From assembly GCA_023129655.1 (NCBI GenBank), contig JAGMBN010000001.1, forward strand, positions 1 through 56,523: 56,523 nt of DNA, given 5' to 3'. A model generated the notes under the pieces. It was given only the letters and a program-made list of their open reading frames with translations, did no database searches and was not told where the DNA came from. The translations under genes and the position numbers were made by a program. Position 1 is the first letter of the stretch. Each line of letters opens with the position of its first letter. The stretch comes from a bacterium (lineage in GTDB: Bacteria; JAHJDO01). This document shows positions 1 through 56,523 of this stretch, piece by piece.

Positions 1-170
1 CTATTGGCAGAATAAAACAAAAACCAGTTGTCATTGGTGGGGATATTGGCATTCGCTCAATGATGCAGGTTACAGCTTCCTTTGACCACAGGTGCATAGA
101 CGGCGCGCTTGGAGCAAAATTTCTGCAAAAGGTTAAGGAGTATCTGGAAGATCCGAAAGAGATTATGTAA
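1..170 (+). CDS. 2-oxoacid dehydrogenase E2 (dihydrolipoamide acyltransferase), 3' end only
   Basis: Frame is open from the window edge (first full codon at 3) to TAA 168-170. It translates IGRIKQKPVVIGGDIGIRSMMQVTASFDHRCIDGALGAKFLQKVKEYLEDPKEIM, which carries the DHRxxDG catalytic motif and C-terminus of the E2 acyltransferase domain. Confidence 0.8.
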   Translation, partial: IGRIKQKPVVIGGDIGIRSMMQVTASFDHRCIDGALGAKFLQKVKEYLEDPKEIM

Positions 171-344
171 CACGCAGAGATGGCGAATCACGAATGCTTT
201 CTTTGACAGCTGCTTGTTCCCCCAGACAGCTGAAGCAATCTGTTGTCTCCTCCGCTATCGGTTGTTCACTCCGCTACAACCGCCTGCTTTAGCTGGCGGT
301 TATGAGCAGAGCCTGCAATCTCACTTTCTCAGTTTGTTCTCTAT

Positions 345-1943
345 TTACTTAATCTGTGTCTTTTTTTCTATGACAATTTGAGGGCGTTTGTAGAATCCTA
401 TTTTTACATGTTTCAGTACAATTTTTGAATTGTTTTTCGGCCTTAACTTCTTATTCTTGAAGTACAATTTAATTTTCCTGTTACTGCCGTAATAAAAATA
501 TCCTCGTTTATAAATACCTTCAGCTTTTGATATGACTTCGCTCTGAAGACCCGGTTCAGAGAAATCAGTTGAAGGATCGCTTAACAAATAAGAAGTAAAA
601 TTAGCCGCCTTTCCAATCTCTTTAATTTCACTAATCTCTGTGATTTCACGAAGCCCATGATAGTCATACAGTCTTCTTGCAGTTAAGTTGTATACCTTAC
701 CATACTCCATGTTTCTTCCTGCTTTGTATATAAAGATTGCTCTGCCATTTTTTTGTTTGATGACAACATCGCTTCCATATTTGTAGATAACGACGCAGTG
801 TTTGAGACTGTAATTAACATTTCCAATTCTTGAAGTGTAAAGATCAGAGATATCCCTTTTCTGCGACTTTAAAGGAGCGATACCGTCTGGAAATGTGTCA
901 TGCTTTTTTGAATGAAAAGGTTCAGTGGAAAAATACGCAAAAATTGGCAAGTGATCTGAGTATCCTTTTCCAAGATGTTTGCCCCTGCCGTTTTTTGCTC
1001 GCTGCCAACGGTAGACGGCGTTTCCCTTGAACAGATAATCAGGATCAAACTTGTCAAACGAATTATCCACATAAGAGATCCCCTTATCATCGTAAAGAGC
1101 TTTGGGCAGGATAATGTTGTCAAGACTGTTCTTGTTACCGAAAAAATTGTATGACCAGCGCCTGGTCATATTGATTTCAAGCCATGTATTGTACAAATAT
1201 TTATTTGAGACCTGCGTTATCAAGACCTGTTCATTTACCATTTCAAAATCTTTGACAGTCATTAGAATATGATTAATTCCTGTAATGCCGGCAGTGTCGT
1301 TTAACCTGCTGGAATTTCTGAAGGTTTTGTATTCATTATAGTTTGAATTAAAATCACCTATCAGCACAAAGTCAACATCATCTTTTAGTTTGTCAATGTC
1401 TTCCTTGAGTGCTTTGGCATAAGCTATCCTGCCGCTTTCAGGCCCTCGTTTGGATCTCCAGTGATTGATAAACAGGATGAGACGATTCCCATCAATATCA
1501 AGAGTTATTTTGAGAATATTTCTGGCAAATTTACTATCAACCCGTATTTCTTCTTTCTTTATAATTGGAAACTTAGACAGAACGGCGCACTTCACGGTCG
1601 TGTTCTTGGAATCCGCAATCTCAAAATAAGGATAATCCAAACCAAAGTCCTTCAGCTTGCTGCGTAAAAGAATAAGAGAGCTTTTTGATTCAATCTCCTG
1701 CAACGCAACAACATCAGCCCTCAAGTCCTTTATTACTTCTGCGATATTTGTGATTTTAATGTCAACAATATTTTTTGTCCAGCCATAACCAGTGTTTGGA
1801 ATATACTCGGTGTATTCTGTCCCGTCCTTGTTAAGATCAAAAAGATTTTCAACATTATAACTTACAACCTTAAAGGTTCTTGCTTCTGTTGAGGTTACAC
1901 AGCAAAATAAAATAAGCAAAACTAATGCAATTGCCTTTTTCAT
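345..1943 (-). CDS. secreted endonuclease/exonuclease/phosphatase (EEP) family protein with an extra C-terminal domain
   Basis: 532-aa ORF with signal peptide MKKAIALVLLILFCCVTSTEA. EEP-fold motifs SYNVENLF, ALQEIE, GDFNS and SDHLP lie in the first ~340 aa. The ~190-aa C-terminal region is unassigned. Confidence 0.75.
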   Translation of the reverse strand: MKKAIALVLLILFCCVTSTEARTFKVVSYNVENLFDLNKDGTEYTEYIPNTGYGWTKNIVDIKITNIAEVIKDLRADVVALQEIESKSSLILLRSKLKDFGLDYPYFEIADSKNTTVKCAVLSKFPIIKKEEIRVDSKFARNILKITLDIDGNRLILFINHWRSKRGPESGRIAYAKALKEDIDKLKDDVDFVLIGDFNSNYNEYKTFRNSSRLNDTAGITGINHILMTVKDFEMVNEQVLITQVSNKYLYNTWLEINMTRRWSYNFFGNKNSLDNIILPKALYDDKGISYVDNSFDKFDPDYLFKGNAVYRWQRAKNGRGKHLGKGYSDHLPIFAYFSTEPFHSKKHDTFPDGIAPLKSQKRDISDLYTSRIGNVNYSLKHCVVIYKYGSDVVIKQKNGRAIFIYKAGRNMEYGKVYNLTARRLYDYHGLREITEISEIKEIGKAANFTSYLLSDPSTDFSEPGLQSEVISKAEGIYKRGYFYYGSNRKIKLYFKNKKLRPKNNSKIVLKHVKIGFYKRPQIVIEKKTQIK

Positions 1944-1984
1944 TTCCAGTTATCCTTTAATTATTAAGAGGATACCTAGTCGCT

Positions 1985-2413
1985 TTATTCTTTTTCAGGA
2001 TAACTTGCTTCTACACAGATACTGATTCCTCCGCGAGGACGGAATTCTCCGGTAACCAGAGCTTTTCTTGGATTACATGCCTTTACAATATCATCAAGGA
2101 TTCTATTAACAGCCTCTTCGTGAAATGTGGCAGAGTTTCTAAAAGAAAATAAATATAATTTCAAAGACTTACTTTCTATGCACTTTTTATCTGGGATGTA
2201 GCGGATTGTTATTATGCCGAAATCCGGCTGGCTGGTAACAGGACATATTGATGTAAACTCTGGACAGTCAAAGCTGATCCAATAATCTCTGTTGGAATAT
2301 TTGTTCTCAAATGTTTCCAGCTTGGCTTTATCAGGAGAAGCAGGAAATTTGGTTTTGCTTTTACCAAGTATTGTTAAATTGCCACCGTGTTTTTTAGACA
2401 TTTGTTTTCTCAT
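1985..2413 (-). CDS. queF: NADPH-dependent 7-cyano-7-deazaguanine (preQ0) reductase, unimodular type
   Basis: 142 aa with [18 protein letters not shown] (catalytic Cys region) and [15 protein letters not shown] (QueF motif). It follows queC with an overlap. Confidence 0.85.
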
Positions 2414-3056
2414 AACCAGCCTCCCTAAATCCCTTTAATCTAAATTTACAGCTGTCGCATTTTCCACACGCTTTACCGTCAGAGCGTGGATTATAACAGC
2501 TCCATGTTATGGAATAATCAATTCCTAAGTCAGAGCCCTTTTTTATAATTTCTGCTTTAGACATTTTGAGTAAAGGCGCATGAATCTTTACTTTTTCTCC
2601 TTTAATGCCGGCTTTAGTCCCCAGATTTGCCAGTTTTTCAAATGCCTTTAAATACTCAGGCCTGCAATCCGGATAGCCGCTATAATCAACTGTATTTGCC
2701 CCGATAAATATATCGTTCGCTCCAACAACCTCTGCCCATGCCAATGCAATAGAAAGGAATATAGTATTTCTCGCTGGAACATACGTAACAGGTATTTTCG
2801 TTGAAGTATTATTTGTTGGAACATCTATATTATCTGTTAATGCTGATCCTCCAATTCCTCCCAACCCTATTACTATAATTTTGTGTTCCTTAACGCAGAA
2901 AAAATCAGCAGCTTTTTTAGCGCTTTCAATCTCAATCTTGTGGCGTTGTCCATAATCAAGGGTTAATGAGTACAACTCGTAGTTTTCCACCTTGGCAATA
3001 GCCATTACAGTTGTTGAGTCAATCCCTCCACTGCTGAGAATTACAGCCTTTTTCAT
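2394..3056 (-). CDS. queC: 7-cyano-7-deazaguanine synthase
   Basis: 220 aa with PP-loop SGGIDSTT at the N-terminus and C-terminal zinc Cys cluster [20 protein letters not shown]. Confidence 0.9.
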
Positions 3057-3698
3057 CTAAACACCTCTCGCATCCGACCCCCATATATATTTATGAATCT
3101 GAATCTGCATTCTAACATCCAGATTATCACAGCAAATCCATTCAGCGAGTTCCTTGGGAACTAGTTTACCATAAACAGGTGAAAAATGAACATAGTTTAC
3201 TCGTTGAGTGAGGTTGTATTTTGCCGCTATGTCTTTTGCCCAATCATAATCCTTTCTATCACCTATTACAAACTTAACCTCATCCTTTTTCCTTAAATAC
3301 TCAATATTTTTCCACAGCGTTTTAGCGCTCATTTTGCTTCCCGGACATTTTAGATCAAGTATTATTATTGCATGTTGATTTATATTCTTAATGCTAATAG
3401 TGCCATTTGTTTCAATTAAGACGATATATTTTTGCTTGATCAAGGTGTCAATTAACTTAGTGGTTTCTTTTTGCAGGAGAGGTTCTCCTCCTGTAATTTC
3501 TACCAGGTCCTGCCCCAGCATCTTTACTCTTTGGATAATTTCTTCTATAGATAGATCATCCCCATCTTTGTAAGCATACTTTGTGTCGCAGTAACCGCAT
3601 CTGAGATTGCAGCCCGTAAGCCTTATAAAACTGCATAATCTGCCGGCAAAGCTTCCCTCGCCCTGAATACTTTTAAAGATTTCATTAACCTTAAGCAT
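3057..3698 (-). CDS. queE: 7-carboxy-7-deazaguanine synthase (radical SAM)
   Basis: 213 aa with radical-SAM cluster motif CNLRCGYCDT and N-terminal IQGEG. It abuts queC with no gap. Confidence 0.85.
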   Translation of the reverse strand: MLKVNEIFKSIQGEGSFAGRLCSFIRLTGCNLRCGYCDTKYAYKDGDDLSIEEIIQRVKMLGQDLVEITGGEPLLQKETTKLIDTLIKQKYIVLIETNGTISIKNINQHAIIILDLKCPGSKMSAKTLWKNIEYLRKKDEVKFVIGDRKDYDWAKDIAAKYNLTQRVNYVHFSPVYGKLVPKELAEWICCDNLDVRMQIQIHKYIWGSDARGV

Positions 3699-3716
3699 GA
3701 ATTACCTGAATTCTTT

Positions 3717-3744
3717 TTGACATCAAATCAAAATTTGCTATTAT
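3717..3744 (+). promoter_or_regulatory. sigma70-type promoter for tRNA-Leu
   Basis: TTGACA (3717-3722), 16-nt spacer, TATTAT (3739-3744). The -10 element ends 21 nt before the mature tRNA 5' end. Confidence 0.6.
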
Positions 3745-3765
3745 GTAGAAAAATGAGAAACTTCT

Positions 3766-3849
3766 GCCGGGATGGTGAAATTGGCAGACACGCTAGCTTG
3801 AGGGGCTAGTGGGAGAAATCCTGTGCGAGTTCAAATCTCGCTCCCGGCA
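3766..3849 (+). tRNA. tRNA-Leu, anticodon GAG
   Basis: 84 nt. Acceptor stem GCCGGGA/TCCCGGC. Anticodon stem CTAGC/GCTAG with loop TTGAGGG (GAG at 3800-3802). Long variable arm (class II). T-arm GCGAG-TTCAAAT-CTCGC. Discriminator A. No encoded CCA. Confidence 0.9.
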
Positions 3850-3971
3850 CTGCTCAAATTTTCAATCTAAATCTATCATATGTGCTGGCTGGGCATGCGT
3901 AACACTATATCTCATAGGTGTTAAATAATCAAGCCCGGAGCAGGTATGGAGCAGGTAATGCAAGAAGTTTT

Positions 3972-4817
3972 ATGCATAATAATTTTATACTAAGATGTGG
4001 TAAATACACAATAGATTTGAATGCCAAGCCAGCATTAATGGGCATATTGAATGTAACCCCTGATTCTTTTTCTGATGGAGGATTATACAATACACATCAA
4101 AAGGCAATAAATCGGATTGATGAGATGATTGCGCAAGGCGCAAATATTATAGATATAGGGGGCGAGTCAACGCGTCCGGGCGCAGAACCAGTTACGGAAA
4201 AAGAAGAAAGCGCCAGAGTTATCTCTTTAATAAAAGAGATAGTCAAGAAATTTAATGTGCCTGTTTCAATTGATACAAGAAAAACAGAAGTTGCGAAAAA
4301 AGCTTTGGACGCAGGCGCTTGTATGGTAAATAATGTAGGGGGATTGAAAATGAACAGGGAACTTGGTAAAATTGTCGCACGTTATGACGTTCCTATTATT
4401 CTTATGCATATGAGGGGGAATCCACAGACTATGCAAAAGGATATTAAGTACGGATCAGTTGTTTTAGATATTATAGAGGAATTAAAAAGCAGTATAGCCC
4501 TGGCACAGGATGCTGGAATACGAGAAGATAATATCTTAGTAGATCCGGGAATTGGGTTTGGCAAGAATACAGAGGATAATTTAAAGATCATTAACAGGAT
4601 CAACGATTTTAAGATATTGGGAAAACCAGTTGTTTTAGGGCCGTCAAGAAAATCGTTTATAGGGAACGCGCTTAATTTAGATGTTAAAGAACGGCTTGAA
4701 GGTACATTAGCTACAGTGGCATATGCTGTCTTAAAGGATGTAAACATTATCCGCGTTCATGATGTTATGCAGACAAGAAGAGTTATTGACATGATAAAAG
4801 CTATAAAGGATGTTTAA
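3972..4817 (+). CDS. folP: dihydropteroate synthase
   Basis: Pterin-binding domain motifs MGILNVTPDSFSDGG, GGESTRPGA and DPGIGFGK. ATG 3972 is preferred over the ORF-track GTG 3918 because homology begins just after it. Confidence 0.9.
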   Translation: MHNNFILRCGKYTIDLNAKPALMGILNVTPDSFSDGGLYNTHQKAINRIDEMIAQGANIIDIGGESTRPGAEPVTEKEESARVISLIKEIVKKFNVPVSIDTRKTEVAKKALDAGACMVNNVGGLKMNRELGKIVARYDVPIILMHMRGNPQTMQKDIKYGSVVLDIIEELKSSIALAQDAGIREDNILVDPGIGFGKNTEDNLKIINRINDFKILGKPVVLGPSRKSFIGNALNLDVKERLEGTLATVAYAVLKDVNIIRVHDVMQTRRVIDMIKAIKDV

Positions 4818-5632
4818 TGTTTTCAAACTTTCTTGATAATACTATAAAGTTTTTTTCGGTTTTAGGCTGGCGAGATTTTGTAGAAGTTTTTGTGTTGGCT
4901 ATTATCTTCTACAGAGTCTTTTTGTTTATCAAGGGCACTAGAACTATCCAGATTATGAAGGGTCTCTTTGTTATTGTGCTTATTGCGCTTTTGGCAAAAA
5001 TAATGAACCTGTATACCATAAGCTGGATACTTGAGAGAGTATTAGCTATAGGTGTGATAGCTATCTTAATTGTTTTTCAACCTGAGCTAAGACGCGCTCT
5101 TTCAAGAATAGGACAGAATCCGCTTATAGATATACCATCGCAAGAGGCTGAGTTAATAGACGAAATAGTAAAATCTGTTAATATGCTTTCCAGAAAGAAT
5201 ATTGGCGCACTTATTGTAATTGGCCGTGAGATCGGTCTAAAAGATTATATGGAAACAGGTGTTCGTATAAATGCTAAAGTTACAAGCGAACTATTAAGCA
5301 GTATTTTTACTCCTAATTCACCTCTTCATGACGGAGCAGTCATAATTGAGCATGGAGAACTTGTTGCTGCAAGCTGTATTCTGCCTCTTGTAGAACTGCC
5401 TAATATTGGGAGAGTGCTGGGAACAAGACATAGAGCCGCCTTGAGTTTAACAAAAGAGACTGACGCTGTAGTGATTGTAGTATCAGAAGAAACTGGAGGT
5501 ATATCTGTTGCAATAAAGAGAAAACTGACACGCGATATAGATGGTATTACTCTGAGGAAAATATTGCAGAATCTATACGCTCCTAAGAAGAAAAGCAGAA
5601 AATCTTTCTGGATATGGAAGAGGAACAAGTAA
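4817..5632 (+). CDS. cdaA: diadenylate cyclase (c-di-AMP synthase), membrane-anchored CdaA type
   Basis: Three N-terminal hydrophobic helices, then DAC-domain motifs SPLHDGAVII and GTRHRAALSLTKETDAVVIVVSEETG. TAATG overlap with the folP stop. Confidence 0.9.
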   Translation: MFSNFLDNTIKFFSVLGWRDFVEVFVLAIIFYRVFLFIKGTRTIQIMKGLFVIVLIALLAKIMNLYTISWILERVLAIGVIAILIVFQPELRRALSRIGQNPLIDIPSQEAELIDEIVKSVNMLSRKNIGALIVIGREIGLKDYMETGVRINAKVTSELLSSIFTPNSPLHDGAVIIEHGELVAASCILPLVELPNIGRVLGTRHRAALSLTKETDAVVIVVSEETGGISVAIKRKLTRDIDGITLRKILQNLYAPKKKSRKSFWIWKRNK

Positions 5633-6018
5633 TGTTCAAAAATTGGGGATTTAAAATACTGTCATTTTTTATTGCTTGTATGATCTGGTTTTATGTATCA
5701 GGGGAAAAAGGAACAGATATTGTAAAAATAAAAGAAAAAGACAGAGTGCTAAGGAATGTTGTTGTAAAGGTAGCGCATCCATCTTCTTTTATCTTGCAAG
5801 CGAAACTGAATCCAAAGCATGTAAGTGTGCAAATAAGAGGTCAATCCGATATTGTAGATAAACTAACTCCTGAAAACATTTTTGTTTTTATAGATGTAAG
5901 CGCTTTAGAAAAGGGGAAGCATGTTTTGCCCGTACAAATTAACCTACCCGTAAACATAAGACTTATTCAAATTACTCCTACTGTGATAAATGTGCTGCTT
6001 AAAAAAAGAAATAAGTAG
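5632..6018 (+). CDS. short CdaR/YbbR-like protein (one TM helix plus one YbbR-type repeat)
   Basis: ATG 5632 overlaps the cdaA stop (TAATG). N-terminal helix GFKILSFFIACMIWFYV. Its position directly after cdaA is the canonical cdaR position. Only ~128 aa. Confidence 0.5.
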   Translation: MFKNWGFKILSFFIACMIWFYVSGEKGTDIVKIKEKDRVLRNVVVKVAHPSSFILQAKLNPKHVSVQIRGQSDIVDKLTPENIFVFIDVSALEKGKHVLPVQINLPVNIRLIQITPTVINVLLKKRNK

Positions 6019-6135
6019 TAATAGTATATAGCCGTTTTCAAAATTCAGAAAATAGGTAGGCAAGGATTAGGTTGAAATGATTGTCAAGAAAGCACCAAAA
6101 TATCACTGGTTTAGAATTCCAAATGGATCTCTCTA

Positions 6136-6573
6136 ATGTATAAATCTAATTGCATGTATTGCGCAAGATCTGAATTGCTTAGAAGTTTCGCAATTCAGAT
6201 AGTTGAGTTAGAACAAAGCATTGTTTATCTTCATAGAGATAGTAAATACAAGGGGCGGTGTATTGTGGCATTAAAGGAACATAAGCGAGAATTGTTTGAA
6301 TTAAGTGAGCAGCAGCGAAACCAATATATTCGGGAGGTGAGTAATGTTGCCCGGGCAGTTAAAACCGCATTTAATGCGGATAAAATAAATTATGCTGTTT
6401 ATGGCGACATAATGGATCATCTGCATTTTCACATTGTCCCGAAAAGAAAAAGTGGGACAGAATGGGGCAAGGCCTTTGAGGTTGTTCAGGCTACCCCTTC
6501 TTCTATGAGTGAAGAAGAAATAAAGCGATGTTGCGAGAAAATTTTAGAAAATCTTGAGTTTAAGCAAGAATAA
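6136..6573 (+). CDS. HIT (histidine triad) family protein
   Basis: 145 aa with histidine-triad motif HLHFHIVPKR. Confidence 0.8.
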   Translation: MYKSNCMYCARSELLRSFAIQIVELEQSIVYLHRDSKYKGRCIVALKEHKRELFELSEQQRNQYIREVSNVARAVKTAFNADKINYAVYGDIMDHLHFHIVPKRKSGTEWGKAFEVVQATPSSMSEEEIKRCCEKILENLEFKQE

Positions 6574-6589
6574 ACAGGCAGGAAATATC

Positions 6590-7822
6590 ATGGCAAAGGA
6601 CCTCCAGCATGAAATACCATTTGACCAGGTCTGGGTAAGCTGCCCGGAATTTGAGAATGCTCTTTATGATCATACTGTTACTTTGCCCCCAATCCATGCC
6701 ATTACCTATGGGCCAAAATTTCACTGGTTTAGTTACTATGACAAGTTCCAGTTTGATGCTTCAAATAGATTTGTTCTCTCGATGGAGATTGATTTTGAGG
6801 GCCAAAGTCCGGGCCATAAAGATGTTGTAACTATTGGCATGATTGATACAGAGGATAATAATAAGTGGATTGAACTTGGCCAATCTAAAGCCTGGTGCTG
6901 GCAACAGGGTTGTATGCTTCAGTGGAGGCCTGGTTCCGGAGATGAAATACTTTGGAATGACAGGGAAGGCAACAGATTTGTATGTCATATCCTCAATGTC
7001 AAAACCAATCAGAAAAGGACATTACCATACCCGATCTACCATGTTCACCCTGATGGGAAATGGGCGTTGGGAACTGATTTTGCCCGTATCCAGCTTATGC
7101 GTCCCGGTTACGGCTATGCTGGTATTGAAGACAGGAACGCAGAAGTTTTGGCTCCAGACGACTCCTGTATTTATCTTTTAAATTTGGATTCAGCTGAATG
7201 TAAGCCTCTTTTTTCCTGCGCTGATATATCTAAAATTCCTTATCCAGATGCAGATTGCAATGACGACAAGCATTACTTCAATTGTCCGGCGTGGAATAGT
7301 GAAGGCAGTAGATTTTTGTTTTTAGATCGTTGGCGGTCAGCTAAAGGGAAATGGGATGGCTTTAAGACGCGGATATTCACCGCTTCCTTTGATGGGACAG
7401 ACATCAGGTTGGTAACAGACAAACCGGGAGTTTCTCATTTTGCCTGGCGAGACCCTGAACATATTGTCCTATGGAGAGAAGGAGCTTATCGTCTATACAA
7501 AGATGATTGCACCTCCAATGAAAATATTATACTGCAAGCGACCAATGGTCATATAAATTTTCTGCCAAATAACGAATGGATGATAGCAGATACTTATCAT
7601 GACAAAAACAATTATCAAAATCTTTATCTTTTTCACATGTTGACAAAGGAAATAGTACCGCTCGGGCATTTTTATTTACCGCCGGAATATCGCGGTGGGG
7701 AATTAAGATGCGATCTACATCCGAGGATCAGTCGGGATGGTCAAAGCATATTGATAGATTCTACTCATGGCGGTAATGGCAGGCAAATGTACTTGATCGA
7801 TATTGGTAATATATTTAAGTGA
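6590..7822 (+). CDS. TolB-like beta-propeller protein (oligogalacturonate-lyase-like fold), function unknown
   Basis: About 410 aa from ATG 6590 (AGG-rich spacer upstream; the ORF-track TTG 6554 overlaps the HIT gene). Repeated propeller-like blades. C-terminal CDLHPRISRDGQSILIDSTHGGNGRQMYLIDI is typical of TolB-type propellers. No signal peptide. Confidence 0.45.
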   Translation: MAKDLQHEIPFDQVWVSCPEFENALYDHTVTLPPIHAITYGPKFHWFSYYDKFQFDASNRFVLSMEIDFEGQSPGHKDVVTIGMIDTEDNNKWIELGQSKAWCWQQGCMLQWRPGSGDEILWNDREGNRFVCHILNVKTNQKRTLPYPIYHVHPDGKWALGTDFARIQLMRPGYGYAGIEDRNAEVLAPDDSCIYLLNLDSAECKPLFSCADISKIPYPDADCNDDKHYFNCPAWNSEGSRFLFLDRWRSAKGKWDGFKTRIFTASFDGTDIRLVTDKPGVSHFAWRDPEHIVLWREGAYRLYKDDCTSNENIILQATNGHINFLPNNEWMIADTYHDKNNYQNLYLFHMLTKEIVPLGHFYLPPEYRGGELRCDLHPRISRDGQSILIDSTHGGNGRQMYLIDIGNIFK

Positions 7823-7836
7823 CGAAAGGACAAAAA

Positions 7837-8898
7837 ATGTTTAAAAATACTCCTATATTGCCAGCTGACATAATTTTTGCGCCAGCTTGGTGGTTTCATA
7901 ATGAAGGAATAATTTTTGACGAGGATTTTTTCTATCACCCTGCAAAAAGAGTAGAGTCTGAACGTAAGATGGAAAAGGCTCTCTTTGAACGGTGGGGGAA
8001 ATATGGTTTGGGACAAGATAAGGACAATGACCTGCCTGTTGTAGGCGCTGTGCATCTTGCTGCTGGGTATCTGCTTAGTGAGATGCTCGGATGCAAAGTC
8101 GAGTATAAAGAAGATGCCCCTCCGCAAGTGATTCCCACCCAACTGCAAGATTTGAATGTGTTACCCGAAGTGGCATTTGAAAGCTCCGCCTATAAGAAAT
8201 TTGAGCGATTAACCAAAGCCCTCAAAACAAAATACGGATATCTCACAGGTGACGTAAATTGGGCCGGCATCCTAAATATCGCCCTCGATCTTCGTGGTGA
8301 AGTCCTGTTTATGGATATGTTTGATAAGCCTGATGACGTCAATCGCTTTTTTGCCAAAATTGTCATGGTAATTGAAAAATTCACGCAGGATCTGCAGAAA
8401 AAGACTCTCTCTACATCAATCAGTGTTAACAGGAGTGTCCGTCATCTTGAACCGCCGGTATATTTGCACAGCGAATGTTCCCATACGATGATTTCCGTTG
8501 AGGATTATGAGAAATTCCTTTTTAACTATGATGCTCAATGGAGCAAAAAATACAGGCCTTTTGGCATTCATTTCTGTGGCAAGGACCCTCACCGGTATGC
8601 TGAGATTTTTGCCAAACTTCCACATCTTGATTTTCTTGACGTTGGGTGGGGCGGTGATGTGGCGCACTTGCGTAAACATCTTCCCAACACATTCCTGAAT
8701 ATTCGATTAAGTCCCGTGGAAATCATAGACCAGAGCGTCCATGAAATAGCAGATACAATTCGTCGTCTTGTCGCTGATTCTGGCAATCTTCAGCTTACAG
8801 GCATTTGTTGTATTAATATGGATGAGAAGGTTGTGGATGAAAAAATTACTGCACTCTTTGAGACAGTCGCCAATCTTCGAGAAGAGTTTAAGTGTTAA
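7837..8898 (+). CDS. uroporphyrinogen-decarboxylase (URO-D)-like family protein
   Basis: ATG 7837 preceded by AAGGA. TIM-barrel pattern with GIHFCGKDPHRYAEIFAKLP...LDVGWGGD resembles URO-D/MtaA-like proteins. Confidence 0.5.
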   Translation: MFKNTPILPADIIFAPAWWFHNEGIIFDEDFFYHPAKRVESERKMEKALFERWGKYGLGQDKDNDLPVVGAVHLAAGYLLSEMLGCKVEYKEDAPPQVIPTQLQDLNVLPEVAFESSAYKKFERLTKALKTKYGYLTGDVNWAGILNIALDLRGEVLFMDMFDKPDDVNRFFAKIVMVIEKFTQDLQKKTLSTSISVNRSVRHLEPPVYLHSECSHTMISVEDYEKFLFNYDAQWSKKYRPFGIHFCGKDPHRYAEIFAKLPHLDFLDVGWGGDVAHLRKHLPNTFLNIRLSPVEIIDQSVHEIADTIRRLVADSGNLQLTGICCINMDEKVVDEKITALFETVANLREEFKC

Positions 8899-8922
8899 AG
8901 ACATAGGTTAGGAGAAATTAAG

Positions 8923-10053
8923 ATGGTAGAAAAAGAATTTGATTATACATCTCGTGATTCGCAGGGAACATCTGTTAAGCCTATGAAGATATCTGATTTT
9001 GATATTCCGAAATATGAAGACTATGAAGCTTCTCTTCTGGAAAAGAATAGAAAATTCTGGAATGATGTCACAGGAACATTGGTCTACCGCCGGTTTAGAG
9101 TTCCTGAAGTCTATTCCTATGTTTGTAAAGATAAAGCGCTTTCTTTAGCCTTTCAATTGAGAGCATTGACTGAAAGCATGAAGTATAAAGCGGATATAGC
9201 AAATTTTCTGGAGCCATGGTATGGGATAGGAGTTGTTGGCAGCTCCTTTGGTCTAAACTATATTTGGAATGAAGGTCAGTCACCGGCAACAGAGCCACCT
9301 TTTAAGAATATAGATGAGGCTTTATCATTTGAACCTATCCCAACTCAGAAGACAGAAATGGGTAAGAAAGCTTTAGAGATGATAGAATTCTTCTTAGATA
9401 AAACAAAAGGAAAGATTCCAATATCCTTAACCGATACCCAGTCGCCTTTTAACACAGCTTCATACCTTGTTGAGACAAATAACTTTTTTATGGCGGTTCT
9501 GGATTATCCTGAAAAGATGAAGCAGTTAATTTCTGTAATTACCGATCTATTGATTGATTTTACAAAGGAACAGATAAATCTTATTGGCGATGTTTTAGCC
9601 TCACCAGGACATGGGTTTTCAAGCAGCAGAGAATTTGGTGGGATTTCTATAAGTGATGATAACATGACAATGCTCTCTCCTGAGCAGTACATTGAAATCG
9701 AGGTTCCTTTTATGGATAAAGTGGGAAAAGAATTAAACGGTGCGGCTTTTCACTCATGTGGCAACTGGTCTGGAAAAATAGATGCAGTAAAAAAGATTAA
9801 AAATGTCGTTATGGTCGATGGCGCGTTTTCAAGGGAAACCGACCCCGATCCTAATCCTGCAGAGCCTTTTCCAGTAGGTTTTGCTGGAACTGGCATCATT
9901 GTAAATGTTAGGGTGGTAGGAGACTCTAAGACACTAATGAATAATGTACGTAAACTCTGGAAAACTGGCATGAAACTTATTATTGTAACATATGCAAAGC
10001 ATCCTGCTGAACAGGAAGATATTTATAAGAGAATTCAAGAAATCTGCAGTTAA
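8923..10053 (+). CDS. second URO-D-like family protein
   Basis: 376 aa with RBS GGAGAA upstream. AAFHSCGNWSGKIDAVKKI resembles the HxCG region of URO-D-like proteins. Much more AT-rich than its upstream homolog. Confidence 0.5.
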   Translation: MVEKEFDYTSRDSQGTSVKPMKISDFDIPKYEDYEASLLEKNRKFWNDVTGTLVYRRFRVPEVYSYVCKDKALSLAFQLRALTESMKYKADIANFLEPWYGIGVVGSSFGLNYIWNEGQSPATEPPFKNIDEALSFEPIPTQKTEMGKKALEMIEFFLDKTKGKIPISLTDTQSPFNTASYLVETNNFFMAVLDYPEKMKQLISVITDLLIDFTKEQINLIGDVLASPGHGFSSSREFGGISISDDNMTMLSPEQYIEIEVPFMDKVGKELNGAAFHSCGNWSGKIDAVKKIKNVVMVDGAFSRETDPDPNPAEPFPVGFAGTGIIVNVRVVGDSKTLMNNVRKLWKTGMKLIIVTYAKHPAEQEDIYKRIQEICS

Positions 10054-10131
10054 TGATTTTTATAGAAATTTGGCTTAGATGTGTGGAAAAAATACAAAAG
10101 ATGAAAAAAGCAATAACATAAGGAATGTGTG

Positions 10132-10863
10132 ATGTCAAAATTAGGTGTAAATATAGACCATATTGCAACAATCAGGCAGGCTAGGAGAACATTTGAGCCT
10201 GACCCTGTTAAAGCTGTTCATTTATGCGAAATCGCTGGTGCTGACAGCATTGTCTCTCATTTAAGAGAGGATAGAAGACATATCAATGATAGGGATGTAA
10301 AGTTGATAAAAGAAATCGTAAATATAAGGTTCAATCTTGAAATGTCAATCGCAGCTGAGATTGTTGATATTGCTTTGAAACTTGTTCCTGATCAGGTAAG
10401 TTTAGTTCCTGAAAAAAGAGAAGAAGTTACAACGGAAGGCGGACTGGATGTAGTTTCAAAAAGAAATGAGTTAAAAAAGATAATCCGGCGTTTCAAGGAT
10501 AAGGGTATTGTTGTAAATTTGTTCATAGATCCCAAAATGTCCCAGATAGATGCGTCTTTAGAAGTCAACTCAGATGCGATTGAACTGCATACAGGGAGTT
10601 ATGCAAATGCAGTCAATCAGTCGGCTATGGAAGATGAATTCAAGAAGATTGTGGAGGCTACAGGTTATGCTAGAAAACATGGGCTTATTGTGCACGCAGG
10701 ACACGGCTTGACATATTTTAACGTAAAAAAAATTGCAGGTGTTAGGGAGATAGAAGAACTAAATATCGGACATTCAATTATATCACGCGCTGTATTTGTA
10801 GGGCTGGAAAGAGCTGTGAAGGATATGATAAATTTGATAAAGGGCAATGCTACACTAAAATAA
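10132..10863 (+). CDS. pdxJ: pyridoxine 5'-phosphate synthase
   Basis: LGVNIDHIATIRQAR, HLREDRRHI and AGHGL motifs. About 243 aa. Confidence 0.9.
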   Translation: MSKLGVNIDHIATIRQARRTFEPDPVKAVHLCEIAGADSIVSHLREDRRHINDRDVKLIKEIVNIRFNLEMSIAAEIVDIALKLVPDQVSLVPEKREEVTTEGGLDVVSKRNELKKIIRRFKDKGIVVNLFIDPKMSQIDASLEVNSDAIELHTGSYANAVNQSAMEDEFKKIVEATGYARKHGLIVHAGHGLTYFNVKKIAGVREIEELNIGHSIISRAVFVGLERAVKDMINLIKGNATLK

Positions 10864-10910
10864 CACCAAGCGTTCAATGATTAATGTCCGAGCGAAAGGA
10901 GGTGATAATA

Positions 10911-11243
10911 ATGTTGCGATCGAAGTTTTTTGCAGCGGTAGGGCTTGTTCTCGCACTCAGTTTTGGGAGTGGATGCGTAACCACATCGACCTTTACCAAG
11001 TCAGGGCTTCCCTCAAAGCAATTCGTTGTTGGTAGTGGTTTCGTTATCGAATACTATGCATCCTCGGATGGTACTGCCCTTTGGGTTGAGGGGAACACTA
11101 ATAGGATTCTGAAAACCGAATCTCTCAGGAAGGATGACATGGTTACTTATGATGTGGAAGACTTTAGGGATCTTATCGAGGAAAAGCTTGGAATTTCCAT
11201 AAAGGACGCCGTTCTCACTCTGTATTTCGTGCCGGAGGATTAA
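10911..11243 (+). CDS. small putative lipoprotein
   Basis: ATG 10911 preceded by AAGGAGGTGA. Signal sequence MLRSKFFAAVGLVLALSFGSGC with a lipobox-like Cys. Confidence 0.5.
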   Translation: MLRSKFFAAVGLVLALSFGSGCVTTSTFTKSGLPSKQFVVGSGFVIEYYASSDGTALWVEGNTNRILKTESLRKDDMVTYDVEDFRDLIEEKLGISIKDAVLTLYFVPED

Positions 11244-11457
11244 ACAAGCGAAGACAAAAAGCGCTAACCAATCACTGCGCTCGACCAAAAAGCTGGCGCT
11301 CATTGCCAGCAGGTGAGCTTTGACGTTAGACAGAGAAAGAAAGAATGAATAAAAAGAATTGCAGTTCCGCTTGTCGCAGGAACATAACAAATTTTGGTAA
11401 TTAATCTTTGACAAAATTGTGCTGAATATTGTACCATTACAAACGGAGGTGATAATT

Positions 11458-11709
11458 ATGGATTATATTGTACCTATTTCAGAAGCAAGAGGAAAACTTC
11501 CGTATTTAGTAAAAAAAATTGCACAAATGGGAAAACATCTAATTATAACCAAAAATGGGAAAGCAGAAGTTGTTATGATGTCGCCTGAAGAGCTGGAAAC
11601 TTTGGAGATTAAAAGCGATCAAAAACTATTAGCGTCAATTCTACGAGCGGAAGAAGATATTCAAAAAGGCAATGTCTATTCTCATGAAGACGTATTTAGC
11701 AATGTATGA
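11458..11709 (+). CDS. type II antitoxin, Phd/YefM family
   Basis: ATG 11458 after GGAGGTGATAAT. MDYIVPISEARGKLPYLVKK...IITKNGKAEVVMMSPEELETLE is a typical Phd/YefM N-terminus. Confidence 0.75.
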   Translation: MDYIVPISEARGKLPYLVKKIAQMGKHLIITKNGKAEVVMMSPEELETLEIKSDQKLLASILRAEEDIQKGNVYSHEDVFSNV

Positions 11710-11974
11710 AATACGTTATGCAGAAGAAGTAAAAATAGTTATAGATAAATTACCTCTAAAAAAGAAACGTCAAATTAAAGATGCTATTGAGCGTATAGCC
11801 AAATGCCCTGAAACAGGCAAGCGTCTTACACACGAATTAAAAGGATTGTTATCATATCGTTCAGGAACATATAGAATAATCTATCGCATTTATCATGAAG
11901 AGGTAACGATTTTAATATTGACTATAGGTCATAGAAAGAACATTTACAAACAAATTTCAAGAAGATTTAATTAA
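11702..11974 (+). CDS. type II toxin, RelE/ParE family
   Basis: ATG 11702 overlaps the antitoxin stop (ATGTATGA). YRIIYRIYHEEVTILILTIGHRKNIY is the characteristic C-terminal RelE/ParE pattern. Confidence 0.75.
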   Translation: MYEIRYAEEVKIVIDKLPLKKKRQIKDAIERIAKCPETGKRLTHELKGLLSYRSGTYRIIYRIYHEEVTILILTIGHRKNIYKQISRRFN

Positions 11975-11978
11975 GTCC

Positions 11979-12054
11979 GTCATTGCGAGGAGTCCCGAAA
12001 GCTTTCGGGACGACGTGGCAATCTCAGAGATTGCTTCACTTCGTTCGCAATGAC
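11979..12054. repeat. 76-nt nested-palindrome (REP-like) intergenic element
   Basis: Outer inverted repeat GTCATTGCGA (11979-11988) / TCGCAATGAC (12045-12054) encloses a perfect 20-bp palindrome GTCCCGAAAGCTTTCGGGAC (11992-12011) and the hairpin GCAATCTC-A-GAGATTGC (12018-12034). Confidence 0.8.
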
Positions 12055-12071
12055 AGAAGGGATATTTTAAA

Positions 12072-13643
12072 ATGAAAGTAGTTAGTTTCAATCAGATGAA
12101 AGAGATAGATCGGATTGCAATAGAAGAATGTGGTATTAAAGGATTATTTCTTATGGAAAATGCAGGCTGCGCAGTTGGTAAGAACGCAGAAGAGATGCTA
12201 GCTGGAATAGAAAGAAATGCGCAGGTTCTTATAGTCTGTGGGAAAGGAAATAATGGGGGAGATGGCTTTGTAGCAGCACGTCATCTTCTGAATTCAGGGT
12301 GTGTCAAAGACATAGATATTAAAGTAGCGCTTCTTGGCAATATCAAAGACATAAAAGGTGATGCTAAAACAAATTTTGACATTATAAAGGAGATGGGCGC
12401 TGACATATTTGAAATCCTCGAATTGAAACAGTTACAAAAAGCAAAACATATTTTTCAACATGCAGGTTTAGTAATAGATGCAATTTTTGGTATCGGATTA
12501 AAAGGCACAGTAAGAGGTGTAGCGCTTGAGGTAATTAAGCTTATAAACATGTTAAAACAAAGTCAGGTTCTTTCTGTTGATTTACCTTCAGGACTCTATG
12601 AGTGTTTTGATGAGAAGAGAGACGTTTGTATTCAAGCTGACAGAACAATTACTTTTGGCCTGCCAAAAAAGGAGTTATTGATTTATCCCGGTATTAAATT
12701 TACGGGTAATCTTATTATTCAGGATATAGGTCTTCCAAAAAAACTCCTAACAGATCCAAAATTAAAACTAAATTTGACGACCCATAGTGAGTTATCTTCT
12801 CTTATTTCTAATCGCCCGATTAATTCACATAAAGGCACATTCGGACATGTATTTATTATAGCTGGCTCCAGAGGGCTAACAGGCGCAGCAGCTCTAGCCG
12901 GTCTTGGAGCTCTTTATTCCGGCACAGGTCTTGTTACATTGGGAATTCCTGAGAGTTTGAATTCTATTATGGAAATGAAGCTGACAGAGGTTATGACAAA
13001 ACCTCTGGCTGAAACCACGGATGGAAGCTTGAGTAAAAAGGCAAAGAAAGAAATACTGGATTTTTCAGCAAGGGTGGATGCTGTTGCTATAGGTCCGGGA
13101 CTCTCAAGAAATACTGAAACAAGTTTTTTAATTCGCGAATTAATAGAATCATTAGAAAAACCAGTTGTAATTGACGCAGATGGAATTAATGCACTTGCTG
13201 GGCATGTATCAATGCTTAAGAAGAGAAGATATCCAACAATTATAACTCCTCATCTTGCTGAAATGGCGAAACTTATTGAAGGAGACGTGTCTGAAGTCAC
13301 TTCAGGTAGAATAGGCATAGCAGAAAAGTTTGCATATACATATAAAACTATTACATTGCTAAAAGGAGCAAGAACAATTATTGCTGATGAAAAAGGGAAT
13401 ATTTACATAAATCCCACAGGTAATCCTGCTTTAGCCATAGGTGGAACGGGAGATGTTCTTACCGGGCTTATCTCAGGATTGATTGCACAAGGTCTTTTCG
13501 GATTAGACGCAGCAAAACTCGGAGCATATTTGCATGGTTTAGCAGCAGATATATGGAAATATGAAAACAAGCTGGATAGATGTTTGACTGCTACCGAGTT
13601 AACAAAATATATTCCCAAAGCGTTTATGTCAGCTAAAAATTAA
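12072..13643 (+). CDS. nnr: bifunctional NAD(P)H-hydrate repair enzyme (epimerase + ADP-dependent dehydratase)
   Basis: 523 aa. N-terminal YjeF_N domain (GKGNNGGDG) fused to a carbohydrate-kinase-like dehydratase domain (GGTGDVLTG near the C-terminus). Confidence 0.9.
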   Translation: MKVVSFNQMKEIDRIAIEECGIKGLFLMENAGCAVGKNAEEMLAGIERNAQVLIVCGKGNNGGDGFVAARHLLNSGCVKDIDIKVALLGNIKDIKGDAKTNFDIIKEMGADIFEILELKQLQKAKHIFQHAGLVIDAIFGIGLKGTVRGVALEVIKLINMLKQSQVLSVDLPSGLYECFDEKRDVCIQADRTITFGLPKKELLIYPGIKFTGNLIIQDIGLPKKLLTDPKLKLNLTTHSELSSLISNRPINSHKGTFGHVFIIAGSRGLTGAAALAGLGALYSGTGLVTLGIPESLNSIMEMKLTEVMTKPLAETTDGSLSKKAKKEILDFSARVDAVAIGPGLSRNTETSFLIRELIESLEKPVVIDADGINALAGHVSMLKKRRYPTIITPHLAEMAKLIEGDVSEVTSGRIGIAEKFAYTYKTITLLKGARTIIADEKGNIYINPTGNPALAIGGTGDVLTGLISGLIAQGLFGLDAAKLGAYLHGLAADIWKYENKLDRCLTATELTKYIPKAFMSAKN

Positions 13644-13668
13644 TTTATCATAGGATGAAAAAGAGAGA

Positions 13669-14961
13669 ATGAATGTATTATTTATCGTGCCTGACGCTCT
13701 TAGAGCTGCCAATCTAGGCTGCTGCGGTTATCCCAAGAAAACAAGTCCATACATTGACAAATTGGCAAGCGAAGGAGTTCTTTTTAAGAATGCAATAAGC
13801 ACTACTTCCCATACGCTGCCTGCTATAGTCTCTATGTTCACTGGTTTGGATCCAATTACTCATGGTATAAATGGACCTATCCCATACAACGCGTGGATTA
13901 AACAAAAATTGTGGAAGCAATGGAAACAGCCTTTTGAGATACTTAAGGAGAAGGGCTATATAACAGCCGGCTGTGATAAATGGATGTATGAAGGATTAAA
14001 GTATGATGTAGAGATAAAGGATTTGAAGAATGCAATTGAAGAATATAGAAATGAGAAATTTTTTCTGTGGTGGGCACCTTATGAAACGCATCTTCCATAC
14101 AATCCCAAGCCGCCTTATGACACTATGTTCATGCCTGAAGAAATCAGTTCCTCAACAAGGGAAAAACTGAAGATTGTAAAAAGCACAATGATCATACATA
14201 AGCCGGGCCTTTTGAGTAAATTTGAACAGCAGCAGGCAGATGGGATTCTAGAGCCGGCAACGCATCCGCGAAGCGCAGGATCAATGACTTTCTCGGAAGA
14301 GGATAAGCCTGCTATTATGGCTTTGTATGATGGGGAAATAAGAGCTCAGGATGAGGAAATAGAGGGTTATGTGAAGAAACTGGAAGATTTGAATCTTCTT
14401 GATAATACAATGGTTGTTCTAACTTCAGACCACGGAGAAGAAATAGGCGAAAGAGGTTCTGTAGGACATGCGTCGTGCTCGCTTACAGGCGCTCTGTATG
14501 ATGAAGTTATAAAAGTGCCTTTGATAATAAGATATCCTAAAGCGCTTCCAAAAGGGAAGGTAGTTGAAACTCAGGTTTCTTTGATTGATATTATGCCGAC
14601 GCTGTTTGCTGTTATGGGATTTGAGATGCCCAAAGAGACAGAAGGGCATTCTCTTATGCCGGTTATAAAGCAAAAGAAAGCGGATTTTAAAGAAGAGGCT
14701 TATCTGGAAACAAGCCCTTGCGGCTGGCAGGCTCTGAAAGGTGATGAAAGAAAGGTATACGCTATAAGAACACCTGAAATGAAGCTCATATATAACGATG
14801 ATCCAAATAATAAAGATAAATGCAGCTATGAACTATATAATTTAAAGAATGATCCTGGCGAAAAGCATAACTTAATCAATGATATGCCAGAGAAGGCAAA
14901 CCATTTTAAAAACAAGTTGCATAAGTGGATTAAGAAGCCGTCTTTTTTGTTAAATAAATAA
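13669..14961 (+). CDS. alkaline-phosphatase-superfamily (sulfatase-fold) hydrolase with Thr at the nucleophile position
   Basis: 430 aa. Metal-site motifs VPDALRA and TSDHGEE. The nucleophile region reads SHTLPAIVSMFTG, that is T-x-P-x-I instead of the sulfatase C/S-x-P-x-R. Confidence 0.75.
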   Translation: MNVLFIVPDALRAANLGCCGYPKKTSPYIDKLASEGVLFKNAISTTSHTLPAIVSMFTGLDPITHGINGPIPYNAWIKQKLWKQWKQPFEILKEKGYITAGCDKWMYEGLKYDVEIKDLKNAIEEYRNEKFFLWWAPYETHLPYNPKPPYDTMFMPEEISSSTREKLKIVKSTMIIHKPGLLSKFEQQQADGILEPATHPRSAGSMTFSEEDKPAIMALYDGEIRAQDEEIEGYVKKLEDLNLLDNTMVVLTSDHGEEIGERGSVGHASCSLTGALYDEVIKVPLIIRYPKALPKGKVVETQVSLIDIMPTLFAVMGFEMPKETEGHSLMPVIKQKKADFKEEAYLETSPCGWQALKGDERKVYAIRTPEMKLIYNDDPNNKDKCSYELYNLKNDPGEKHNLINDMPEKANHFKNKLHKWIKKPSFLLNK

Positions 14962-14985
14962 TATAACGTAGAGAGGAGATATGAT

Positions 14986-15357
14986 ATGGGCAAAGAAAAG
15001 AAAAAGAAAGATATAAAATTCACTGAGAAAAAGGAAGATAAGGATTGGAAGGAAAAGGTAGTAGAGGATAAAAAGAAAGAAGAATTTAAGATGCCACCTT
15101 TAGAGGTAAATTTTATGATGTTTATAACCAGCCTCAGCATGCAGGCAATGATGAGTTTGGGCATCTATCCAAACCCCATTACAAAAAAAGAAGAAAAGAA
15201 TCCGGAAGCGGCTAAATATACAATAGACACAATAGCTATGATTCAAGGAAAGACAAAAGGCAATCTTACCAGCGAGGAATCCAGACTGATAGACAATATT
15301 CTATATGACTTGCGAATGAAGTATATAGAAGCAAATAAAGAACCTGACAAAAAGTAG
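14986..15357 (+). CDS. DUF1844-like protein
   Basis: Lys/Glu-rich N-terminus, then FMMFITSLSMQAMMSLG...KTKGNLTSEESRLIDNILYDLRMKY, the pattern I associate with DUF1844. Confidence 0.65.
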   Translation: MGKEKKKKDIKFTEKKEDKDWKEKVVEDKKKEEFKMPPLEVNFMMFITSLSMQAMMSLGIYPNPITKKEEKNPEAAKYTIDTIAMIQGKTKGNLTSEESRLIDNILYDLRMKYIEANKEPDKK

Positions 15358-15374
15358 TTGGCGCAAATAGTCAT

Positions 15375-15521
15375 GAAGTTTATGCCTTTGTCTATTGCAT
15401 AATGAACAAGTTTAATCGCATCCACTTCTCCAACTGGTGTCCCAAATGTCATTGTGCCAAGACAAATAGGTGAAACCTGCAAATCGGTGTTGGAAATATG
15501 TCGATATTGTAGAGTAGACAT
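15375..15521 (-). pseudogene. aldo/keto reductase, N-terminal remnant (~49 codons)
   Basis: MSTLQYRHISNTDLQVSPICLGTMTFGTPVGEVDAIKLVHYAIDKGINF matches the canonical AKR N-terminus and has its own GGAGGA RBS. Similarity stops there, and the ORF runs antisense into the DUF1844 gene. Confidence 0.6.
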
Positions 15522-15541
15522 CTTATTATGTCCTCCTATGG

Positions 15542-16378
15542 TTATTTAAGGATTCTTTGATCGAAAAGATCCTTGCCTCCTATGGTTTGGATTGCAGTGG
15601 CACTGCGTATTTCTCTGATCTCTAGATCGGCAAGAGCATTGACGACATGGCATGTCGTCGGCAATTCTTCCCATTCAGCATGGTGGAATTTCACAGTCCC
15701 CTGACCAGTCCATTTCTTCTGGACTATTTTATTTGGCCATGCGGCTGGAGTGAGCACTGGATAAGCAATATCGGTTTCGCCCCATTCGCCAGTCCGCGGA
15801 ATGTATTTATAGTGCAGTGTGCCATCGTTACTCGGGGTGCTTTGTGAGGCTTTGAGTTCTTCGGCAGAAAGTTCAGCCATGTTGTCAATTTGCAGATCGA
15901 AAAACTTGAACCCCTTCCAACTAGCAGTACAATGGATTTTGTTATGGTACCCTCTGGGTTCAGGAAGCTCACAATAGATTTTAGCAAAACCCAGCTCTTC
16001 GCGCCCGGTGAAAATAGGGTCGGCAAGGTTTTCCCACAACACTAGTAAAAAATCACCGGTTACATGGTCTTTTTTTCCGTTGAATTTTGCAGGAAAGCTC
16101 ACGCCCAGCAGGTTATATCCGTAGCCTGCTAACCATTCCACCTCGGTAAGATACATTGCATTGACTGTGATAATGGGTTCCCCCAACGTCTCAAATCCCG
16201 GAGGACACATTGCCTCAAGTTGTTTCCTGTTAGTCAGGAAGCTTACGGTAAATTCTCTACCCTTCGGGTACCCTTTGCAGTCATAACGTCTTCCGCCTGG
16301 TCCTTGACGAGGTCCCATGGCGGGACCGAAATGTGTGGGCATACGATAAATTTTTCCTGGGATAAATGTGTAAGACAT
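15542..16378 (-). CDS. acetoacetate-decarboxylase (ADC)-family protein
   Basis: 278 aa. GREELGFAKIYCEL resembles the GRE-x-G-x-PK core of the ADC/MppR family. Size is typical. Confidence 0.55.
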   Translation of the reverse strand: MSYTFIPGKIYRMPTHFGPAMGPRQGPGGRRYDCKGYPKGREFTVSFLTNRKQLEAMCPPGFETLGEPIITVNAMYLTEVEWLAGYGYNLLGVSFPAKFNGKKDHVTGDFLLVLWENLADPIFTGREELGFAKIYCELPEPRGYHNKIHCTASWKGFKFFDLQIDNMAELSAEELKASQSTPSNDGTLHYKYIPRTGEWGETDIAYPVLTPAAWPNKIVQKKWTGQGTVKFHHAEWEELPTTCHVVNALADLEIREIRSATAIQTIGGKDLFDQRILK

Positions 16379-16411
16379 AAATAAACTCCTTTTTTTATTT
16401 TAAATTTTTTA

Positions 16412-17215
16412 TTATATAACTTCCAAACTTAATTTATTTCGCAACCATGTCAGAGATTCCAATGAACTACCGCTGGGAGTATATTCCAAGCCGATAAATC
16501 CGCGATAATCCAATTCAACGAGTTTTGCGAAAATAGCATTATAATTGATCTCGCCAGTGCCGGGTTCGTGGCGGTTTGGCGCATCAGCAATCTGTATATG
16601 TCCAATGTAATCGAAATTATTGGTCATAGTCCTGATTAAATTTCCTTCGTTGATTTGCGCATGAAAGAAATCATATTGCAGTTTCAAGCGCGGATGATTC
16701 AATGTTTTAATAATCTGCATTGCAATTTTTGTATCATGCAACATGCACGTCGGAGCAACTACCTTGCTGAGCGGTTCAAGCAGGAGAGTTATTTTCGCTT
16801 TTTCCGCCAGTGGGAGTACCCACTGCAGGTTTTCAATAGCGCAGTTCATCTGAACATCAGCGGAAAACCGGGTAGTTCGATTTCCGAAAAGAACATTTAG
16901 CCTTTTACAATTCAGATGTTCAGCCACATCAAGCGCGGTGTCGAAACTACGCCTGAAGTATTCACGCCTGTATGGAAGACAAAGCGTTCCAAATTCACCA
17001 GCCTGCATATCTCCAGGAGGCACATCGAACAAAACAACGTTCAATCCCAAATCTACAATTCTCGAACGAATATTGCTGACACCTTCAGAATATGGAAATA
17101 AAAATTCAACATCTGAAAACCCTGCCTTTGCCGCCTGCTCAAAACGTTCGAGAAAGGGCACTTCAGAAAACAACATTGTCAAGTTTGCACAGAAATGTAA
17201 TTTTTCCAGTAACAT
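16412..17215 (-). CDS. hydroxypyruvate-isomerase-like TIM-barrel protein (Hyi/OtnI family)
   Basis: FCANLTMLFSEVPFLERFEQAAKAGFSDVEF and HIQIADAPNRHEPGTGEINY are characteristic Hyi-family motifs. ATG 17215 is preferred over the ORF-track TTG 17269, which overlaps the upstream gene. Confidence 0.7.
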   Translation of the reverse strand: MLLEKLHFCANLTMLFSEVPFLERFEQAAKAGFSDVEFLFPYSEGVSNIRSRIVDLGLNVVLFDVPPGDMQAGEFGTLCLPYRREYFRRSFDTALDVAEHLNCKRLNVLFGNRTTRFSADVQMNCAIENLQWVLPLAEKAKITLLLEPLSKVVAPTCMLHDTKIAMQIIKTLNHPRLKLQYDFFHAQINEGNLIRTMTNNFDYIGHIQIADAPNRHEPGTGEINYNAIFAKLVELDYRGFIGLEYTPSGSSLESLTWLRNKLSLEVI

Positions 17216-17228
17216 TATCTCATCTATA

Positions 17229-18275
17229 TTATAATGCATACAAGTTTTTACGTTTAGATATTGCGGCAAGGAGAGTGTACCAGCCGTTCAGAAAGCCATT
17301 TCTGAAAAGTTGCACGGGACCGTATTCTGCAAACTCATCAACTGTTAAAGCATTTTCTTCATAAGCTTTTCTGAAGTCCGGAAGTTTTGCCGACAATTCC
17401 TTAATCACCTCCAATGGAGTTTCAATATCAATCATGGATTCCACAGGGAAATCGCCGGCAATAAGTTCTGCCGCAGTGCTCCAGTTGATGGTAATGTGTG
17501 CGTCTCCGCCAACAATCCCAGTAAAATGCTTCAGCTCGCGTGCCCCCCCTCCGAGCATGATTGTTTTATAGCCGCGTTCTTTCAGCATGCGATACTGCTT
17601 GCGGGCAACCGCGCAACCTGCCTGCCCAAGAACTTCTGCAGAAATATTAATCCCTCCACAGGCGACTGTTTTCTGTAGATACTCATCAAAAATTCCGGTA
17701 ATGTGAGTAATGTAGAATGGTGGATGATTACCGGTTTTTGCCGCTGCTGACTTGTAAATTTCACACATGTGTATCGCCTGTGAAATAGAGAATACTTCTG
17801 TCGCGCAGATTGGGATATTCTGTTCTATGCATACTTCCAAAGCCTGTAGACTGCCTGGGATAACCGGGATTTTAGCCATGCAATTTTTTCCCAGTTTACG
17901 ATTTTTCAAGACGTTTTGTATTGTTGATTTGCCATCTTCGTCCTTTCTGGGATCATCCTGAATAGTTACAAATCCCATTTTGGCATGGTTTTGTTCGTAG
18001 AGAGGCATGAATATATCAATAGCCCTCTTGACAGCCTTCCTGTATACTATCGGTGCGGCCTCTTCGCAATCGTTGACTTCCCGAATCACCTCGTCAATCA
18101 ATTGATTCATATACTCAGGTTCGCTTTTCAACAGCTTGGAACAATAGGCAGGGTTCGTTGTGCAACTTACTGCACCGGCCGTCAATGCCTTCTTCATTTC
18201 TTCTTCCGTTGGGTTATTAATCCAGAACCTGGTTTCTGTCTGGCGATAAACACGATGAAAATAATCCTTCGACAT
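17229..18275 (-). CDS. transaldolase-family protein
   Basis: CTTNPAY, the Schiff-base lysine context MAKIPVIPGS, and ICATEVFSISQA. ATG 18275 is preferred over TTG 18290. Confidence 0.7.
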   Translation of the reverse strand: MSKDYFHRVYRQTETRFWINNPTEEEMKKALTAGAVSCTTNPAYCSKLLKSEPEYMNQLIDEVIREVNDCEEAAPIVYRKAVKRAIDIFMPLYEQNHAKMGFVTIQDDPRKDEDGKSTIQNVLKNRKLGKNCMAKIPVIPGSLQALEVCIEQNIPICATEVFSISQAIHMCEIYKSAAAKTGNHPPFYITHITGIFDEYLQKTVACGGINISAEVLGQAGCAVARKQYRMLKERGYKTIMLGGGARELKHFTGIVGGDAHITINWSTAAELIAGDFPVESMIDIETPLEVIKELSAKLPDFRKAYEENALTVDEFAEYGPVQLFRNGFLNGWYTLLAAISKRKNLYAL

Positions 18276-18328
18276 ATTAGCTACTTTCAAAATTCATTTT
18301 TATTAGAACCAACCATTTTTGCTAATAC

Positions 18329-19237
18329 TCATAACTGTCTCCAGGCATTTTTAAGTCTTTTAAAATTATCATTTACTGTGTAATCAACAGTTTTGCCGGG
18401 GAATGGAGTCATTTCTAGCAACAGGTCGCCGCGGTTTTTCTTGTCAAGAAAGCCGCAGTCAAGTAGCGCACGCAGGATTATTTTTAATTCTTGCACATCA
18501 ATTTCGCCGCCTTCAAAACCAATTGGCGGATGGGTGTCGCCCCAACGTGGACTGTTTTTGTCCTTCAACACGCAATTGCCCAAGTGGATACGTTTAAGAT
18601 ATGGCGCGGTGCGTTCGATCGCCGAAGTGAAATCCTCGCGCATCAACGGCAAATGTGCCACGTCAAGCTCAAAACCGAAATTATTGTGTTTTGCGCTAAT
18701 CCGCTTCGCCAGTTTAACGCAATCGTCAATCGGTCCATATAGGAATTTCTTGTCAATATCCATATCAAACGGCTCGAGCAACGCGGTAATGTGATGTTTT
18801 TCCAACTTGACGCAGAGTTCAGCACAGAAGCAGTCAAAGGCCGTGAAATCCTCCGGCACGGCAGCGTAAAACGACGGCGTACCAGCGGGAAAGATAAACC
18901 CTTCAGCACCAATCGCCGCGGCCTGATTAATCATATCGTCAAGGATCATCCAGGTCTGAGCGTGATTAGCGGGGTCTTTTGCCGCCAGCGGCAGACTCCG
19001 CAATGGATAAAAGTGGATTGCGAAACAAACCGTTTTCCTGCACTTACAGATTGCCGAAATAAGCTCATTCTGGTATTCGTCGCCATAGGGCAGACAACAG
19101 TCAAAAGTTTCGATATCCGTACGCTTTATGAACTCCAGCAGTGTTTTTACATGTGCTTCCGGATCGTTACCGCATTCGGGGTAAAGCAGATGATGAACCA
19201 AACCGAGTTTTGCGTATTCTCTGATGTTGCCAATCAC
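18329..19237 (-). CDS. sugar-phosphate isomerase/epimerase (xylose-isomerase-like TIM barrel)
   Basis: Pattern GFELDVAHL...RIHLGNC is typical of the AP-endonuclease-2/xylose-isomerase-like barrel. GTG 19237 is preceded by AGGAGG and overlaps the upstream stop (GTGA). The ORF-track maximum start is 19273. Confidence 0.6.
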   Translation of the reverse strand: MIGNIREYAKLGLVHHLLYPECGNDPEAHVKTLLEFIKRTDIETFDCCLPYGDEYQNELISAICKCRKTVCFAIHFYPLRSLPLAAKDPANHAQTWMILDDMINQAAAIGAEGFIFPAGTPSFYAAVPEDFTAFDCFCAELCVKLEKHHITALLEPFDMDIDKKFLYGPIDDCVKLAKRISAKHNNFGFELDVAHLPLMREDFTSAIERTAPYLKRIHLGNCVLKDKNSPRWGDTHPPIGFEGGEIDVQELKIILRALLDCGFLDKKNRGDLLLEMTPFPGKTVDYTVNDNFKRLKNAWRQL

Positions 19238-19509
19238 ATTACCTCCTGACAGGGTTTGTAAAAAACTCCCCATTCAGCGTAATAGGAGCCATCAGGATTT
19301 TCTTTCACCTTATTAAATTTCACTCCACAACAAACACCGTCAAAATCAAAATGTTCTTCAAAATCAGTTTGAGATCCTGCTTCAGGGAGAATAGCTTTGT
19401 AAACATTGGGGTCAATTACGAACTCAACTATTGGAACTTTGTCTGGTTCCTTGAGTTCCATTGCTGTCATAATACGCTCGAAAGAACTTAATTCCATTAT
19501 TTTCCTCAT
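19234..19509 (-). CDS. 91-aa ORF resembling only the N-terminus of URO-D-like proteins (possible remnant or small subunit)
   Basis: SSFERIMTAMELKEPDKVPIVEF...DGSYYAEWGV resembles the first quarter of URO-D-like enzymes (compare the genes at 7837 and 8923). It ends in a GTGA overlap with the next gene. Confidence 0.35.
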   Translation of the reverse strand: MRKIMELSSFERIMTAMELKEPDKVPIVEFVIDPNVYKAILPEAGSQTDFEEHFDFDGVCCGVKFNKVKENPDGSYYAEWGVFYKPCQEVM

Positions 19510-19521
19510 ATTGTTCCCTTT

Positions 19522-21522
19522 CTACCGGCTCAATCTATTCCCTGGAAAATAATATATTCTGCCATCTTCAGCAGAGCCAACTATCATATCCAACTTGCCA
19601 TTATTATTCCAATCTACAGCAAAAGGACAACAGTGATGCATTCCCAGAAGAATAGGCCAGCCATCAAACTTAACAAAACCGGCATCTTTGAATACTGGCT
19701 CTCTATTCGTTCCAATATTCTTAAGCCATTTTACCGTTGCACTATCAGTATTTTTATCATATATAAAATCACTAGCGCAATAAAGGATATCCCATCTACC
19801 GTCATTATCCCAATCCACCGCACAAAGACGTATCCTGCCAGCATCAATATAAGTGTGATTTGCTATCCCCTCTTTAGTAATCCGCTTATCAAGCTTAATT
19901 AGATTACCTTTCTCATCTTTAAGGAACATCATCAATTTAAGATCAAGATAATTTGTCCTATCTTTTCTTTCATATACAGCCAGATGTCCTTTGGGATCCA
20001 GTGTTATCATCTCAGGTAATCCATCGTCATTTATATCCCAGCAGGTAGGACGTACACGCCAGACACTTCGAAACGGTTTGCCTTCCAAAAGTAATCCTTG
20101 TTTCTTTTTAAGTTCAGGTTTGGTCTTAGAACCTATATTCTGATAAAAAGAATAATTTCCTAAGACATCACACACAATAATATCCAAAAGCCCATCACCA
20201 TCCCAATCTACAACTAATGGTCCTGTATACCCACATTCAGTTTCCATAGGACTCTGGAGGCCCCCTCCACTTGGTTGCCTGTGCCAGATTACTTTACCCT
20301 CTGCCTGAAGGAATTCCATCTTTTCAAATTCAGGGGACTCTCTTGTACCTACATTTTCAAAGTAGCATATATGTCCAAATTCGTCCCCTGAGATAATATC
20401 TAAATCTCCATCACCATCCCAATCTACAACACTGGGGGTAGAGAAATCTCCCACAGAAAGAAATCCATTGATTTGGTTAATGAACCTGGATTTCCCCAGG
20501 ATGAGCGCTCCTTTATCTGAAAATCCAAGAAATTCATTATATTGGATATAAGCCTGATAGGTAGAAGATAGTATGGCCTTCTTCCCTCCCCAATGAACTA
20601 TTGTGGAGTGAAATATTGGTCTCAGTAATCTTAAAGGCTTGCCATCCTCAGAAATAGCAAAACCCCGGGAGACAAATTTTGGCTCTTGCCGAGTACCTGT
20701 ATTTTCAAAATAATGTAGCCGGCATGTCCAATCTCCGGAGATTATATCCATGTCTCCATCTTCATCTAAATCCACAGCAGAAGGGTTTGCCCATCCACAC
20801 ACATCTATTGGAGTGCCGTCAACGAGATTAATTTTGATTGGCTGGCTGAATTGTGGATTCTTCTGAGTGCCTTTATTTTTCAGTAGATAGGTAAATCCAT
20901 GCATAATGCCACCCTTCCATTTTCCATGTTCATCAAATCGTGTATTCCATAGGGTCTCCCAGTCTGCATCAGGCATCTCTTTTGGGTCTACCTTAGGCCA
21001 CGTAGTGCTAACGACCTCGGTACCAAGTAGAATGTCCAATGTGCCATCTCCTGTCCAATCAACCAGATGGAAGTGGCAGCAAGACTCATCTTTATATTCT
21101 TTTTTCAACATACTATTGATACCGCTTAGCAATTCAACCGGGTAATCAAATGTCAATTTCCCATCCTCGGATGTGTTTGGGTAAAGCAAAATTTTATCCT
21201 CTATCCGAACAGCAATATCAAATTTGCCTTTTCCATACCAATCTACAGCATGTCCCTCACTACCATAGGGAACAATTCGTTTCTCCGTAAACCGTCCCTG
21301 TGGATACTGGGGTGACATAGGTTTGTGGAAAATGGGTATTCCATCTTTTTCGTAGTCAAATACCTTAGCAATATAAAACCCACCACTCAAATTAAAGCTA
21401 AATATAACAAGCTCTTCTTCTCCGTCACCATCAATATCCACAGCCGATACTCCACCACCCACATGCCCTCCCACATAAGGGCTAATACTTCCTTCTTTAA
21501 ACTTTAATGCTTCATAGAACAT
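19522..21522 (-). CDS. FG-GAP/VCBS-repeat beta-propeller protein without a signal peptide
   Basis: About 666 aa from ATG 21522 (GGGAGGAAG RBS). Eight Ca-loop-like repeats: VDIDGDGEEE, VDWTGDGTLDIL, VDLDEDGDMDII, VDWDGDGDLDII, VDWDGDGLLDII, WDINDDGLPE, VDWDNDGRWDIL and VDWNNNGKLDMI. Confidence 0.75.
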   Translation of the reverse strand: MFYEALKFKEGSISPYVGGHVGGGVSAVDIDGDGEEELVIFSFNLSGGFYIAKVFDYEKDGIPIFHKPMSPQYPQGRFTEKRIVPYGSEGHAVDWYGKGKFDIAVRIEDKILLYPNTSEDGKLTFDYPVELLSGINSMLKKEYKDESCCHFHLVDWTGDGTLDILLGTEVVSTTWPKVDPKEMPDADWETLWNTRFDEHGKWKGGIMHGFTYLLKNKGTQKNPQFSQPIKINLVDGTPIDVCGWANPSAVDLDEDGDMDIISGDWTCRLHYFENTGTRQEPKFVSRGFAISEDGKPLRLLRPIFHSTIVHWGGKKAILSSTYQAYIQYNEFLGFSDKGALILGKSRFINQINGFLSVGDFSTPSVVDWDGDGDLDIISGDEFGHICYFENVGTRESPEFEKMEFLQAEGKVIWHRQPSGGGLQSPMETECGYTGPLVVDWDGDGLLDIIVCDVLGNYSFYQNIGSKTKPELKKKQGLLLEGKPFRSVWRVRPTCWDINDDGLPEMITLDPKGHLAVYERKDRTNYLDLKLMMFLKDEKGNLIKLDKRITKEGIANHTYIDAGRIRLCAVDWDNDGRWDILYCASDFIYDKNTDSATVKWLKNIGTNREPVFKDAGFVKFDGWPILLGMHHCCPFAVDWNNNGKLDMIVGSAEDGRIYYFPGNRLSR

Positions 21523-21625
21523 TTTCTTCCTCCCATGTATATAGCACAAGCTCATTCTTGCACTATTTAATTTATTCTTCTTACAACAATTCGATCAACG
21601 CTTTTGCCAAACAAAAGTGCAATGC

Positions 21626-22327
21626 TCATCTGCTTTCTTCTGTCAACTTTCCGTCAATAACAGATGGTGAACTGGTTTTCGTTAAGTTAAACTCACTCAT
21701 CTCCAATTTAAATCCTACACGTACATGCTTGCGCATCATTGCCTCGGCTTTGTCAGGGTCACCTTCGATTATACTTTTAACCAATCTAGTATGCCAATTT
21801 CTATTTTTTTTATGCCATGAGTTATCAACTTTTACAGTGTTATGCCAGAACATATACTGAAGATTTAATCTTTCTATATTCTCAACTAATTTTCGACAGC
21901 CACTTTCTATAGCAATTTTCATATGTAAATCATAATGCAATTTAATAAGATTAACCTGGTTGATTCTATCTGACTCAAACTTCTTATCCACTTCGCTCGC
22001 AAGTTTGATTAACTCTTCCGCCTTTTGAGAATTTATCTTTTTAGCGACAATCCTTGCCGCCATTCCTTCCAATGCCTCACGAACAATATATCTTCCTTCC
22101 AATTCAGCAATATCTAAATCACAAATCTTGACACCCCATTTAGGCTCTATTTCAATAAGTCCGTCATGTTCCAACTTTCTAAATATTTCTCGGGCAGTGA
22201 TAGTTGTAATCCCAAAGCGTTCTGCTATTCTTCGTTGAGGCAATGATTGTCCTGGGCAGAACTCTCCTGAAATAATCGCTTTTTTTAAATTCCTATAGCC
22301 TTTTTCTATTAAAGTTTCGCTTTTCAT
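21626..22327 (-). CDS. GntR-family transcriptional regulator, FadR subtype (FCD domain)
   Basis: N-terminal wHTH LPQRRIAERFGITTITAREIFRKLEHDGLIEI, followed by an all-helical C-terminal domain of FadR/FCD size. Confidence 0.85.
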   Translation of the reverse strand: MKSETLIEKGYRNLKKAIISGEFCPGQSLPQRRIAERFGITTITAREIFRKLEHDGLIEIEPKWGVKICDLDIAELEGRYIVREALEGMAARIVAKKINSQKAEELIKLASEVDKKFESDRINQVNLIKLHYDLHMKIAIESGCRKLVENIERLNLQYMFWHNTVKVDNSWHKKNRNWHTRLVKSIIEGDPDKAEAMMRKHVRVGFKLEMSEFNLTKTSSPSVIDGKLTEESR

Positions 22328-22334
22328 CTTAGTT

Positions 22335-22381
22335 TATCTGGTATACCAGATATATTATAGAGTTATTTAACAAACTGTCAA
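22335..22381 (-). promoter_or_regulatory. consensus promoter plus perfect 18-bp palindromic GntR-type operator
   Basis: On the minus strand: TTGACA (22381-22376), 16-nt spacer, TATAAT (22359-22354). Immediately after comes TATCTGGTATACCAGATA (22352-22335), which ends 8 nt before the gntR ATG. Confidence 0.65.
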
Positions 22382-22448
22382 TTAGTTTTTTTGTGAAGTT
22401 TTTTTTGTGAAGTTTGACTTTAAATACAAAATTTGGGATTATATCTCT

Positions 22449-24545
22449 ATGCTTAATCCGGATACTTCTATCCAATACATAAAAGGCGTTGGACCAAAAA
22501 GAGTTGCGCTATTTGAACGACTTGGTATCCAAACAGTCAAAGATCTCCTTTATTATATTCCACGAAGATATGAAGATAGAAGCGACTTTTCTCCTATTGC
22601 AAGACTCCGTATTGGAGAGCAGAACACAGTTGTGGGAAAAGTTCTGACAAGTGGGGTTCAGAAATTAAAGAGAAATTTGAGCATACTCAAGGTAGCTATT
22701 GATGACGGCACAGGCATAATATACGCTGTATGGTTTAATCAGCCGTTTTTGGAAGAACAGTTTAAGATCGGTACAAAGCTTGTTGTAAGCGGTAAGGTTC
22801 AGTTATACGGCAGAAAATTACAAATATCCAGCCAGTCTTATGAAATTTTACGTTCCAAAGATAAAGAGAGCGAAACAGAAGAACTAATTCATACAGGAAG
22901 AATCGTTCCTTTTTATCCTTTAACGCAGGATATATCACAACGGAGAATAAGGAGAATGATTAAAAATGCTCTGGATAACTGCCTTGATCAGATAAATGAT
23001 ATGCTTTCGCAGGATATTAAAGATAGATATAACATGGTAGATACTAAGCAAGCTCTTTTAAACATTCATTTTCCTGAGACTCAAAAGGATAGTGAGTCAG
23101 CTTATAGAAGAATTGTTTTTGATGAATTTTTGTTGCTGCAATTAGGAATTCTTTTAAAAAGGGCATCTATTTCAGAGCCCCAGCTTGGTATAAAACATCA
23201 AAATAAAGGAAGACTGCTGGAGCAATTTCTCAAGACCCTGCCATTCAAGCTGACTGATGCGCAGCATAGAGTTATAGATGAAATAAATCGGGATATGACA
23301 TCTGAAGAACAAATGAACAGATTGATTCAGGGCGAAGTTGGATCAGGAAAAACTATTGTTGCAATTGCTGCGTTGCTGATTAGTATTGAAAATGATTATC
23401 AAGGAGCCATAATGGCGCCGACAGAGATACTGGCGGAACAGCATTACATTACTCTGGCAGAAATGCTCTCTCATCTTGGAATAAAAATTGATTTACTGAT
23501 TGGCAGTACCCCTCAAAAATCGCGCGTAGAGATCACGGAAAATATACGCAATGGAATTACTGATATTATTATTGGAACACATACATTAGTTCAAGAGAAC
23601 ATTAAGTTTAAGAGACTAGGGCTTATAGTAATAGATGAACAACATCGTTTTGGCGTGATGCAGCGTAACATGCTAAGAAAGAAAGGGCTTAATCCTGATG
23701 TTCTGGTGATGACTGCTACACCTATACCCAGAACTCTTGCACTCACTGTGTATGGGGACTTGGATATTTCTACGATCAGGGAACTTCCTCCTGGAAGAGG
23801 CACTGTGTCAACGTATTGGGTATCAAAATCACAGCTCCAAGGAGTATATGAGTTTATTGAGGAAGAGATAAAAAGAGGGCGGCAGGCATATGTTGTCTCT
23901 CCTTTAATCGAGGAGTCACATATAATAGAGGCTCCGATAGTTATCGGAGTTACTCAGCTCTTTGAACATTTCAAGAAGGAGAGATTTCCAAATCTAAGAA
24001 TAGGGCTTTTACATGGGCAAATGAAAAATGAAGATAAAGAAAAGGTAATGCAGGAGTTTCGCGAAAACAAGATTAATATACTGGTGTCTACAACGGTTAT
24101 TGAAGTTGGTATAGATATTCCTAATGCAACTATAATGCTGATAGAGAATGCGGAGCGATTTGGTCTGTCACAACTTCATCAGCTTAGAGGCAGAATTGGC
24201 AGGGGCAGGAACCAATCATATTGTATATTACATGGTATGCCAAAAACCCCTGAAGCGCAGAAGCGGATGACAGTTATGACGCAAACGCAGGATGGCTTTA
24301 GAATTGCGCAGGAGGATCTGGAAATTAGAGGTCCGGGAGAATTCTTTGGAACAAAGCAGCATGGTCTGCCTGAATTAAAAATCGGCAATATAATTTTAGA
24401 TATAGATATAATGGAGATTGCCAGAAAAGAGGCAGTAAATATAATCAAGACTGATCCTGAACTCTCAGCTAAAAAGAATTATCTTATTAAGAGAAATTTT
24501 CTGCAGAGTTTTAAACACAGGATTGATTTGGTAAAGGTGGGATAG
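22449..24545 (+). CDS. recG: ATP-dependent DNA helicase RecG
   Basis: N-terminal wedge/OB region, helicase motifs GEVGSGKT, DEQHRFG and TATPIPRT, and C-terminal QLHQLRGRIGRG. ATG 22449 is preferred over GTG 22407, which lies in a tandem repeat. Confidence 0.9.
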   Translation: MLNPDTSIQYIKGVGPKRVALFERLGIQTVKDLLYYIPRRYEDRSDFSPIARLRIGEQNTVVGKVLTSGVQKLKRNLSILKVAIDDGTGIIYAVWFNQPFLEEQFKIGTKLVVSGKVQLYGRKLQISSQSYEILRSKDKESETEELIHTGRIVPFYPLTQDISQRRIRRMIKNALDNCLDQINDMLSQDIKDRYNMVDTKQALLNIHFPETQKDSESAYRRIVFDEFLLLQLGILLKRASISEPQLGIKHQNKGRLLEQFLKTLPFKLTDAQHRVIDEINRDMTSEEQMNRLIQGEVGSGKTIVAIAALLISIENDYQGAIMAPTEILAEQHYITLAEMLSHLGIKIDLLIGSTPQKSRVEITENIRNGITDIIIGTHTLVQENIKFKRLGLIVIDEQHRFGVMQRNMLRKKGLNPDVLVMTATPIPRTLALTVYGDLDISTIRELPPGRGTVSTYWVSKSQLQGVYEFIEEEIKRGRQAYVVSPLIEESHIIEAPIVIGVTQLFEHFKKERFPNLRIGLLHGQMKNEDKEKVMQEFRENKINILVSTTVIEVGIDIPNATIMLIENAERFGLSQLHQLRGRIGRGRNQSYCILHGMPKTPEAQKRMTVMTQTQDGFRIAQEDLEIRGPGEFFGTKQHGLPELKIGNIILDIDIMEIARKEAVNIIKTDPELSAKKNYLIKRNFLQSFKHRIDLVKVG

Positions 24546-24561
24546 GAAGGAGGCAGTTATT

Positions 24562-25263
24562 ATGCATGTAGAAGATTTTAAATCTGCTGACACATGGCGT
24601 GTTTTCAGGATAATGGCGGAGTTTATAGAGGGCTTTGAGATATTATCAAAAGTAGGTAAAGCTGTAAGCATTTTTGGTTCTTCCAGAGTAAAACCTAATG
24701 ACAAATATTACAAAATGGCTGAAGAACTGGCAGGCATGCTTGTAAAAGAAGGTTATGCTATTATTAGCGGCGGTGGGCCCGGGATAATGGAAGCTTCCAA
24801 CAAAGGCGCGTTTAAGGTAGGGGGAGAATCAATAGGATTGAACATTGAAATACCACGAGAACAAAAGCCAAACAAGTTTATCAAAACTCTTCTTAACTTC
24901 AGATATTTCTTTTGCAGAAAAGTAATGTTTGTTAAGTATGCGTCTGCTTATGTTGTCTTTCCAGGCGGTTATGGAACAATGGATGAATTCTTTGAGGCGC
25001 TTACATTAATACAAACCAAAAGAATTAACTCTTTTCCTGTAATTCTGGTAGGAGAGAAATACTGGAAAGAGTTGGTTGAATGGATTAATGGAGAACTTGT
25101 CAGCCGAAATTATATTTCTAAAAAAGATACAAATATTTTCCATGTTGCAGACACTTCTCAGGAAGTAGTAGAAGTTATAAAAAAATTTTACAAAAAAACT
25201 CTACTCCTGCCAGCAATTCCGCAACTGAAAAATCGATTTGATTCTTCAGCCCATTCAAGTTAA
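24562..25263 (+). CDS. LOG-family (TIGR00730-type) nucleotide phosphoribohydrolase
   Basis: GGGPGIMEA and PGGYGTMDEFFE motifs. Strong RBS GGAAGGAGG upstream. Confidence 0.85.
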   Translation: MHVEDFKSADTWRVFRIMAEFIEGFEILSKVGKAVSIFGSSRVKPNDKYYKMAEELAGMLVKEGYAIISGGGPGIMEASNKGAFKVGGESIGLNIEIPREQKPNKFIKTLLNFRYFFCRKVMFVKYASAYVVFPGGYGTMDEFFEALTLIQTKRINSFPVILVGEKYWKELVEWINGELVSRNYISKKDTNIFHVADTSQEVVEVIKKFYKKTLLLPAIPQLKNRFDSSAHSS

Positions 25264-25442
25264 AAGTTGTTTTTAAAAAGCAAAAATGGTATTTTGTTTT
25301 TGAGTCTAGAGGGGAAAGAAAAGAGAGCTAAGCAGACTATATTGAGGGAATTATAGATGTTAAAGATAGATTTTTGTAATAGGTTAGGAGAAAATTAACA
25401 ATAATATTTTGACAATACCATCCAAAAATCAAGGAGACGGAA

Positions 25443-27443
25443 ATGCAATTTGATAAAAATGATGCTCTCGCAATAAATACAATAAAAATGCTTTCGGTGG
25501 ATGCTGTTCAAAAAGCAAATTCAGGACATCCCGGGCTTCCGATGGGAGTTGCGGATTATGCGTATGTGGTTTGGACAAGATTTTTGAGATACAATCCAAA
25601 GGATACAACATGGATAAATAGAGATAGATTTGTTCTTTCCGGAGGACATGGCTCAACACTTCTCTACTCTTTGCTTCATTTGAGCGGATTCAACTTATCG
25701 CTTGAGGATCTGAAAAACTTCAGGCAATGGGACAGCAAAACTCCGGGACATCCTGAATATGGGGTAACTCCTGGCGTTGATACAACAACCGGCCCGCTTG
25801 GGCAGGGATTTGCAAACGGGGTCGGGATGGCAATATCCGGGAAAATCTTTGAAAACAGGTTTAATGCAGACAATATCAAACTTTTTGATCCATATATTTA
25901 CGGCATAGTAACCGATGGTGATCTAATGGAAGGTATTAGCGCAGAAGCAGCGTCTTTTGCAGGACATCTTGGGCTTGGGAACATTATATATTTTTATGAT
26001 GATAATCACATTACTATTGAAGGAGATACTTCTCTTGCCTTTAGTGAAAATGTAGGGAAACGCTTTGAAGCATATGACTGGCAAGTAATAAAAATTGATC
26101 CATATAATCTGAATGAAATTGCAGGGGCAATTGACTCAGGACAAAGAGAAAAAAACAAGCCAACCTTGATTATAGGCAGAACCAATATAGCAAAAGGATC
26201 TCCTAATAAACAGGATTGCGCATCTGCACACGGCGAGCCTTTGGGAGAAGAGGAAGTAAAACTGACAAAGCAAAACATTGGCTGGCCTCTTGAACCTGCT
26301 TTTTATATACCAGAGGAAACAAAGGAAGTCTTTGAAAAATGTAATGAGAAGAAACTTTTAATCTATAAAGACTGGAAAAACAAGCTGGAAGAATACAAAA
26401 CAAAATATCCGCAAAAAGCAGAGAACTTGAATAACCGGCTGAATAAAGAAATCCCAGAAAATATAGCAGATGCTTTACCCAGCTTTGAAAACAAACCTGT
26501 CGCAACACGAAATGCTGCAGGCGAAGTAATGCAGGCTATTGCAGAAAAAGTTCCTTTTCTTATCGGAGGTTCAGCAGATCTGTCTCCATCCACGAAGACG
26601 ATACTGAAAAAATATGAATCTATAAATAGAGGGAAGTTCGCTGGACGCAATATACATTTTGGCATAAGAGAACACTGCATGGGCGGAGTATTGAATGGCA
26701 TGGCTCTTTTCGGCGGCATTATTCCGTACGGCTCCACATTCTTTGTGTTCTCAGACTATATGAGACCTTCCATACGGCTTGCAGCTCTTATGAAGCAGCA
26801 GGTAATCTATGTTTTTACACATGACAGTATTTTTGTAGGGGAAGATGGCGCAACACACGAACCAATTGAACAAGCAGCCTCGCTTCGCTTGATACCAAAC
26901 CTAACAGTAATAAGACCAGCTGATGCGTCTGAAACATCTGCCGCATGGATAGAGGCTCTTAAAAACAAAAATGGACCAACTGCTATTCTTTTAACAAGAC
27001 AAAAAGTTCCTGTAATTGACAGAAATAAATATCCGTCAGCAAAAAACCTTTCTAAAGGGGCGTATGTATTAATAGATAGCAAATCCGAAGTACCTGAACT
27101 TGTTATTATTGCCTCCGGCTCTGAAGTCAGTATTTGTATGGAAGCAGCAGAACGTCTGAATAAGGAAGGACGTAATGTGAGACTTGTGAATATACCAAGC
27201 GTTGAAATGTTTGAAGCGCAGTCCGGCTCATATATTGAAAAAGTTATTCCGTCATTATGCAGGAAGAGATTAGTAGTTGAAGCCGGCTCAACTGCAGGAT
27301 GGTATAAATACGCGGGATTAGATGGAAAAGTACTGGGAATTGATGAATTCGGAGCTTCTGCGCCGCATGAAATATTAGCGGAAAAATTCGGGTTTACTGC
27401 TGATAATGTGTATAGGAAGGCGCTAGAGATGATAAAAAAATAA
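25443..27443 (+). CDS. tkt: transketolase
   Basis: 666 aa. GHPGLPMG, SGGHGS and the TPP-binding GDLMEG-type region. Typical length and architecture. Confidence 0.95.
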   Translation: MQFDKNDALAINTIKMLSVDAVQKANSGHPGLPMGVADYAYVVWTRFLRYNPKDTTWINRDRFVLSGGHGSTLLYSLLHLSGFNLSLEDLKNFRQWDSKTPGHPEYGVTPGVDTTTGPLGQGFANGVGMAISGKIFENRFNADNIKLFDPYIYGIVTDGDLMEGISAEAASFAGHLGLGNIIYFYDDNHITIEGDTSLAFSENVGKRFEAYDWQVIKIDPYNLNEIAGAIDSGQREKNKPTLIIGRTNIAKGSPNKQDCASAHGEPLGEEEVKLTKQNIGWPLEPAFYIPEETKEVFEKCNEKKLLIYKDWKNKLEEYKTKYPQKAENLNNRLNKEIPENIADALPSFENKPVATRNAAGEVMQAIAEKVPFLIGGSADLSPSTKTILKKYESINRGKFAGRNIHFGIREHCMGGVLNGMALFGGIIPYGSTFFVFSDYMRPSIRLAALMKQQVIYVFTHDSIFVGEDGATHEPIEQAASLRLIPNLTVIRPADASETSAAWIEALKNKNGPTAILLTRQKVPVIDRNKYPSAKNLSKGAYVLIDSKSEVPELVIIASGSEVSICMEAAERLNKEGRNVRLVNIPSVEMFEAQSGSYIEKVIPSLCRKRLVVEAGSTAGWYKYAGLDGKVLGIDEFGASAPHEILAEKFGFTADNVYRKALEMIKK

Positions 27444-27514
27444 TTTCTAATTTCTAATTATTAATCAATTCTTAATGCTTAAATTTTTAAATATAATAAA
27501 CAATGGAGAGTGCA

Positions 27515-28687
27515 ATGAGTAGCAAAGTAACAGGAAACGCTGTCATCGGTCAATCAGGCGGACCAACGTGTGTTATTAATCAGAGTTTGGTTGGCGCAAT
27601 AATAGAAGCAAAAAGGCATCCTGAAATTCAAAAATTCTATGGGGCGCTGCATGGCGTAAAGGGAATACTTGATGAGAATTTTATTGATTTAGGGGCGCAG
27701 GACCCTGCAGTTCTCGAAAAAGTGGCCAACACACCATCTGCTGCGCTGGGATCTGTAAGAAAAAAACCTACTGAGGAGGAATGCGAAAAAATCGTTGAGA
27801 TATTCAAGAAGAATAATATCAGATATTTCTTTTATATCGGAGGTAATGATTCAGCGGAAACAGCAGATATTATAAATCAACTTGCAAACAAGGCAGGCTA
27901 CGATCTGACATCTTATCATATACCAAAGACCATTGATAATGACCTGCTCGTTACTGACCACTGTCCGGGTTATGGTTCTGCGGCAAAATTTGTTGCAATG
28001 GCAATAATGGGTGATAATCTTGATAATGGGGCTATCCCCGGAATTAAGGTTAATGTTATTATGGGAAGACACGCAGGATTTTTAACAGCTGCTTCCGCTC
28101 TTGGCAGACAGCACGAGAACGATGGTCCGCATCTGATTTACGTACCTGAAATTCCGTTTTCAAAGGAGAAATTCATACAAGATGTTAAAGATGTTTACAA
28201 CAGACTGGGGAGATGTCAGATAGCAGTCTCTGAAGGAATAAGTGATGACAAAGGCAATCCGATTTTCCAATCTGGAGTAAAGGATGCTCATGGAAATGTA
28301 CAACTGAGCGGCTCCGGAGGGCTTGGAGATATGCTAATAGATATTATTAAAAAAAATATTCCCGGCAAACTTAGAGCCAGAGCCGATACATTTGGCTATT
28401 TACAAAGATGTTTTCCCGGTATTGTTTCTGAAGCGGACACAGAAGAAGCAAGGCGTGTTGGAGAATTCGCAGTGAAGAGCGCCGTAGAAAGCGGTCTTAA
28501 GGATGGAAGCGTTGCAATAAAAGCAGACGGACTTTTTATAACCCCTCTTCATTCTGTTGCTAAAAATACACGAGGCATGCCAAGAGACTATATGAATGAG
28601 GAAAGCAACAATGTTACGGAAAAGTTTCTTGCGTATGCAAGACCTTTAGTAGGCAAATTACCTGAAATCGGGAAATTAAAAGTATAA
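27515..28687 (+). CDS. 6-phosphofructokinase, probably pyrophosphate-dependent type
   Basis: GQSGGPTCVINQS, IGGNDS, PKTIDNDL and IMGRHAG motifs. ATG 27515 is preferred because ATG 27503 lies inside the GGAGAG Shine-Dalgarno. Confidence 0.85.
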   Translation: MSSKVTGNAVIGQSGGPTCVINQSLVGAIIEAKRHPEIQKFYGALHGVKGILDENFIDLGAQDPAVLEKVANTPSAALGSVRKKPTEEECEKIVEIFKKNNIRYFFYIGGNDSAETADIINQLANKAGYDLTSYHIPKTIDNDLLVTDHCPGYGSAAKFVAMAIMGDNLDNGAIPGIKVNVIMGRHAGFLTAASALGRQHENDGPHLIYVPEIPFSKEKFIQDVKDVYNRLGRCQIAVSEGISDDKGNPIFQSGVKDAHGNVQLSGSGGLGDMLIDIIKKNIPGKLRARADTFGYLQRCFPGIVSEADTEEARRVGEFAVKSAVESGLKDGSVAIKADGLFITPLHSVAKNTRGMPRDYMNEESNNVTEKFLAYARPLVGKLPEIGKLKV

Positions 28688-28696
28688 TCTAACTAA

Positions 28697-28809
28697 ATGA
28701 CAAATGACAAAATCCAAATGTCCAATGAAATCCAAAATCCAAATGTCCAAATGAACCCACGATTTAAATCGTGGGTTCAAGGACGTAGGGGCAGGCCTTG
28801 CGCCTGCCC
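28697..28809. repeat. composite intergenic repeat element (short A/C-rich direct repeats plus two GC-rich palindromes)
   Basis: Degenerate AATCCAAATGTCCA-type repeats at 28700-28753. Perfect 24-bp palindrome AACCCACGATTTAAATCGTGGGTT (28754-28777). Hairpin GGGCAGGC-CTTGC-GCCTGCCC (28789-28809). Confidence 0.7.
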
Positions 28810-28813
28810 TAAT

Positions 28814-29701
28814 GTGCATTTGACATTATTTGTGTGTATCATATTTTTATTTTTATTTTCTTCGTTAGCATATTCCTATTCTCAATCAGACACGGAGCTT
28901 TTTCAGCTGTCTGATGCAAATAGAAAAAAGAGTGAGAAGCACTTCATCCTTGCAGAAAAGTATGCCGCTGGCAAAGAGATTAAAAAAGCTATCAAACACT
29001 ATGAACTTGCCATAAAGTATAATCCTGTGTATGTGGAGGCTTATTATAATCTTGGAAAATTATATGATAAACAGAATAAACTGGATAAGGCTATATCTCA
29101 ATACATGCTTGCTCTTAAGTATAATCCTAAATATACCAATGTTTATAATAGCTTAATGTGTATCTATAAAAAGCTTGGACGACTCGAAGAAATGGCAAAA
29201 CATTACAAACTTGCTATTTCTTATGACCCTAAATATAGCTGGGCATATTTTAATCTCGCCAGACTATATTTTGATATAAATAATACTCCAGATGCAATAA
29301 AGAACATAAAGTTCGCCATCAAGCACAGTCCTCAACATTCTGATAATTACAACAATCTCGGAGTCATTTATTGGAAACATGGTAAATTAGAGAAAGCTGA
29401 AGAGCAATATAAACTAGCTATTAAACATGATCCTAAACACGTTGCTTCTTATAATAATTTAGGCGCTGTATATCTGCATGAGGATAAGCTGGCGCAAGCT
29501 GAGAAGCAATTAAAACTTGCTATAAAATACGACCCGAAATTCTACTATGCTTATTACAATCTGGGATTGGTTTACTTAAAACAGGAAAAAAAGGAACAAG
29601 CCATAGCTCAAATGAAATTCGCTATCAAAAACAATCCCAACTTATCAGATACTTCCAATAATCACGGTATTGCTTATTACCAAAGACAATGGAAAAACTG
29701 A
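28814..29701 (+). CDS. TPR-repeat protein with N-terminal signal/anchor
   Basis: In-frame GTG 28814 gives the N-terminus HLTLFVCIIFLFLFSSLAYS, followed by about 8 tandem 34-aa TPR units (for example AIKHYELAIKYNPVYVEAYYNLGKLY). The ORF-track start 28697 would translate the repeat element. Confidence 0.75.
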   Translation: MHLTLFVCIIFLFLFSSLAYSYSQSDTELFQLSDANRKKSEKHFILAEKYAAGKEIKKAIKHYELAIKYNPVYVEAYYNLGKLYDKQNKLDKAISQYMLALKYNPKYTNVYNSLMCIYKKLGRLEEMAKHYKLAISYDPKYSWAYFNLARLYFDINNTPDAIKNIKFAIKHSPQHSDNYNNLGVIYWKHGKLEKAEEQYKLAIKHDPKHVASYNNLGAVYLHEDKLAQAEKQLKLAIKYDPKFYYAYYNLGLVYLKQEKKEQAIAQMKFAIKNNPNLSDTSNNHGIAYYQRQWKN

Positions 29702-29711
29702 ATAAACAACA

Positions 29712-31772
29712 TTAATCTTTGTTAGCTGTTTTACATTCGCTAACAGGAATTCGCATATCCATAGGCGATCCATAGTCCTGATGATCCAGAAATTCTCCTG
29801 CTCCTCCGGCTGCTCTGCCAAGAGCAAAGGACAAGAACGGAATATCCAGAACTCTCTGAATAGTGATTTTACTTGTTTTAAGATAGTTCCAGCAAATTCC
29901 TAACCAGATGCAGGCAATTGCTGCATCTAAATTAACGGCAAAAACATTTCTTGTTGCTCCAACAGCCTTTAAACTATGAACCAGAAGATGATAGAATTCC
30001 AGAAAGATATTAGTCTTCCCTATTCCTTTTAGATAATTATAAATGGACTTTTCTCTTGGATCATAATTAATATCTTCTCCCCTAAAAACCGGATGTCCTA
30101 TACATGGTATTCTCTCATAATCTATGCCTGCGTCCTTAGCCGAAAGTTTCTTACGCATAAATTCCTTTGCGCGCTTTAAAGCAAGTTCCTGAATATCTAT
30201 GGATCTTCTGTCAAATTCATACGGATCATCAAAATCAATATCTCTAAAAATCTTTATGAGAAATTCCGTTGCTTTCCGACCATTACCTCCGTGCACAGTG
30301 CCGATACATGCTAATGTAGAGATCATAGCGGTATTTGGATTGTTTCCTGCGGATGTGGAAAGTTTGGCTCCCTGAGCGGATATAGTTCCCGGACCGTTAG
30401 TAAGAGAAGCTGTAAGAGACATTTCCACAAGCTTGGTCTCAAACTCATGTTTTGGAAAACCTCCTGCCCAATAGAGAATTATGGACTCAATAAAGGAATG
30501 TTTTTCCATTAATTCTGTTAACGATTGTCCGTATATTCCTACTTTATGACCGTCGCTGTAAGATGCGTGAGACCTGTTGCGCATATCGGTTCTTGTTACA
30601 GTTGCGCCAAGAGTTGATCTCTCCAGATCCTCCAACTGAGATCTGTATGGCTGAGGAATATTACCATGGCTCAATACACAATCCGATGACAATTTCTTTG
30701 CTCTTTTTCCAAGATTGATACACCATGGATTTAATCTGAGCGGTGTGTATTTCTCATAATCTCTGTTCCAGCCGTTCATCTGATAAATGAATTGCGCAGC
30801 CTGTGGAAGGTGATGAAGCGCAGTAATCCTGATTCCTCTTTTTAAATCCTCTGCCTTATAATGCTTCTTTGGATCAAAGGAATTCTGTTCAAAATACTCA
30901 TCAAACATTCTCATTTTTGCAGAAGCAGAAGTATTATTCCCTTCTATTACAGCTCCCGCATGTCCGAGAGACAAATTCTTTCTTTCAAGGAGCTTTCCTG
31001 TTACATAAACTACAATGGGCTTGATGTAGCCTATCTTCTTTAGCGATTCTATAGCCTCAAACTCATATAATCCGCCGGGCTCTATGTACAATACAATCAA
31101 CTTGGTGTTTTCATCCTTTTCCGCAAGTTTGAGAAAATCAAGAAGAGGTGTTAGTATTAAAGCATCTTTTCCTGTCGAGATCCCAAATGAAGTTCCTAAT
31201 CCTGCGCTGAGCAGATACGACGACATAGTATTTACCATGTTGCCGCTGTTTGAGATAATAGAGACTGTCCCTTTTTTAAAACTTTCTTCCGGATTATCTC
31301 CTCCTACAGCGCCAACTCGCACGTGATCCATTGTGTTTATAACGCCAAGTGTGTTACAGCCTATCACGTCAACATTTGCCTCTAAAGCAAGACTGTGTAT
31401 TTTTGATGTAACTTCAATGGACACATGTTCTGTGATTATAAATATCGTCTCTATAAACTTTTCGCCGCAATTTATAATTTCTTTTACATCTCCATATACA
31501 GCTTGCGGAGGAGAGTATACAACAGCTTTGTTAGGATATTTGTTCTTTGATGTTTTTTTAAGAAGACTTCCAAAATCCGAAAAAACAGGTATGGAAGATC
31601 TATCTGAAACCGCTATCTTCTCTCCCCCCTTACCCAGCGCCCAGCCGCCAATTATATTGGGAGAGTACTTTTGAGACGTAATGCTCACTCCGCCAGCCTC
31701 TCTTCCTGTAATATTGGATACAGCTATTCTGTCACCCTTCTTCAATAAATCATGTAATGTTTTTGCTCTCAT
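29712..31772 (-). CDS. aclA: ATP-citrate lyase large subunit (CoA-ligase alpha-like half fused to citrate-synthase-like half)
   Basis: 686 aa. SucD-like motifs SNSGNM and phosphohistidine loop SLGHAGA. C-terminal citrate-synthase-like GHPVFRGEDINYDPRE. Confidence 0.8.
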   Translation of the reverse strand: MRAKTLHDLLKKGDRIAVSNITGREAGGVSITSQKYSPNIIGGWALGKGGEKIAVSDRSSIPVFSDFGSLLKKTSKNKYPNKAVVYSPPQAVYGDVKEIINCGEKFIETIFIITEHVSIEVTSKIHSLALEANVDVIGCNTLGVINTMDHVRVGAVGGDNPEESFKKGTVSIISNSGNMVNTMSSYLLSAGLGTSFGISTGKDALILTPLLDFLKLAEKDENTKLIVLYIEPGGLYEFEAIESLKKIGYIKPIVVYVTGKLLERKNLSLGHAGAVIEGNNTSASAKMRMFDEYFEQNSFDPKKHYKAEDLKRGIRITALHHLPQAAQFIYQMNGWNRDYEKYTPLRLNPWCINLGKRAKKLSSDCVLSHGNIPQPYRSQLEDLERSTLGATVTRTDMRNRSHASYSDGHKVGIYGQSLTELMEKHSFIESIILYWAGGFPKHEFETKLVEMSLTASLTNGPGTISAQGAKLSTSAGNNPNTAMISTLACIGTVHGGNGRKATEFLIKIFRDIDFDDPYEFDRRSIDIQELALKRAKEFMRKKLSAKDAGIDYERIPCIGHPVFRGEDINYDPREKSIYNYLKGIGKTNIFLEFYHLLVHSLKAVGATRNVFAVNLDAAIACIWLGICWNYLKTSKITIQRVLDIPFLSFALGRAAGGAGEFLDHQDYGSPMDMRIPVSECKTANKD

Positions 31773-32980
31773 ATCGTTAGCCTCGCCGCATACTCCGCAA
31801 CCAGCGACACAGGCGTATCAGGCCCAAAAATAACATGCGGTAAGTTTAATGCTTCCAGAGATTTCTTCATTACAAAAATACCTTTCGCAAGATGCGGGCC
31901 TCCCCTGCCTATAACCACCATACATGAAAGAGAACTGTGTTCCTTTGCATAATCTGTAAGAGCGTCAGCTATTGCCTTAAATGTAACATCAATTAATGTA
32001 TTGTTTGCCTTTCCTCCAAGTATAAGAAGCAGAGACGCATCCTTAAGATGATGCTTGAAGCATATCTGAACGGTTTTATACATTCTTTCATAAGGCGGAT
32101 TCCCGCCGAAATCCGATAAAAATATAGGATCTCCTCCATACTCCATAAGAGTTTCCGTAATAATAGTTGATGCTCCGCCGCCGAATAGAATGGGAAGAAT
32201 TGCTGAACCTCCTATGTCGCTCACATGAGCCTGACCTTGATGAGAGCTTGCCTGCCACTCATTCATCTCCTCTTCAAACTCTGAAATATCTTCGGGATAC
32301 TCGGGAATATCCAATTTTAGATTCTGGAACTTAAAGTTTGCTTCATCAAATACAGCCTTAAAATCGCAGGCAACCGGTTTTCCTTGAGGAGTGATTATCC
32401 ATGGATTTATTTCGCATAATTTCATTCCTGTAGAAATAAACATATCCCAGTAACTTACCAGCGCTCTGGCAAATTGGCTTATGTATTTGCTTGGATACTT
32501 AAGTTTTTCTAAGATACCGGACGCTTGGTACGCATCAAGTCCGCGGTAAATATCCACAGGGATTGTTATGATATCTTTCTGAGGTATGCTCTCAACATCA
32601 ACACCTCCTGAGAGTGATACAGTAATGGATGGAGTGAGAAATTTAGAATTATATGTAATAGCTGTATAAATTTCATATTTCTTAGGTATATGCTGAACAA
32701 CATATGCGGCTCTGGGAAGTTTTTCGCCAACAGGTGTGCTGCTAATCTTCTGCATTCCGGCAAGAGCTTCCCTGCTGTTATGTATAATTTTTATTGCGCC
32801 TGCTTTTCCTCTTTTCCCTGTCAGCACATCCGGTTTAACCATCCCTTTGCCGCCCCATCTTGATAAAGCATCTGTAAGATTCTTACTGCTGCAAGGAGGA
32901 GTTATAAATTCCGGCACAGGGATATTAAATCTATCTGCCATTTGCTGTAGAAAGATTAATTCTGTTATTTGTGCGCTCAT
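31769..32980 (-). CDS. aclB: ATP-citrate lyase small subunit (ATP-grasp, succinyl-CoA-synthetase-beta-like)
   Basis: 403 aa with ATP-grasp N-terminal half. ATGA overlap with aclA (31769-31772). Partner and size fit AclB. Confidence 0.75.
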   Translation of the reverse strand: MSAQITELIFLQQMADRFNIPVPEFITPPCSSKNLTDALSRWGGKGMVKPDVLTGKRGKAGAIKIIHNSREALAGMQKISSTPVGEKLPRAAYVVQHIPKKYEIYTAITYNSKFLTPSITVSLSGGVDVESIPQKDIITIPVDIYRGLDAYQASGILEKLKYPSKYISQFARALVSYWDMFISTGMKLCEINPWIITPQGKPVACDFKAVFDEANFKFQNLKLDIPEYPEDISEFEEEMNEWQASSHQGQAHVSDIGGSAILPILFGGGASTIITETLMEYGGDPIFLSDFGGNPPYERMYKTVQICFKHHLKDASLLLILGGKANNTLIDVTFKAIADALTDYAKEHSSLSCMVVIGRGGPHLAKGIFVMKKSLEALNLPHVIFGPDTPVSLVAEYAARLTI

Positions 32981-33954
32981 TTTCTCTCCTTTTTCCTTAG
33001 TTCCAGCACCATAACTCTCAAATTATTTATAGAAGTATTATCAGGTGTGTAAACAAATTCTATAATACTAACCTGTCTTTTGCTTTGTTCAATAACTCGC
33101 GCAACTTCCTTTCTCCATTGAGGAGAGGAAATTACAGTGTCCACTTTACCAACAACTTGTTTTAGCTGACTGCAAGAAGGATTTGTAAGCCTAAAGATTT
33201 TTTTAAATCTAACACCTATTTCATCCAGACTTCTTATAAGCTCTTCCCTGAATTTCTCCGATGTAGTAACAATGCCTATAGAAGATACGTCTGAAACTCT
33301 TGCAATATCCACAATAGTGTTCATTTGAAGCGTAAGACTTATCCCGTAAATCTTATCCCTGCATTCTTTCAAAAGATCCTTTAATTCATCCAAATGATAG
33401 AAAGATGTAATTATTAAATTTGCCCCATTAATTTCTTTTATTGCTTTGGGATTCTTGTTTCTTACGTCAGAAAGCACAATCGGAATAATCTTTATATGCG
33501 GATCAAGCCGAAGATGCTTGGAAAAATAAATGGTCTGCTCTATATTACATTCAACAAAAACCAGCCTTACATACTTCATCAATTCTTTTTTTTCTTTAAT
33601 AAACTTTCTTACACGTATTAAATACTCATCTAAAGAAAACTCCATTCTTAGCGCTTCTTCAACAGAATGCTCAATATTCCTCAGCAAAATTTCTCTCTTG
33701 CTAAGTCCTATAAAATTCTCAGGACTTGTTATAAATGTACCTTTCCCAATATGCGTCTGTATTATCCCCTCTTTTTCAAGTTCAGCATACGCCATACTAA
33801 CAGTATTGCGGCTAATATTCAGATTTTCAGACAGTTCTCTTTGAGTAGGCAAACGCAGATCTTTCAGTCCTTCTTTTTTTATGATGTTATTGATCTGCTC
33901 TTTCATCTGAACATAAATAGGCAACTTGCTTTTGCGGTCAATGTTTAAATTCAC
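32977..33954 (-). CDS. GntR-family regulator with a ~250-aa alpha/beta C-terminal sensor-like domain
   Basis: wHTH LPTQRELSENLNISRNTVSMAYAELEKEGIIQTHIGKGTFI. The C-terminal alternating beta/alpha pattern is unassigned. GTG start 33954. ATGA overlap with aclB (32977-32980). Confidence 0.75.
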   Translation of the reverse strand: MNLNIDRKSKLPIYVQMKEQINNIIKKEGLKDLRLPTQRELSENLNISRNTVSMAYAELEKEGIIQTHIGKGTFITSPENFIGLSKREILLRNIEHSVEEALRMEFSLDEYLIRVRKFIKEKKELMKYVRLVFVECNIEQTIYFSKHLRLDPHIKIIPIVLSDVRNKNPKAIKEINGANLIITSFYHLDELKDLLKECRDKIYGISLTLQMNTIVDIARVSDVSSIGIVTTSEKFREELIRSLDEIGVRFKKIFRLTNPSCSQLKQVVGKVDTVISSPQWRKEVARVIEQSKRQVSIIEFVYTPDNTSINNLRVMVLELRKKERK

Positions 33955-33977
33955 TATTAACTTCCTTTTTCAATATT

Positions 33978-34024
33978 GGACTAATCTATTAGTCCTAATG
34001 TAACACATCTATTATTCTTGTCAA
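33978..34024 (-). promoter_or_regulatory. promoter of gntR-aclBA with a palindromic operator at the start site
   Basis: On the minus strand: TTGACA (34024-34019), 16-nt spacer, TACATT (34002-33997). One nt later comes the palindrome GGACTAAT-NN-ATTAGTCC (33995-33978). Confidence 0.5.
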
Positions 34025-34054
34025 TATAAATTATTGAAAAATTTTAAAAAAAGC

Positions 34055-34082
34055 TTGACAGATATAGAGAATAAGATATAAT
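34055..34082 (+). promoter_or_regulatory. consensus sigma70-type promoter of aconitase-icd
   Basis: TTGACA (34055-34060), 16-nt spacer, TATAAT (34077-34082). It lies 168 nt upstream of the aconitase ATG. Confidence 0.6.
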
Positions 34083-34108
34083 TCATTAGATTTAATAATT
34101 GCTGTTAC

Positions 34109-34249
34109 ATAATTGGACTGAGCCAATTATATGTAGGGACAGGTCGTGACCTGTCCGATACAAAGGCTAACATTGAAATTCCTAAATATTTAAGTTATAT
34201 TAAACATCCCCCATAGTCCCCCTTCAAAAGGGGAATTAAAGGGGGATGT
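34109..34249 (+). repeat. three consecutive hairpins in the aconitase 5' leader
   Basis: ATAATTGG-ACTGAG-CCAATTAT (34109-34130). GGACAGGTC-GT-GACCTGTCC (34137-34156). ACATCCCCC (34204-34212) pairs with GGGGGATGT (34241-34249), enclosing CCCCTT-CAA-AAGGGG (34219-34233). Confidence 0.7.
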
Positions 34250-34250
34250 A

Positions 34251-36215
34251 ATGAACAAGGAGGACATAAAAGTGGGTTTAGGTGTAGTAGAAAAAATTAT
34301 AAAAGCACATCTTGTAAAAGGGAAAATGGTTACTGGTGATGAGACCATAACAAGAATAGATCAGACTCTTACGCAAGACGCTACAGGAACAATGGCCTAT
34401 CTCCAGTTTGAAGCTCTTGGAATTCCAAAGATAAAAACAGAACTGGCTGTTAGTTATGTTGACCATAATACCATACAAGTGGGTTTTGAGAATGCTGATG
34501 ATCATCGTTATCTTCAAACTGCCGCTTCCAAGTATGGCGCTTATTTTTCCAGAGCGGGAAATGGAATATGTCATCAGGTGCATCTGGAAAGGTTTGCTGA
34601 ACCTGGGAAAACCCTGCTTGGTTCGGATTCTCACACTCCGACAGCAGGAGGCATGGGAATGCTTGCTATCGGAGCGGGCGGACTGGACGTGGCTGTAGCA
34701 ATGGGAACATGTGAATATACTATGCGTTATCCAAAAATCATCCGCATTAATCTGAAAGGTAAATTAAATCCGTGGATAAACGCAAAGGATATAATACTTA
34801 CAATTTTGAAGATGTTCGGCACTAAAGAAAATGTTGGAACTATAATAGAATATGGAGGTGCAGGACTTGAAAGTTTAGATGTTCCGGAAAGAGCTACTAT
34901 AACTAATATGGGTGCAGAGCTCGGTATCACTACCTCAGTATTTCCAAGTGATAAGCTTACGAAAAGATTTCTTCTCTCTCAGAATAGAGGAGATCAATGG
35001 AAAGGATTAAAAGCAGATTCAGACGCTAAGTACGAAAAAGTAATAAATATTAATCTTGCTGAAATTGAACCAATGCTGGCATGTCCTCATAGCCCGGGTA
35101 ATGTTGCTCCTGTAAGAGAACTAATTGGAAAAAGAGTAGATCAAGTGATCATTGGCAGCTGCACCAACTCTTCCTACAGGGATCTTAAGACAGCTGCTCA
35201 TATAGTCAAAGGACATAAAATCTCAGAGAATGTGAGCTTTGTAGTTGCCCCTGGTTCAAGACAGGTATTAAAAATGATAACAGATGACGGCAGCCTTTCT
35301 GCACTGATTGATGCAGGCGCTAGAATTGCAGAGTGCGTATGTGGATTCTGTATTGGGAACAGCCACGCTCCAGCTACAGAAGCAGTAAGCATCAGAACCA
35401 ATAATAGAAATTTCAAGGGTCGTTGTGGAACTCAATCTGCTTCTGTTTTTCTATCAAGCCCTGAGACAGCTGCTGCGTGCGCACTGTCCGGAGTGATCTA
35501 TGATCCGCGTGATCTTAAAGAACTGGTTTTCCCATCTTTTGACCTGCCAAAGAAATTTCATGTAGATGATACTATGATCATCCCTCCTGTGTCTGATGGC
35601 AAAAAAACAAAAATATGCAAAGGTTCGAATATTGGAGAGCCTCCAAAAAACGAACCTTTATCTGAAAACATCAATGGCAAGATTGCAATTAAAGTAGGAG
35701 ATGAAATTACAACTGATCACATAATGCCTGCAGGATCAAAATTGAAATATCGTTCCAATATTAAAAAATACTCTCAATTTGTATTTGAAGGGATTGAGAC
35801 ATCTTTTCCAAAACAATGCAAGGACAATAGATTAGATGGTTACAGTAATATTATTGTGGCTGGCCTGAGCTACGGTCAGGGCTCAAGCCGCGAGCATGCA
35901 GCTATATGCCCGATGTATCTGGGAGTAAAAGCTGTTATTGCAAAATCCATAGAAAGAATCCACAGAACTAATTTAATAAACTTTGGCATCCTGCCTCTCA
36001 TCTTCATAAAACCCGATGATTATCAGCATCTGAATGCAGGAGACATTATAGAAATTTTGGATATAGGTAAAACAATAACAAAAAACGCAAATCTGGTTTT
36101 GAAAAACAAAACCAGGAATGTTGATATTGAGTTAAAACATGATTTTACCGAAAAAGAAAAACAAATAATAGCGGCAGGAGGTTTATTAAACTATATAAAA
36201 AGAAAGGGTAAATAA
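34251..36215 (+). CDS. aconitate hydratase (short ~650-aa form)
   Basis: 654 aa. Fe-S ligand contexts [14 protein letters not shown] and CGFCIGN. C-terminal swivel domain with [10 protein letters not shown]. Confidence 0.9.
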
Positions 36216-36217
36216 CA

Positions 36218-37429
36218 ATGAACAATCAAATCAAGATGACAAACGGAAAATTATGCGTGCCTGATGAACCCATTATTCCCTTTATTGAGGGAGATGGAAC
36301 CGGTACTGATATCTGGCGGGCTTCGGTGAGAGTATTTGACGCGGCGGTTGAAATGGCGTATGGAGGCAAGAGAAAAATTGTATGGAAAGAAATATTTGCG
36401 GGAGAAAAAGCGTATAAGAAAACAAAAGAATGGCTGCCTGAGCAAACAGTTGATGCTTTCAGGGAATATCTGGTAGGCATAAAAGGACCTTTGACAACAC
36501 CTATTGGCGGCGGCATTAGAAGTCTAAATGTTACTCTTAGGAAATTGTTGGATCTATACGTTTGTCTGCGGCCTGTAAAATGGCTCGAAGGTGTTCCTAG
36601 TCCTGTTAAGCATCCGGAAAAGGTTGATATAGTTGTTTTTCGGGAAAACACTGAAGATGTCTATGCAGGTCTGGAACTGCAAGCATATTCAGAAGACGCA
36701 AAGAAGCTTATCAGTTTTTGCAAAGATTCTTTTGGATGGAATATCAGAGAAGACTCCGGCATAGGACTGAAACCCATAAGCGAGGCTGGAAGTAAAAGAT
36801 TAATAAGAGCAGCAATAAAGCATGCAATAAAGAATAAAAGAAAAAGCGTAACTCTTGTTCATAAAGGCAATATTCAAAAGTACACAGAGGGTGCGTTTAG
36901 AAACTGGGGATATGAACTGGCAAAGAATGAATTCCCGGAAGAAGTTATATCATGGGATGAATGTAAAGGGATCGTTCCTCATGGAAAAGTCTTAATAAAG
37001 GATGCTATTGCCGATATATTTCTTCAGCAGATATTAACAAGAACAGACGAATTCGATGTAATAGCAACAATGAATCTCAATGGAGATTACATTTCAGACG
37101 CAATAGCTGCCCAGGCAGGAGGGATTGGAATAGCTCCCGGCGGAAACATCAACTATGATACAGGTCATGCAATATTTGAGGCGACTCACGGCACAGCTCC
37201 AAAGTATAAAGATATGGACAAAGTTAACCCCGGATCAGTGATATTGTCCGGAGAGATGATGCTTAGATATATCGGATGGGAAGATGCTGCGGATCTTATT
37301 GCTAAAGGAATAAGCAAGGCAATCCTAAGCAAAAAAGTTACGTATGATTTTGAAAGATTGATGAGCGGAGCAAAGCTTCTTAAATGCTCTGAGTTCGCAG
37401 ATGAAGTCATAAAGAACATGACAGAATAA
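36218..37429 (+). CDS. icd: NADP-dependent isocitrate dehydrogenase
   Basis: 403 aa. [24 protein letters not shown] (substrate-binding Ser region) and NLNGDYISD. Confidence 0.9.
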
Positions 37430-37439
37430 ATTTCCTTTG

Positions 37440-37469
37440 CAATAACTTAACAAATATGTTAAGTTATTG
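37440..37469 (+). promoter_or_regulatory. 12-bp inverted repeat in front of abiEi (candidate antitoxin operator)
   Basis: CAATAACTTAAC-AAATAT-GTTAAGTTATTG ends 2 nt before ATG 37472. It overlaps a possible TTGCAA (37437-37442), 17-nt spacer, TAAGTT (37460-37465) promoter. Confidence 0.5.
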
Positions 37470-37471
37470 TC

Positions 37472-38110
37472 ATGAATTGGATGAAGTTTCTAAAGACTGT
37501 AGGGAAATTACCTGTAATTAATACTGAAAACTTATTTGCAGGTGTGTCTGATCCTACTGGAATTGAGGTGCAAATTAGCCGCTGGAACAAAGCAGGAAAG
37601 ATTATTCAGCTTAAAAGAGGAATGTATTTGCTTGCAGAGCCGTATCGTAAGATTGCAGTCTATGAGCCTTATATTGCTGCTATCTTAAAAAACCCTTCTT
37701 ACATCAGCATGGAAAAAGCGCTTGAGTATCATAATCTAATTCCTGAAGCAGTAACGGTATATACGTCAGTTACGACAAAAAGGCAAGGGAGATTTGTGTC
37801 CAAAGCAGGATTTTTTGATTACAGGCACATTAAGGAATCTCTTTTTTGGGGATATAAGTCAGCTACTGTTAATAAACAAACTGCTTTTATTGCGTCTTGT
37901 GAAAAAGCGCTCCTTGATTTTTTCTATGTAAAGAGGTTGAATATTTCATTAGATTATCTTTATGAGTTGAGACTTCAGAACGTAGAAAAAATTAATATTG
38001 AAAACTTGTTTGAATATGCTTGGCGATTTAAAAAACCAAAAATGTTATATGCAGCCAAAGTAATCAAGGAGTATAGCACCTTGATCAAGAAAGGAGAAAA
38101 GACATTATGA
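37472..38110 (+). CDS. AbiEi-family antitoxin/transcriptional regulator (type IV TA)
   Basis: 212 aa. The N-terminal wHTH-like region ISRWNKAGKIIQLKRGMYLL is typical of AbiEi. ATGA overlap with the downstream nucleotidyltransferase. Confidence 0.7.
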   Translation: MNWMKFLKTVGKLPVINTENLFAGVSDPTGIEVQISRWNKAGKIIQLKRGMYLLAEPYRKIAVYEPYIAAILKNPSYISMEKALEYHNLIPEAVTVYTSVTTKRQGRFVSKAGFFDYRHIKESLFWGYKSATVNKQTAFIASCEKALLDFFYVKRLNISLDYLYELRLQNVEKINIENLFEYAWRFKKPKMLYAAKVIKEYSTLIKKGEKTL

Positions 38111-38907
38111 GAGATTATGTTCTCGAGTTAGTTGCAACGAAAACCGGTTTTAACGCAAAATTAAATATCATGCGAGAATATCTTCAGGCATGTATTCTGA
38201 GAATTATGCATGATAATGGAGTGTTTCGTTCAACTGCATTTTTAGGCGGAACTGCGTTGCGGTTTCTTTATAATCTTCCACGTTTTTCAGAAGATCTGGA
38301 TTTTTCATCAACTGAGAATAAGCACTACACGTTCGCAGATTTAGTAATAAAGATTAAACAGGAATTAAAATTGGCAGGATATGATATTTCTGTATCTTAT
38401 AATGACGAAAAGACTGTTCGGCATGCAATGGTCAAGTTTGATAAATTGATGTATGAGGCAGGAATTTCACCTCATAAGGCGCAAAAGTTTTCAATAAAAA
38501 TTGAAATTGATACTAATCCACCTGAAGGAGCTGATTTAAAAACCGATATTGTCAATAAATATTTTCCAATTTCTTTTTTGTCTTATGATATTCCTTCTCT
38601 TTTTGCAGGTAAATTTCATGCATTATTGAGTAGAAAATATACTAAAGGACGTGATTTTTTTGATCTTGGATGGTATCTTTCGCGTTGGAAGGATATCTCA
38701 CCTAATATTGCTATGCTTCAAAATGCGCTCAAGCAAACCGGTTGGACTGGAGAAATGCCATCAGAACATACATGGCGAGATTTTCTTTATACTGTTGTTA
38801 AAGCGACAGATTGGCAAAAAATAGAACAGGATGTAGGAAACTTCTTAGAAAATCCTTCTGACATGAATATCTTTACTAAGAAAAATGTGCTTAGCTTGTT
38901 ACAGTGA
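38107..38907 (+). CDS. AbiEii/AbiGii nucleotidyltransferase toxin (DUF1814)
   Basis: 266 aa. FLGGTALRFLYNLPRFSEDLDF is the hallmark NTase motif of AbiEii. Confidence 0.8.
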   Translation: MRDYVLELVATKTGFNAKLNIMREYLQACILRIMHDNGVFRSTAFLGGTALRFLYNLPRFSEDLDFSSTENKHYTFADLVIKIKQELKLAGYDISVSYNDEKTVRHAMVKFDKLMYEAGISPHKAQKFSIKIEIDTNPPEGADLKTDIVNKYFPISFLSYDIPSLFAGKFHALLSRKYTKGRDFFDLGWYLSRWKDISPNIAMLQNALKQTGWTGEMPSEHTWRDFLYTVVKATDWQKIEQDVGNFLENPSDMNIFTKKNVLSLLQ

Positions 38908-38994
38908 AAAATCAAACAAAAAAGTGATTTATTCTACAGACAACTGTACTCTCATGTGTTAAAATTTGTTTTAGAGGAGCGAGACAAAACTATA

Positions 38995-39195
38995 ATGACT
39001 TCCAGAGAAATTGTTAAACGCAATTTAGAATTTAGGAATCCCCAGCGCATTGGGCTTAATTTCAGCGGAGAAGATGGTGGGTTTATTGCTAAAAATTATG
39101 GAGATATTAAAGGAATTGGAGTTAAGTCTGACTGGGATCAGTGGGCATATGAAAGTTTTTTAAAAAATAAGAGGATAAGTAAAAGCAGGATATAG
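38995..39195 (+). CDS. small hypothetical protein (66 aa)
   Basis: ATG 38995 within the ORF-track ORF 38956-39195. No recognisable motif. Coding status uncertain. Confidence 0.3.
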   Translation: MTSREIVKRNLEFRNPQRIGLNFSGEDGGFIAKNYGDIKGIGVKSDWDQWAYESFLKNKRISKSRI

Positions 39196-39205
39196 GGGAA
39201 ATATT

Positions 39206-40891
39206 ATGAATAAAGTTAAAAGAGCGCTGATAAGTGTGTCTGATAAAACAGGGATTGTGGATTTTGCTAACCAATTGGACAGAATGGGGATAGAGATACT
39301 CTCAACAGGAGGCACAAAAAAGTCGCTTGAGGAAGTGGGCGTATCTGTAAAAGGAGTATCTGAATTTACAGGTTTCCCGGAGATGCTTGATGGCAGAGTG
39401 AAGACGCTGCATCCTAAAATTCATGGAGGTCTTCTCGCAGTCAGGAGTAACAAGGAGCATATGAAACAGGTTGAAGAACATTCTGTTCAACTGATTGATA
39501 TGGTCGTAGTAAATTTGTATCCATTTCAGAAGACTATAGCTAAGGAGGGAACCTCTCTTGAAGAGGCAATAGAAAATATTGATATCGGAGGGCCAACAAT
39601 GCTTCGCAGCGCAGCAAAAAACTACAAGGACGTTGCTGTTGTGACTGACCCGGATGATTATGCTTTCATTATTGATGAGCTTAAAAACTCGGGGGAAATA
39701 TCTAACGAAACAAGACAGCGACTTGCTGTTAAGGTGTTCAGGCATACTGCGGATTATGACAGTGCTATAGATAAATATCTCAGCGAAAACTTATCTAATG
39801 AAAAAATATTAAGACTTAAATTTACTCAAGGGGTATCTCTAAGATATGGGGAGAATTCACATCAGTCAGCTACCTTTTATATAGACAAAGATTGCGCGGA
39901 ATCAAACCTTGCTTCAGCAAAGATTTTGCACGGTAAAGAGATGTCTTATAACAATTATGTAGACGCAAACGGCGCTTTTGAAGCAGTAAAAGATATCAAA
40001 GAGCAGATTGGAGCCGTTGTGGTAAAACATACAAATCCATGTGGATATGCGACAGGCAAGACCCTGAAAGAAGCTGTTGAAAAAGCCTGGATGGGAGACC
40101 CAATATCCGCTTTTGGATCAATTGTTGCTGTTACAAGAAAACTTGATCTGGAGACCGCAGAATTTCTAAAAGGAAAGAATACAAAGCACCTAACTTATGC
40201 GAAACAGGATAATAAGTATGTGCCGGAGGAGGTTAAAACAAAGCATGTGGAGGTTATAATAGCTCCGGGATATGACAGGGATGCTTTAGAGCTTTTAAAG
40301 TCTGAAGGCAAGGTATTGCGCATTCTTGAAGTAGCGCCGCTTGATATTGGCAAGCATGAAAGATTTACATATAGAAAAATTGTAGGCGGTATACTTGAGC
40401 AGGACAGAGACTTGAAAATCTTTGATACATTTGATGTCGTCACAAAAGCACCGTTTCCCAATAATAAAAAAGAATTAGCCAAGTTTGCGTATAAGGCGTG
40501 TAAACATACTAAGTCTAACGCGATTGTTCTTTGCAGAGAATATGCTTCAGGATGTTTTCAGGTATTGGGTATGGGCGCCGGTCAGCCAAACAGGGTTGAT
40601 TCTTTGCGTAAGTTAGCAGTTCCAAAAGCAATGGAAAATCTACAGATCGAGTATGACATGCTGAAACCGGAAAGCTCATTAGATGTTTATATAAAAAAGA
40701 TAATGTCGGAACTGGTTCTGGCTTCTGACGCATTCTTCCCGTTTTCTGACACTGTTGAGGAAGCAGCCGGTTTTGGTATTCGCTATATTATCCAGCCGGG
40801 CGGGTCAAAACGCGATGATGCCTCAGTATCCAAGTCCGACGAGCTCGGTATATCTATGGTATTTACAGGAATGCGGCATTTCTTACACTAA
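39206..40891 (+). CDS. purH: bifunctional AICAR transformylase / IMP cyclohydrolase
   Basis: KRALISVSDKTGIVDFA, ILSTGGT and GFPEMLDGRVKTLHPKIHGG at the N-terminus. C-terminal IIQPGGSKRD. 561 aa. Confidence 0.9.
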   Translation: MNKVKRALISVSDKTGIVDFANQLDRMGIEILSTGGTKKSLEEVGVSVKGVSEFTGFPEMLDGRVKTLHPKIHGGLLAVRSNKEHMKQVEEHSVQLIDMVVVNLYPFQKTIAKEGTSLEEAIENIDIGGPTMLRSAAKNYKDVAVVTDPDDYAFIIDELKNSGEISNETRQRLAVKVFRHTADYDSAIDKYLSENLSNEKILRLKFTQGVSLRYGENSHQSATFYIDKDCAESNLASAKILHGKEMSYNNYVDANGAFEAVKDIKEQIGAVVVKHTNPCGYATGKTLKEAVEKAWMGDPISAFGSIVAVTRKLDLETAEFLKGKNTKHLTYAKQDNKYVPEEVKTKHVEVIIAPGYDRDALELLKSEGKVLRILEVAPLDIGKHERFTYRKIVGGILEQDRDLKIFDTFDVVTKAPFPNNKKELAKFAYKACKHTKSNAIVLCREYASGCFQVLGMGAGQPNRVDSLRKLAVPKAMENLQIEYDMLKPESSLDVYIKKIMSELVLASDAFFPFSDTVEEAAGFGIRYIIQPGGSKRDDASVSKSDELGISMVFTGMRHFLH

Positions 40892-40895
40892 AGCT

Positions 40896-41918
40896 ATGAA
40901 ACATAAAAATGTGCTGGTTATCGGAGCAGGAATAGCAGGCATTACCACGGCTTTGGATATTGCAGATAGAGGCATAACCGTCCATCTAGTAGAAAAAACA
41001 TCTTCAATAGGCGGACATGTTCAAAGGTTTTGTTGTAAAGCAGTAAACAATGTCTGTACAAAATGTGGGGCTTGCCTTCTGAAGGATAAGATAGATAAAC
41101 TAAAAATTAGTCCTAATATCAAAATATATTTAAATTCAAATATATCCGATGTTTCCAAGTCTAAAGATAGATTTTCTGTTCAAATAAAGCATGGTAATAA
41201 AACCAGCTCTGTAGAGATAGATGCAATAGTTATTGCATCTGGTTTTACGCCATTTGATGCAGCGACAAAGGGCAGATTTGGTTACGGAAGAATTCCTTAT
41301 GTTTTTACAGGGCTGGATATTGAAGAATGCTTCAAAGAAAATGTAGGGGTTCAATATTTTGAACCCTTATCAAATAAAATCCCAAAGCAGGTAGCATTTA
41401 TACAGTGTGTTGGCTCCAGGGATCCGCACTTAAACAAAGGCTATTGTTCAAGGGTGTGCTGTCGTTATGCTTTGAGACTCGCCATGATGCTTAGAGAAGC
41501 TTTCCCTGAAATTAAGGTAGATATCTTCTATATGGATATTCAGTCTTCAGGCAAAGAATTCAATATGTTATATGACCAATGTAAGGATGATTCAAAAATA
41601 GAGTTTATAAAGAGCATACCAACAAGGGCGCAGGAAATTCCTGAGACTAAATCAGTAAGGGTTTTGTATGAAGATATGGCAGAATCTAAACTTGCTGAGA
41701 GGGATTATGATCTTCTTGTTCTCTCTATAGGCATAATGCCGTCAGAGGAGAATCAGAGAATTGAGAGTCTTCTTGGAATTAATACAGACAAGTTCGGGTT
41801 TTTTGAACCTAATGTTCAAGGTGTTTTTCTATCAGGCGCATGTGAAGGGCCGAAGAGCATATCCGAATCTATTCAACACGCAGAGAAAACCGCAGTAGAT
41901 GTGATGGAGTACTTATGA
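40896..41918 (+). CDS. HdrA-like FAD-dependent oxidoreductase (thioredoxin-reductase-like core only)
   Basis: ATG 40896 (the ORF-track extension to 40755 overlaps purH). VLVIGAGIAGITTALDIADRGITVHLVEKTSSIGG, Cys motif CTKCGAC, and the HdrA signature IQCVGSRD...YCSRVCC. Confidence 0.7.
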   Translation: MKHKNVLVIGAGIAGITTALDIADRGITVHLVEKTSSIGGHVQRFCCKAVNNVCTKCGACLLKDKIDKLKISPNIKIYLNSNISDVSKSKDRFSVQIKHGNKTSSVEIDAIVIASGFTPFDAATKGRFGYGRIPYVFTGLDIEECFKENVGVQYFEPLSNKIPKQVAFIQCVGSRDPHLNKGYCSRVCCRYALRLAMMLREAFPEIKVDIFYMDIQSSGKEFNMLYDQCKDDSKIEFIKSIPTRAQEIPETKSVRVLYEDMAESKLAERDYDLLVLSIGIMPSEENQRIESLLGINTDKFGFFEPNVQGVFLSGACEGPKSISESIQHAEKTAVDVMEYL

Positions 41919-43075
41919 GTATCCTTATAATTGGTGGAGGTATTGCAGGAATAACTGCTGCAATATACCTTGGGGAACAAGGGCATAAAGTAACTCTAAT
42001 TGAAAGAGGAGAAATCATGGGCGGCAGGTTAAATAATCTTTTCAGCGTGTATGGTCTTGACATATCGCCAAAAGATTTCATGTGTGAGCAAGTATCAAAA
42101 TTAAAAGAGTTCTCAAATGTAGACATATTTACTTGTGCGGAATTGATAGAGACTAAAGGGCATGTAGGAAACTTCAATTCAAAATTAAAAATTAATAACT
42201 CAAAATTAAGAGAAGTTAAGCATGGGGCAGTTATTATTGCAACGGGAATTGATGTATCCGCGCCAAAGATAGATTGCAATTCTCAAAAGATAATCAATCA
42301 TACACGTCTTGAAGATTACATTGCGAACAATAAGATAAGAAGATTGTCAAAAGTCATATTCTTATGTGATTTTGACAAGGAAGATTCTCAAATAATAGCA
42401 TTATCTACTTTAAAAAATGCTTTACTTCTCAGAGAAAAATTAAGATGTGAAGTGTCTGTCTTATCCCGAAACATAAAAGTTGCCGGTAAGAATTTTGAGC
42501 AATTATATACAGCTGCCAGAGAAAAAGGAGTTGTGTTTTCTACTGTAGACGGCATAGCTGTAAAAGATCTCCTGTTGAAATGTGACTGGCTGATAATTGG
42601 GGAAAACATTCTTCCCAGCCAGGGCACAGAAGAGCTCTCGGTAATACTTGGTGTTGAGAGAGATAAACAAGGATTTTTTCAGAATAACAATGTTCACTTT
42701 ATGCCAAATTTGTCAAACAGGAAAGGCATATTCTTTGCCGGAGCATGTCATATTGATGCAGGGCTGAATGATATATTAGATGATTCGCTGACAGCTGCAT
42801 ATGCCGCTCATAACCTGGTTGCAAAGAGTGCGATAGAAATCGGTGAGAAGACAGCAGAAGTAGATGAGGAAAAATGCGCGCTTTGTCTTACGTGCCTAAG
42901 ATCATGCCCTCATAAAGCAATAGATATAGAGTTCTCTCGCGAACTGGGCAAGAAAGCTGCAAAGATTATTGAAGAGGCATGTTTTGGATGTGGAATCTGC
43001 ACATCCCTATGCTCCTCAAGCGCAATAGAGCTCAGGGAATATGAGGATGAGAAGATACTTAAGCTTATAAGGTAA
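41915..43075 (+). CDS. degenerate HdrA-like flavoprotein fused to a 2x[4Fe-4S] ferredoxin domain
   Basis: ILIIGGGIAGITAAIYLGEQGHKVTLIERGEIMGG. It lacks the CVGSRD/YCSRVCC motif. The C-terminus has CALCLTCLRSCP and CFGCGICTSLC. ATGA overlap with the upstream gene. Confidence 0.6.
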   Translation: MSILIIGGGIAGITAAIYLGEQGHKVTLIERGEIMGGRLNNLFSVYGLDISPKDFMCEQVSKLKEFSNVDIFTCAELIETKGHVGNFNSKLKINNSKLREVKHGAVIIATGIDVSAPKIDCNSQKIINHTRLEDYIANNKIRRLSKVIFLCDFDKEDSQIIALSTLKNALLLREKLRCEVSVLSRNIKVAGKNFEQLYTAAREKGVVFSTVDGIAVKDLLLKCDWLIIGENILPSQGTEELSVILGVERDKQGFFQNNNVHFMPNLSNRKGIFFAGACHIDAGLNDILDDSLTAAYAAHNLVAKSAIEIGEKTAEVDEEKCALCLTCLRSCPHKAIDIEFSRELGKKAAKIIEEACFGCGICTSLCSSSAIELREYEDEKILKLIR

Positions 43076-43241
43076 ATAAAATGACAAAAGTACGCACAAA
43101 ATGGAATCTCTGGTAACACAGTATCCAAACCACGAAAGATAGTCCTTGAGCCGGAATTAGTCATAAGAGAATCATGTGGGGCAAGAATTGGGAAGCAGAA
43201 GATTATAGATTGGATTTTAAATTAAACGCAGGATAGTAACA

Positions 43242-44072
43242 ATGAAAATCTCATTAATGACCTATAAGCATACTAAGGGGCTGTTTACTGATTTAGATGC
43301 TTTCTGTAACTTTTTAGACACCATAAAATCGTATGGCATTACAGGAGTGGAGCCTATGTTTCTGGAAGCAGAGGATTTCTATCTTAATCATGATCTGTTG
43401 CATGGCGTTTTAGAAGAAATACTGAAGAGAAACATGCACATTCCTAATATTGACCTTATTGTCAACCATTTAAAACCCGGAGGTTTTGAGGAGGCATGTG
43501 AAAAAACAAGAGCAATGATTAACTCTGCCTCTATTTTAAAACCCGATCTTGCTATGACTAATGGGAACAGGCTGCCTGAAGATATGTCCCCTGAAGAGGG
43601 AAGGAAACTTGTTGCTCTTTCTATTGATAATGCAATTGAAGCTGGGAAAAAGCACGGTTTAGACATTGCTACTGAGGCATTCGGTATCTCTTATGATGTT
43701 ATGTCAACATCGGATATGCTTGAAGACATATTCTCTATGGTAGAAAATTCACCGCTATATTTTGTAGGAGATTCCGCAAATTCATGTTATGGAGGAGAAT
43801 CTTCTGTAGTTGCGCTTGAGAAATTCTGGCATATATTAAGACATGTCCATATCAAAGATATAAAAGAAACACAAGAAGGCACCGGTTATCCTGCAAAAGG
43901 AGATAGGTGGCTAGGGCAAGCTGAACTTGGAACAGGAATCGCAGGAATAAAAGAGTTCACAAACTTTCTAAAAACTCATTCCTATAATGGCTGGTATTCC
44001 CTTGAGACCTACTGGACTGATGATTTAAGTATTCTTGGAGAGTACGCAGATACATTAAGACAACTATTGTAA
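43242..44072 (+). CDS. sugar-phosphate isomerase/epimerase (xylose-isomerase-like TIM barrel)
   Basis: 276 aa. HVHIKD and YNGWYSLE patterns are typical of this barrel family. Confidence 0.65.
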   Translation: MKISLMTYKHTKGLFTDLDAFCNFLDTIKSYGITGVEPMFLEAEDFYLNHDLLHGVLEEILKRNMHIPNIDLIVNHLKPGGFEEACEKTRAMINSASILKPDLAMTNGNRLPEDMSPEEGRKLVALSIDNAIEAGKKHGLDIATEAFGISYDVMSTSDMLEDIFSMVENSPLYFVGDSANSCYGGESSVVALEKFWHILRHVHIKDIKETQEGTGYPAKGDRWLGQAELGTGIAGIKEFTNFLKTHSYNGWYSLETYWTDDLSILGEYADTLRQLL

Positions 44073-44090
44073 CGCCAAAATTTAATAACA

Positions 44091-45083
44091 ATGGATCCTA
44101 AATCAATAGAAGAAATTTTAAGTAAAAAACTCCTATTAGAACTCAGAAGATTGTTTTACAAAACTACCGGTATGACGATATCTTTTATAATTGGCAGGAG
44201 TGGAGGAGATGTAGATTTTTTCCCTAAGTCGAAAAGAAGTCGGTTCTGCAAGATCATACATTCCACGCAGAAGGGTAAGGCGCGGTGTTCTCTCGCGGAC
44301 ACAGAATCTATTAACACTGCTTTCAAGAACCGAAAACCTCATATTCATCAGTGCCATGCGGGACTTATTGATATCTATGTGCCCATAATAATGAAAAACA
44401 AACTCATTGGGGCTCTTGCTTCGGGACAAATACTTACTAATAAACCAACAGATAAAAAATTCCTTTCAATAAAAAAGAAAACCCAGGATTTAAAAATTGA
44501 CATTAACAAACTTAAAGATGCGTATAAAAAGGTTGAAGTTATTTCACGTGAGAAACTGGATATAGTAGTAAAACTCATGTTTTTTATGGCTAATTTTATC
44601 GTAGAAAAAGAATCTTTAATAATCTTGCAAAATAAACTTATTCAACAGCAGAAGAAGATAGAGGAAGCTAATAGGGAAAGAGAGCTGTGGAAAAAAGAAT
44701 TGAGAAAAGCTATGCCTTTTATTGAAATGCAAAGTGTCTCTGCTCAGGAACATTCACACCATGAAAAGATTATCGTGGAAGCCAAAAAATTTATTGAGAA
44801 AAACTCCGCAAAACCGTTAAATCTCAAAGATGTCGCAGAAGCGGTCTATCTGAGCCCTAATTACTTCAGTAATTTATTCAAACACTACACAAACTACACC
44901 TTTCATGAATATCTAACAAAGATTCGCATTGAGAATGCTAAAAAGTTTCTCAGCAGGTTAGCTCTCAATGTATCACAGGTATCAAATCTTGTTGGATATG
45001 ATGATCCTAACCATTTCAGCAAAGTGTTCACAAAAATAACAGGCTATTCTCCACAAAAATATCGTAAGATTTTTTTGAAATAA
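44091..45083 (+). CDS. AraC-family transcriptional regulator with N-terminal PocR sensor domain
   Basis: PocR-like Cys/His pattern FCKIIHSTQKGKARC...HQCHAGLIDIYVPI. C-terminal double-HTH AraC domain ending HFSKVFTKITGYSPQKYRK. Confidence 0.8.
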   Translation: MDPKSIEEILSKKLLLELRRLFYKTTGMTISFIIGRSGGDVDFFPKSKRSRFCKIIHSTQKGKARCSLADTESINTAFKNRKPHIHQCHAGLIDIYVPIIMKNKLIGALASGQILTNKPTDKKFLSIKKKTQDLKIDINKLKDAYKKVEVISREKLDIVVKLMFFMANFIVEKESLIILQNKLIQQQKKIEEANRERELWKKELRKAMPFIEMQSVSAQEHSHHEKIIVEAKKFIEKNSAKPLNLKDVAEAVYLSPNYFSNLFKHYTNYTFHEYLTKIRIENAKKFLSRLALNVSQVSNLVGYDDPNHFSKVFTKITGYSPQKYRKIFLK

Positions 45084-45159
45084 AAATCGTAAGAATATCC
45101 AGAAAAAAGCAAGATAATCCATAGACAAATCTGTAGCTGTGTTGTTATTATACATCGTA

Positions 45160-46455
45160 ATGAATATATTGTTTATTGTTCCTGATGCTCTGAGAGCTGA
45201 TAATCTTCATTGCTATGGATATCCAAATCAAACAAGTCCTTTCATTGATAAATTGGCAAAAGAAGGAATATTATTCAAAAACACAATAAGCACTTCATCA
45301 CATACCATGCCGGGTATTGTTTCTATGTTTACCGGGCTTGGTTCAATTACTCACGGTGTAAACGGTCCCAAAGAATATGAAGAGTGGAATAATGGCAAAC
45401 TATGGAGAGCATGGCAGACACCGTTTAATATTCTGAAAGAAAATGGTTATAAAATAGCCGGCTGTGACCAATGGATGTATAGCCAGTTAGGTTATGATAC
45501 AGAGATAAAGGACTTGAGTAATGCAATTGAAGAGTATAAAAATGAGAAATTTTTTATGTGGTGGGCGCCTTATCACACTCACCTTCCATATAATCCGGGA
45601 GATCCTTATGATGAAATGTTTATACCGGAAGGATATAAAATTAGTGAATCTACAAGAAAAAGATTGGAAGTTATAAAGACAAAAATGATTCTGCACAAAC
45701 CTGGTCTTTTAAGTCAATTTGAGGAGGACTTGGCAAAAGGAATTACAAGACGCTCAACTCACCCGATAACTGTGGCTACATTAACGGTAGAGAAAGAGGA
45801 TAAACCTGCAATTATGGCTTTATACGACGGAGAAGTAAGAACGCAGGATGAAGAGATAGAGAATTATATAAAAAAACTGGATGAATTGCATTTACTGGAT
45901 GAGACGATAATTGTAATAACTTCAGGTCATGGAGAAGAAATAGGTGAGAGAGGTTCAATAGGGCATGCATCTTGTTCGCTTGCAGGCACTTTGTATGATG
46001 AAAGCGTAAAAGTTCCGCTAATAATAAGATATCCTAAAGCGCTTCCAAAAGGGAAAGTCATTGATACTCAGGTTTCATTGATTGATATCATGCCGACAAT
46101 GTTTGAAATTATTGGGCTTGACATACCAAAAGAAACCGAAGGGCAGTCGCTTATGCCGCTTATAAGAGAAAAAACAGATTTTAGAGAAGAAGCATATTCA
46201 GAAACACGGCCGTGCGGATTTCAGCTTCGTGAGGGTGATGAAAGAAAGATATACGCTATAAGGACACCTGATTGGAAATTCATATATAATTATGATCCTA
46301 ATAACAAAGATAATTGCAAATATGAATTATACGATTTAAAGAACGATTCAGGAGAAAAGCGCAACTTGTTTAATAAAAAGACTGACATAGCAAATCAGTT
46401 TAAAGAAAAACTTGATAAATGGATTAAAAAGCCGTCGTTTCTTTTAAATAGATAA
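45160..46455 (+). CDS. alkaline-phosphatase-superfamily hydrolase, paralog of 13669-14961
   Basis: About two-thirds of residues are identical to the 13669 protein by eye. Same T-x-P-x-I nucleophile region (SHTMPGIVSMFTG), but TSGHGEE replaces TSDHGEE. Confidence 0.75.
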   Translation: MNILFIVPDALRADNLHCYGYPNQTSPFIDKLAKEGILFKNTISTSSHTMPGIVSMFTGLGSITHGVNGPKEYEEWNNGKLWRAWQTPFNILKENGYKIAGCDQWMYSQLGYDTEIKDLSNAIEEYKNEKFFMWWAPYHTHLPYNPGDPYDEMFIPEGYKISESTRKRLEVIKTKMILHKPGLLSQFEEDLAKGITRRSTHPITVATLTVEKEDKPAIMALYDGEVRTQDEEIENYIKKLDELHLLDETIIVITSGHGEEIGERGSIGHASCSLAGTLYDESVKVPLIIRYPKALPKGKVIDTQVSLIDIMPTMFEIIGLDIPKETEGQSLMPLIREKTDFREEAYSETRPCGFQLREGDERKIYAIRTPDWKFIYNYDPNNKDNCKYELYDLKNDSGEKRNLFNKKTDIANQFKEKLDKWIKKPSFLLNR

Positions 46456-46477
46456 TAGAACTTAGGAGCATGTGCCG

Positions 46478-47506
46478 ATGAAGTTGAAGATAGGTATAGC
46501 AGGTTTAATGCGTGGAAAGGTTTACGTGGATTGTTTTAGAAAAGCAGGCATAGAAATCAATGCGTTTTGCGACGCTAATGAACAAGTTTTGCGTCAGGCT
46601 GGGAAGGAATACAATGTTTCTAATCTATACAGCGATTACAATGAATTTCTCAATTCAGATATAGATGCAGTAGTGGTTGCAACTCCCTTGTCTCTGCATA
46701 CGGAACATTCTATTGCTGCTTTAAAGGCGGATAAGCATGTATTAAGTGAAGTTCCTCCTGTAAATTCTATAGAAGAAGCAAAAGAGTTAAAAAGAGCTGT
46801 TAAAGAAACAAAAGCCAAGTATATGCTGGCGCAGAACACCTGTTATTGGGCGCATATACAGGCATGGAGAAGGATGATCAAGGATGGAAAAATAGGGAAG
46901 ATCATATACGCAGAAACTGAATTTATTATGGAAAGCGTAATTGATCCCCGGCAAAAGCCAACATGGCGAGCGACTATGCCTCCGATCTGTTACTGCACAC
47001 ATAGTCTTGGTCCATTGCTTTCTATGATAGATGATAGATGCGTTAGCGCACAGGGATTTAAAACAGAAGCAACTGTTTGTAAGACAAAGCCTGATGCGGA
47101 ATTGGGAATTTTTAGAACTGAAAAGGGTGCTATAATAAAACTTCTTGTTGGATTTGGATTAAAAAGAAAACCTAGAGTATATTACTGGTCAATCTATGGG
47201 ACAAAAGGCTGTCTTGAAACACACCGGGATTTTAATAATGAAACAACACTGGCGTATTTTGATGATATTCCACATCTCAAAAATATGATTAATATTCCTC
47301 TTTCTCCTGACCACGTAAAAATGAACATTCCCGGCATGCATGGTGGGACAGAACATCTTTTAGTTAAGGATTTTGTGGAAAGCATCTTAGAGGATAAACC
47401 TGCACCCATTGGTATAAATGAGGCGTTAAGCTACGGATTGCCTGGCATCTGCGCTCATCAATCTGCAATGAATAATGGAGAAGAAGTAGAAATACCTGTT
47501 TTTTAA
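46478..47506 (+). CDS. Gfo/Idh/MocA-family NAD(P)-dependent oxidoreductase
   Basis: N-terminal Rossmann LKIGIAGLMRG, DAVVVATPLSLHTEHSIAALKADKHVLSEVP, and a C-terminal alpha/beta dimerisation-type domain. Confidence 0.8.
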   Translation: MKLKIGIAGLMRGKVYVDCFRKAGIEINAFCDANEQVLRQAGKEYNVSNLYSDYNEFLNSDIDAVVVATPLSLHTEHSIAALKADKHVLSEVPPVNSIEEAKELKRAVKETKAKYMLAQNTCYWAHIQAWRRMIKDGKIGKIIYAETEFIMESVIDPRQKPTWRATMPPICYCTHSLGPLLSMIDDRCVSAQGFKTEATVCKTKPDAELGIFRTEKGAIIKLLVGFGLKRKPRVYYWSIYGTKGCLETHRDFNNETTLAYFDDIPHLKNMINIPLSPDHVKMNIPGMHGGTEHLLVKDFVESILEDKPAPIGINEALSYGLPGICAHQSAMNNGEEVEIPVF

Positions 47507-47525
47507 AACAAAGGAGATAAAAACT

Positions 47526-48698
47526 ATGGCAAAACAAGGATTGGGAATGTCGGTAAGAACTTATGGTGAACGAGAGCAAAAACTTCTTCAACAGGTTCTT
47601 GCTTCGGGAAAGCTTTCATCCCTGGCAGGAGGGAAATTTGTTCCTGAATTAGAAAAAAAATTCGCCGAAGCAATTGGAACTAAATATGCAGTTGCAATGA
47701 ATTGTTGTATGAGCGCTCTTCATATCGCTTTGTTGAGCGCTGAAGTTGGAGCTGGAGATGAAGTGATTACTGATTCGGAATTTGTTTTTGGAGCTCAAGC
47801 AGTGCTCTATTGTAATGCAATTCCTGTTTTTGTGGATATCAATCCAGTTACTCATAACATGAACCCGAACAACATAGAAAAGGCGATAACTAAACGAACA
47901 AAGGCTATTATTGCTACTCATGCATGGGGATTGCCTGCTGAGATTGACAGGATTGTTGAAATTGGGCACAAACATAATCTTTTAGTTATTGAAGATTGCG
48001 CAGAATCAATTTTAGCTCCTTATAAAGGCCGAAATACAGGCAACTGGGGGGATATCGGGTGTTTTAGTTTTCAGTCAAGCAAACAATTATCAACAGGAGA
48101 CGGTGGGATGGCTACAACTAATGACGAAAAACTCGCTAAAATGCTTAGACAAGATTCCGGAGCTCCCACATCCGGCTCAATTGCTTATAATCTGCGTTAT
48201 GGTTACCGTATGACTGAAACAACAGCAGCTGTTGGATTAGCTCAGCTTGAACGTTTGCCTGATTTTATTGAAGGCCTTAAAATCAATGCTGAATATTTTG
48301 ATGAAGCGGTAGCTGAGTGTAAATGGATAGAACTCCAGCGCGGACCGGATGAGGCCGAGCATAGTTTTTATAAATGGGCTGCAACTTTTAAGGGAGAAGA
48401 ATACGGAATTGATCGTGAAGATTTTAAGAATGCCATTGAAAAAGCTGATTTCTCTTCGGTTTCCGTCGGCTATACTCATATGCCGAATTATAAGCATTCT
48501 TTGATCAAAGAGCACCTTGCTTATTCATTTCATTGTCCGAACAATAAAGAAAGCGATATTAGTTATCCTGAAGGTCTCTGTCCGAACGCAGAACATGTCA
48601 TTCCAAGACTTCTTATAGTTCGTATCATACAATCTGAGGAAACGGCAAAAAGAGAAGCTGAAAAATTGAATAAGGTTATAATGGAATTGGAGAAATAA
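47526..48698 (+). CDS. DegT/DnrJ/EryC1/StrS-family PLP-dependent aminotransferase
   Basis: 390 aa. CFSFQSSKQLSTGDGGMATT contains the PLP lysine context of the family. Confidence 0.85.
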   Translation: MAKQGLGMSVRTYGEREQKLLQQVLASGKLSSLAGGKFVPELEKKFAEAIGTKYAVAMNCCMSALHIALLSAEVGAGDEVITDSEFVFGAQAVLYCNAIPVFVDINPVTHNMNPNNIEKAITKRTKAIIATHAWGLPAEIDRIVEIGHKHNLLVIEDCAESILAPYKGRNTGNWGDIGCFSFQSSKQLSTGDGGMATTNDEKLAKMLRQDSGAPTSGSIAYNLRYGYRMTETTAAVGLAQLERLPDFIEGLKINAEYFDEAVAECKWIELQRGPDEAEHSFYKWAATFKGEEYGIDREDFKNAIEKADFSSVSVGYTHMPNYKHSLIKEHLAYSFHCPNNKESDISYPEGLCPNAEHVIPRLLIVRIIQSEETAKREAEKLNKVIMELEK

Positions 48699-48699
48699 A

Positions 48700-49425
48700 T
48701 TGATAATTGATGCTCACTGTCAGATTGGCAAAGGGCGGTTTTATGATGTGTCCAGTAAGGATTTGATAAAAGAGATGCGTATATGCAGAATAGAAAAAGC
48801 TTTTATATGTCCTGGGGAGACAGAAATTGCCTCAGATTGTAACAGTGCCAATGAAAAAATGGCGAATATTAAGAAAGATTTTCCTGACAAATCTAGAGCA
48901 TGGGCAGTAGCTAATCCGTGGACAGGTAAGAATGCAGTAAAAACTTTAAAGACTGCCAAGCAGCTTGGGCTGGACGGATTAAAACTTCATCCAAAAGTTC
49001 AAGGATATAATCTGAGTGATAGAATGCTTTATCCTTTAATAGAGTTTGCGCTGGATGTAAATTGGCCGATATATGCAGATACAGGCACTCCAATATGCTC
49101 AGAGCCAATGCAGCTTGTTGAACTTGCAGAGAAATTTCCAAAAGCAAAGTTTATAATGGGACATATTGCTTTTGCGGATTTCTGGTATGATGTTGTTGAA
49201 GCTATGAAACGTTCGGATAATATCTGGGCGGAAACCTCTCATCATGGTTCTGGCATGTTAAAGGCAGTTGTTTCTGAAATTAGTTCTGATAAACTGATCT
49301 TCGGGTCTGATTTTCCCATAGGAAATATAGAAGTAGAGTTGGGAAAGGTGAAAAACTTAGATTTATTTGATAAAGATTTAGAAAAAGTTCTCTTCCATAA
49401 TATAGAAGGATTAATGGATAAATGA
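48700..49425 (+). CDS. amidohydrolase-2 (PF04909-like) metal-dependent hydrolase
   Basis: TTG start. MIIDAHCQIG, GLKLHP and FGSDFP motifs. Confidence 0.65.
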   Translation: MIIDAHCQIGKGRFYDVSSKDLIKEMRICRIEKAFICPGETEIASDCNSANEKMANIKKDFPDKSRAWAVANPWTGKNAVKTLKTAKQLGLDGLKLHPKVQGYNLSDRMLYPLIEFALDVNWPIYADTGTPICSEPMQLVELAEKFPKAKFIMGHIAFADFWYDVVEAMKRSDNIWAETSHHGSGMLKAVVSEISSDKLIFGSDFPIGNIEVELGKVKNLDLFDKDLEKVLFHNIEGLMDK

Positions 49426-50198
49426 GGATAATTGACGCTCATTCTCATGTTATGTTCGGCTCATGGATGGGTTCAATACCTGACCCTGAAGGCAAAAAAC
49501 TTATCAAAGAGCTTGAAACATGCAATATAAGTTCAGCCGTCATTTCAGCTATTGACAGTCTTATTACCACAGACTTCAAGCTGCAGCAAAAGATAAACGA
49601 AAAGGTGTCTGCCTTGCAAAATAAATATGATAAAATTCTTTACGGACTTGGAACAGTTACTCCAAACGCCGGCAAAAAAGTAGCTATGGAGATTAAAAGA
49701 TGCAAGGAAAAACTTGGGCTTTATGGTCTAAAATTACATACATGGCTTCAGGCATTTTCAGTTATGGCAAAGGATTGTGATTACATATTTAAGACTGCTT
49801 CTGAATTAGGCATGCCTATTCTTTTCCACGACGGCACACCGCCATACTCAACACCTTTACAAATAGCGCATATAGCGCATAAGTATCCCAATCTTAAGAT
49901 CATATTAGGACATGGCGGACTCAAAGATATGTGGATAGATGCTCTTGAAGCAGCAAAAAAGAATAAGAATATTTATATTGCAACTTGTGGTACGCCATAT
50001 CTCGGGATAAAAACTATGATAAAAGAACTCGGCATTGAAAGAATTATGTTTGGTTCAGATTCTGGATTTGCGGATGCATCACAGACTATTTACCAGTTAA
50101 ACAATGTGAAAAAGCAGAACCTTAAAAAAGCCGAATTAGAATTAGCTCTCTATAAGAACGCTAACAGGATATTTTCCTTAAACCAAAACTTGGAATAA
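49422..50198 (+). CDS. second amidohydrolase-2 (PF04909-like) hydrolase
   Basis: MRIIDAHSHV, GLKLHT, ILGHGG and FGSDSG. ATGA overlap with the preceding paralog. Confidence 0.65.
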   Translation: MRIIDAHSHVMFGSWMGSIPDPEGKKLIKELETCNISSAVISAIDSLITTDFKLQQKINEKVSALQNKYDKILYGLGTVTPNAGKKVAMEIKRCKEKLGLYGLKLHTWLQAFSVMAKDCDYIFKTASELGMPILFHDGTPPYSTPLQIAHIAHKYPNLKIILGHGGLKDMWIDALEAAKKNKNIYIATCGTPYLGIKTMIKELGIERIMFGSDSGFADASQTIYQLNNVKKQNLKKAELELALYKNANRIFSLNQNLE

Positions 50199-50214
50199 CG
50201 AGAAGTAAATAATT

Positions 50215-51975
50215 GTGATAAACTTACATGAATGCAGTGGAAATTTTTCAATTTTAGCTGTAGTAGATACTAGCAAGGATGAATTTAGATATGTTGAACA
50301 GGGGTTCTTTCTTGCTTTTGAACATTTAGGGATTCCTTACAGAATAATAGATTTATCAAAAGAAAAATTAACTCCTGAAGAAATAGCTAATTCCCGAGCT
50401 ATTGTTATTGCTCAGGAAGGTATAGGAGAAAATTTTTCTTCGGCTGATGGAGACAGCATTAAAAAGTCCATAGAAGAGTCTGGTATAGGGTTGATTAATT
50501 TTGATCATCGCATAAATTCTTATCCTTCTGACCTTCGTAATATACTTATTGGAACAGATAAGAATATTAAATTCTATACATCAAAAGGACTGCAAATAAA
50601 AAACAACACTCATTTTATTACTGAAACATATGAAGAAAATCAAAAGGCAGAATTTTTGCAGGATATTGAAATGTCAATTCTGCCATCGTCTTTTGAGAAA
50701 GATAATCTTATTAGCTCATTAGAAAATTATCCTGTTCTGAGATTGTCGCGTCTTGGTAAAGGAAGAGTTATCCAATTTCTTATTTCTTCCAGGATGTGGC
50801 ATTCTGAATATTTTGGACACCTGAGTGGTTTTGACGCACTTTTTTATAAGTCGATTATCTGGGTTGCAAAAAAACCATTTCTTATGATGGCAATGCCTCC
50901 GTTTGTTACAGCAAGAATAGACGATTGTTCAGGGTCTGGAAGCCATTACATAACAAACAAAGAAAGTACAGTGATAAATTTCAGATACATTGATACATTA
51001 AATAAATATGGTTATATTCCTAATATCGGTTTGTTTCTTGATGACATCACAGACAGTGACGGAAAAATCATAAAGGAAAAATACGATAAGAAACTTGCTG
51101 AATTCTCTCCGCATGCATTTGGAGAAAGTGAGGACAGAAAGATTAAACGGCTTATTTATATGAAACATAACGGAGAGGAATATACTAAGAAAGAACTTAT
51201 AAGAAATTTTGAGAAAGTAGACAGGAAATTTTCTTCATGGGGAATAAAACCATCAAGAGCGCTTAACGCTCACTATGGTGAAACAGGAGTGAACTCTATC
51301 CCATTCTTAAAAGAAAGAAATCAGAATTTTGTAATGTCTCTTTCCGTGTCGTTTGGCAGCTGCTGGAGTAATTCTCCTTCTCATGATTGGAAACCCTATG
51401 AAATAAGAAGAAAAGACGGGAAATATGCTTTTATTGCTGATTATATGCCAGATTATCCTGAATTCTTTAATCTATCAAATGTGTTTCCTTGCGAAAATCG
51501 CATTGATTTTCTTCTTAAAAACACAAAATTCGAGGGAGAAAATAAAAAGAATGATATAGAAGAAACAATAAAAAAAGGAGTTGAGATAATAACACTGAGC
51601 CTGGATAGTTTATTCTTTGGATGTCTCCTGACACATGAACAGAGGATATCTGCTATGAGTCTCTGGGAATGGGAACAAGTTTTGAATGGTATAGATAAAT
51701 TAACTTCAAAATATAAAAAGATATTTAAAGGATATGACTATATTGCTGAATACGCAAAGAGCAGATATGATACAAAAATAACAGAGGCAAATTGTAACTC
51801 CACAATAGACCAGATAACATTAAAACTAAAGGGTAAATCCAGTTTGCCGCTAAAAGTTTATGTTTATGCTGATGAAAGCTGTCAACACAAATTTAAAGAA
51901 ATACCAGTATTTGAGGGAAAACTCACCCTGACCCTCTCTTTGAAAGAGAGGAAACAAAAAGACGAAAGGAAATAG
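50215..51975 (+). CDS. 586-aa protein of unassigned family (ThuA/GATase1-like N-terminal pattern plus unknown C-terminal domain), AT-rich copy
   Basis: Long ORF with a GTG start. It shares blocks with the next gene: HLGIPY, G(I/V)GL(I/V)xFD, H(F/Y)ITxT, GxGR, KSI(I/V)WxAxKPF, AMPPFxTAxxDDCSGS, FRYxDTxNKYG and THEQR. Confidence 0.8.
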   Translation: MINLHECSGNFSILAVVDTSKDEFRYVEQGFFLAFEHLGIPYRIIDLSKEKLTPEEIANSRAIVIAQEGIGENFSSADGDSIKKSIEESGIGLINFDHRINSYPSDLRNILIGTDKNIKFYTSKGLQIKNNTHFITETYEENQKAEFLQDIEMSILPSSFEKDNLISSLENYPVLRLSRLGKGRVIQFLISSRMWHSEYFGHLSGFDALFYKSIIWVAKKPFLMMAMPPFVTARIDDCSGSGSHYITNKESTVINFRYIDTLNKYGYIPNIGLFLDDITDSDGKIIKEKYDKKLAEFSPHAFGESEDRKIKRLIYMKHNGEEYTKKELIRNFEKVDRKFSSWGIKPSRALNAHYGETGVNSIPFLKERNQNFVMSLSVSFGSCWSNSPSHDWKPYEIRRKDGKYAFIADYMPDYPEFFNLSNVFPCENRIDFLLKNTKFEGENKKNDIEETIKKGVEIITLSLDSLFFGCLLTHEQRISAMSLWEWEQVLNGIDKLTSKYKKIFKGYDYIAEYAKSRYDTKITEANCNSTIDQITLKLKGKSSLPLKVYVYADESCQHKFKEIPVFEGKLTLTLSLKERKQKDERK

Positions 51976-51977
51976 AG

Positions 51978-53729
51978 ATGAATAACATCGTACAAGATCA
52001 ACAGTCAGAAGGTAATGGTACGGTATTGTTGTTAGCAGACAGTTCTGATGACAAGGCGTATAGTTATGTTGAAGAGACAATGCTTGCAGCACTCGGACAT
52101 CTGGGTATCCCATATAAAATCAGGGACATAGAGACAGACATTCTATCAAGAAAAGAGTTGCTTGAGCATAGTTGTGTGATTCTGGGACAAAATTGTCTTG
52201 GGAAAAAGCTCGGGCAGAAGGGTGCCGAAATTTTAAGAGATGCGGTTGGAGCTGGAGTAGGGCTTGTCAGTTTTGATGGCGATCTTGGAAGTTACAGTAA
52301 GGCATTTTTTGAGATTTTTAGGATAAATATCGGAAGAACTCCTCTTCTTTGTTCAGACATTAAAACAGTAAATGTTGAGCATTATATAACAGGTACGCGT
52401 GAGCTGGATGATGATGTTACTCTTTATAAACCCTTGGAAGTGTGGCCGATTGAAAGTCCACACTGCGGTTCTGTTGGTAAAAGTTTACTGCAGACCTCCA
52501 ACAATTGGCCGGTTCTGATTGCAAGCACCCATGGTCAGGGACGAGCAGTGCTTTTTACCGGTTCCGTCAAGTTATGGATAAGAGATATTTTAGGTCATGC
52601 ATCAGGACTGGATGATGTATTCTGGAAATCAATCGTGTGGGCAGCTCGCAAGCCCTTTGCAATCTATGCAATGCCGCCCTTTGCCACTGCCCTTGTGGAT
52701 GACTGCAGTGGTTCTTACAATCACTTTCGTTATGTAGATACAATGAATAAATACGGGTGGCTCCCGCACGTGTCGATTTTTCTGGAGAACATTGACAGGG
52801 TAATACACCAAGCTGATTATGCAGACTCTGCGAAGATGAAGGCGCTGTACGATGCCGGGCTGGCGGAGTTTAGCGTGCATGGTTTTACGTACGAAAACCT
52901 GGCGGTTTTCAATCACAGGGCAAGAAAACCACTTTCAGATGAACAAATCGTGGGGAATTTCAAGCGAATAGATGCCTATTTTAAAAAATGGGGAATTACC
53001 CCCAGCCGCTGGCAGAATTACCACTTTTGCGAGATGGGAACGAATGCATTTCCCTATATGAAGGAGCGAGGCGTTGAGTATTTGCACATGGAACTGAATC
53101 CGGATACAGCATGGTTGGATGTTCCAGATAACAAACCTGCTTTCAGACCACCTAAGCCATATCATCACCGGGGATTTTACATGGATTATCTGGAGCAGGA
53201 CACTGATTTCTTTATTTTCCATTCCATGCTGAATCCATGGGGGTTTGACTCGCCCGACTTTGTGCAAGAGACCGATTTTCTGTGGAACCATACGATTTTT
53301 TGGGACGAAAGTCCCTGTAATAATGTAGAGGATGCAGCTCGTATAGGAATAAAGCAGATCCGACGGGGGATTGATGCCAGATTTTTTGGGTATATCCTGT
53401 GTCACGAGCAACGGGTGGCGGTGGTATCCATGAAAGAATGGGACAAAATATTAGGCAGTATCCACGATGGGCTGAAGAAGTATGATTTAATCTATCGGGC
53501 GCCTGAATATATCCTTGATTATGCTCGCAGTCATTACGACACACGGATTGCGGATGTGTCAGTAAATAATGAGAGCGGCAAGGTACACTGCAAAATGCAG
53601 GGAAAAACTCGTTTAACAACAGCATTAGAGGTATATATAAATAATGAAAACAGTGTGCAGTGTGAATTATGCGATATTCCGCAATTCACAGGGACAGTGA
53701 ATGTGAAAATGCAATGTCCATTACCATAG
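51978..53729 (+). CDS. 583-aa homolog of the preceding gene, GC-rich copy
   Basis: ATG after AAGGAAATAGAG. It shows the same conserved blocks as 50215-51975 but a visibly different base composition. Confidence 0.8.
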   Translation: MNNIVQDQQSEGNGTVLLLADSSDDKAYSYVEETMLAALGHLGIPYKIRDIETDILSRKELLEHSCVILGQNCLGKKLGQKGAEILRDAVGAGVGLVSFDGDLGSYSKAFFEIFRINIGRTPLLCSDIKTVNVEHYITGTRELDDDVTLYKPLEVWPIESPHCGSVGKSLLQTSNNWPVLIASTHGQGRAVLFTGSVKLWIRDILGHASGLDDVFWKSIVWAARKPFAIYAMPPFATALVDDCSGSYNHFRYVDTMNKYGWLPHVSIFLENIDRVIHQADYADSAKMKALYDAGLAEFSVHGFTYENLAVFNHRARKPLSDEQIVGNFKRIDAYFKKWGITPSRWQNYHFCEMGTNAFPYMKERGVEYLHMELNPDTAWLDVPDNKPAFRPPKPYHHRGFYMDYLEQDTDFFIFHSMLNPWGFDSPDFVQETDFLWNHTIFWDESPCNNVEDAARIGIKQIRRGIDARFFGYILCHEQRVAVVSMKEWDKILGSIHDGLKKYDLIYRAPEYILDYARSHYDTRIADVSVNNESGKVHCKMQGKTRLTTALEVYINNENSVQCELCDIPQFTGTVNVKMQCPLP

Positions 53730-54484
53730 GCTTTTGGGATTTGGTTTTAGTAGTAGTAGTTTCTTTACAGGCAACGATACTGGCATATTTTTATCAGCCT
53801 AAATGGAAGGCTTTTATGCTGACATTGCCTATTCCATTTACAGTTGCGTGCATGGCAGTGGGACGTCCCATTGATGCGACCAATGTTTTGGGGCTGATTT
53901 TACTTCTGGGTTTTACACATGGGGTCAGGTTGTTGCATTATAAATTCCACTTGCAAATTATTCCGGCTATTGCGCTGGCTGTCTTGAGCTATTGTCTGTT
54001 GGGCTGGATTATTGTCGGTATTTTGCCGGAGGATAAAATTATTTTCTGGGTATCCAGTATCTGTGCACTTATTATTGCAGTGGTTTTGCTTAAGATGTTA
54101 CCTCATCGCGCCGAACAGGGACATCGTAGTTCTTTACCTGTATGGATTAAGCTTCCCATCATCGTTGGCGTGGTGCTTTTTTTGGTAGCAATCAAGAAAA
54201 ATTTGCATGGTTTTATGACTGTTTTTCCCATGGTAGGGGTTATTGCAGCTTATGAAGCGAGGAATAGTTTATGGACAATCAGTCGCCAGATTCCTGTGGT
54301 AATGCTTACAATGATACCAATGATGATGGTTTGTCAACTTACTCAAAACAGTGTTGGTTTGGGATTTTCTCTTGTCCTGGGCTGGGTTGTTTTTATACTG
54401 ATGTTAATTCCCATAACGAAGTTCATGTGGTCTGCTGAAACAGCAGCGGCAGATAAATCAGAAAAGGCTATAAATGTTGAATAA
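53714..54484 (+). CDS. polytopic inner-membrane protein (about 7-8 TM helices), unassigned
   Basis: Almost entirely hydrophobic helices (LVLVVVVSLQATILAYF, IPAIALAVLSYCLLGWIIVGIL and others). Start uncertain (ATG 53714 or 53669). Confidence 0.7.
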   Translation: MSITIGFWDLVLVVVVSLQATILAYFYQPKWKAFMLTLPIPFTVACMAVGRPIDATNVLGLILLLGFTHGVRLLHYKFHLQIIPAIALAVLSYCLLGWIIVGILPEDKIIFWVSSICALIIAVVLLKMLPHRAEQGHRSSLPVWIKLPIIVGVVLFLVAIKKNLHGFMTVFPMVGVIAAYEARNSLWTISRQIPVVMLTMIPMMMVCQLTQNSVGLGFSLVLGWVVFILMLIPITKFMWSAETAAADKSEKAINVE

Positions 54485-54497
54485 TTAGGAGATAGAT

Positions 54498-55829
54498 ATG
54501 TCAAAATCAGCACACGAAGCTACCGGAAGCAAACCAACAAGTTCCAAGCCGGATGACGGCGTTACACTAAGAGTTCCCTACTCTTATTTTGGCGCAATGT
54601 ATGATAAAGAAGAGGAAAAAGCAGTTCTTGTGGCAATGAAGCAGGACAGGCAGACCAAAGGACCTCATCTGGAACAATTCCAAAAGGAGTTTGCAGGTAT
54701 GTGCGAAGTAAAACATGCTCTTGCAGCTTCTAACTGCACTACTGCAATGCACGCGGCAACCCAGGCATTTGGCATCAAACAAGGGGATGAAGTCATTATT
54801 ACACCAAACACATTTATTGCTACTTCTCTTGTGCTTTTAAAAGAGGGAGCTAGACCTGTCTATTCAGACATTGATCCAAAAACGTATAATATTGATCCAA
54901 AACAGATAGAAGAGAAGATAACGCCCAAAACAAAAGCAATTTATGTTGTTCACTACGGTGGGCAGATGTGTGATATGGATCCTATAATGGAAATTGCAAA
55001 AAAACATAATCTGTACGTTCTGGAAGACTGCGCGCATACACCTGGAGCAGAATACAAAGGAAGGAAAGCGGGAAGTATCGGAGATATGGGGTGCTTCAGC
55101 TTTCATTCATTGAAGAACATGACAACACTAGGCGAAGGAGGCATGGTTACAACCAATAATGACGAGATAGCGGCAAAAGTAGCAAGGCTTCGCGCAATGA
55201 ATACAGCGGCATGGGACTTCCCTGAAAAACAAAATACATTCAATTTCGCAGGATATACATTAACAAAAACAGGTATATCCGATTACTGGATTCCGTCTCA
55301 TCATGATGTGATAGATGATGATGGGAAATGGGGAAACAATTATAGAATGAATGAAACTCAGGCTGCAGTTGGTATATGCCAGCTAAAAAAGTTAAAATGG
55401 ATGAATGAAAAACGGAGGGAATTCGGACGCTATATCAATGAAGCAATAAAAGATATTGAAGGCATAACCCCAGTATATGAAGACCCAAACTGTTACCATG
55501 TTTATCATCTTTACACTCTTTGTGTTGAAGAAGAAATGGGTATAGAAAGAGATGCTTTTATGCGGATTCTTTATAGAGAGCATGGCATTCAGCCCATACT
55601 TCATTATCAGCCCACATATCACTATACCGGGTTAAAAAAGCTGGGTTATCCTGACAAGCTCTGTCCAGTTGCAGAAAAATTCTTTTACAAAAGAGAACTA
55701 AATCTTCCCATACATCCAAGATTAACTAAGGAAGACTGTAACATAATGATTGAAGGAATTAAGAAAGCTGCAGAAAAGGTGAGAAAGCAAATAGAGAATT
55801 TAGATGAGCATGGGCTCTTTTCTTCTTAA
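54498..55829 (+). CDS. second DegT/DnrJ/EryC1/StrS-family aminotransferase
   Basis: 443 aa. CFSFHSLKNMTTLGEGGMVTT contains the PLP lysine context. It has a longer N-terminus than the first copy. Confidence 0.85.
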   Translation: MSKSAHEATGSKPTSSKPDDGVTLRVPYSYFGAMYDKEEEKAVLVAMKQDRQTKGPHLEQFQKEFAGMCEVKHALAASNCTTAMHAATQAFGIKQGDEVIITPNTFIATSLVLLKEGARPVYSDIDPKTYNIDPKQIEEKITPKTKAIYVVHYGGQMCDMDPIMEIAKKHNLYVLEDCAHTPGAEYKGRKAGSIGDMGCFSFHSLKNMTTLGEGGMVTTNNDEIAAKVARLRAMNTAAWDFPEKQNTFNFAGYTLTKTGISDYWIPSHHDVIDDDGKWGNNYRMNETQAAVGICQLKKLKWMNEKRREFGRYINEAIKDIEGITPVYEDPNCYHVYHLYTLCVEEEMGIERDAFMRILYREHGIQPILHYQPTYHYTGLKKLGYPDKLCPVAEKFFYKRELNLPIHPRLTKEDCNIMIEGIKKAAEKVRKQIENLDEHGLFSS

Positions 55830-55932
55830 ACTTTTACTGCTCCCACCCGTTTTTGCTGATACATAGTTTTTCCCATTGAAATCGTCAACCAGCTTTTTTG
55901 CATTTTCGAATTGCAATTTAATAGAAAAAACA

Positions 55933-55960
55933 TTGACAAGCTAATATATAAATGTATTAT
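55933..55960 (+). promoter_or_regulatory. sigma70-type promoter of the vapBC-like pair
   Basis: TTGACA (55933-55938), 16-nt spacer, TATTAT (55955-55960). RBS AAAGGAGG lies at 55987-55994 before ATG 56002. Confidence 0.55.
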
Positions 55961-56001
55961 ATAAGTATACATTTTTTAAAAAGCTAAAAGGAGGTTGAAA
56001 C

Positions 56002-56247
56002 ATGGAAGCATCTATTATTGATCTTAGATATAAAATGAAAGATATTCTCAAGGCTCTTAACCGTAAAGAGAATGTAAAAATTCTCTATCACGGCAAAGAA
56101 AAAGGGATAATAATTCCCTTGAAAGAAAGAAGTAAAAAGAAGGTAATGGACTATCATTTCTATGGTATGTACAAAAAAGATAACTATGAGCAGACTGTTG
56201 CACAGCAGATACATTCTCTGCGTGGAGGCAGATACAATGATATTTGA
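56002..56247 (+). CDS. type II antitoxin (partner of the PIN toxin)
   Basis: 81 aa, strong RBS, and its 3' end overlaps the PIN-toxin ATG by 11 nt. The N-terminal region is Phd/YefM-like by eye. Confidence 0.55.
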   Translation: MEASIIDLRYKMKDILKALNRKENVKILYHGKEKGIIIPLKERSKKKVMDYHFYGMYKKDNYEQTVAQQIHSLRGGRYNDI

Positions 56248-56523
56248 TACTGATATTTTGATTTGGGTCCAGCGTGGCAATCAAGAAGCTGCCAGACTTA
56301 TTGATAAGACAGAAGACAGGATTATATCCGTGCAAACTTTTATGGAGCTTATGCAATGTCCATCTTCAAAAAAACAACATCAATATGTCAAAGATTTTCT
56401 TGCAGGAAATGATTTTCGCGTGCTTCCACTGACTGAGAATATCGGGCACAGAGCAGCTGTATATATTGAAGAGTATTCTTTAGCCACGGGTTTATTGGCA
56501 GGGGATGCCATTATTGCCGCAAC
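56237..56523 (+). CDS. PIN-domain toxin (VapC family), truncated by the window edge
   Basis: Not in the ORF track because it lacks a stop. It translates MIFDTDILIWVQRGNQEAARLIDK...QTFMELMQC...LLAGDAIIAA, with the acidic residues spaced as in VapC (DTD, E, D..IAA). Confidence 0.8.
   Translation, partial: MIFDTDILIWVQRGNQEAARLIDKTEDRIISVQTFMELMQCPSSKKQHQYVKDFLAGNDFRVLPLTENIGHRAAVYIEEYSLATGLLAGDAIIAA

Follow-up and report, generated by a model that had tools for sequence, protein, structure and literature searches.

What do the eleven closely packed genes at positions 43242-55829 of this window (the whole 56,523-nt stretch of DNA, from an uncultured bacterium, that was analyzed) do together? 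An ORF scan and gap calculation placed all of them on the + strand, with gaps between neighbors ranging from -16 to 76 nt (18, 76, 16, 19, 1, -4 with ATGA, 16, 2, -16, and 13 nt in gene order) and with 166 nt of flanking spacer before the first gene and 172 nt after the last. Within 45160-55829, every gap is 19 nt or shorter or is an overlap. The operon-like arrangement and all the junctions given in a preliminary description of this DNA were thus correct, as were its guessed families: Pfam searches returned AP_endonuc_2, PocR-AraC, sulfatase fold, GFO_IDH_MocA, two DegT (the second via a precomputed table), and two Amidohydro_2 proteins. No above-threshold Pfam match was obtained for the 586-aa, 583-aa, and membrane proteins. 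Start sites have alternatives: the longest ORFs of the 45160 and 53714 genes begin at 45139 and 53669, respectively, and the gene caller puts the start of the 46472 gene 6 nt later. No terminator-like site was found by scanning the + strand intergenic gaps of the block; because the promoter and terminator scans of the region gave matches not above shuffled background, a single transcript is suggested by the spacing only. The 76-nt gap before 45160 contains a promoter-like match (45122-45151) with an extended -10, of a class not above the shuffle background.

Table 1. Genes of the block, their predicted products, and the supporting matches
Coordinates	Strand	Length (aa)	Predicted product	Evidence
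43242..44072	+	276	Xylose-isomerase-like TIM-barrel protein; candidate isomerase/epimerase/eliminase	PF01261 (AP_endonuc_2) E 1e-16
44091..45083	+	330	Regulator, PocR sensor domain and AraC-type HTH	PF10114 E 9e-34; HTH_AraC E 9e-23; HTH_18 E 5e-22
45160..46455	+	431	Cytoplasmic sulfatase-fold protein, Thr at nucleophile position	PF00884 E 1e-42; SGSH_C E 9e-25
46472..47506	+	342-344	Gfo/Idh/MocA NAD(P) oxidoreductase	PF01408 E 6e-20
47526..48698	+	390	DegT/DnrJ/EryC1-family PLP aminotransferase 1	PF01041 E 5e-78
48700..49425	+	241	PF04909 amidohydrolase-2, 'a' subunit type, degenerate metal motif	PF04909 E 2e-23
49422..50198	+	258	PF04909 amidohydrolase-2, 'b' subunit type, canonical HxH...H...H...D	PF04909 E 8e-25
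50215..51975	+	586	ThuA/CBM87-like + NodB-fold protein, divergent paralogue; predicted metal-dependent de-N-acetylase	A1 invariant columns
51978..53729	+	583	ThuA/CBM87-like + NodB-fold protein; predicted cytoplasmic metal-dependent de-N-acetylase	AF2 + Foldseek
53714..54484	+	256 (271 from 53669)	Polytopic membrane protein; candidate transporter	Homologues, AF2
54498..55829	+	443	DegT/DnrJ/EryC1-family PLP aminotransferase 2	PF01041, precomputed table

The two proteins of approximately 585 residues, previously described as unassigned, proved assignable to an Agd3/PelA-like NodB fold. The AF2 model of the 583-aa protein (pLDDT 94.7) was matched by Foldseek over its whole length to Agd3 (6nwz, E 1e-12, TMq 0.58) and then to PelA (9cgy, 5e-9), and these exopolysaccharide de-N-acetylases were the only full-length structural relatives; taken by domain, the N-terminal part resembled the ThuA-like protein 1t0b and the C-terminal part the putative deacetylase 3rxz. 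Neither protein matched a PDB sequence, a profile search with the 583-aa protein included, and faint Pfam matches in the family were limited to Polysacc_deac_1 (8 of 51 members) and ThuA (6 of 51). The 586-aa protein shares 33% identity with the 583-aa protein and gave a weak GIFT/class-I-GATase-like match; it has no close orthologue at the related loci compared (best identity 37%). D241, D242, H301, H349, H476, and E477 (583-aa numbering) were invariant across the 51 homologues of alignment A1, and all these columns are retained in the 586-aa protein. In the AF2 model, the DD, H, and HE residues fall at or beside the C-terminal ends of the predicted β-strands 235-243, 297-302, and 471-476, a modeled placement that is as expected for NodB barrels. 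Matching motifs, with a DD base/metal pair and a His acid, have been defined for Agd3, whose ThuA-like domain was shown to serve as a carbohydrate-binding module (PMC7229062). However, the CE18 HxxxH motif is missing from the 583-aa protein, in which GFTY follows H301, so the metal site, and hence deacetylase activity, is only predicted. The two proteins are predicted deacetylases of a previously undescribed family, a small one that comprises about 740 clusters at 50% identity. The translated 583-aa protein shows no hydrophobic segment at its N terminus, and no signal peptide is visible in the translations of the 583-aa, 586-aa, and sulfatase-like proteins.

Alignment A2 identifies the PF04909 genes, at the sequence level, as a conserved a/b pair with the HxH metal motif lost in 'a', which reads DAHCQ here and DSAVR in Planctomycetales-type loci. 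The 'a' gene stands immediately upstream of the 'b' gene at every A2 locus, neighboring AH2 gene pairs occur at many more loci beyond A2, and the two genes overlap here via ATGA at 49422-49425. The nearest solved relatives of 'b' were the uncharacterized amidohydrolase 3nur (E 1e-11) and the γ-resorcylate and 5-carboxyvanillate decarboxylases (E about 3e-11), followed by the uncharacterized 3cjp and 3irs and the hydratase LigJ. The label "lactonase-type" given earlier to these hydrolases is not supported at the sequence level, as the nearest solved relatives of the pair are decarboxylases and hydratases rather than lactonases. Actinobacterial loci combine Gfo with an enolase-superfamily dehydratase and a DHDPS-type aldolase, which lends the lactonase idea support from context only.

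No curated NCBIfam equivalog model reached its cutoff with any block protein, and no characterized pathway of this gene composition was found in the literature searched, in line with the initial statement that none could be named. The Gfo protein scored 74 bits for iolG (cutoff 355), 73 for levoglucosan dehydrogenase (650), and 72 for UDP-GlcNAc 3-dehydrogenase (450), and its best PDB matches (GH109, levoglucosan dehydrogenase, and DgpA) covered the Rossmann part only. Both DegT proteins retain the PLP lysine context in their translations (FSFQSSK for the Schiff-base Lys of DegT 1, FSFHSLK in DegT 2). Their best NCBIfam models were the LegC family for DegT 1 (204 bits versus a cutoff of 420) and PseC for DegT 2 (300 versus 423.5); the best PDB match of DegT 2 was 7b0d, annotated as 'glutamine--scyllo-inositol transaminase' (E 3e-67), and NtdA and 2-deoxy-scyllo-inosose aminotransferases were also among the PDB matches, the latter among the best. 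Homologues of DegT 1 at related loci are just 28-35% identical. Those of DegT 2 (50-69%) adjoin ~585-aa-family genes in Anaerolineales (L006, L016) and, with a ROK gene between, in Oscillospiraceae (L084), and one in the same identity range adjoins a PF04909 gene in Kiritimatiellia (L177).

The transaminase matches, together with faint matches to the iolG and iolE models, would suit a pathway that breaks down or detoxifies aminoglycoside-like pseudo-oligosaccharides or aminocyclitols of the scyllo-inosamine/rhizopine type, in which DegT would remove amines, Gfo and an IolE-like TIM barrel would act on the ring, and amidases and acetyltransferases would act on N-substituents. Related loci do hold Gfo, DegT, PIG-L, creatininase-type amidase, AAC(3)-like Antibiotic_NAT, and AP_endonuc_2 proteins, families that are known from aminoglycoside tailoring and from the moc and iol genes. 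We nevertheless consider this quite improbable: the iolG score and that of the TIM-barrel protein for iolE (21.8 bits versus 290) fall below cutoff; IolB/C/D/A, MocB/D/E/R, and cyclitol-phosphate enzymes are not present; and none of Antibiotic_NAT, PIG-L, and creatininase is encoded in the window. Moreover, the CBM-like domain and the Agd3/PelA-like NodB fold of the ~585-aa proteins suggest N-acetylated glycans as the target, so that amino sugars or oligosaccharides carrying N-acetyl groups are favored over a cyclitol. The earlier proposal of oxidation and transamination of a sugar or cyclitol fits the conserved pairing of Gfo with DegT, but its cyclitol branch is disfavored by the fold.

Comparison with other loci showed that the block is conserved in part, with a core of ~585-aa deacetylases, DegT, Gfo/Idh/MocA, and the PF04909 pair that recurs in Planctomycetota, Kiritimatiellia, Phycisphaerae, Spirochaetes, and Anaerolineae, usually accompanied by a creatininase-type amidase, an AAC(3)-like acetyltransferase, ROK/LacI regulators, and sugar importers. 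Unbiased clustering of the neighbors at 86 ~585-aa-family loci ranked DegT first (18/86) and Gfo second (15/86). The close clade (≥40% identity) repeatedly contains Gfo, DegT (one to three copies), a creatininase-type amidase, and the ~585-aa protein (one to three copies); Planctomycetales-type loci add the PF04909 a/b pair, which is missing from L004, L006, and L010, and an Antibiotic_NAT protein occurs in L091, L009, L004, and L006. PF04909 'b' as a query recovered Gfo-DegT-DegT-creatininase-AH2a-AH2b in Planctomycetota and similar gene subsets in Kiritimatiellia, Phycisphaerae, Spirochaetaceae, and Eubacteriales. Because the core is recovered reciprocally, from either the ~585-aa or the PF04909 query, in other phyla, its association is more than chance. 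Family members are often just 23-40% identical across loci; hence, a claim of the same pathway holds at the family level, not at the orthologue level.

The core is therefore colocalized elsewhere, as the preliminary description had suggested checking, but none of the other related loci examined has the sulfatase-like, the TIM-barrel, or the membrane gene. This could mean that the eleven genes are a mosaic of at least two unrelated functions on one strand, for example, a unit of TIM-barrel, PocR, and sulfatase-like genes followed by a recently inserted cassette of the 583-aa, membrane, and DegT 2 genes. GC3 rises from 0.27-0.34 in the neighbors (0.27 in the 586-aa gene) to 0.43 in the 583-aa gene and 0.40 in the membrane gene. 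The best relatives differ in phylum: orthologues of the 583-aa protein (70-75% identity) are in Planctomycetales-type MAGs, and the closest DegT 2 (69%) is in an Oscillospiraceae MAG. The 76-nt gap with its promoter-like site, again of a class not above shuffle, also lies ahead of 45160. A mosaic is improbable, however, given the repeated and reciprocal co-occurrence of the core families, the short or overlapping junctions in 45160-55829, and the lack of terminator-like sites in the + strand gaps; an origin by horizontal transfer is also compatible with one function.

Whether the pathway is catabolic or biosynthetic, which the preliminary description had not settled, was judged from context. 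In the established biosynthetic schemes of NtdC/NtdA, WbpB/WbpE, and GenD2/GenS2, an oxidation precedes DegT transamination, and to our knowledge, DegT-family enzymes have been characterized almost only in biosynthesis, mostly on nucleotide-linked sugars, which counts against a catabolic role. In a biosynthetic module, Gfo would oxidize a hydroxyl of a sugar or cyclitol, DegT would aminate the ketone (twice for a diamino product), and the deacetylases and hydrolases would tailor the product, either a small metabolite (an amino sugar or aminocyclitol) or a component of the envelope whose assembly genes lie elsewhere. The NtdA and inosose aminotransferase matches suit this scheme, as does the role of Agd3 and PelA themselves in exopolysaccharide maturation; distant ~585-aa members (24-27% identity) do occur in biosynthetic contexts, with DegT, GT2, and GNAT genes in Chloroflexi and with Wzz in Latescibacterota. 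The Antibiotic_NAT acetyltransferases frequent at related loci fit an oxidize-transaminate-acetylate route as well as they fit catabolism. We still regard biosynthesis as unlikely. Since no glycosyltransferase, nucleotidyltransferase, or flippase is encoded in 43242-55829, this is not a classical surface-polysaccharide locus, as had been noted from the start; the close-clade loci likewise lack all three, and neither they nor the block has a sugar-nucleotide dehydratase, cyclitol synthase, or exporter. The window encodes predicted deacetylases, yet no acetyltransferase, and the PseC, LegC, iolG, and Wbp-type equivalog models all remained far under cutoff. The regulators (ROK, LacI, and PocR-AraC) are of the catabolic activator or repressor type, SBP_bac_1 ABC importers or MFS transporters are found at related loci, and the adjoining glycoside-hydrolase-like genes include GH116, GH36, GHL6/GHL10, DUF4838, heparinase II/III, and BNR sialidase-like genes. 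Together with the absence of visible signal peptides from the three proteins named above, this context favors catabolism over biosynthesis.

Our preferred reading of the block, at somewhat less than even confidence, is an inducible and wholly cytoplasmic module that would catabolize or salvage one or more N-acetylated amino sugars (mono- or short oligosaccharides). It would combine de-N-acetylation with PLP-dependent transamination and an NAD(P)-linked redox reaction, each step being inferred. The substrate would be imported, possibly via the membrane protein, and both ThuA/CBM87-like + NodB-fold proteins would remove N-acetyl groups in a metal-assisted, CE4/CE18-like manner. The two DegT enzymes would then deaminate the product, with a 2-oxo acid accepting the released amino groups and a keto sugar or keto acid left behind. 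Gfo/Idh/MocA would supply a coupled NAD(P) step, either converting the ring ketone into a hydroxyl by reduction or oxidizing C1 first, so that the amine would be the α-amino group of an aldonic acid. A heteromeric PF04909 a/b enzyme with one degenerate subunit may hydrolyze, hydrate, or decarboxylate the product, the TIM-barrel protein may isomerize or eliminate, and PocR-AraC would turn the operon on upon sensing a substrate or intermediate. The paired deacetylases and aminotransferases suggest either that the substrate is a diamino sugar with two N-acetyl groups or that there are two epimeric substrates. A precedent is the OngB/OngC route, in which an amino sugar acid is deacetylated and then deaminated without phosphorylation (PMC12017989). 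Against this reading, the creatininase gene common at other loci is missing from the window, and no downstream kinase or aldolase gene is obvious there, so the point of entry into central metabolism cannot be read from the genes.

Alignment with the BT4656 sulfatase put T at the formylglycine position of the 45160 protein and revealed no counterpart of the C-x-P-x-R Arg (HTMPGI), which bears out its earlier "Thr-type" designation; the protein also has TSGHGEE where a 69%-identical paralogue at 13669-14961 has TSDHGEE. Judging from these residues, it is probably not a sulfatase and is possibly catalytically impaired; absent from every related locus examined, it is a lineage-specific add-on. The TIM-barrel protein, whose sole PDB sequence match was Art22 (E 8e-4), has no orthologue at the related loci examined, some of which hold other AP_endonuc_2 proteins, in part fused to Antibiotic_NAT; by sequence comparison, its gene is a lineage-specific accessory. 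The regulator scored under the PocR equivalog cutoff (145 versus 500 bits), and PocR-AraC recurs only beside distant ~585-aa homologues in Sphaerochaeta, where a 34%-identical gene lies directly 3' of the homologue (L018 and L020). A structural comparison found no PDB match at E ≤ 0.001 for the all-helical AF2 model of the membrane protein (pLDDT 95.5; best E 0.35, TM 0.19). Of its 531 homologues, the best 120 share 49-67% identity; the homologues come from Armatimonadota, Verrucomicrobia, Planctomycetota, and Anaerolineae, and none bears a functional name. By these comparisons, it belongs to a strongly conserved family without a solved structural neighbor. At one place elsewhere, a homologue is flanked by an FGGY kinase and a PF04909 gene and accompanied by an SSF transporter and an AraA-like isomerase; at another, it follows a transketolase. 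Just 3' of DegT 2, the best promoter-like match of the region (11/12), from a scan not above shuffled background, lies at 55933-55960, which is consistent with the block ending after 55829.

An ORF scan and gap calculation placed eleven forward-strand genes in an unbroken run from 43242 to 55829 (hereafter the block), reproducing the tightly packed same-strand run of the preliminary description. The gaps within the block were, in order, 18, 76, 16, 19, 1, −4 (an ATGA overlap), 16, 2, −16, and 13 nt, and those at its flanks were wider (166 nt on the 5′ side and 172 nt on the 3′ side). A scan of the region found both promoter-like sites (47 versus 43.7 ± 6.6) and terminator-like sites (11 versus 8.0 ± 3.1) at the level of shuffled sequences, and an Rfam scan of 42000 to 56523 gave no match; the strongest sigma-70-like match of the region (11/12) lay in the downstream flank. 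It is therefore the spacing, with gaps of 19 nt or less or overlaps, that argues for one transcript over 45160 to 55829. The family calls made in the preliminary description were borne out by Pfam, NCBIfam, and a precomputed table for a contig identical to the window (MAG GCA_030629405.1; an ENA metagenome contig is also identical). The block encodes an AP_endonuc_2 TIM barrel, a regulator with PocR and AraC domains, a sulfatase-fold protein, a Gfo/Idh/MocA oxidoreductase (Gfo), two DegT aminotransferases, and two PF04909 proteins, and Pfam gave no assignment for two proteins of about 585 aa or for the membrane protein.

Features of the window and of homologous loci on other contigs (L numbers)
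Feature	Coordinates	Strand	Content
TIM barrel	43242-44072	+	AP_endonuc_2
Regulator	44091-45083	+	PocR-AraC
Sulfatase-fold gene	45160-46455	+	Thr-type
Gfo	46472-47506	+	Gfo/Idh/MocA oxidoreductase
DegT1	47526-48698	+	DegT aminotransferase
PF04909 a	48700-49425	+	'a' type
PF04909 b	49422-50198	+	'b' type
586-aa paralogue	50215-51975	+	~585-aa family
583-aa protein	51978-53729	+	~585-aa family
Membrane protein	53714-54484	+
DegT2	54498-55829	+	DegT aminotransferase
Promoter-like site	55933-55960		Sigma-70-like
81-aa ORF	56002-56247	+
NAD(P)HX repair gene	12072-13643		YjeF-type
Sulfatase-fold paralogue	13669-14961	+	Thr-type
Separate sugar-type cluster	15542-21555	−	Acetoacetate-decarboxylase-like, AP_endonuc_2, transaldolase/FSA-like, second AP_endonuc_2, 677-aa FG-GAP repeat protein
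ATP-citrate-lyase-like genes	29712-32980		ATP-citrate-lyase-like subunits (Pfam)
Central-metabolism genes	34251-37429		Aconitase-like, isocitrate-dehydrogenase-like (by eye from translations)
386-aa gene	41915-43075		Pyr_redox_2 and Fer4 (Pfam table)
PIN-domain gene	L001 14025-14637
Fusion protein, 504 aa	L194 8785-10299		Antibiotic_NAT::AP_endonuc_2
Antibiotic_NAT proteins, ~494-499 aa	L009 13240-14724; L091 16909-18408		Antibiotic_NAT
DegT and ~585-aa homologue	L084 84-4573		DegT, ROK, 526-aa homologue
Sphaerochaeta loci	L018/L020, about 2277-16171		~585-aa homologue
Split FeoB gene	L174 4644-7115		Intein splicing domain

Structure modeling and fold comparison of proteins without a Pfam assignment gave an answer for the 583-aa protein and none for the membrane protein. 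The AlphaFold2 model of the 583-aa protein was confident (pLDDT 94.7), and its top Foldseek match in the PDB was Agd3 (6nwz; E 1e-12, TMq 0.58) over the whole length at 10% identity; PelA (9cgy; E 5e-9) was also matched. The N-terminal domain matched a ThuA-like protein and the C-terminal domain a putative polysaccharide deacetylase. Both phmmer and an hmmsearch with the 51-sequence profile against all PDB sequences, including 6nwz and 9cgy, returned nothing but noise at E ≤ 10; fold comparison was the sole informative route for this protein. Faint Polysacc_deac_1 or ThuA matches were seen in a minority of family members only.

As described in PMC7229062, Agd3 from Aspergillus fumigatus, the founding de-N-acetylase of CE18, carries its carbohydrate-binding module CBM87 as a ThuA-like domain and uses a DD pair, HxxxH, and a late His as catalytic motifs. 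The 583-aa protein shares the whole-length architecture of Agd3 and of the PelA deacetylase domain from Pseudomonas, in which a NodB-type (β/α)7 barrel comes after a ThuA-like, CBM87-type domain. D241, D242, H301, H349, H476, and E477 (numbering of the 583-aa protein) were invariant in our 51-sequence alignment (A1), and all are retained in the 586-aa paralogue, which is 33% identical to the 583-aa protein. D241/D242, at the end of strand 235-243, corresponds to the Asp-Asp of CM1 (catalytic base and metal ligand), and H476 corresponds to CM4; the DD pair and the late His are placed at or near strand ends, and a PY motif recalls motif 3 of CE4. By contrast, the HxxxH of CM2 is absent: the residues after H301 are GFTY, so that position +4 is not His, and H301 and H349, the candidate metal histidines, are separated by 48 residues. 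The translations of the 583- and 586-aa proteins carry no signal peptide; the substrates of Agd3 and PelA, in contrast, are secreted polymers. The genes lie in a DegT/Gfo/amidohydrolase operon rather than in an exopolysaccharide synthase cluster. Because HxxxH, sequence similarity to PDB entries, and a signal peptide are all missing, we place the ~585-aa proteins outside CE18, in a cytoplasmic family of their own, as predicted deacetylases that probably have a CE4/CE18-like mechanism. The family is small, with 740 clusters at 50% identity among 1.84 billion representatives. Many members form one part, often the N-terminal part, of proteins as large as 1000 to 5165 aa (P0288, P0297-P0301, P0314, P0361, and others), which are presumably secreted or surface-located, unlike the stand-alone cytoplasmic form in the window. 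A 575-aa protein of the Planctomycetota locus L194 was rejected as a member (hhalign probability 2.5%).

Alignment of eight PF04909 sequences from three loci separated an 'a' type from a 'b' type. The 'a' type lacks HxH, having DAHCQ in the window and DSAVR elsewhere, and at Planctomycetales-type loci it also lacks the terminal Asp; the 'b' type retains the complete metal-binding set. The two genes are adjacent in the order a-b at every aligned locus, with the ATGA overlap here, an arrangement that points to a heteromer in which one subunit is degenerate. The nearest solved relatives of the pair are decarboxylases (γ-resorcylate, LigW, ACMSD), the LigJ hydratase, and uncharacterized proteins, with no lactonase among the PDB matches at E ≤ 0.01, and the label "lactonase-type" given in the preliminary description was rejected on sequence. 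A lactonase role is kept as a possibility suggested by context; PF04909/cog3618 contains a proven sugar lactonase (Hobbs 2013, as cited in PMC6946681). Upstream of an a/b pair in Bathyarchaeota B26-2 (locus L174) there is a FeoB gene into which an intein splicing domain is inserted.

The preliminary description was right to call the sulfatase-fold protein Thr-type: HTMPGI aligns with the C/S-x-P-x-R formylglycine motif, placing Thr at the Cys/Ser position and Ile at that of the Arg. The Asp-His metal motif (S/T)DHG is also altered, to TSGHGEE, and an arylsulfatase label was discarded with an NCBIfam equivalog score far under the cutoff. A paralogue elsewhere in the window, 69% identical and likewise H-T-x-P rather than C-x-P-x-R, has TSDHGEE and is preceded by a YjeF-type NAD(P)HX repair gene. 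The model of the membrane protein was all-helical (pLDDT 95.5), and Foldseek against the PDB gave no match at E ≤ 0.001 (best E 0.35). It has 531 homologues, the best 120 of which are 49 to 67% identical, come from several phyla, and are all unnamed and free of Pfam domains. Elsewhere the gene is flanked by an FGGY kinase on one side and a PF04909 gene on the other, adjoining an AraA-like isomerase and an SSF transporter, or follows split transketolase genes (loci L172 and L173); by context, it may be linked to sugar metabolism. In the Planctomycetota locus L172, an FG-GAP protein gene is found upstream of the homologue.

We examined loci around close homologues (40-75% identity) of the ~585-aa protein. 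Unbiased clustering of all ORFs at 86 homologous loci ranked DegT first (18) and Gfo second (15) among co-located families. An independent search from the 'b' protein recovered the order Gfo-DegT-DegT-creatininase-AH2a-AH2b (the last two being the PF04909 pair) in Planctomycetota, and subsets of this gene set in Kiritimatiellia, Phycisphaerae, Spirochaetaceae, and Eubacteriales. In Kribbella, Micromonospora, and other actinobacteria, the same search gave loci that combine an enolase-superfamily dehydratase and a DHDPS-type aldolase with Gfo, creatininase, and PF04909, together with IclR and an ABC importer (MR_MLE at 33/80, DHDPS at 24/80, and Gfo at 22/80 loci). Such a gene set is typical of oxidative, nonphosphorylative sugar-acid catabolism, here with an amidase in addition; this dehydratase/aldolase context is absent from the window. 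The core families recurred in several phyla, but the window's sulfatase-like, TIM-barrel, and membrane genes were found at none of these related loci. Identities between loci were often only 23 to 40%, and conservation of the block, as judged from sequence, is at the level of families.

Gene content of loci carrying close homologues of the ~585-aa protein
Locus	Families
Closest locus	ROK, Gfo, AP_endonuc_2, DegT x3, creatininase, two PF04909 pairs, Antibiotic_NAT, cyclase
Planctomycetales MAG	ROK, Gfo, DegT x2, Polysacc_deac_1, M20, creatininase, ~585-aa x2, PF04909 pair, Antibiotic_NAT
Anaerolineales	LacI-type regulator, Gfo, DegT x2, Antibiotic_NAT, AP_endonuc_2 x2, ~585-aa x3, PIG-L, cyclase, ABC importer
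Phycisphaerae	ROK, Gfo x2, creatininase, M20, Antibiotic_NAT, ~585-aa x2; GH116, GH36, and ceramidase genes close by

In an Oscillospiraceae MAG from the Hadza gut (L084), a DegT 69% identical to DegT2 forms a minimal module with ROK and a ~585-aa-family homologue of 526 aa; so high a DegT identity in a different phylum points to horizontal transfer and to a direct functional tie between DegT and this family. At two Sphaerochaeta loci (L018/L020), a BNR sialidase-like gene with a DHDPS-type lyase lies on one side of the homologue and a PocR-AraC regulator with Gfo on the other, and an ABC importer is encoded upstream; URO-D-like, Ldh_2, and class I/II aminotransferase genes are also present, and the locus looks like nonulosonic-acid-type catabolism. 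The sialidase-like and lyase genes flanked ~585-aa homologues only at these two loci, and a sialic-acid-type link was taken as a hint and not as a conclusion. In the Planctomycetota locus L194, an Antibiotic_NAT (AAC(3)-like) domain is fused to a C-terminal AP_endonuc_2 TIM barrel (Pfam-confirmed); two proteins listed in the tables with Antibiotic_NAT alone (L009 and L091) may share this architecture. The TIM barrel of the window is stand-alone, with no acetyltransferase.

No curated NCBIfam equivalog reached its cutoff for any enzyme of the block, all scores being far under. DegT2 scored 300 bits against PseC (TIGR03588; cutoff 423.5) and DegT1 204 bits against the LegC family (TIGR04181; cutoff 420), and the genes of the block include none of the Pse/Leg companions (NDP-sugar 4,6-dehydratase, N-acetyltransferase, NulO synthase, and CMP-transferase). 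Likewise, iolG scored 73.9 bits (cutoff 355) and iolE 21.8 (cutoff 290), with no IolB/C/D/A or MocB/D/E/R families in the block, and BT_2158_fam and BT_2159_fam scored 43 and 37.4 bits (cutoffs 750 and 650). These scores led us to discard the labels iolG/iolE, PseC/LegC, levoglucosan dehydrogenase, UDP-GlcNAc 3-dehydrogenase, BT_2158/2159, and PocR. The best structural-sequence relatives of Gfo (GH109, levoglucosan dehydrogenase, and DgpA) oxidize C3 of pyranosides.

The conserved core consists of amide hydrolases (NodB-fold in the window, joined elsewhere by creatininase, M20, CE4, or PIG-L enzymes), PLP aminotransferases, an NAD(P) oxidoreductase, and a PF04909 enzyme, set among catabolic-type regulators, adjoining importers, and glycoside-hydrolase-like genes, with no glycosyltransferases. 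This content is read most simply as a catabolic module for N-acetylated amino sugars, with substrate and direction inferred from it. Its main rival, biosynthesis of an amino sugar or aminocyclitol, would use the same Gfo/DegT logic, which the block shares with NtdC/NtdA (kanosamine), WbpB/WbpE, and GenD2/GenS2; NtdA was a mid-rank PDB match of DegT2 (E 2e-40 versus 3e-67 for the best), and enzymes related to it were also among the PDB matches. Acetyltransferases at related loci fit biosynthesis as well, as do the biosynthetic contexts of distant ~585-aa members, which were found with GT2, GNAT, and DegT (Chloroflexi) or Wzz (Latescibacterota). In Bathyarchaeia, distant members accompany an FGGY kinase, an isomerase, and a DeoC aldolase. 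The lack of any activating, transferring, or exporting enzyme speaks against biosynthesis. The block has no WbpA/D/I or NDP-sugar enzymes and encodes no HAD protein that could be the kanosamine-6-phosphate phosphatase NtdB, and the equivalogs fall under cutoff. The predicted deacetylases, the catabolic-type regulators, and the importers point in the opposite direction.

Catabolism of an N-acetylated amino sugar would begin with deacetylation, followed by conversion of the amine to a carbonyl by transamination, redox adjustment, and then hydrolysis, hydration, or decarboxylation. Two orders are plausible, both chemically feasible and equally compatible with the gene content: a ring-keto route that leads on to reduction or elimination, or C1 oxidation and lactone opening to a 2-amino-aldonate, an α-amino acid and thus a natural aminotransferase substrate. 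The second would be related to the OngB/OngC route for GlcNAc1A, which also deacetylates and then deaminates without phosphorylation (PMC12017989); OngB is D-aminoacylase-like, not NodB-fold. Compared with OngB/OngC and L-fucose-type dehydrogenase-lactonase-dehydratase-aldolase routes, the window lacks a dehydratase, an aldolase, and a KDG kinase, and has DegT in place of a deaminase or dehydratase. With the 3-keto-glycoside pathways (Bacteroides BT2156-BT2160 and rhizobial ThuAB; PMC8121099), the block shares a Gfo-type dehydrogenase, an IolE-like TIM barrel, and a ThuA-like domain, whereas it has no DUF1080 3-keto-glycoside hydrolase by Pfam and no Tat or signal peptides, and its aminotransferases and deacetylases are without counterpart there. 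In parts, the block thus resembles CE18 deacetylases, Gfo/DegT biosynthesis pairs, 3-keto-glycoside systems, and oxidative sugar-acid systems, and it is a member of none; our literature searches yielded no characterized pathway of this composition. We rate it as a sugar-processing operon, partly of undescribed families, with DegT in an unusual setting.

The doubling of both deacetylase and aminotransferase hints at a diamino sugar or two epimeric substrates. LegC and PseC, the best sub-threshold matches of the DegT proteins, would be compatible with 2,4-diamino-trideoxyhexose-type substrates, which proves nothing. We tentatively propose, as a rather doubtful possibility, a previously unrecognized multi-phylum catabolic route. 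In it, a new cytoplasmic family of CBM87-like plus NodB-fold enzymes would first de-N-acetylate the substrates, and DegT aminotransferases of the 'sugar-nucleotide' type would act in reverse on amino sugars that are free rather than nucleotide-linked; a PF04909 heteromer containing a pseudo-subunit would complete the route, served in this organism by a membrane protein whose fold has no solved relative. Rare envelope sugars of bacteria or archaea, di-N-acetylated diamino sugars for example, would be possible substrates; to our knowledge, the breakdown of sugars of this type is essentially unknown. If the catabolic reading of the block is correct, it would fill a gap in the carbon and nitrogen cycles, with Planctomycetota, Kiritimatiellia, Anaerolineae, and other lineages of anaerobic sediment and groundwater recycling N-acetylated amino sugars from microbial necromass and exopolysaccharides by de-N-acetylation, PLP transamination, and NAD(P) redox chemistry, unlike the textbook NagA/NagB route. 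It would also give a first functional handle on the ~585-aa Agd3-like family, the a/b PF04909 pair, and the membrane protein family, and provide deacetylases and aminotransferases for non-activated amino sugars, with uses in glycan editing and amino-sugar synthesis. Even if it is wrong, the block represents a reproducible association of genes across phyla that is left blank by annotation resources.

The nearest relatives of separate block genes belong to different phyla, and the block was probably put together by horizontal transfer. GC3 was 0.43 for the 583-aa gene and 0.40 for the membrane gene, compared with 0.27 to 0.34 for their operon neighbors (lowest, 0.27, in the 586-aa paralogue), which suggests that 51978-54484 is a recently acquired cassette. 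In an attempt at taxonomic placement, PurH had its best match (63%) in a Latescibacterota MAG, followed by matches from mixed phyla. The central-metabolism genes of the window (29712-37429 and 40755-43075) suggest an anaerobe with reductive-TCA or Wood-Ljungdahl-type genes; they include, as read by eye from the translations, a putative FAD/ferredoxin-type protein, and FlpD, FolD, and MTHFR lie downstream on a longer contig (L001). Directly after the block, the promoter-like site precedes an 81-aa ORF followed by a PIN-domain gene, likely a toxin-antitoxin pair.

Follow-up and report, generated by a model that had tools for sequence, protein, structure and literature searches.

What are two adjacent homologous genes of sharply different base composition doing in one bacterial operon, and how did each of them get there? 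The pair lies on the forward strand of a contig of 56,523 nucleotides (the whole stretch that was analysed, hereafter the window), and a preliminary description made from its letters had proposed that one copy, together with the genes downstream, was acquired separately.

Two neighbouring homologues of contrasting composition

The two open reading frames at the centre of this question, described earlier as adjacent homologues of about 585 residues, are separated by 2 nt:

50215-51975, forward strand: paralogue A, 586 aa, GTG start, the resident copy
51978-53729, forward strand: paralogue B, 583 aa, the acquired copy

BLASTP aligned the two proteins over their full length with 31% identity and 53% positives (E 4e-106). 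All eight conserved blocks listed beforehand were recovered in this alignment, the sole exception being that the motif THEQR of A reads CHEQR in B. The preliminary description could name no family, and for sequence this holds true, as neither A nor B had a match above threshold in Pfam, NCBIfam or PDB sequences. Their family is unannotated yet widespread, comprising ~780 clusters at 50% identity.

The difference in composition had been claimed from hand counts of G+C (19/60, 31/60 and 29/60), which were exact on recount. Gene A has a GC content of 0.333 and a GC3 of 0.267 and gene B of 0.438 and 0.428, respectively, while the reference set, the window's 42 long ORFs, averages 0.388 for GC (sd 0.032) and 0.341 for GC3 (sd 0.052). 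Sliding windows of 1750 bp placed the two genes at opposite extremes, with A in the lowest 0.5% for GC and B in the top 1.6%. The gap persisted when the comparison was confined to aligned identical residues that have degenerate codons (179 positions; GC3 of A 0.229, of B 0.402; p = 0.0015, sign test), hence amino-acid content is not the cause of the difference. By codon usage A was typical of the window (rank 38/42) and B atypical (rank 10/42). The orthologues of A are also low in GC (0.33-0.35), so the low GC of A is no mark of foreign origin, a point overlooked in the preliminary description.

B and a membrane-protein gene lie on a strain-variable insertion

Comparison with related loci resolved the region downstream of A into the following features:

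51933-51951, forward strand: short hairpin (CCTCTC TTTGAAA GAGAGG) at the 3' end of gene A, found by sequence inspection
51958-54502, forward strand: inserted segment of 2545 bp, GC 0.428, carrying B and the membrane-protein gene
53714-54484, forward strand: multi-pass membrane protein, 256 aa from the ATG at 53714, part of the insertion
54498-55829, forward strand: DegT2, a DegT-family aminotransferase (Pfam 1.4e-109), the native partner downstream of A

In the relative contig L092, blastn matched positions 522-3797 to window positions 48681-51957 at 97.0% over 3277 bp and positions 3891-4010 to 54503-54622, leaving a 93-bp spacer between A and the 5' end of DegT2 where the window has the 2545-bp segment. 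The A protein of L092 is identical to that of the window except for the last 11 aa, which are missing in L092. The same insertion breakpoints were obtained against L001 and L002, and the left one falls just past the hairpin in the alignments with L001 and L092. Orthologues of A, 81-84% identical and syntenic, occur in L001-L003 and L093-L095, and in L001, L002/L003 and L093-L095 A is followed directly by DegT without B. Thus, A is the resident gene, and B with the membrane-protein gene constitutes a 2.5-kb horizontally acquired, strain-variable insertion between A and DegT2. A deletion in the L092 lineage instead of an insertion is formally conceivable.

The proposal of a separately acquired block is borne out for B and the membrane-protein gene, given the absence of the insertion from relatives, and fails for DegT2, which had been counted in the block: this native gene shares 92-94% identity with the DegT that comes immediately behind A in L001-L003, and it does not stand out from the rest of the window in codon usage. 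The codon usage of the membrane-protein gene is atypical (rank 6/42). Its product has six hydrophobic segments above the cut-off and no Pfam match, and belongs to an unannotated family with no fewer than 531 homologues (67% identity for the best, lengths typically 245-260 aa), none of which was found in the loci of the B clade. An alternative reading of 271 aa from position 53669 is also called for this gene.

The nearest relatives of B are 70-76% identical and reside on contigs of 52-56% GC labelled Planctomycetales, Kiritimatiellia or Phycisphaerae. In a neighbour-joining tree B is nested in a clade in which the named members carry the label Planctomycetales, and Kiritimatiellia and Phycisphaerae are the labels in the sister clade. 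That the closest sampled relatives of B sit on higher-GC contigs explains the jump in composition. The GC of B itself (0.438) is well under that of these relatives (0.53-0.56), so either the true donor has not been sampled or this lineage has carried the cassette for longer as an accessory element. The next relatives of A beyond its own lineage are ~50% identical. The argument made earlier against a recent tandem duplication stands as well, since the clades of A and B are distant from each other and each protein has much closer relatives elsewhere.

It has also to be considered whether A and B might be an old tandem pair inherited vertically, with B lost by deletion in the relatives and the composition set by gene-specific constraints. 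Tandem or adjacent paralogues do recur in the family (adjacent in L009/L010, L013 and L084; second copies within 7 kb in L012 and L034), in GC, B stands nearer to its host (0.386) than to its closest relatives, and no mobile-element signature or scar flanks the insertion. Against this, four separate relatives (81-97% identical) carry A and then DegT, which would require repeated precise deletions; B nests among proteins of higher-GC contigs at an identity that the outside relatives of A do not approach; and atypical codon usage is confined to B and the membrane-protein gene, sparing A and DegT2. We regard vertical inheritance of the pair as improbable. Far less credible still is a metagenome assembly chimera in which B and the membrane-protein gene were mis-joined from another organism. 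The window is indeed metagenome-derived, and the variant without the segment co-occurs in a sister sample; however, native sequence borders the segment at either end, the ORFs there are intact and closely packed, and the A-B-membrane protein-DegT2 junctions are 100% identical in three other assemblies: a scaffold from ENA, a MAG contig from NCBI and a single-run Logan contig assembled independently.

Predicted fold and active site

AlphaFold2 models of B (pLDDT 95.2) and A (pLDDT 94.7), both with a pTM of 0.94, show by DSSP order a GATase1/ThuA-like domain, a (beta/alpha)7 barrel of CE4 type and a beta-sandwich, spanning approximately residues 12-222, 228-500 and 505-577 in A and 15-227, 233-500 and 508-579 in B. 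The separate beta-sandwich domain of the C-terminal ~75 aa was overlooked in the preliminary description. Foldseek returned Agd3 (6nwz; E 4e-12, TM 0.58 on query) as the top match of the B model, followed by PelA (9cgy), and NDST1 (8cd0; E 4.5e-9, 546 columns) as the top match of the A model; both models also matched the CE4 entries 3rxz, 3qbu and 3cl6 (barrel TM 0.5-0.6 on target). The earlier suggestion of a deacetylase-like barrel for the region containing DDCSGS agrees with these matches and with Pfam, where Polysacc_deac_1 was found in 12/77 family members. The likeness of the N-terminal ~230 aa to ThuA or class I glutamine amidotransferases was likewise upheld: ~225 aa matched the ThuA-like 1t0b (TM 0.62-0.65 on target) and the GATase1-like 3rht, and Pfam ThuA was found in 13/77 members. 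The entry 3rht is also the best PDB sequence match of the family profile, and it has been named as the nearest neighbour of the CBM87 domain of Agd3 (PMC7229062). DUF2194 was matched by 3/77 members.

In the predicted models, the architecture of A and B matches that of the exopolysaccharide and heparan-sulfate de-N-acetylases Agd3, PelA, B. cereus PelA_DA and the deacetylase half of NDST1. Agd3 of Aspergillus fumigatus (CE18 + CBM87, 6NWZ) consists of a GATase1/ThuA-like domain, a (beta/alpha)7 CE barrel and a C-terminal beta-sandwich (PMC7229062), i.e., the same domain order as in A and B, and shares with them an Asp-Asp pair after barrel strand 1, a His ending strand 3 and a His ending the last strand. 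Identity between Agd3 and A/B is ~10% (Foldseek), with no HMMER match. The spacing from Asp-Asp to His is 59 residues as against >120 in Agd3, so the beta2 insertion is absent, and an Asp (D433) is conserved whereas Agd3 lacks the MT4 Asp. Unlike Agd3, A and B are predicted to be cytoplasmic and lie outside any exopolysaccharide cluster. NDST1 resembles A and B in having a Rossmann-like N-terminal domain and then a (beta/alpha)7 deacetylase with Asp-Asp and a catalytic His (PMC10864358), but its HxxxH (H389/H393), fused sulfotransferase, Golgi location and biosynthetic role have no counterpart in A and B. PelA (CE21, 9CGY) and B. cereus PelA_DA (CE26/CBM114, DUF2194) likewise combine a ThuA-like domain, a CE4-like deacetylase and a beta-rich C-terminus (PMC12022489, PMC13254593), yet they are periplasmic or extracellular, belong to pel operons, have an alpha-1,4-GalNAc polymer as substrate and retain HxxxH; PelA has an additional GH166 domain. 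The barrel fold is also common to CE4/NodB proteins (PF01522), especially the atypical 3rxz, HpPgdA 3qbu and PuuE 3cl6. A and B share with CE4 the MT1 Asp-Asp and the MT5 His and have candidates for the Arg of MT3 and the Asp of MT4; they differ in lacking the MT2 HxxxH and in their additional N- and C-terminal domains. With ThuA-like proteins (PF06283, 1t0b) and 3rht they share the fold of the N-domain, which in A and B is fused to a deacetylase barrel and is not stand-alone.

CAZy families such as CE18 are sequence-based, and neither phmmer with A and with B nor hmmsearch with a 77-sequence profile, run against all PDB sequences (E<=10), returned 6NWZ. The adjacent Asp-Asp of the Agd3-type motif CM1 is present (D241/D242 in B, D236/D237 in A); for the HxxxH of CM2, H301 is invariant and the +4 position is not His. 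The secretion and exopolysaccharide cluster expected of CE18 have no counterpart, as A and B lack a hydrophobic N-terminus and no synthase or export genes lie nearby. For CE4, the PF01522 score of B was 16.1 bits (E 0.011) vs a cut-off of 23.1 and A was unmatched; the 12/77 members recorded above were at E<=1 (best E 2.2e-4), and hhalign against a CE4 protein gave a probability of 0.2%. Of the CE4 motif set examined (TFDD, H[ST]xxH, RxPY, DxxDW and LxH for MT1-MT5), B has the Asp-Asp of MT1 and the His of MT5 and lacks the second His of MT2, while an MT3-like R/K344...H349 and an MT4-like D433-F-L-W are weakly alignable; Pfam aligns residues 240-368 to model positions 13-123. Neither protein matched ThuA (PF06283) at E<=0.01. 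Neither matched DUF2194 (CE26), for which the three weak matches had a best E of 2.6e-4, and the TM helix and pel genes of that family are absent. The catalytic Cys that class I glutamine amidotransferases carry at the nucleophile elbow is missing: the elbow reads G-x-G-L-V-x-F-D, and the one column nearby that contains Cys, position 98, has it in 47/191 sequences, leaving no conserved nucleophile Cys in the N-domain. Judging from the models, A and B likely represent a cytoplasmic branch, probably a new one, of a known deacetylase clan.

Across 191 sequences, D241, D242, H301, H349, R364, D433, H476 and E477 (B numbering) are invariant or nearly so, and the equivalents in A are all intact (D236, D237, H300, H353, R368, D431, H474 and E475). 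The Asp-Asp pair that closes barrel strand 1 (residues 235-243) is kept in 190/191 (D241) and 187/191 (D242) sequences, R364 in 184/191 and H476, of the His-Glu on the last strand, in 190/191, with M, V, F or L at position -2 from it. R364 and H476 are thereby candidates for two further Agd3-type elements, the base-coordinating Arg of CM3 and the catalytic acid of CM4 (M-x-H). The position +4 from the invariant H301 on strand 3 is Y in 72, D in 59, W in 22 and E in 21 of the 191 sequences (HGFTY in B, HAFGE in A), and the second His of a canonical HxxxH is absent. As read from the alignment, the conserved Asp-Asp, His, Arg, Asp and His-Glu would fit a metal-dependent deacetylase. The barrel may hydrolyse an N-acetyl or similar amide by metal-assisted acid/base catalysis, in which D241 would act as the base, D242 would bind the metal with H301 as a predicted ligand, and H476, supported by E477 and/or D433, would act as the acid; R364 or R344 might position the base, and the missing second His would have to be replaced, perhaps by the invariant H349 or by H313.

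The absence of HxxxH may also be taken to mean that these proteins are no deacetylases. The barrel could have been repurposed, like that of PuuE, a metal-independent allantoinase of CE4 fold that is among the structural matches (3cl6), or the ThuA-like domain could act on keto-sugars together with the GFO/IDH/MocA oxidoreductase, in the manner of ThuA and ThuB; the invariant H41 and Q71 suggest that the N-domain is more than a scaffold, and its combination with GFO neighbours recalls the thuAB pairing. We consider this unlikely, although it is the strongest of the alternatives, because conservation is strongest at the CE4 catalytic positions (Asp-Asp, His and His-Glu), every one of the best matches over the whole chain is a bona fide de-N-acetylase, and fusions to GNAT modules (P0242, P0118) together with N-acetyltransferase neighbours indicate acetyl-amine chemistry.

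The operon and a proposed cytoplasmic role

Upstream of A, the operon holds the following genes:

44091-45083, forward strand: PocR-sensor/AraC-type regulator (Pfam PocR 8.9e-34, HTH_AraC/HTH_18), the likely operon regulator
45139-46455, forward strand: sulfatase with SGSH_C domain (Pfam Sulfatase 9.7e-43, SGSH_C 8.7e-25)
46472-47506, forward strand: GFO/IDH/MocA NAD-dependent oxidoreductase (Pfam)
47526-48698, forward strand: DegT1, a DegT/DnrJ/EryC1-family PLP aminotransferase (Pfam 5.3e-78)
48700-49425 and 49422-50198, forward strand: two overlapping Amidohydro_2 genes (Pfam 2.1e-23 and 7.7e-25)

An orthologue of the regulator, 77-81% identical, heads the same locus in L001-L003, where the sulfatase has a 49-50% identical counterpart. 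For the oxidoreductase, precomputed annotation holds a weak GH109_C signal (PF21252, marked weak in L096). A counterpart of the Amidohydro_2 pair, ~40% identical to it, follows the B-clade genes in L004 and L006. B-clade loci also hold Antibiotic_NAT, M20 and Creatininase genes, and in Paenibacillus oceani two family copies are flanked by GH20 and GH109-like genes. DegT1 scored under every NCBIfam equivalog cut-off. The 90%-identity cluster of DegT2 has 18 members.

The amination of UDP-GlcNAc(A) at C3 and the synthesis of kanosamine are classic tasks of paired GFO/IDH/MocA and DegT enzymes. An operon of this content could also build or remodel an envelope amino-sugar, with GFO, DegT and acetyl enzymes working as in WbpB/WbpE/WbpD or GnnA/GnnB and with A and B trimming precursor acetyls; the best NCBIfam model of DegT2 is PseC, under its cut-off. 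Such a biosynthetic role appears unlikely, because no glycosyltransferase, nucleotidyltransferase, flippase or polymerase genes occur in the operon of the window or in L001-L008, and the genes nearby encode substrate-responsive regulators (PocR/AraC, ROK, GntR), a sulfatase, an FGGY kinase, aldolases and glycoside hydrolases, as well as GH20 and M20.

The operon of A and B, under its PocR/AraC regulator, is catabolic-looking. Neither protein has a hydrophobic N-terminus, a signal peptide or a TM helix, and all 12 long family relatives that were checked (820-2984 aa) have a signal-peptide-like hydrophobic N-terminus. From the lack of a signal peptide and the gene content of the operon we therefore infer a cytoplasmic catabolic role. 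A DegT gene lies within 3 kb of a family gene in 15 of the 79 genome loci (16 DegT genes at <=3 kb, 5 at 3-6 kb and 2 at >6 kb), so that DegT/GFO adjacency, seen in about one fifth of the sampled loci, confines the pathway proposed here to the clades of A and B and does not extend it to the family.

Our reading of the locus as a whole, which we hold to be probable though short of firm, is that A and B form a cytoplasmic catabolic pair of Agd3-like deacetylases, B having arrived with the membrane-protein gene on a horizontally acquired insertion. The two enzymes would deacetylate an N-acetylated amino sugar or amino-glycoside in the cytoplasm, the freed amine may then be removed by DegT transamination, and redox chemistry by the GFO/IDH/MocA oxidoreductase would come next.

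Composition of the gene pair and an insertion beside A

The operon of the window comprises, in order, AP_endonuc_2, PocR/AraC regulator, sulfatase (SGSH_C) and GFO/IDH/MocA genes, followed by:

47526-48698, forward strand, DegT1
48700-50198, forward strand, two Amidohydro_2 genes (Amh1 and Amh2)
50215-51975, forward strand, gene A, GTG start, 586 aa
51978-53729, forward strand, gene B, 583 aa, separated from A by 2 nt
53714-54484, forward strand, membrane-protein gene
54498-55829, forward strand, DegT2

A and B are indeed the two adjacent homologues of about 585 aa recognized in the preliminary description: BLASTP aligned them end to end with 31% identity and 53% positives (E 4e-106), and the conserved blocks quoted there, from HLGIPY to THEQR, all fall within this alignment. 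The different base composition claimed for the copies from G+C counts of three 60-nt lines, which were exact, was reproduced when sliding-window GC, GC3 and codon usage were computed, the profile being not uniform. GC and GC3 amount to 0.333 and 0.267 in A and to 0.438 and 0.428 in B, the means of the window's 42 long ORFs being 0.388 (sd 0.032) and 0.341 (sd 0.052), and among 1750-bp sliding windows A belongs to the lowest 0.5% and B to the top 1.6% of GC. Where the two proteins align with the same residue and its codons are degenerate (179 positions), GC3 was 0.229 in A and 0.402 in B (p = 0.0015), hence the contrast is synonymous and does not originate from amino-acid content. The orthologues of A are also low in GC (0.33-0.35), so that low GC is a family trait of A and no sign of foreignness.

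These orthologues (81-84% identical) reside in syntenic loci of low-GC MAGs labelled 'bacterium', along with a sulfatase and a PocR regulator of 77-81% identity, and the DegT gene directly after A is 92-94% identical to DegT2. DNA homology to these loci ends at about 51951-51957, just past a short hairpin at the end of A, and resumes at 54503. L092, a contig of 4010 bp that comes from a sister sample, shares 96.98% identity over 3277 bp with window 48681-51957 (Amh1, Amh2 and A) and continues after A with a 93-bp spacer containing (GAAAAAT)x6 and the start of DegT2 (window 54503-54622). Since this near-identical relative runs from A through the spacer into DegT2, 51958-54502 (2545 bp, GC 0.428) is an inserted segment carrying B and the membrane-protein gene. 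Codon usage agrees with it: when the 42 ORFs are ranked by scaled chi-square, each compared with the remainder of the window, B ranks 10 and the membrane-protein gene 6, whereas A ranks 38 (typical) and DegT2 30. An assembly chimera is very unlikely, the A-B-membrane-DegT2 arrangement recurring with 100% identity in three other assemblies, one of them an independent Logan contig. Direct or inverted repeats sought as mobile-element scars in 51700-54750 yielded only short chance-level matches.

The A-DegT spacer is a short tandem repeat that varies by genome, (GAAAAAT)x6 at 3798-3890 of L092 and GGGAAAT-type at ~11725-11760 of the A-orthologue locus L002, and the insertion replaced exactly that spacer. 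The 3' end of A (window 51943-51975) is 11 codons longer (…SLKERKQKDERK) than in L092, where a TGA stands at the hairpin; inserted DNA encodes part of this C-terminal extension, for which disorder is predicted (pLDDT <50, residues 583-586).

In the family tree, built by neighbour joining only, B groups within a clade (P0002-P0009) whose proteins are 70-76% identical to it and whose source contigs have 52-56% GC and are labelled Planctomycetales, Kiritimatiellia or Phycisphaerae. This distinct clade and the empty site in L092 uphold the earlier view that the pair is no recent duplication and that one copy was acquired. The proposed extent of the acquired block stood in part: the membrane protein entered with B, whereas the DegT gene, assigned to the same block, is native, as its close counterparts in the relatives indicate. 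Homologues of the inserted membrane-protein gene come from 50-63% GC contigs. Its co-transfer with B from a sampled B-clade locus was rejected, because tblastn detected no homologue in the B-clade loci L004-L008 and the contexts of its homologues are unrelated, variable and not linked to B-clade genes. The GC of B is intermediate, which implies either a true donor outside the sampled genomes or a cassette that has long been an accessory element of the lineage.

PocR...A-DegT forms a conserved core, around which the operon is a mosaic. The block between sulfatase and A differs among relatives (window 46472-50198, L001 7217-9995, L002 4400-10001, L093 1405-2103): it holds GFO, DegT1 and two Amidohydro_2 genes in the window and L092, two URO-D genes and CBM9 in L001, M20, D-Ser-dehydratase-like and SDR genes with URO-D further on in L002, and a LamG protein in L093.

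Further compositional and paralogous features occur elsewhere in the window. A second, stronger island of four genes (15542-19273, reverse strand; acetoacetate-decarboxylase-like, AP_endonuc_2, transaldolase-like and AP_endonuc_2) has GC of 0.41-0.47, GC3 up to 0.51 and two genes whose codon usage deviates more than that of any other gene in the window, and may be another acquired sugar-catabolic cassette. Two sulfatase paralogues (13669-14961 and 45139-46455, each Sulfatase + SGSH_C) share ~79% nucleotide identity over ~500 bp of their 3' parts (14481-14975 and 45978-46468). An AbiEii-type nucleotidyltransferase toxin gene (38107-38907) and the unannotated 212-aa ORF before it, both atypical in codon usage and located between isocitrate dehydrogenase and purH, are likely a type IV TA pair (37472-38907). 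Another likely TA pair consists of an 81-aa ORF (56002-56247) and the PIN-domain gene whose start it overlaps and which is cut by the window end (56002-56523); past this end, the longer ENA scaffold (L096 10025-11782) carries FlpD and then a Polbeta/HepT-like pair. Adjacent ORFs of 422 and 359 aa at 6554-8898 gave no Pfam match at E<=1e-5; their GC is a little raised (0.417 and 0.424, respectively), and the second ranks fourth for atypical codon usage.

Predicted fold and extent of the family

Consistent with the earlier failure to name a family, Pfam and NCBIfam contained no model reaching threshold for A or B, and phmmer/hmmsearch against PDB with A, B and the family profile gave nothing above threshold. 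Sequence libraries being silent, the family is placed by structure prediction only. AlphaFold2 models built on a 77-sequence alignment reached pLDDT of 95.2 (B) and 94.7 (A) and pTM of 0.94 each. Foldseek against PDB ranked Agd3 (6nwz; E 4e-12, TM 0.58, whole chain) first and PelA (9cgy) next for B, and returned NDST1 (8cd0; E 4.5e-9, 546 columns) for A. The barrels of both proteins matched the CE4 proteins 3rxz, 3qbu and 3cl6, and their N-terminal ~225 residues matched ThuA-like 1t0b, GATase1-like 3rht and GATase-like domains of several glycosidases; the ThuA/GATase-like N-terminus and deacetylase-like C-terminal barrel suspected from the sequence are thus recovered in the models.

In the models a ThuA/GATase1-like alpha/beta/alpha domain comes first, then a (beta/alpha)7 barrel of distorted shape and, at the C-terminus, a beta-sandwich. 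This architecture corresponds exactly to that described for Agd3, with a ThuA/GATase1-like domain, (beta/alpha)7 barrel and beta-sandwich (PMC7229062), and likewise for PelA (PMC12022489), for PelA_DA of B. cereus (PMC13254593) and, in NDST1, for the N-terminal two-thirds (PMC10864358). Faint similarities at the sequence level are in line with this predicted fold. The best, sub-threshold PDB match of the family profile is 3rht, the nearest neighbour of the CBM87 of Agd3 (PMC7229062), and among 77 members Pfam matched ThuA in 13, Polysacc_deac_1 in 12 and DUF2194, the PelA_DA family (PMC7890745), in three. Alignment of the profile by hhalign with a genuine PF01522 protein from locus L006 gave a probability of 0.2%, no more than a weak hint at the MT2 and MT3 register.

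Word-indexed searches found 187 relatives for B and 137 for A, and a profile searched exhaustively against 1.84 billion cluster representatives retrieved 780 at E<=1e-3 (361 at E<=1e-30); the family amounts to ~780 clusters at 50% identity. A scan of GTDB species genomes located 211 family loci, in Planctomycetales/Phycisphaerae, Anaerolineae, Spirochaetes, Bathyarchaeia, Omnitrophota, Latescibacterota, Gemmatimonadota, Verrucomicrobia, Paenibacillus and Longilinea arvoryzae. The source names of the proteins are 'hypothetical protein' almost throughout.

Predicted active site

Numbered as in B, the residues that vary never or hardly ever among 191 full-length members are D241, D242, H301, H349, R364, P394, D433 (Asp or Glu), H476 and E477. 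In the B model the DD pair stands at the end of barrel strand 235-243, H301 closes strand 297-302 and H476 closes strand 471-476, which would be the positions of MT1/CM1, the first His of MT2/CM2 and MT5/CM4, respectively, of the CE4 (MT) and CE18 (CM) motifs. The second His of HxxxH is missing, position +4 being Y, D, W or E in these members (HGFTY in B, HAFGE in A); candidate stand-ins are invariant H349, or H313, which is conserved at 75%. D433 could supply the acidic residue of the MT4 role, which Agd3 lacks. The N-domain contains no conserved Cys, hence it is not an amidotransferase. Every conserved residue is intact in A and in B, so that both are presumably active.

By their models, A and B would work like metal-dependent de-N-acetylases of the clan of CE4, CE18 (Agd3), CE21 (PelA), CE26 (PelA_DA) and NDST. 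They stand outside these families, with no significant sequence similarity and below Pfam threshold, and differ from them in lacking HxxxH, in being unsecreted and in lying outside exopolysaccharide clusters. The most fitting description of the family is a new form of the Agd3-type deacetylase design, mostly cytoplasmic; if activity is shown, it is probably a new CE family.

Gene neighbourhoods and a putative catabolic role

Neither signal peptide nor TM segment was found in A or B. Long relatives (P0262-P0335), reaching 5165 aa in the match list, have the three-domain module N-terminal; in all 12 checked (820-2984 aa) it follows a signal-peptide-like hydrophobic N-terminus, and fusion partners in those scanned with Pfam were LamG, fn3, PASTA, DUF11 or MBG domains. 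In two members (P0242 and P0118) the module lies behind a fused GNAT acetyltransferase.

The B-clade loci contain ROK, GFO, several DegT, AP_endonuc_2, Creatininase, one or two family members, an Amidohydro_2 pair, Antibiotic_NAT and M20. Paenibacillus oceani has two family copies either side of GH20, GH109-like GFO, DHDPS-family and Zn-ADH genes, with an AraC regulator upstream and a D-Ser-dehydratase-like gene, M20, SDR and a second GFO downstream. No glycosyltransferase or export genes were present in the window operon, the B-clade loci or the Paenibacillus oceani locus. From these gene contexts and the lack of signal peptide and TM segment we infer that A and B are cytoplasmic catabolic de-N-acetylases feeding a transamination and redox route, in which the de-N-acetylase step would come first and its product would be passed on. 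Among 79 genome loci, DegT occurs <=3 kb from the family gene in 15 (16 DegT genes at <=3 kb, 5 at 3-6 kb and 2 at >6 kb) and GFO in 13; with adjacency in only ~20-30% of the loci, a DegT/GFO neighbourhood rule was not extended to the whole family. Literature searches brought up nothing relevant on a characterised cytoplasmic ThuA-deacetylase fusion or such an operon, and a 2026 paper on N-deacetylase mining does not involve this family.

The reading that joins all these elements is tentative and, taken as one whole, rather unlikely. It would make the family a new carbohydrate de-N-acetylase (CE) family and the first branch of the Agd3/PelA/NDST clan to be cytoplasmic and catabolic, with a metal site re-wired to Asp, His and a distal invariant His in place of HxxxH. 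Anaerobic sediment bacteria and Bathyarchaeia would strip nitrogen from N-acetylated amino-sugar glycans, possibly of alpha-GalNAc or sulfated GlcNAc types, by deacetylation, transamination (DegT) and reduction or oxidation (GFO/IDH/MocA), and paralogous cassettes of differing specificities would be swapped between phyla and slotted into existing operons.

The insertion event itself is ordinary, yet unusually well documented: the locus is a clean natural example of operon growth, a xenologous 2.5-kb paralogue cassette set exactly beside its resident homologue, with the empty site still present in the 97%-identical relative from the sister sample. Agd3, PelA, PelA_DA and NDST1 each gave rise to a separate CAZy family or accounted for an important modification of glycans, and these characterised three-domain enzymes are all secreted or Golgi biosynthetic. 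The present family, spread over PVC bacteria, Anaerolineae, Spirochaetes, Omnitrophota, Paenibacillus and Bathyarchaeia without a Pfam/NCBIfam model, is a genuine gap in annotation and comes with a definite mechanism open to testing. Its assignment to the deacetylase clan, together with the testable active-site prediction, would improve the annotation of many uncultured genomes, and the family points to an undescribed cytoplasmic route of amino-sugar catabolism.
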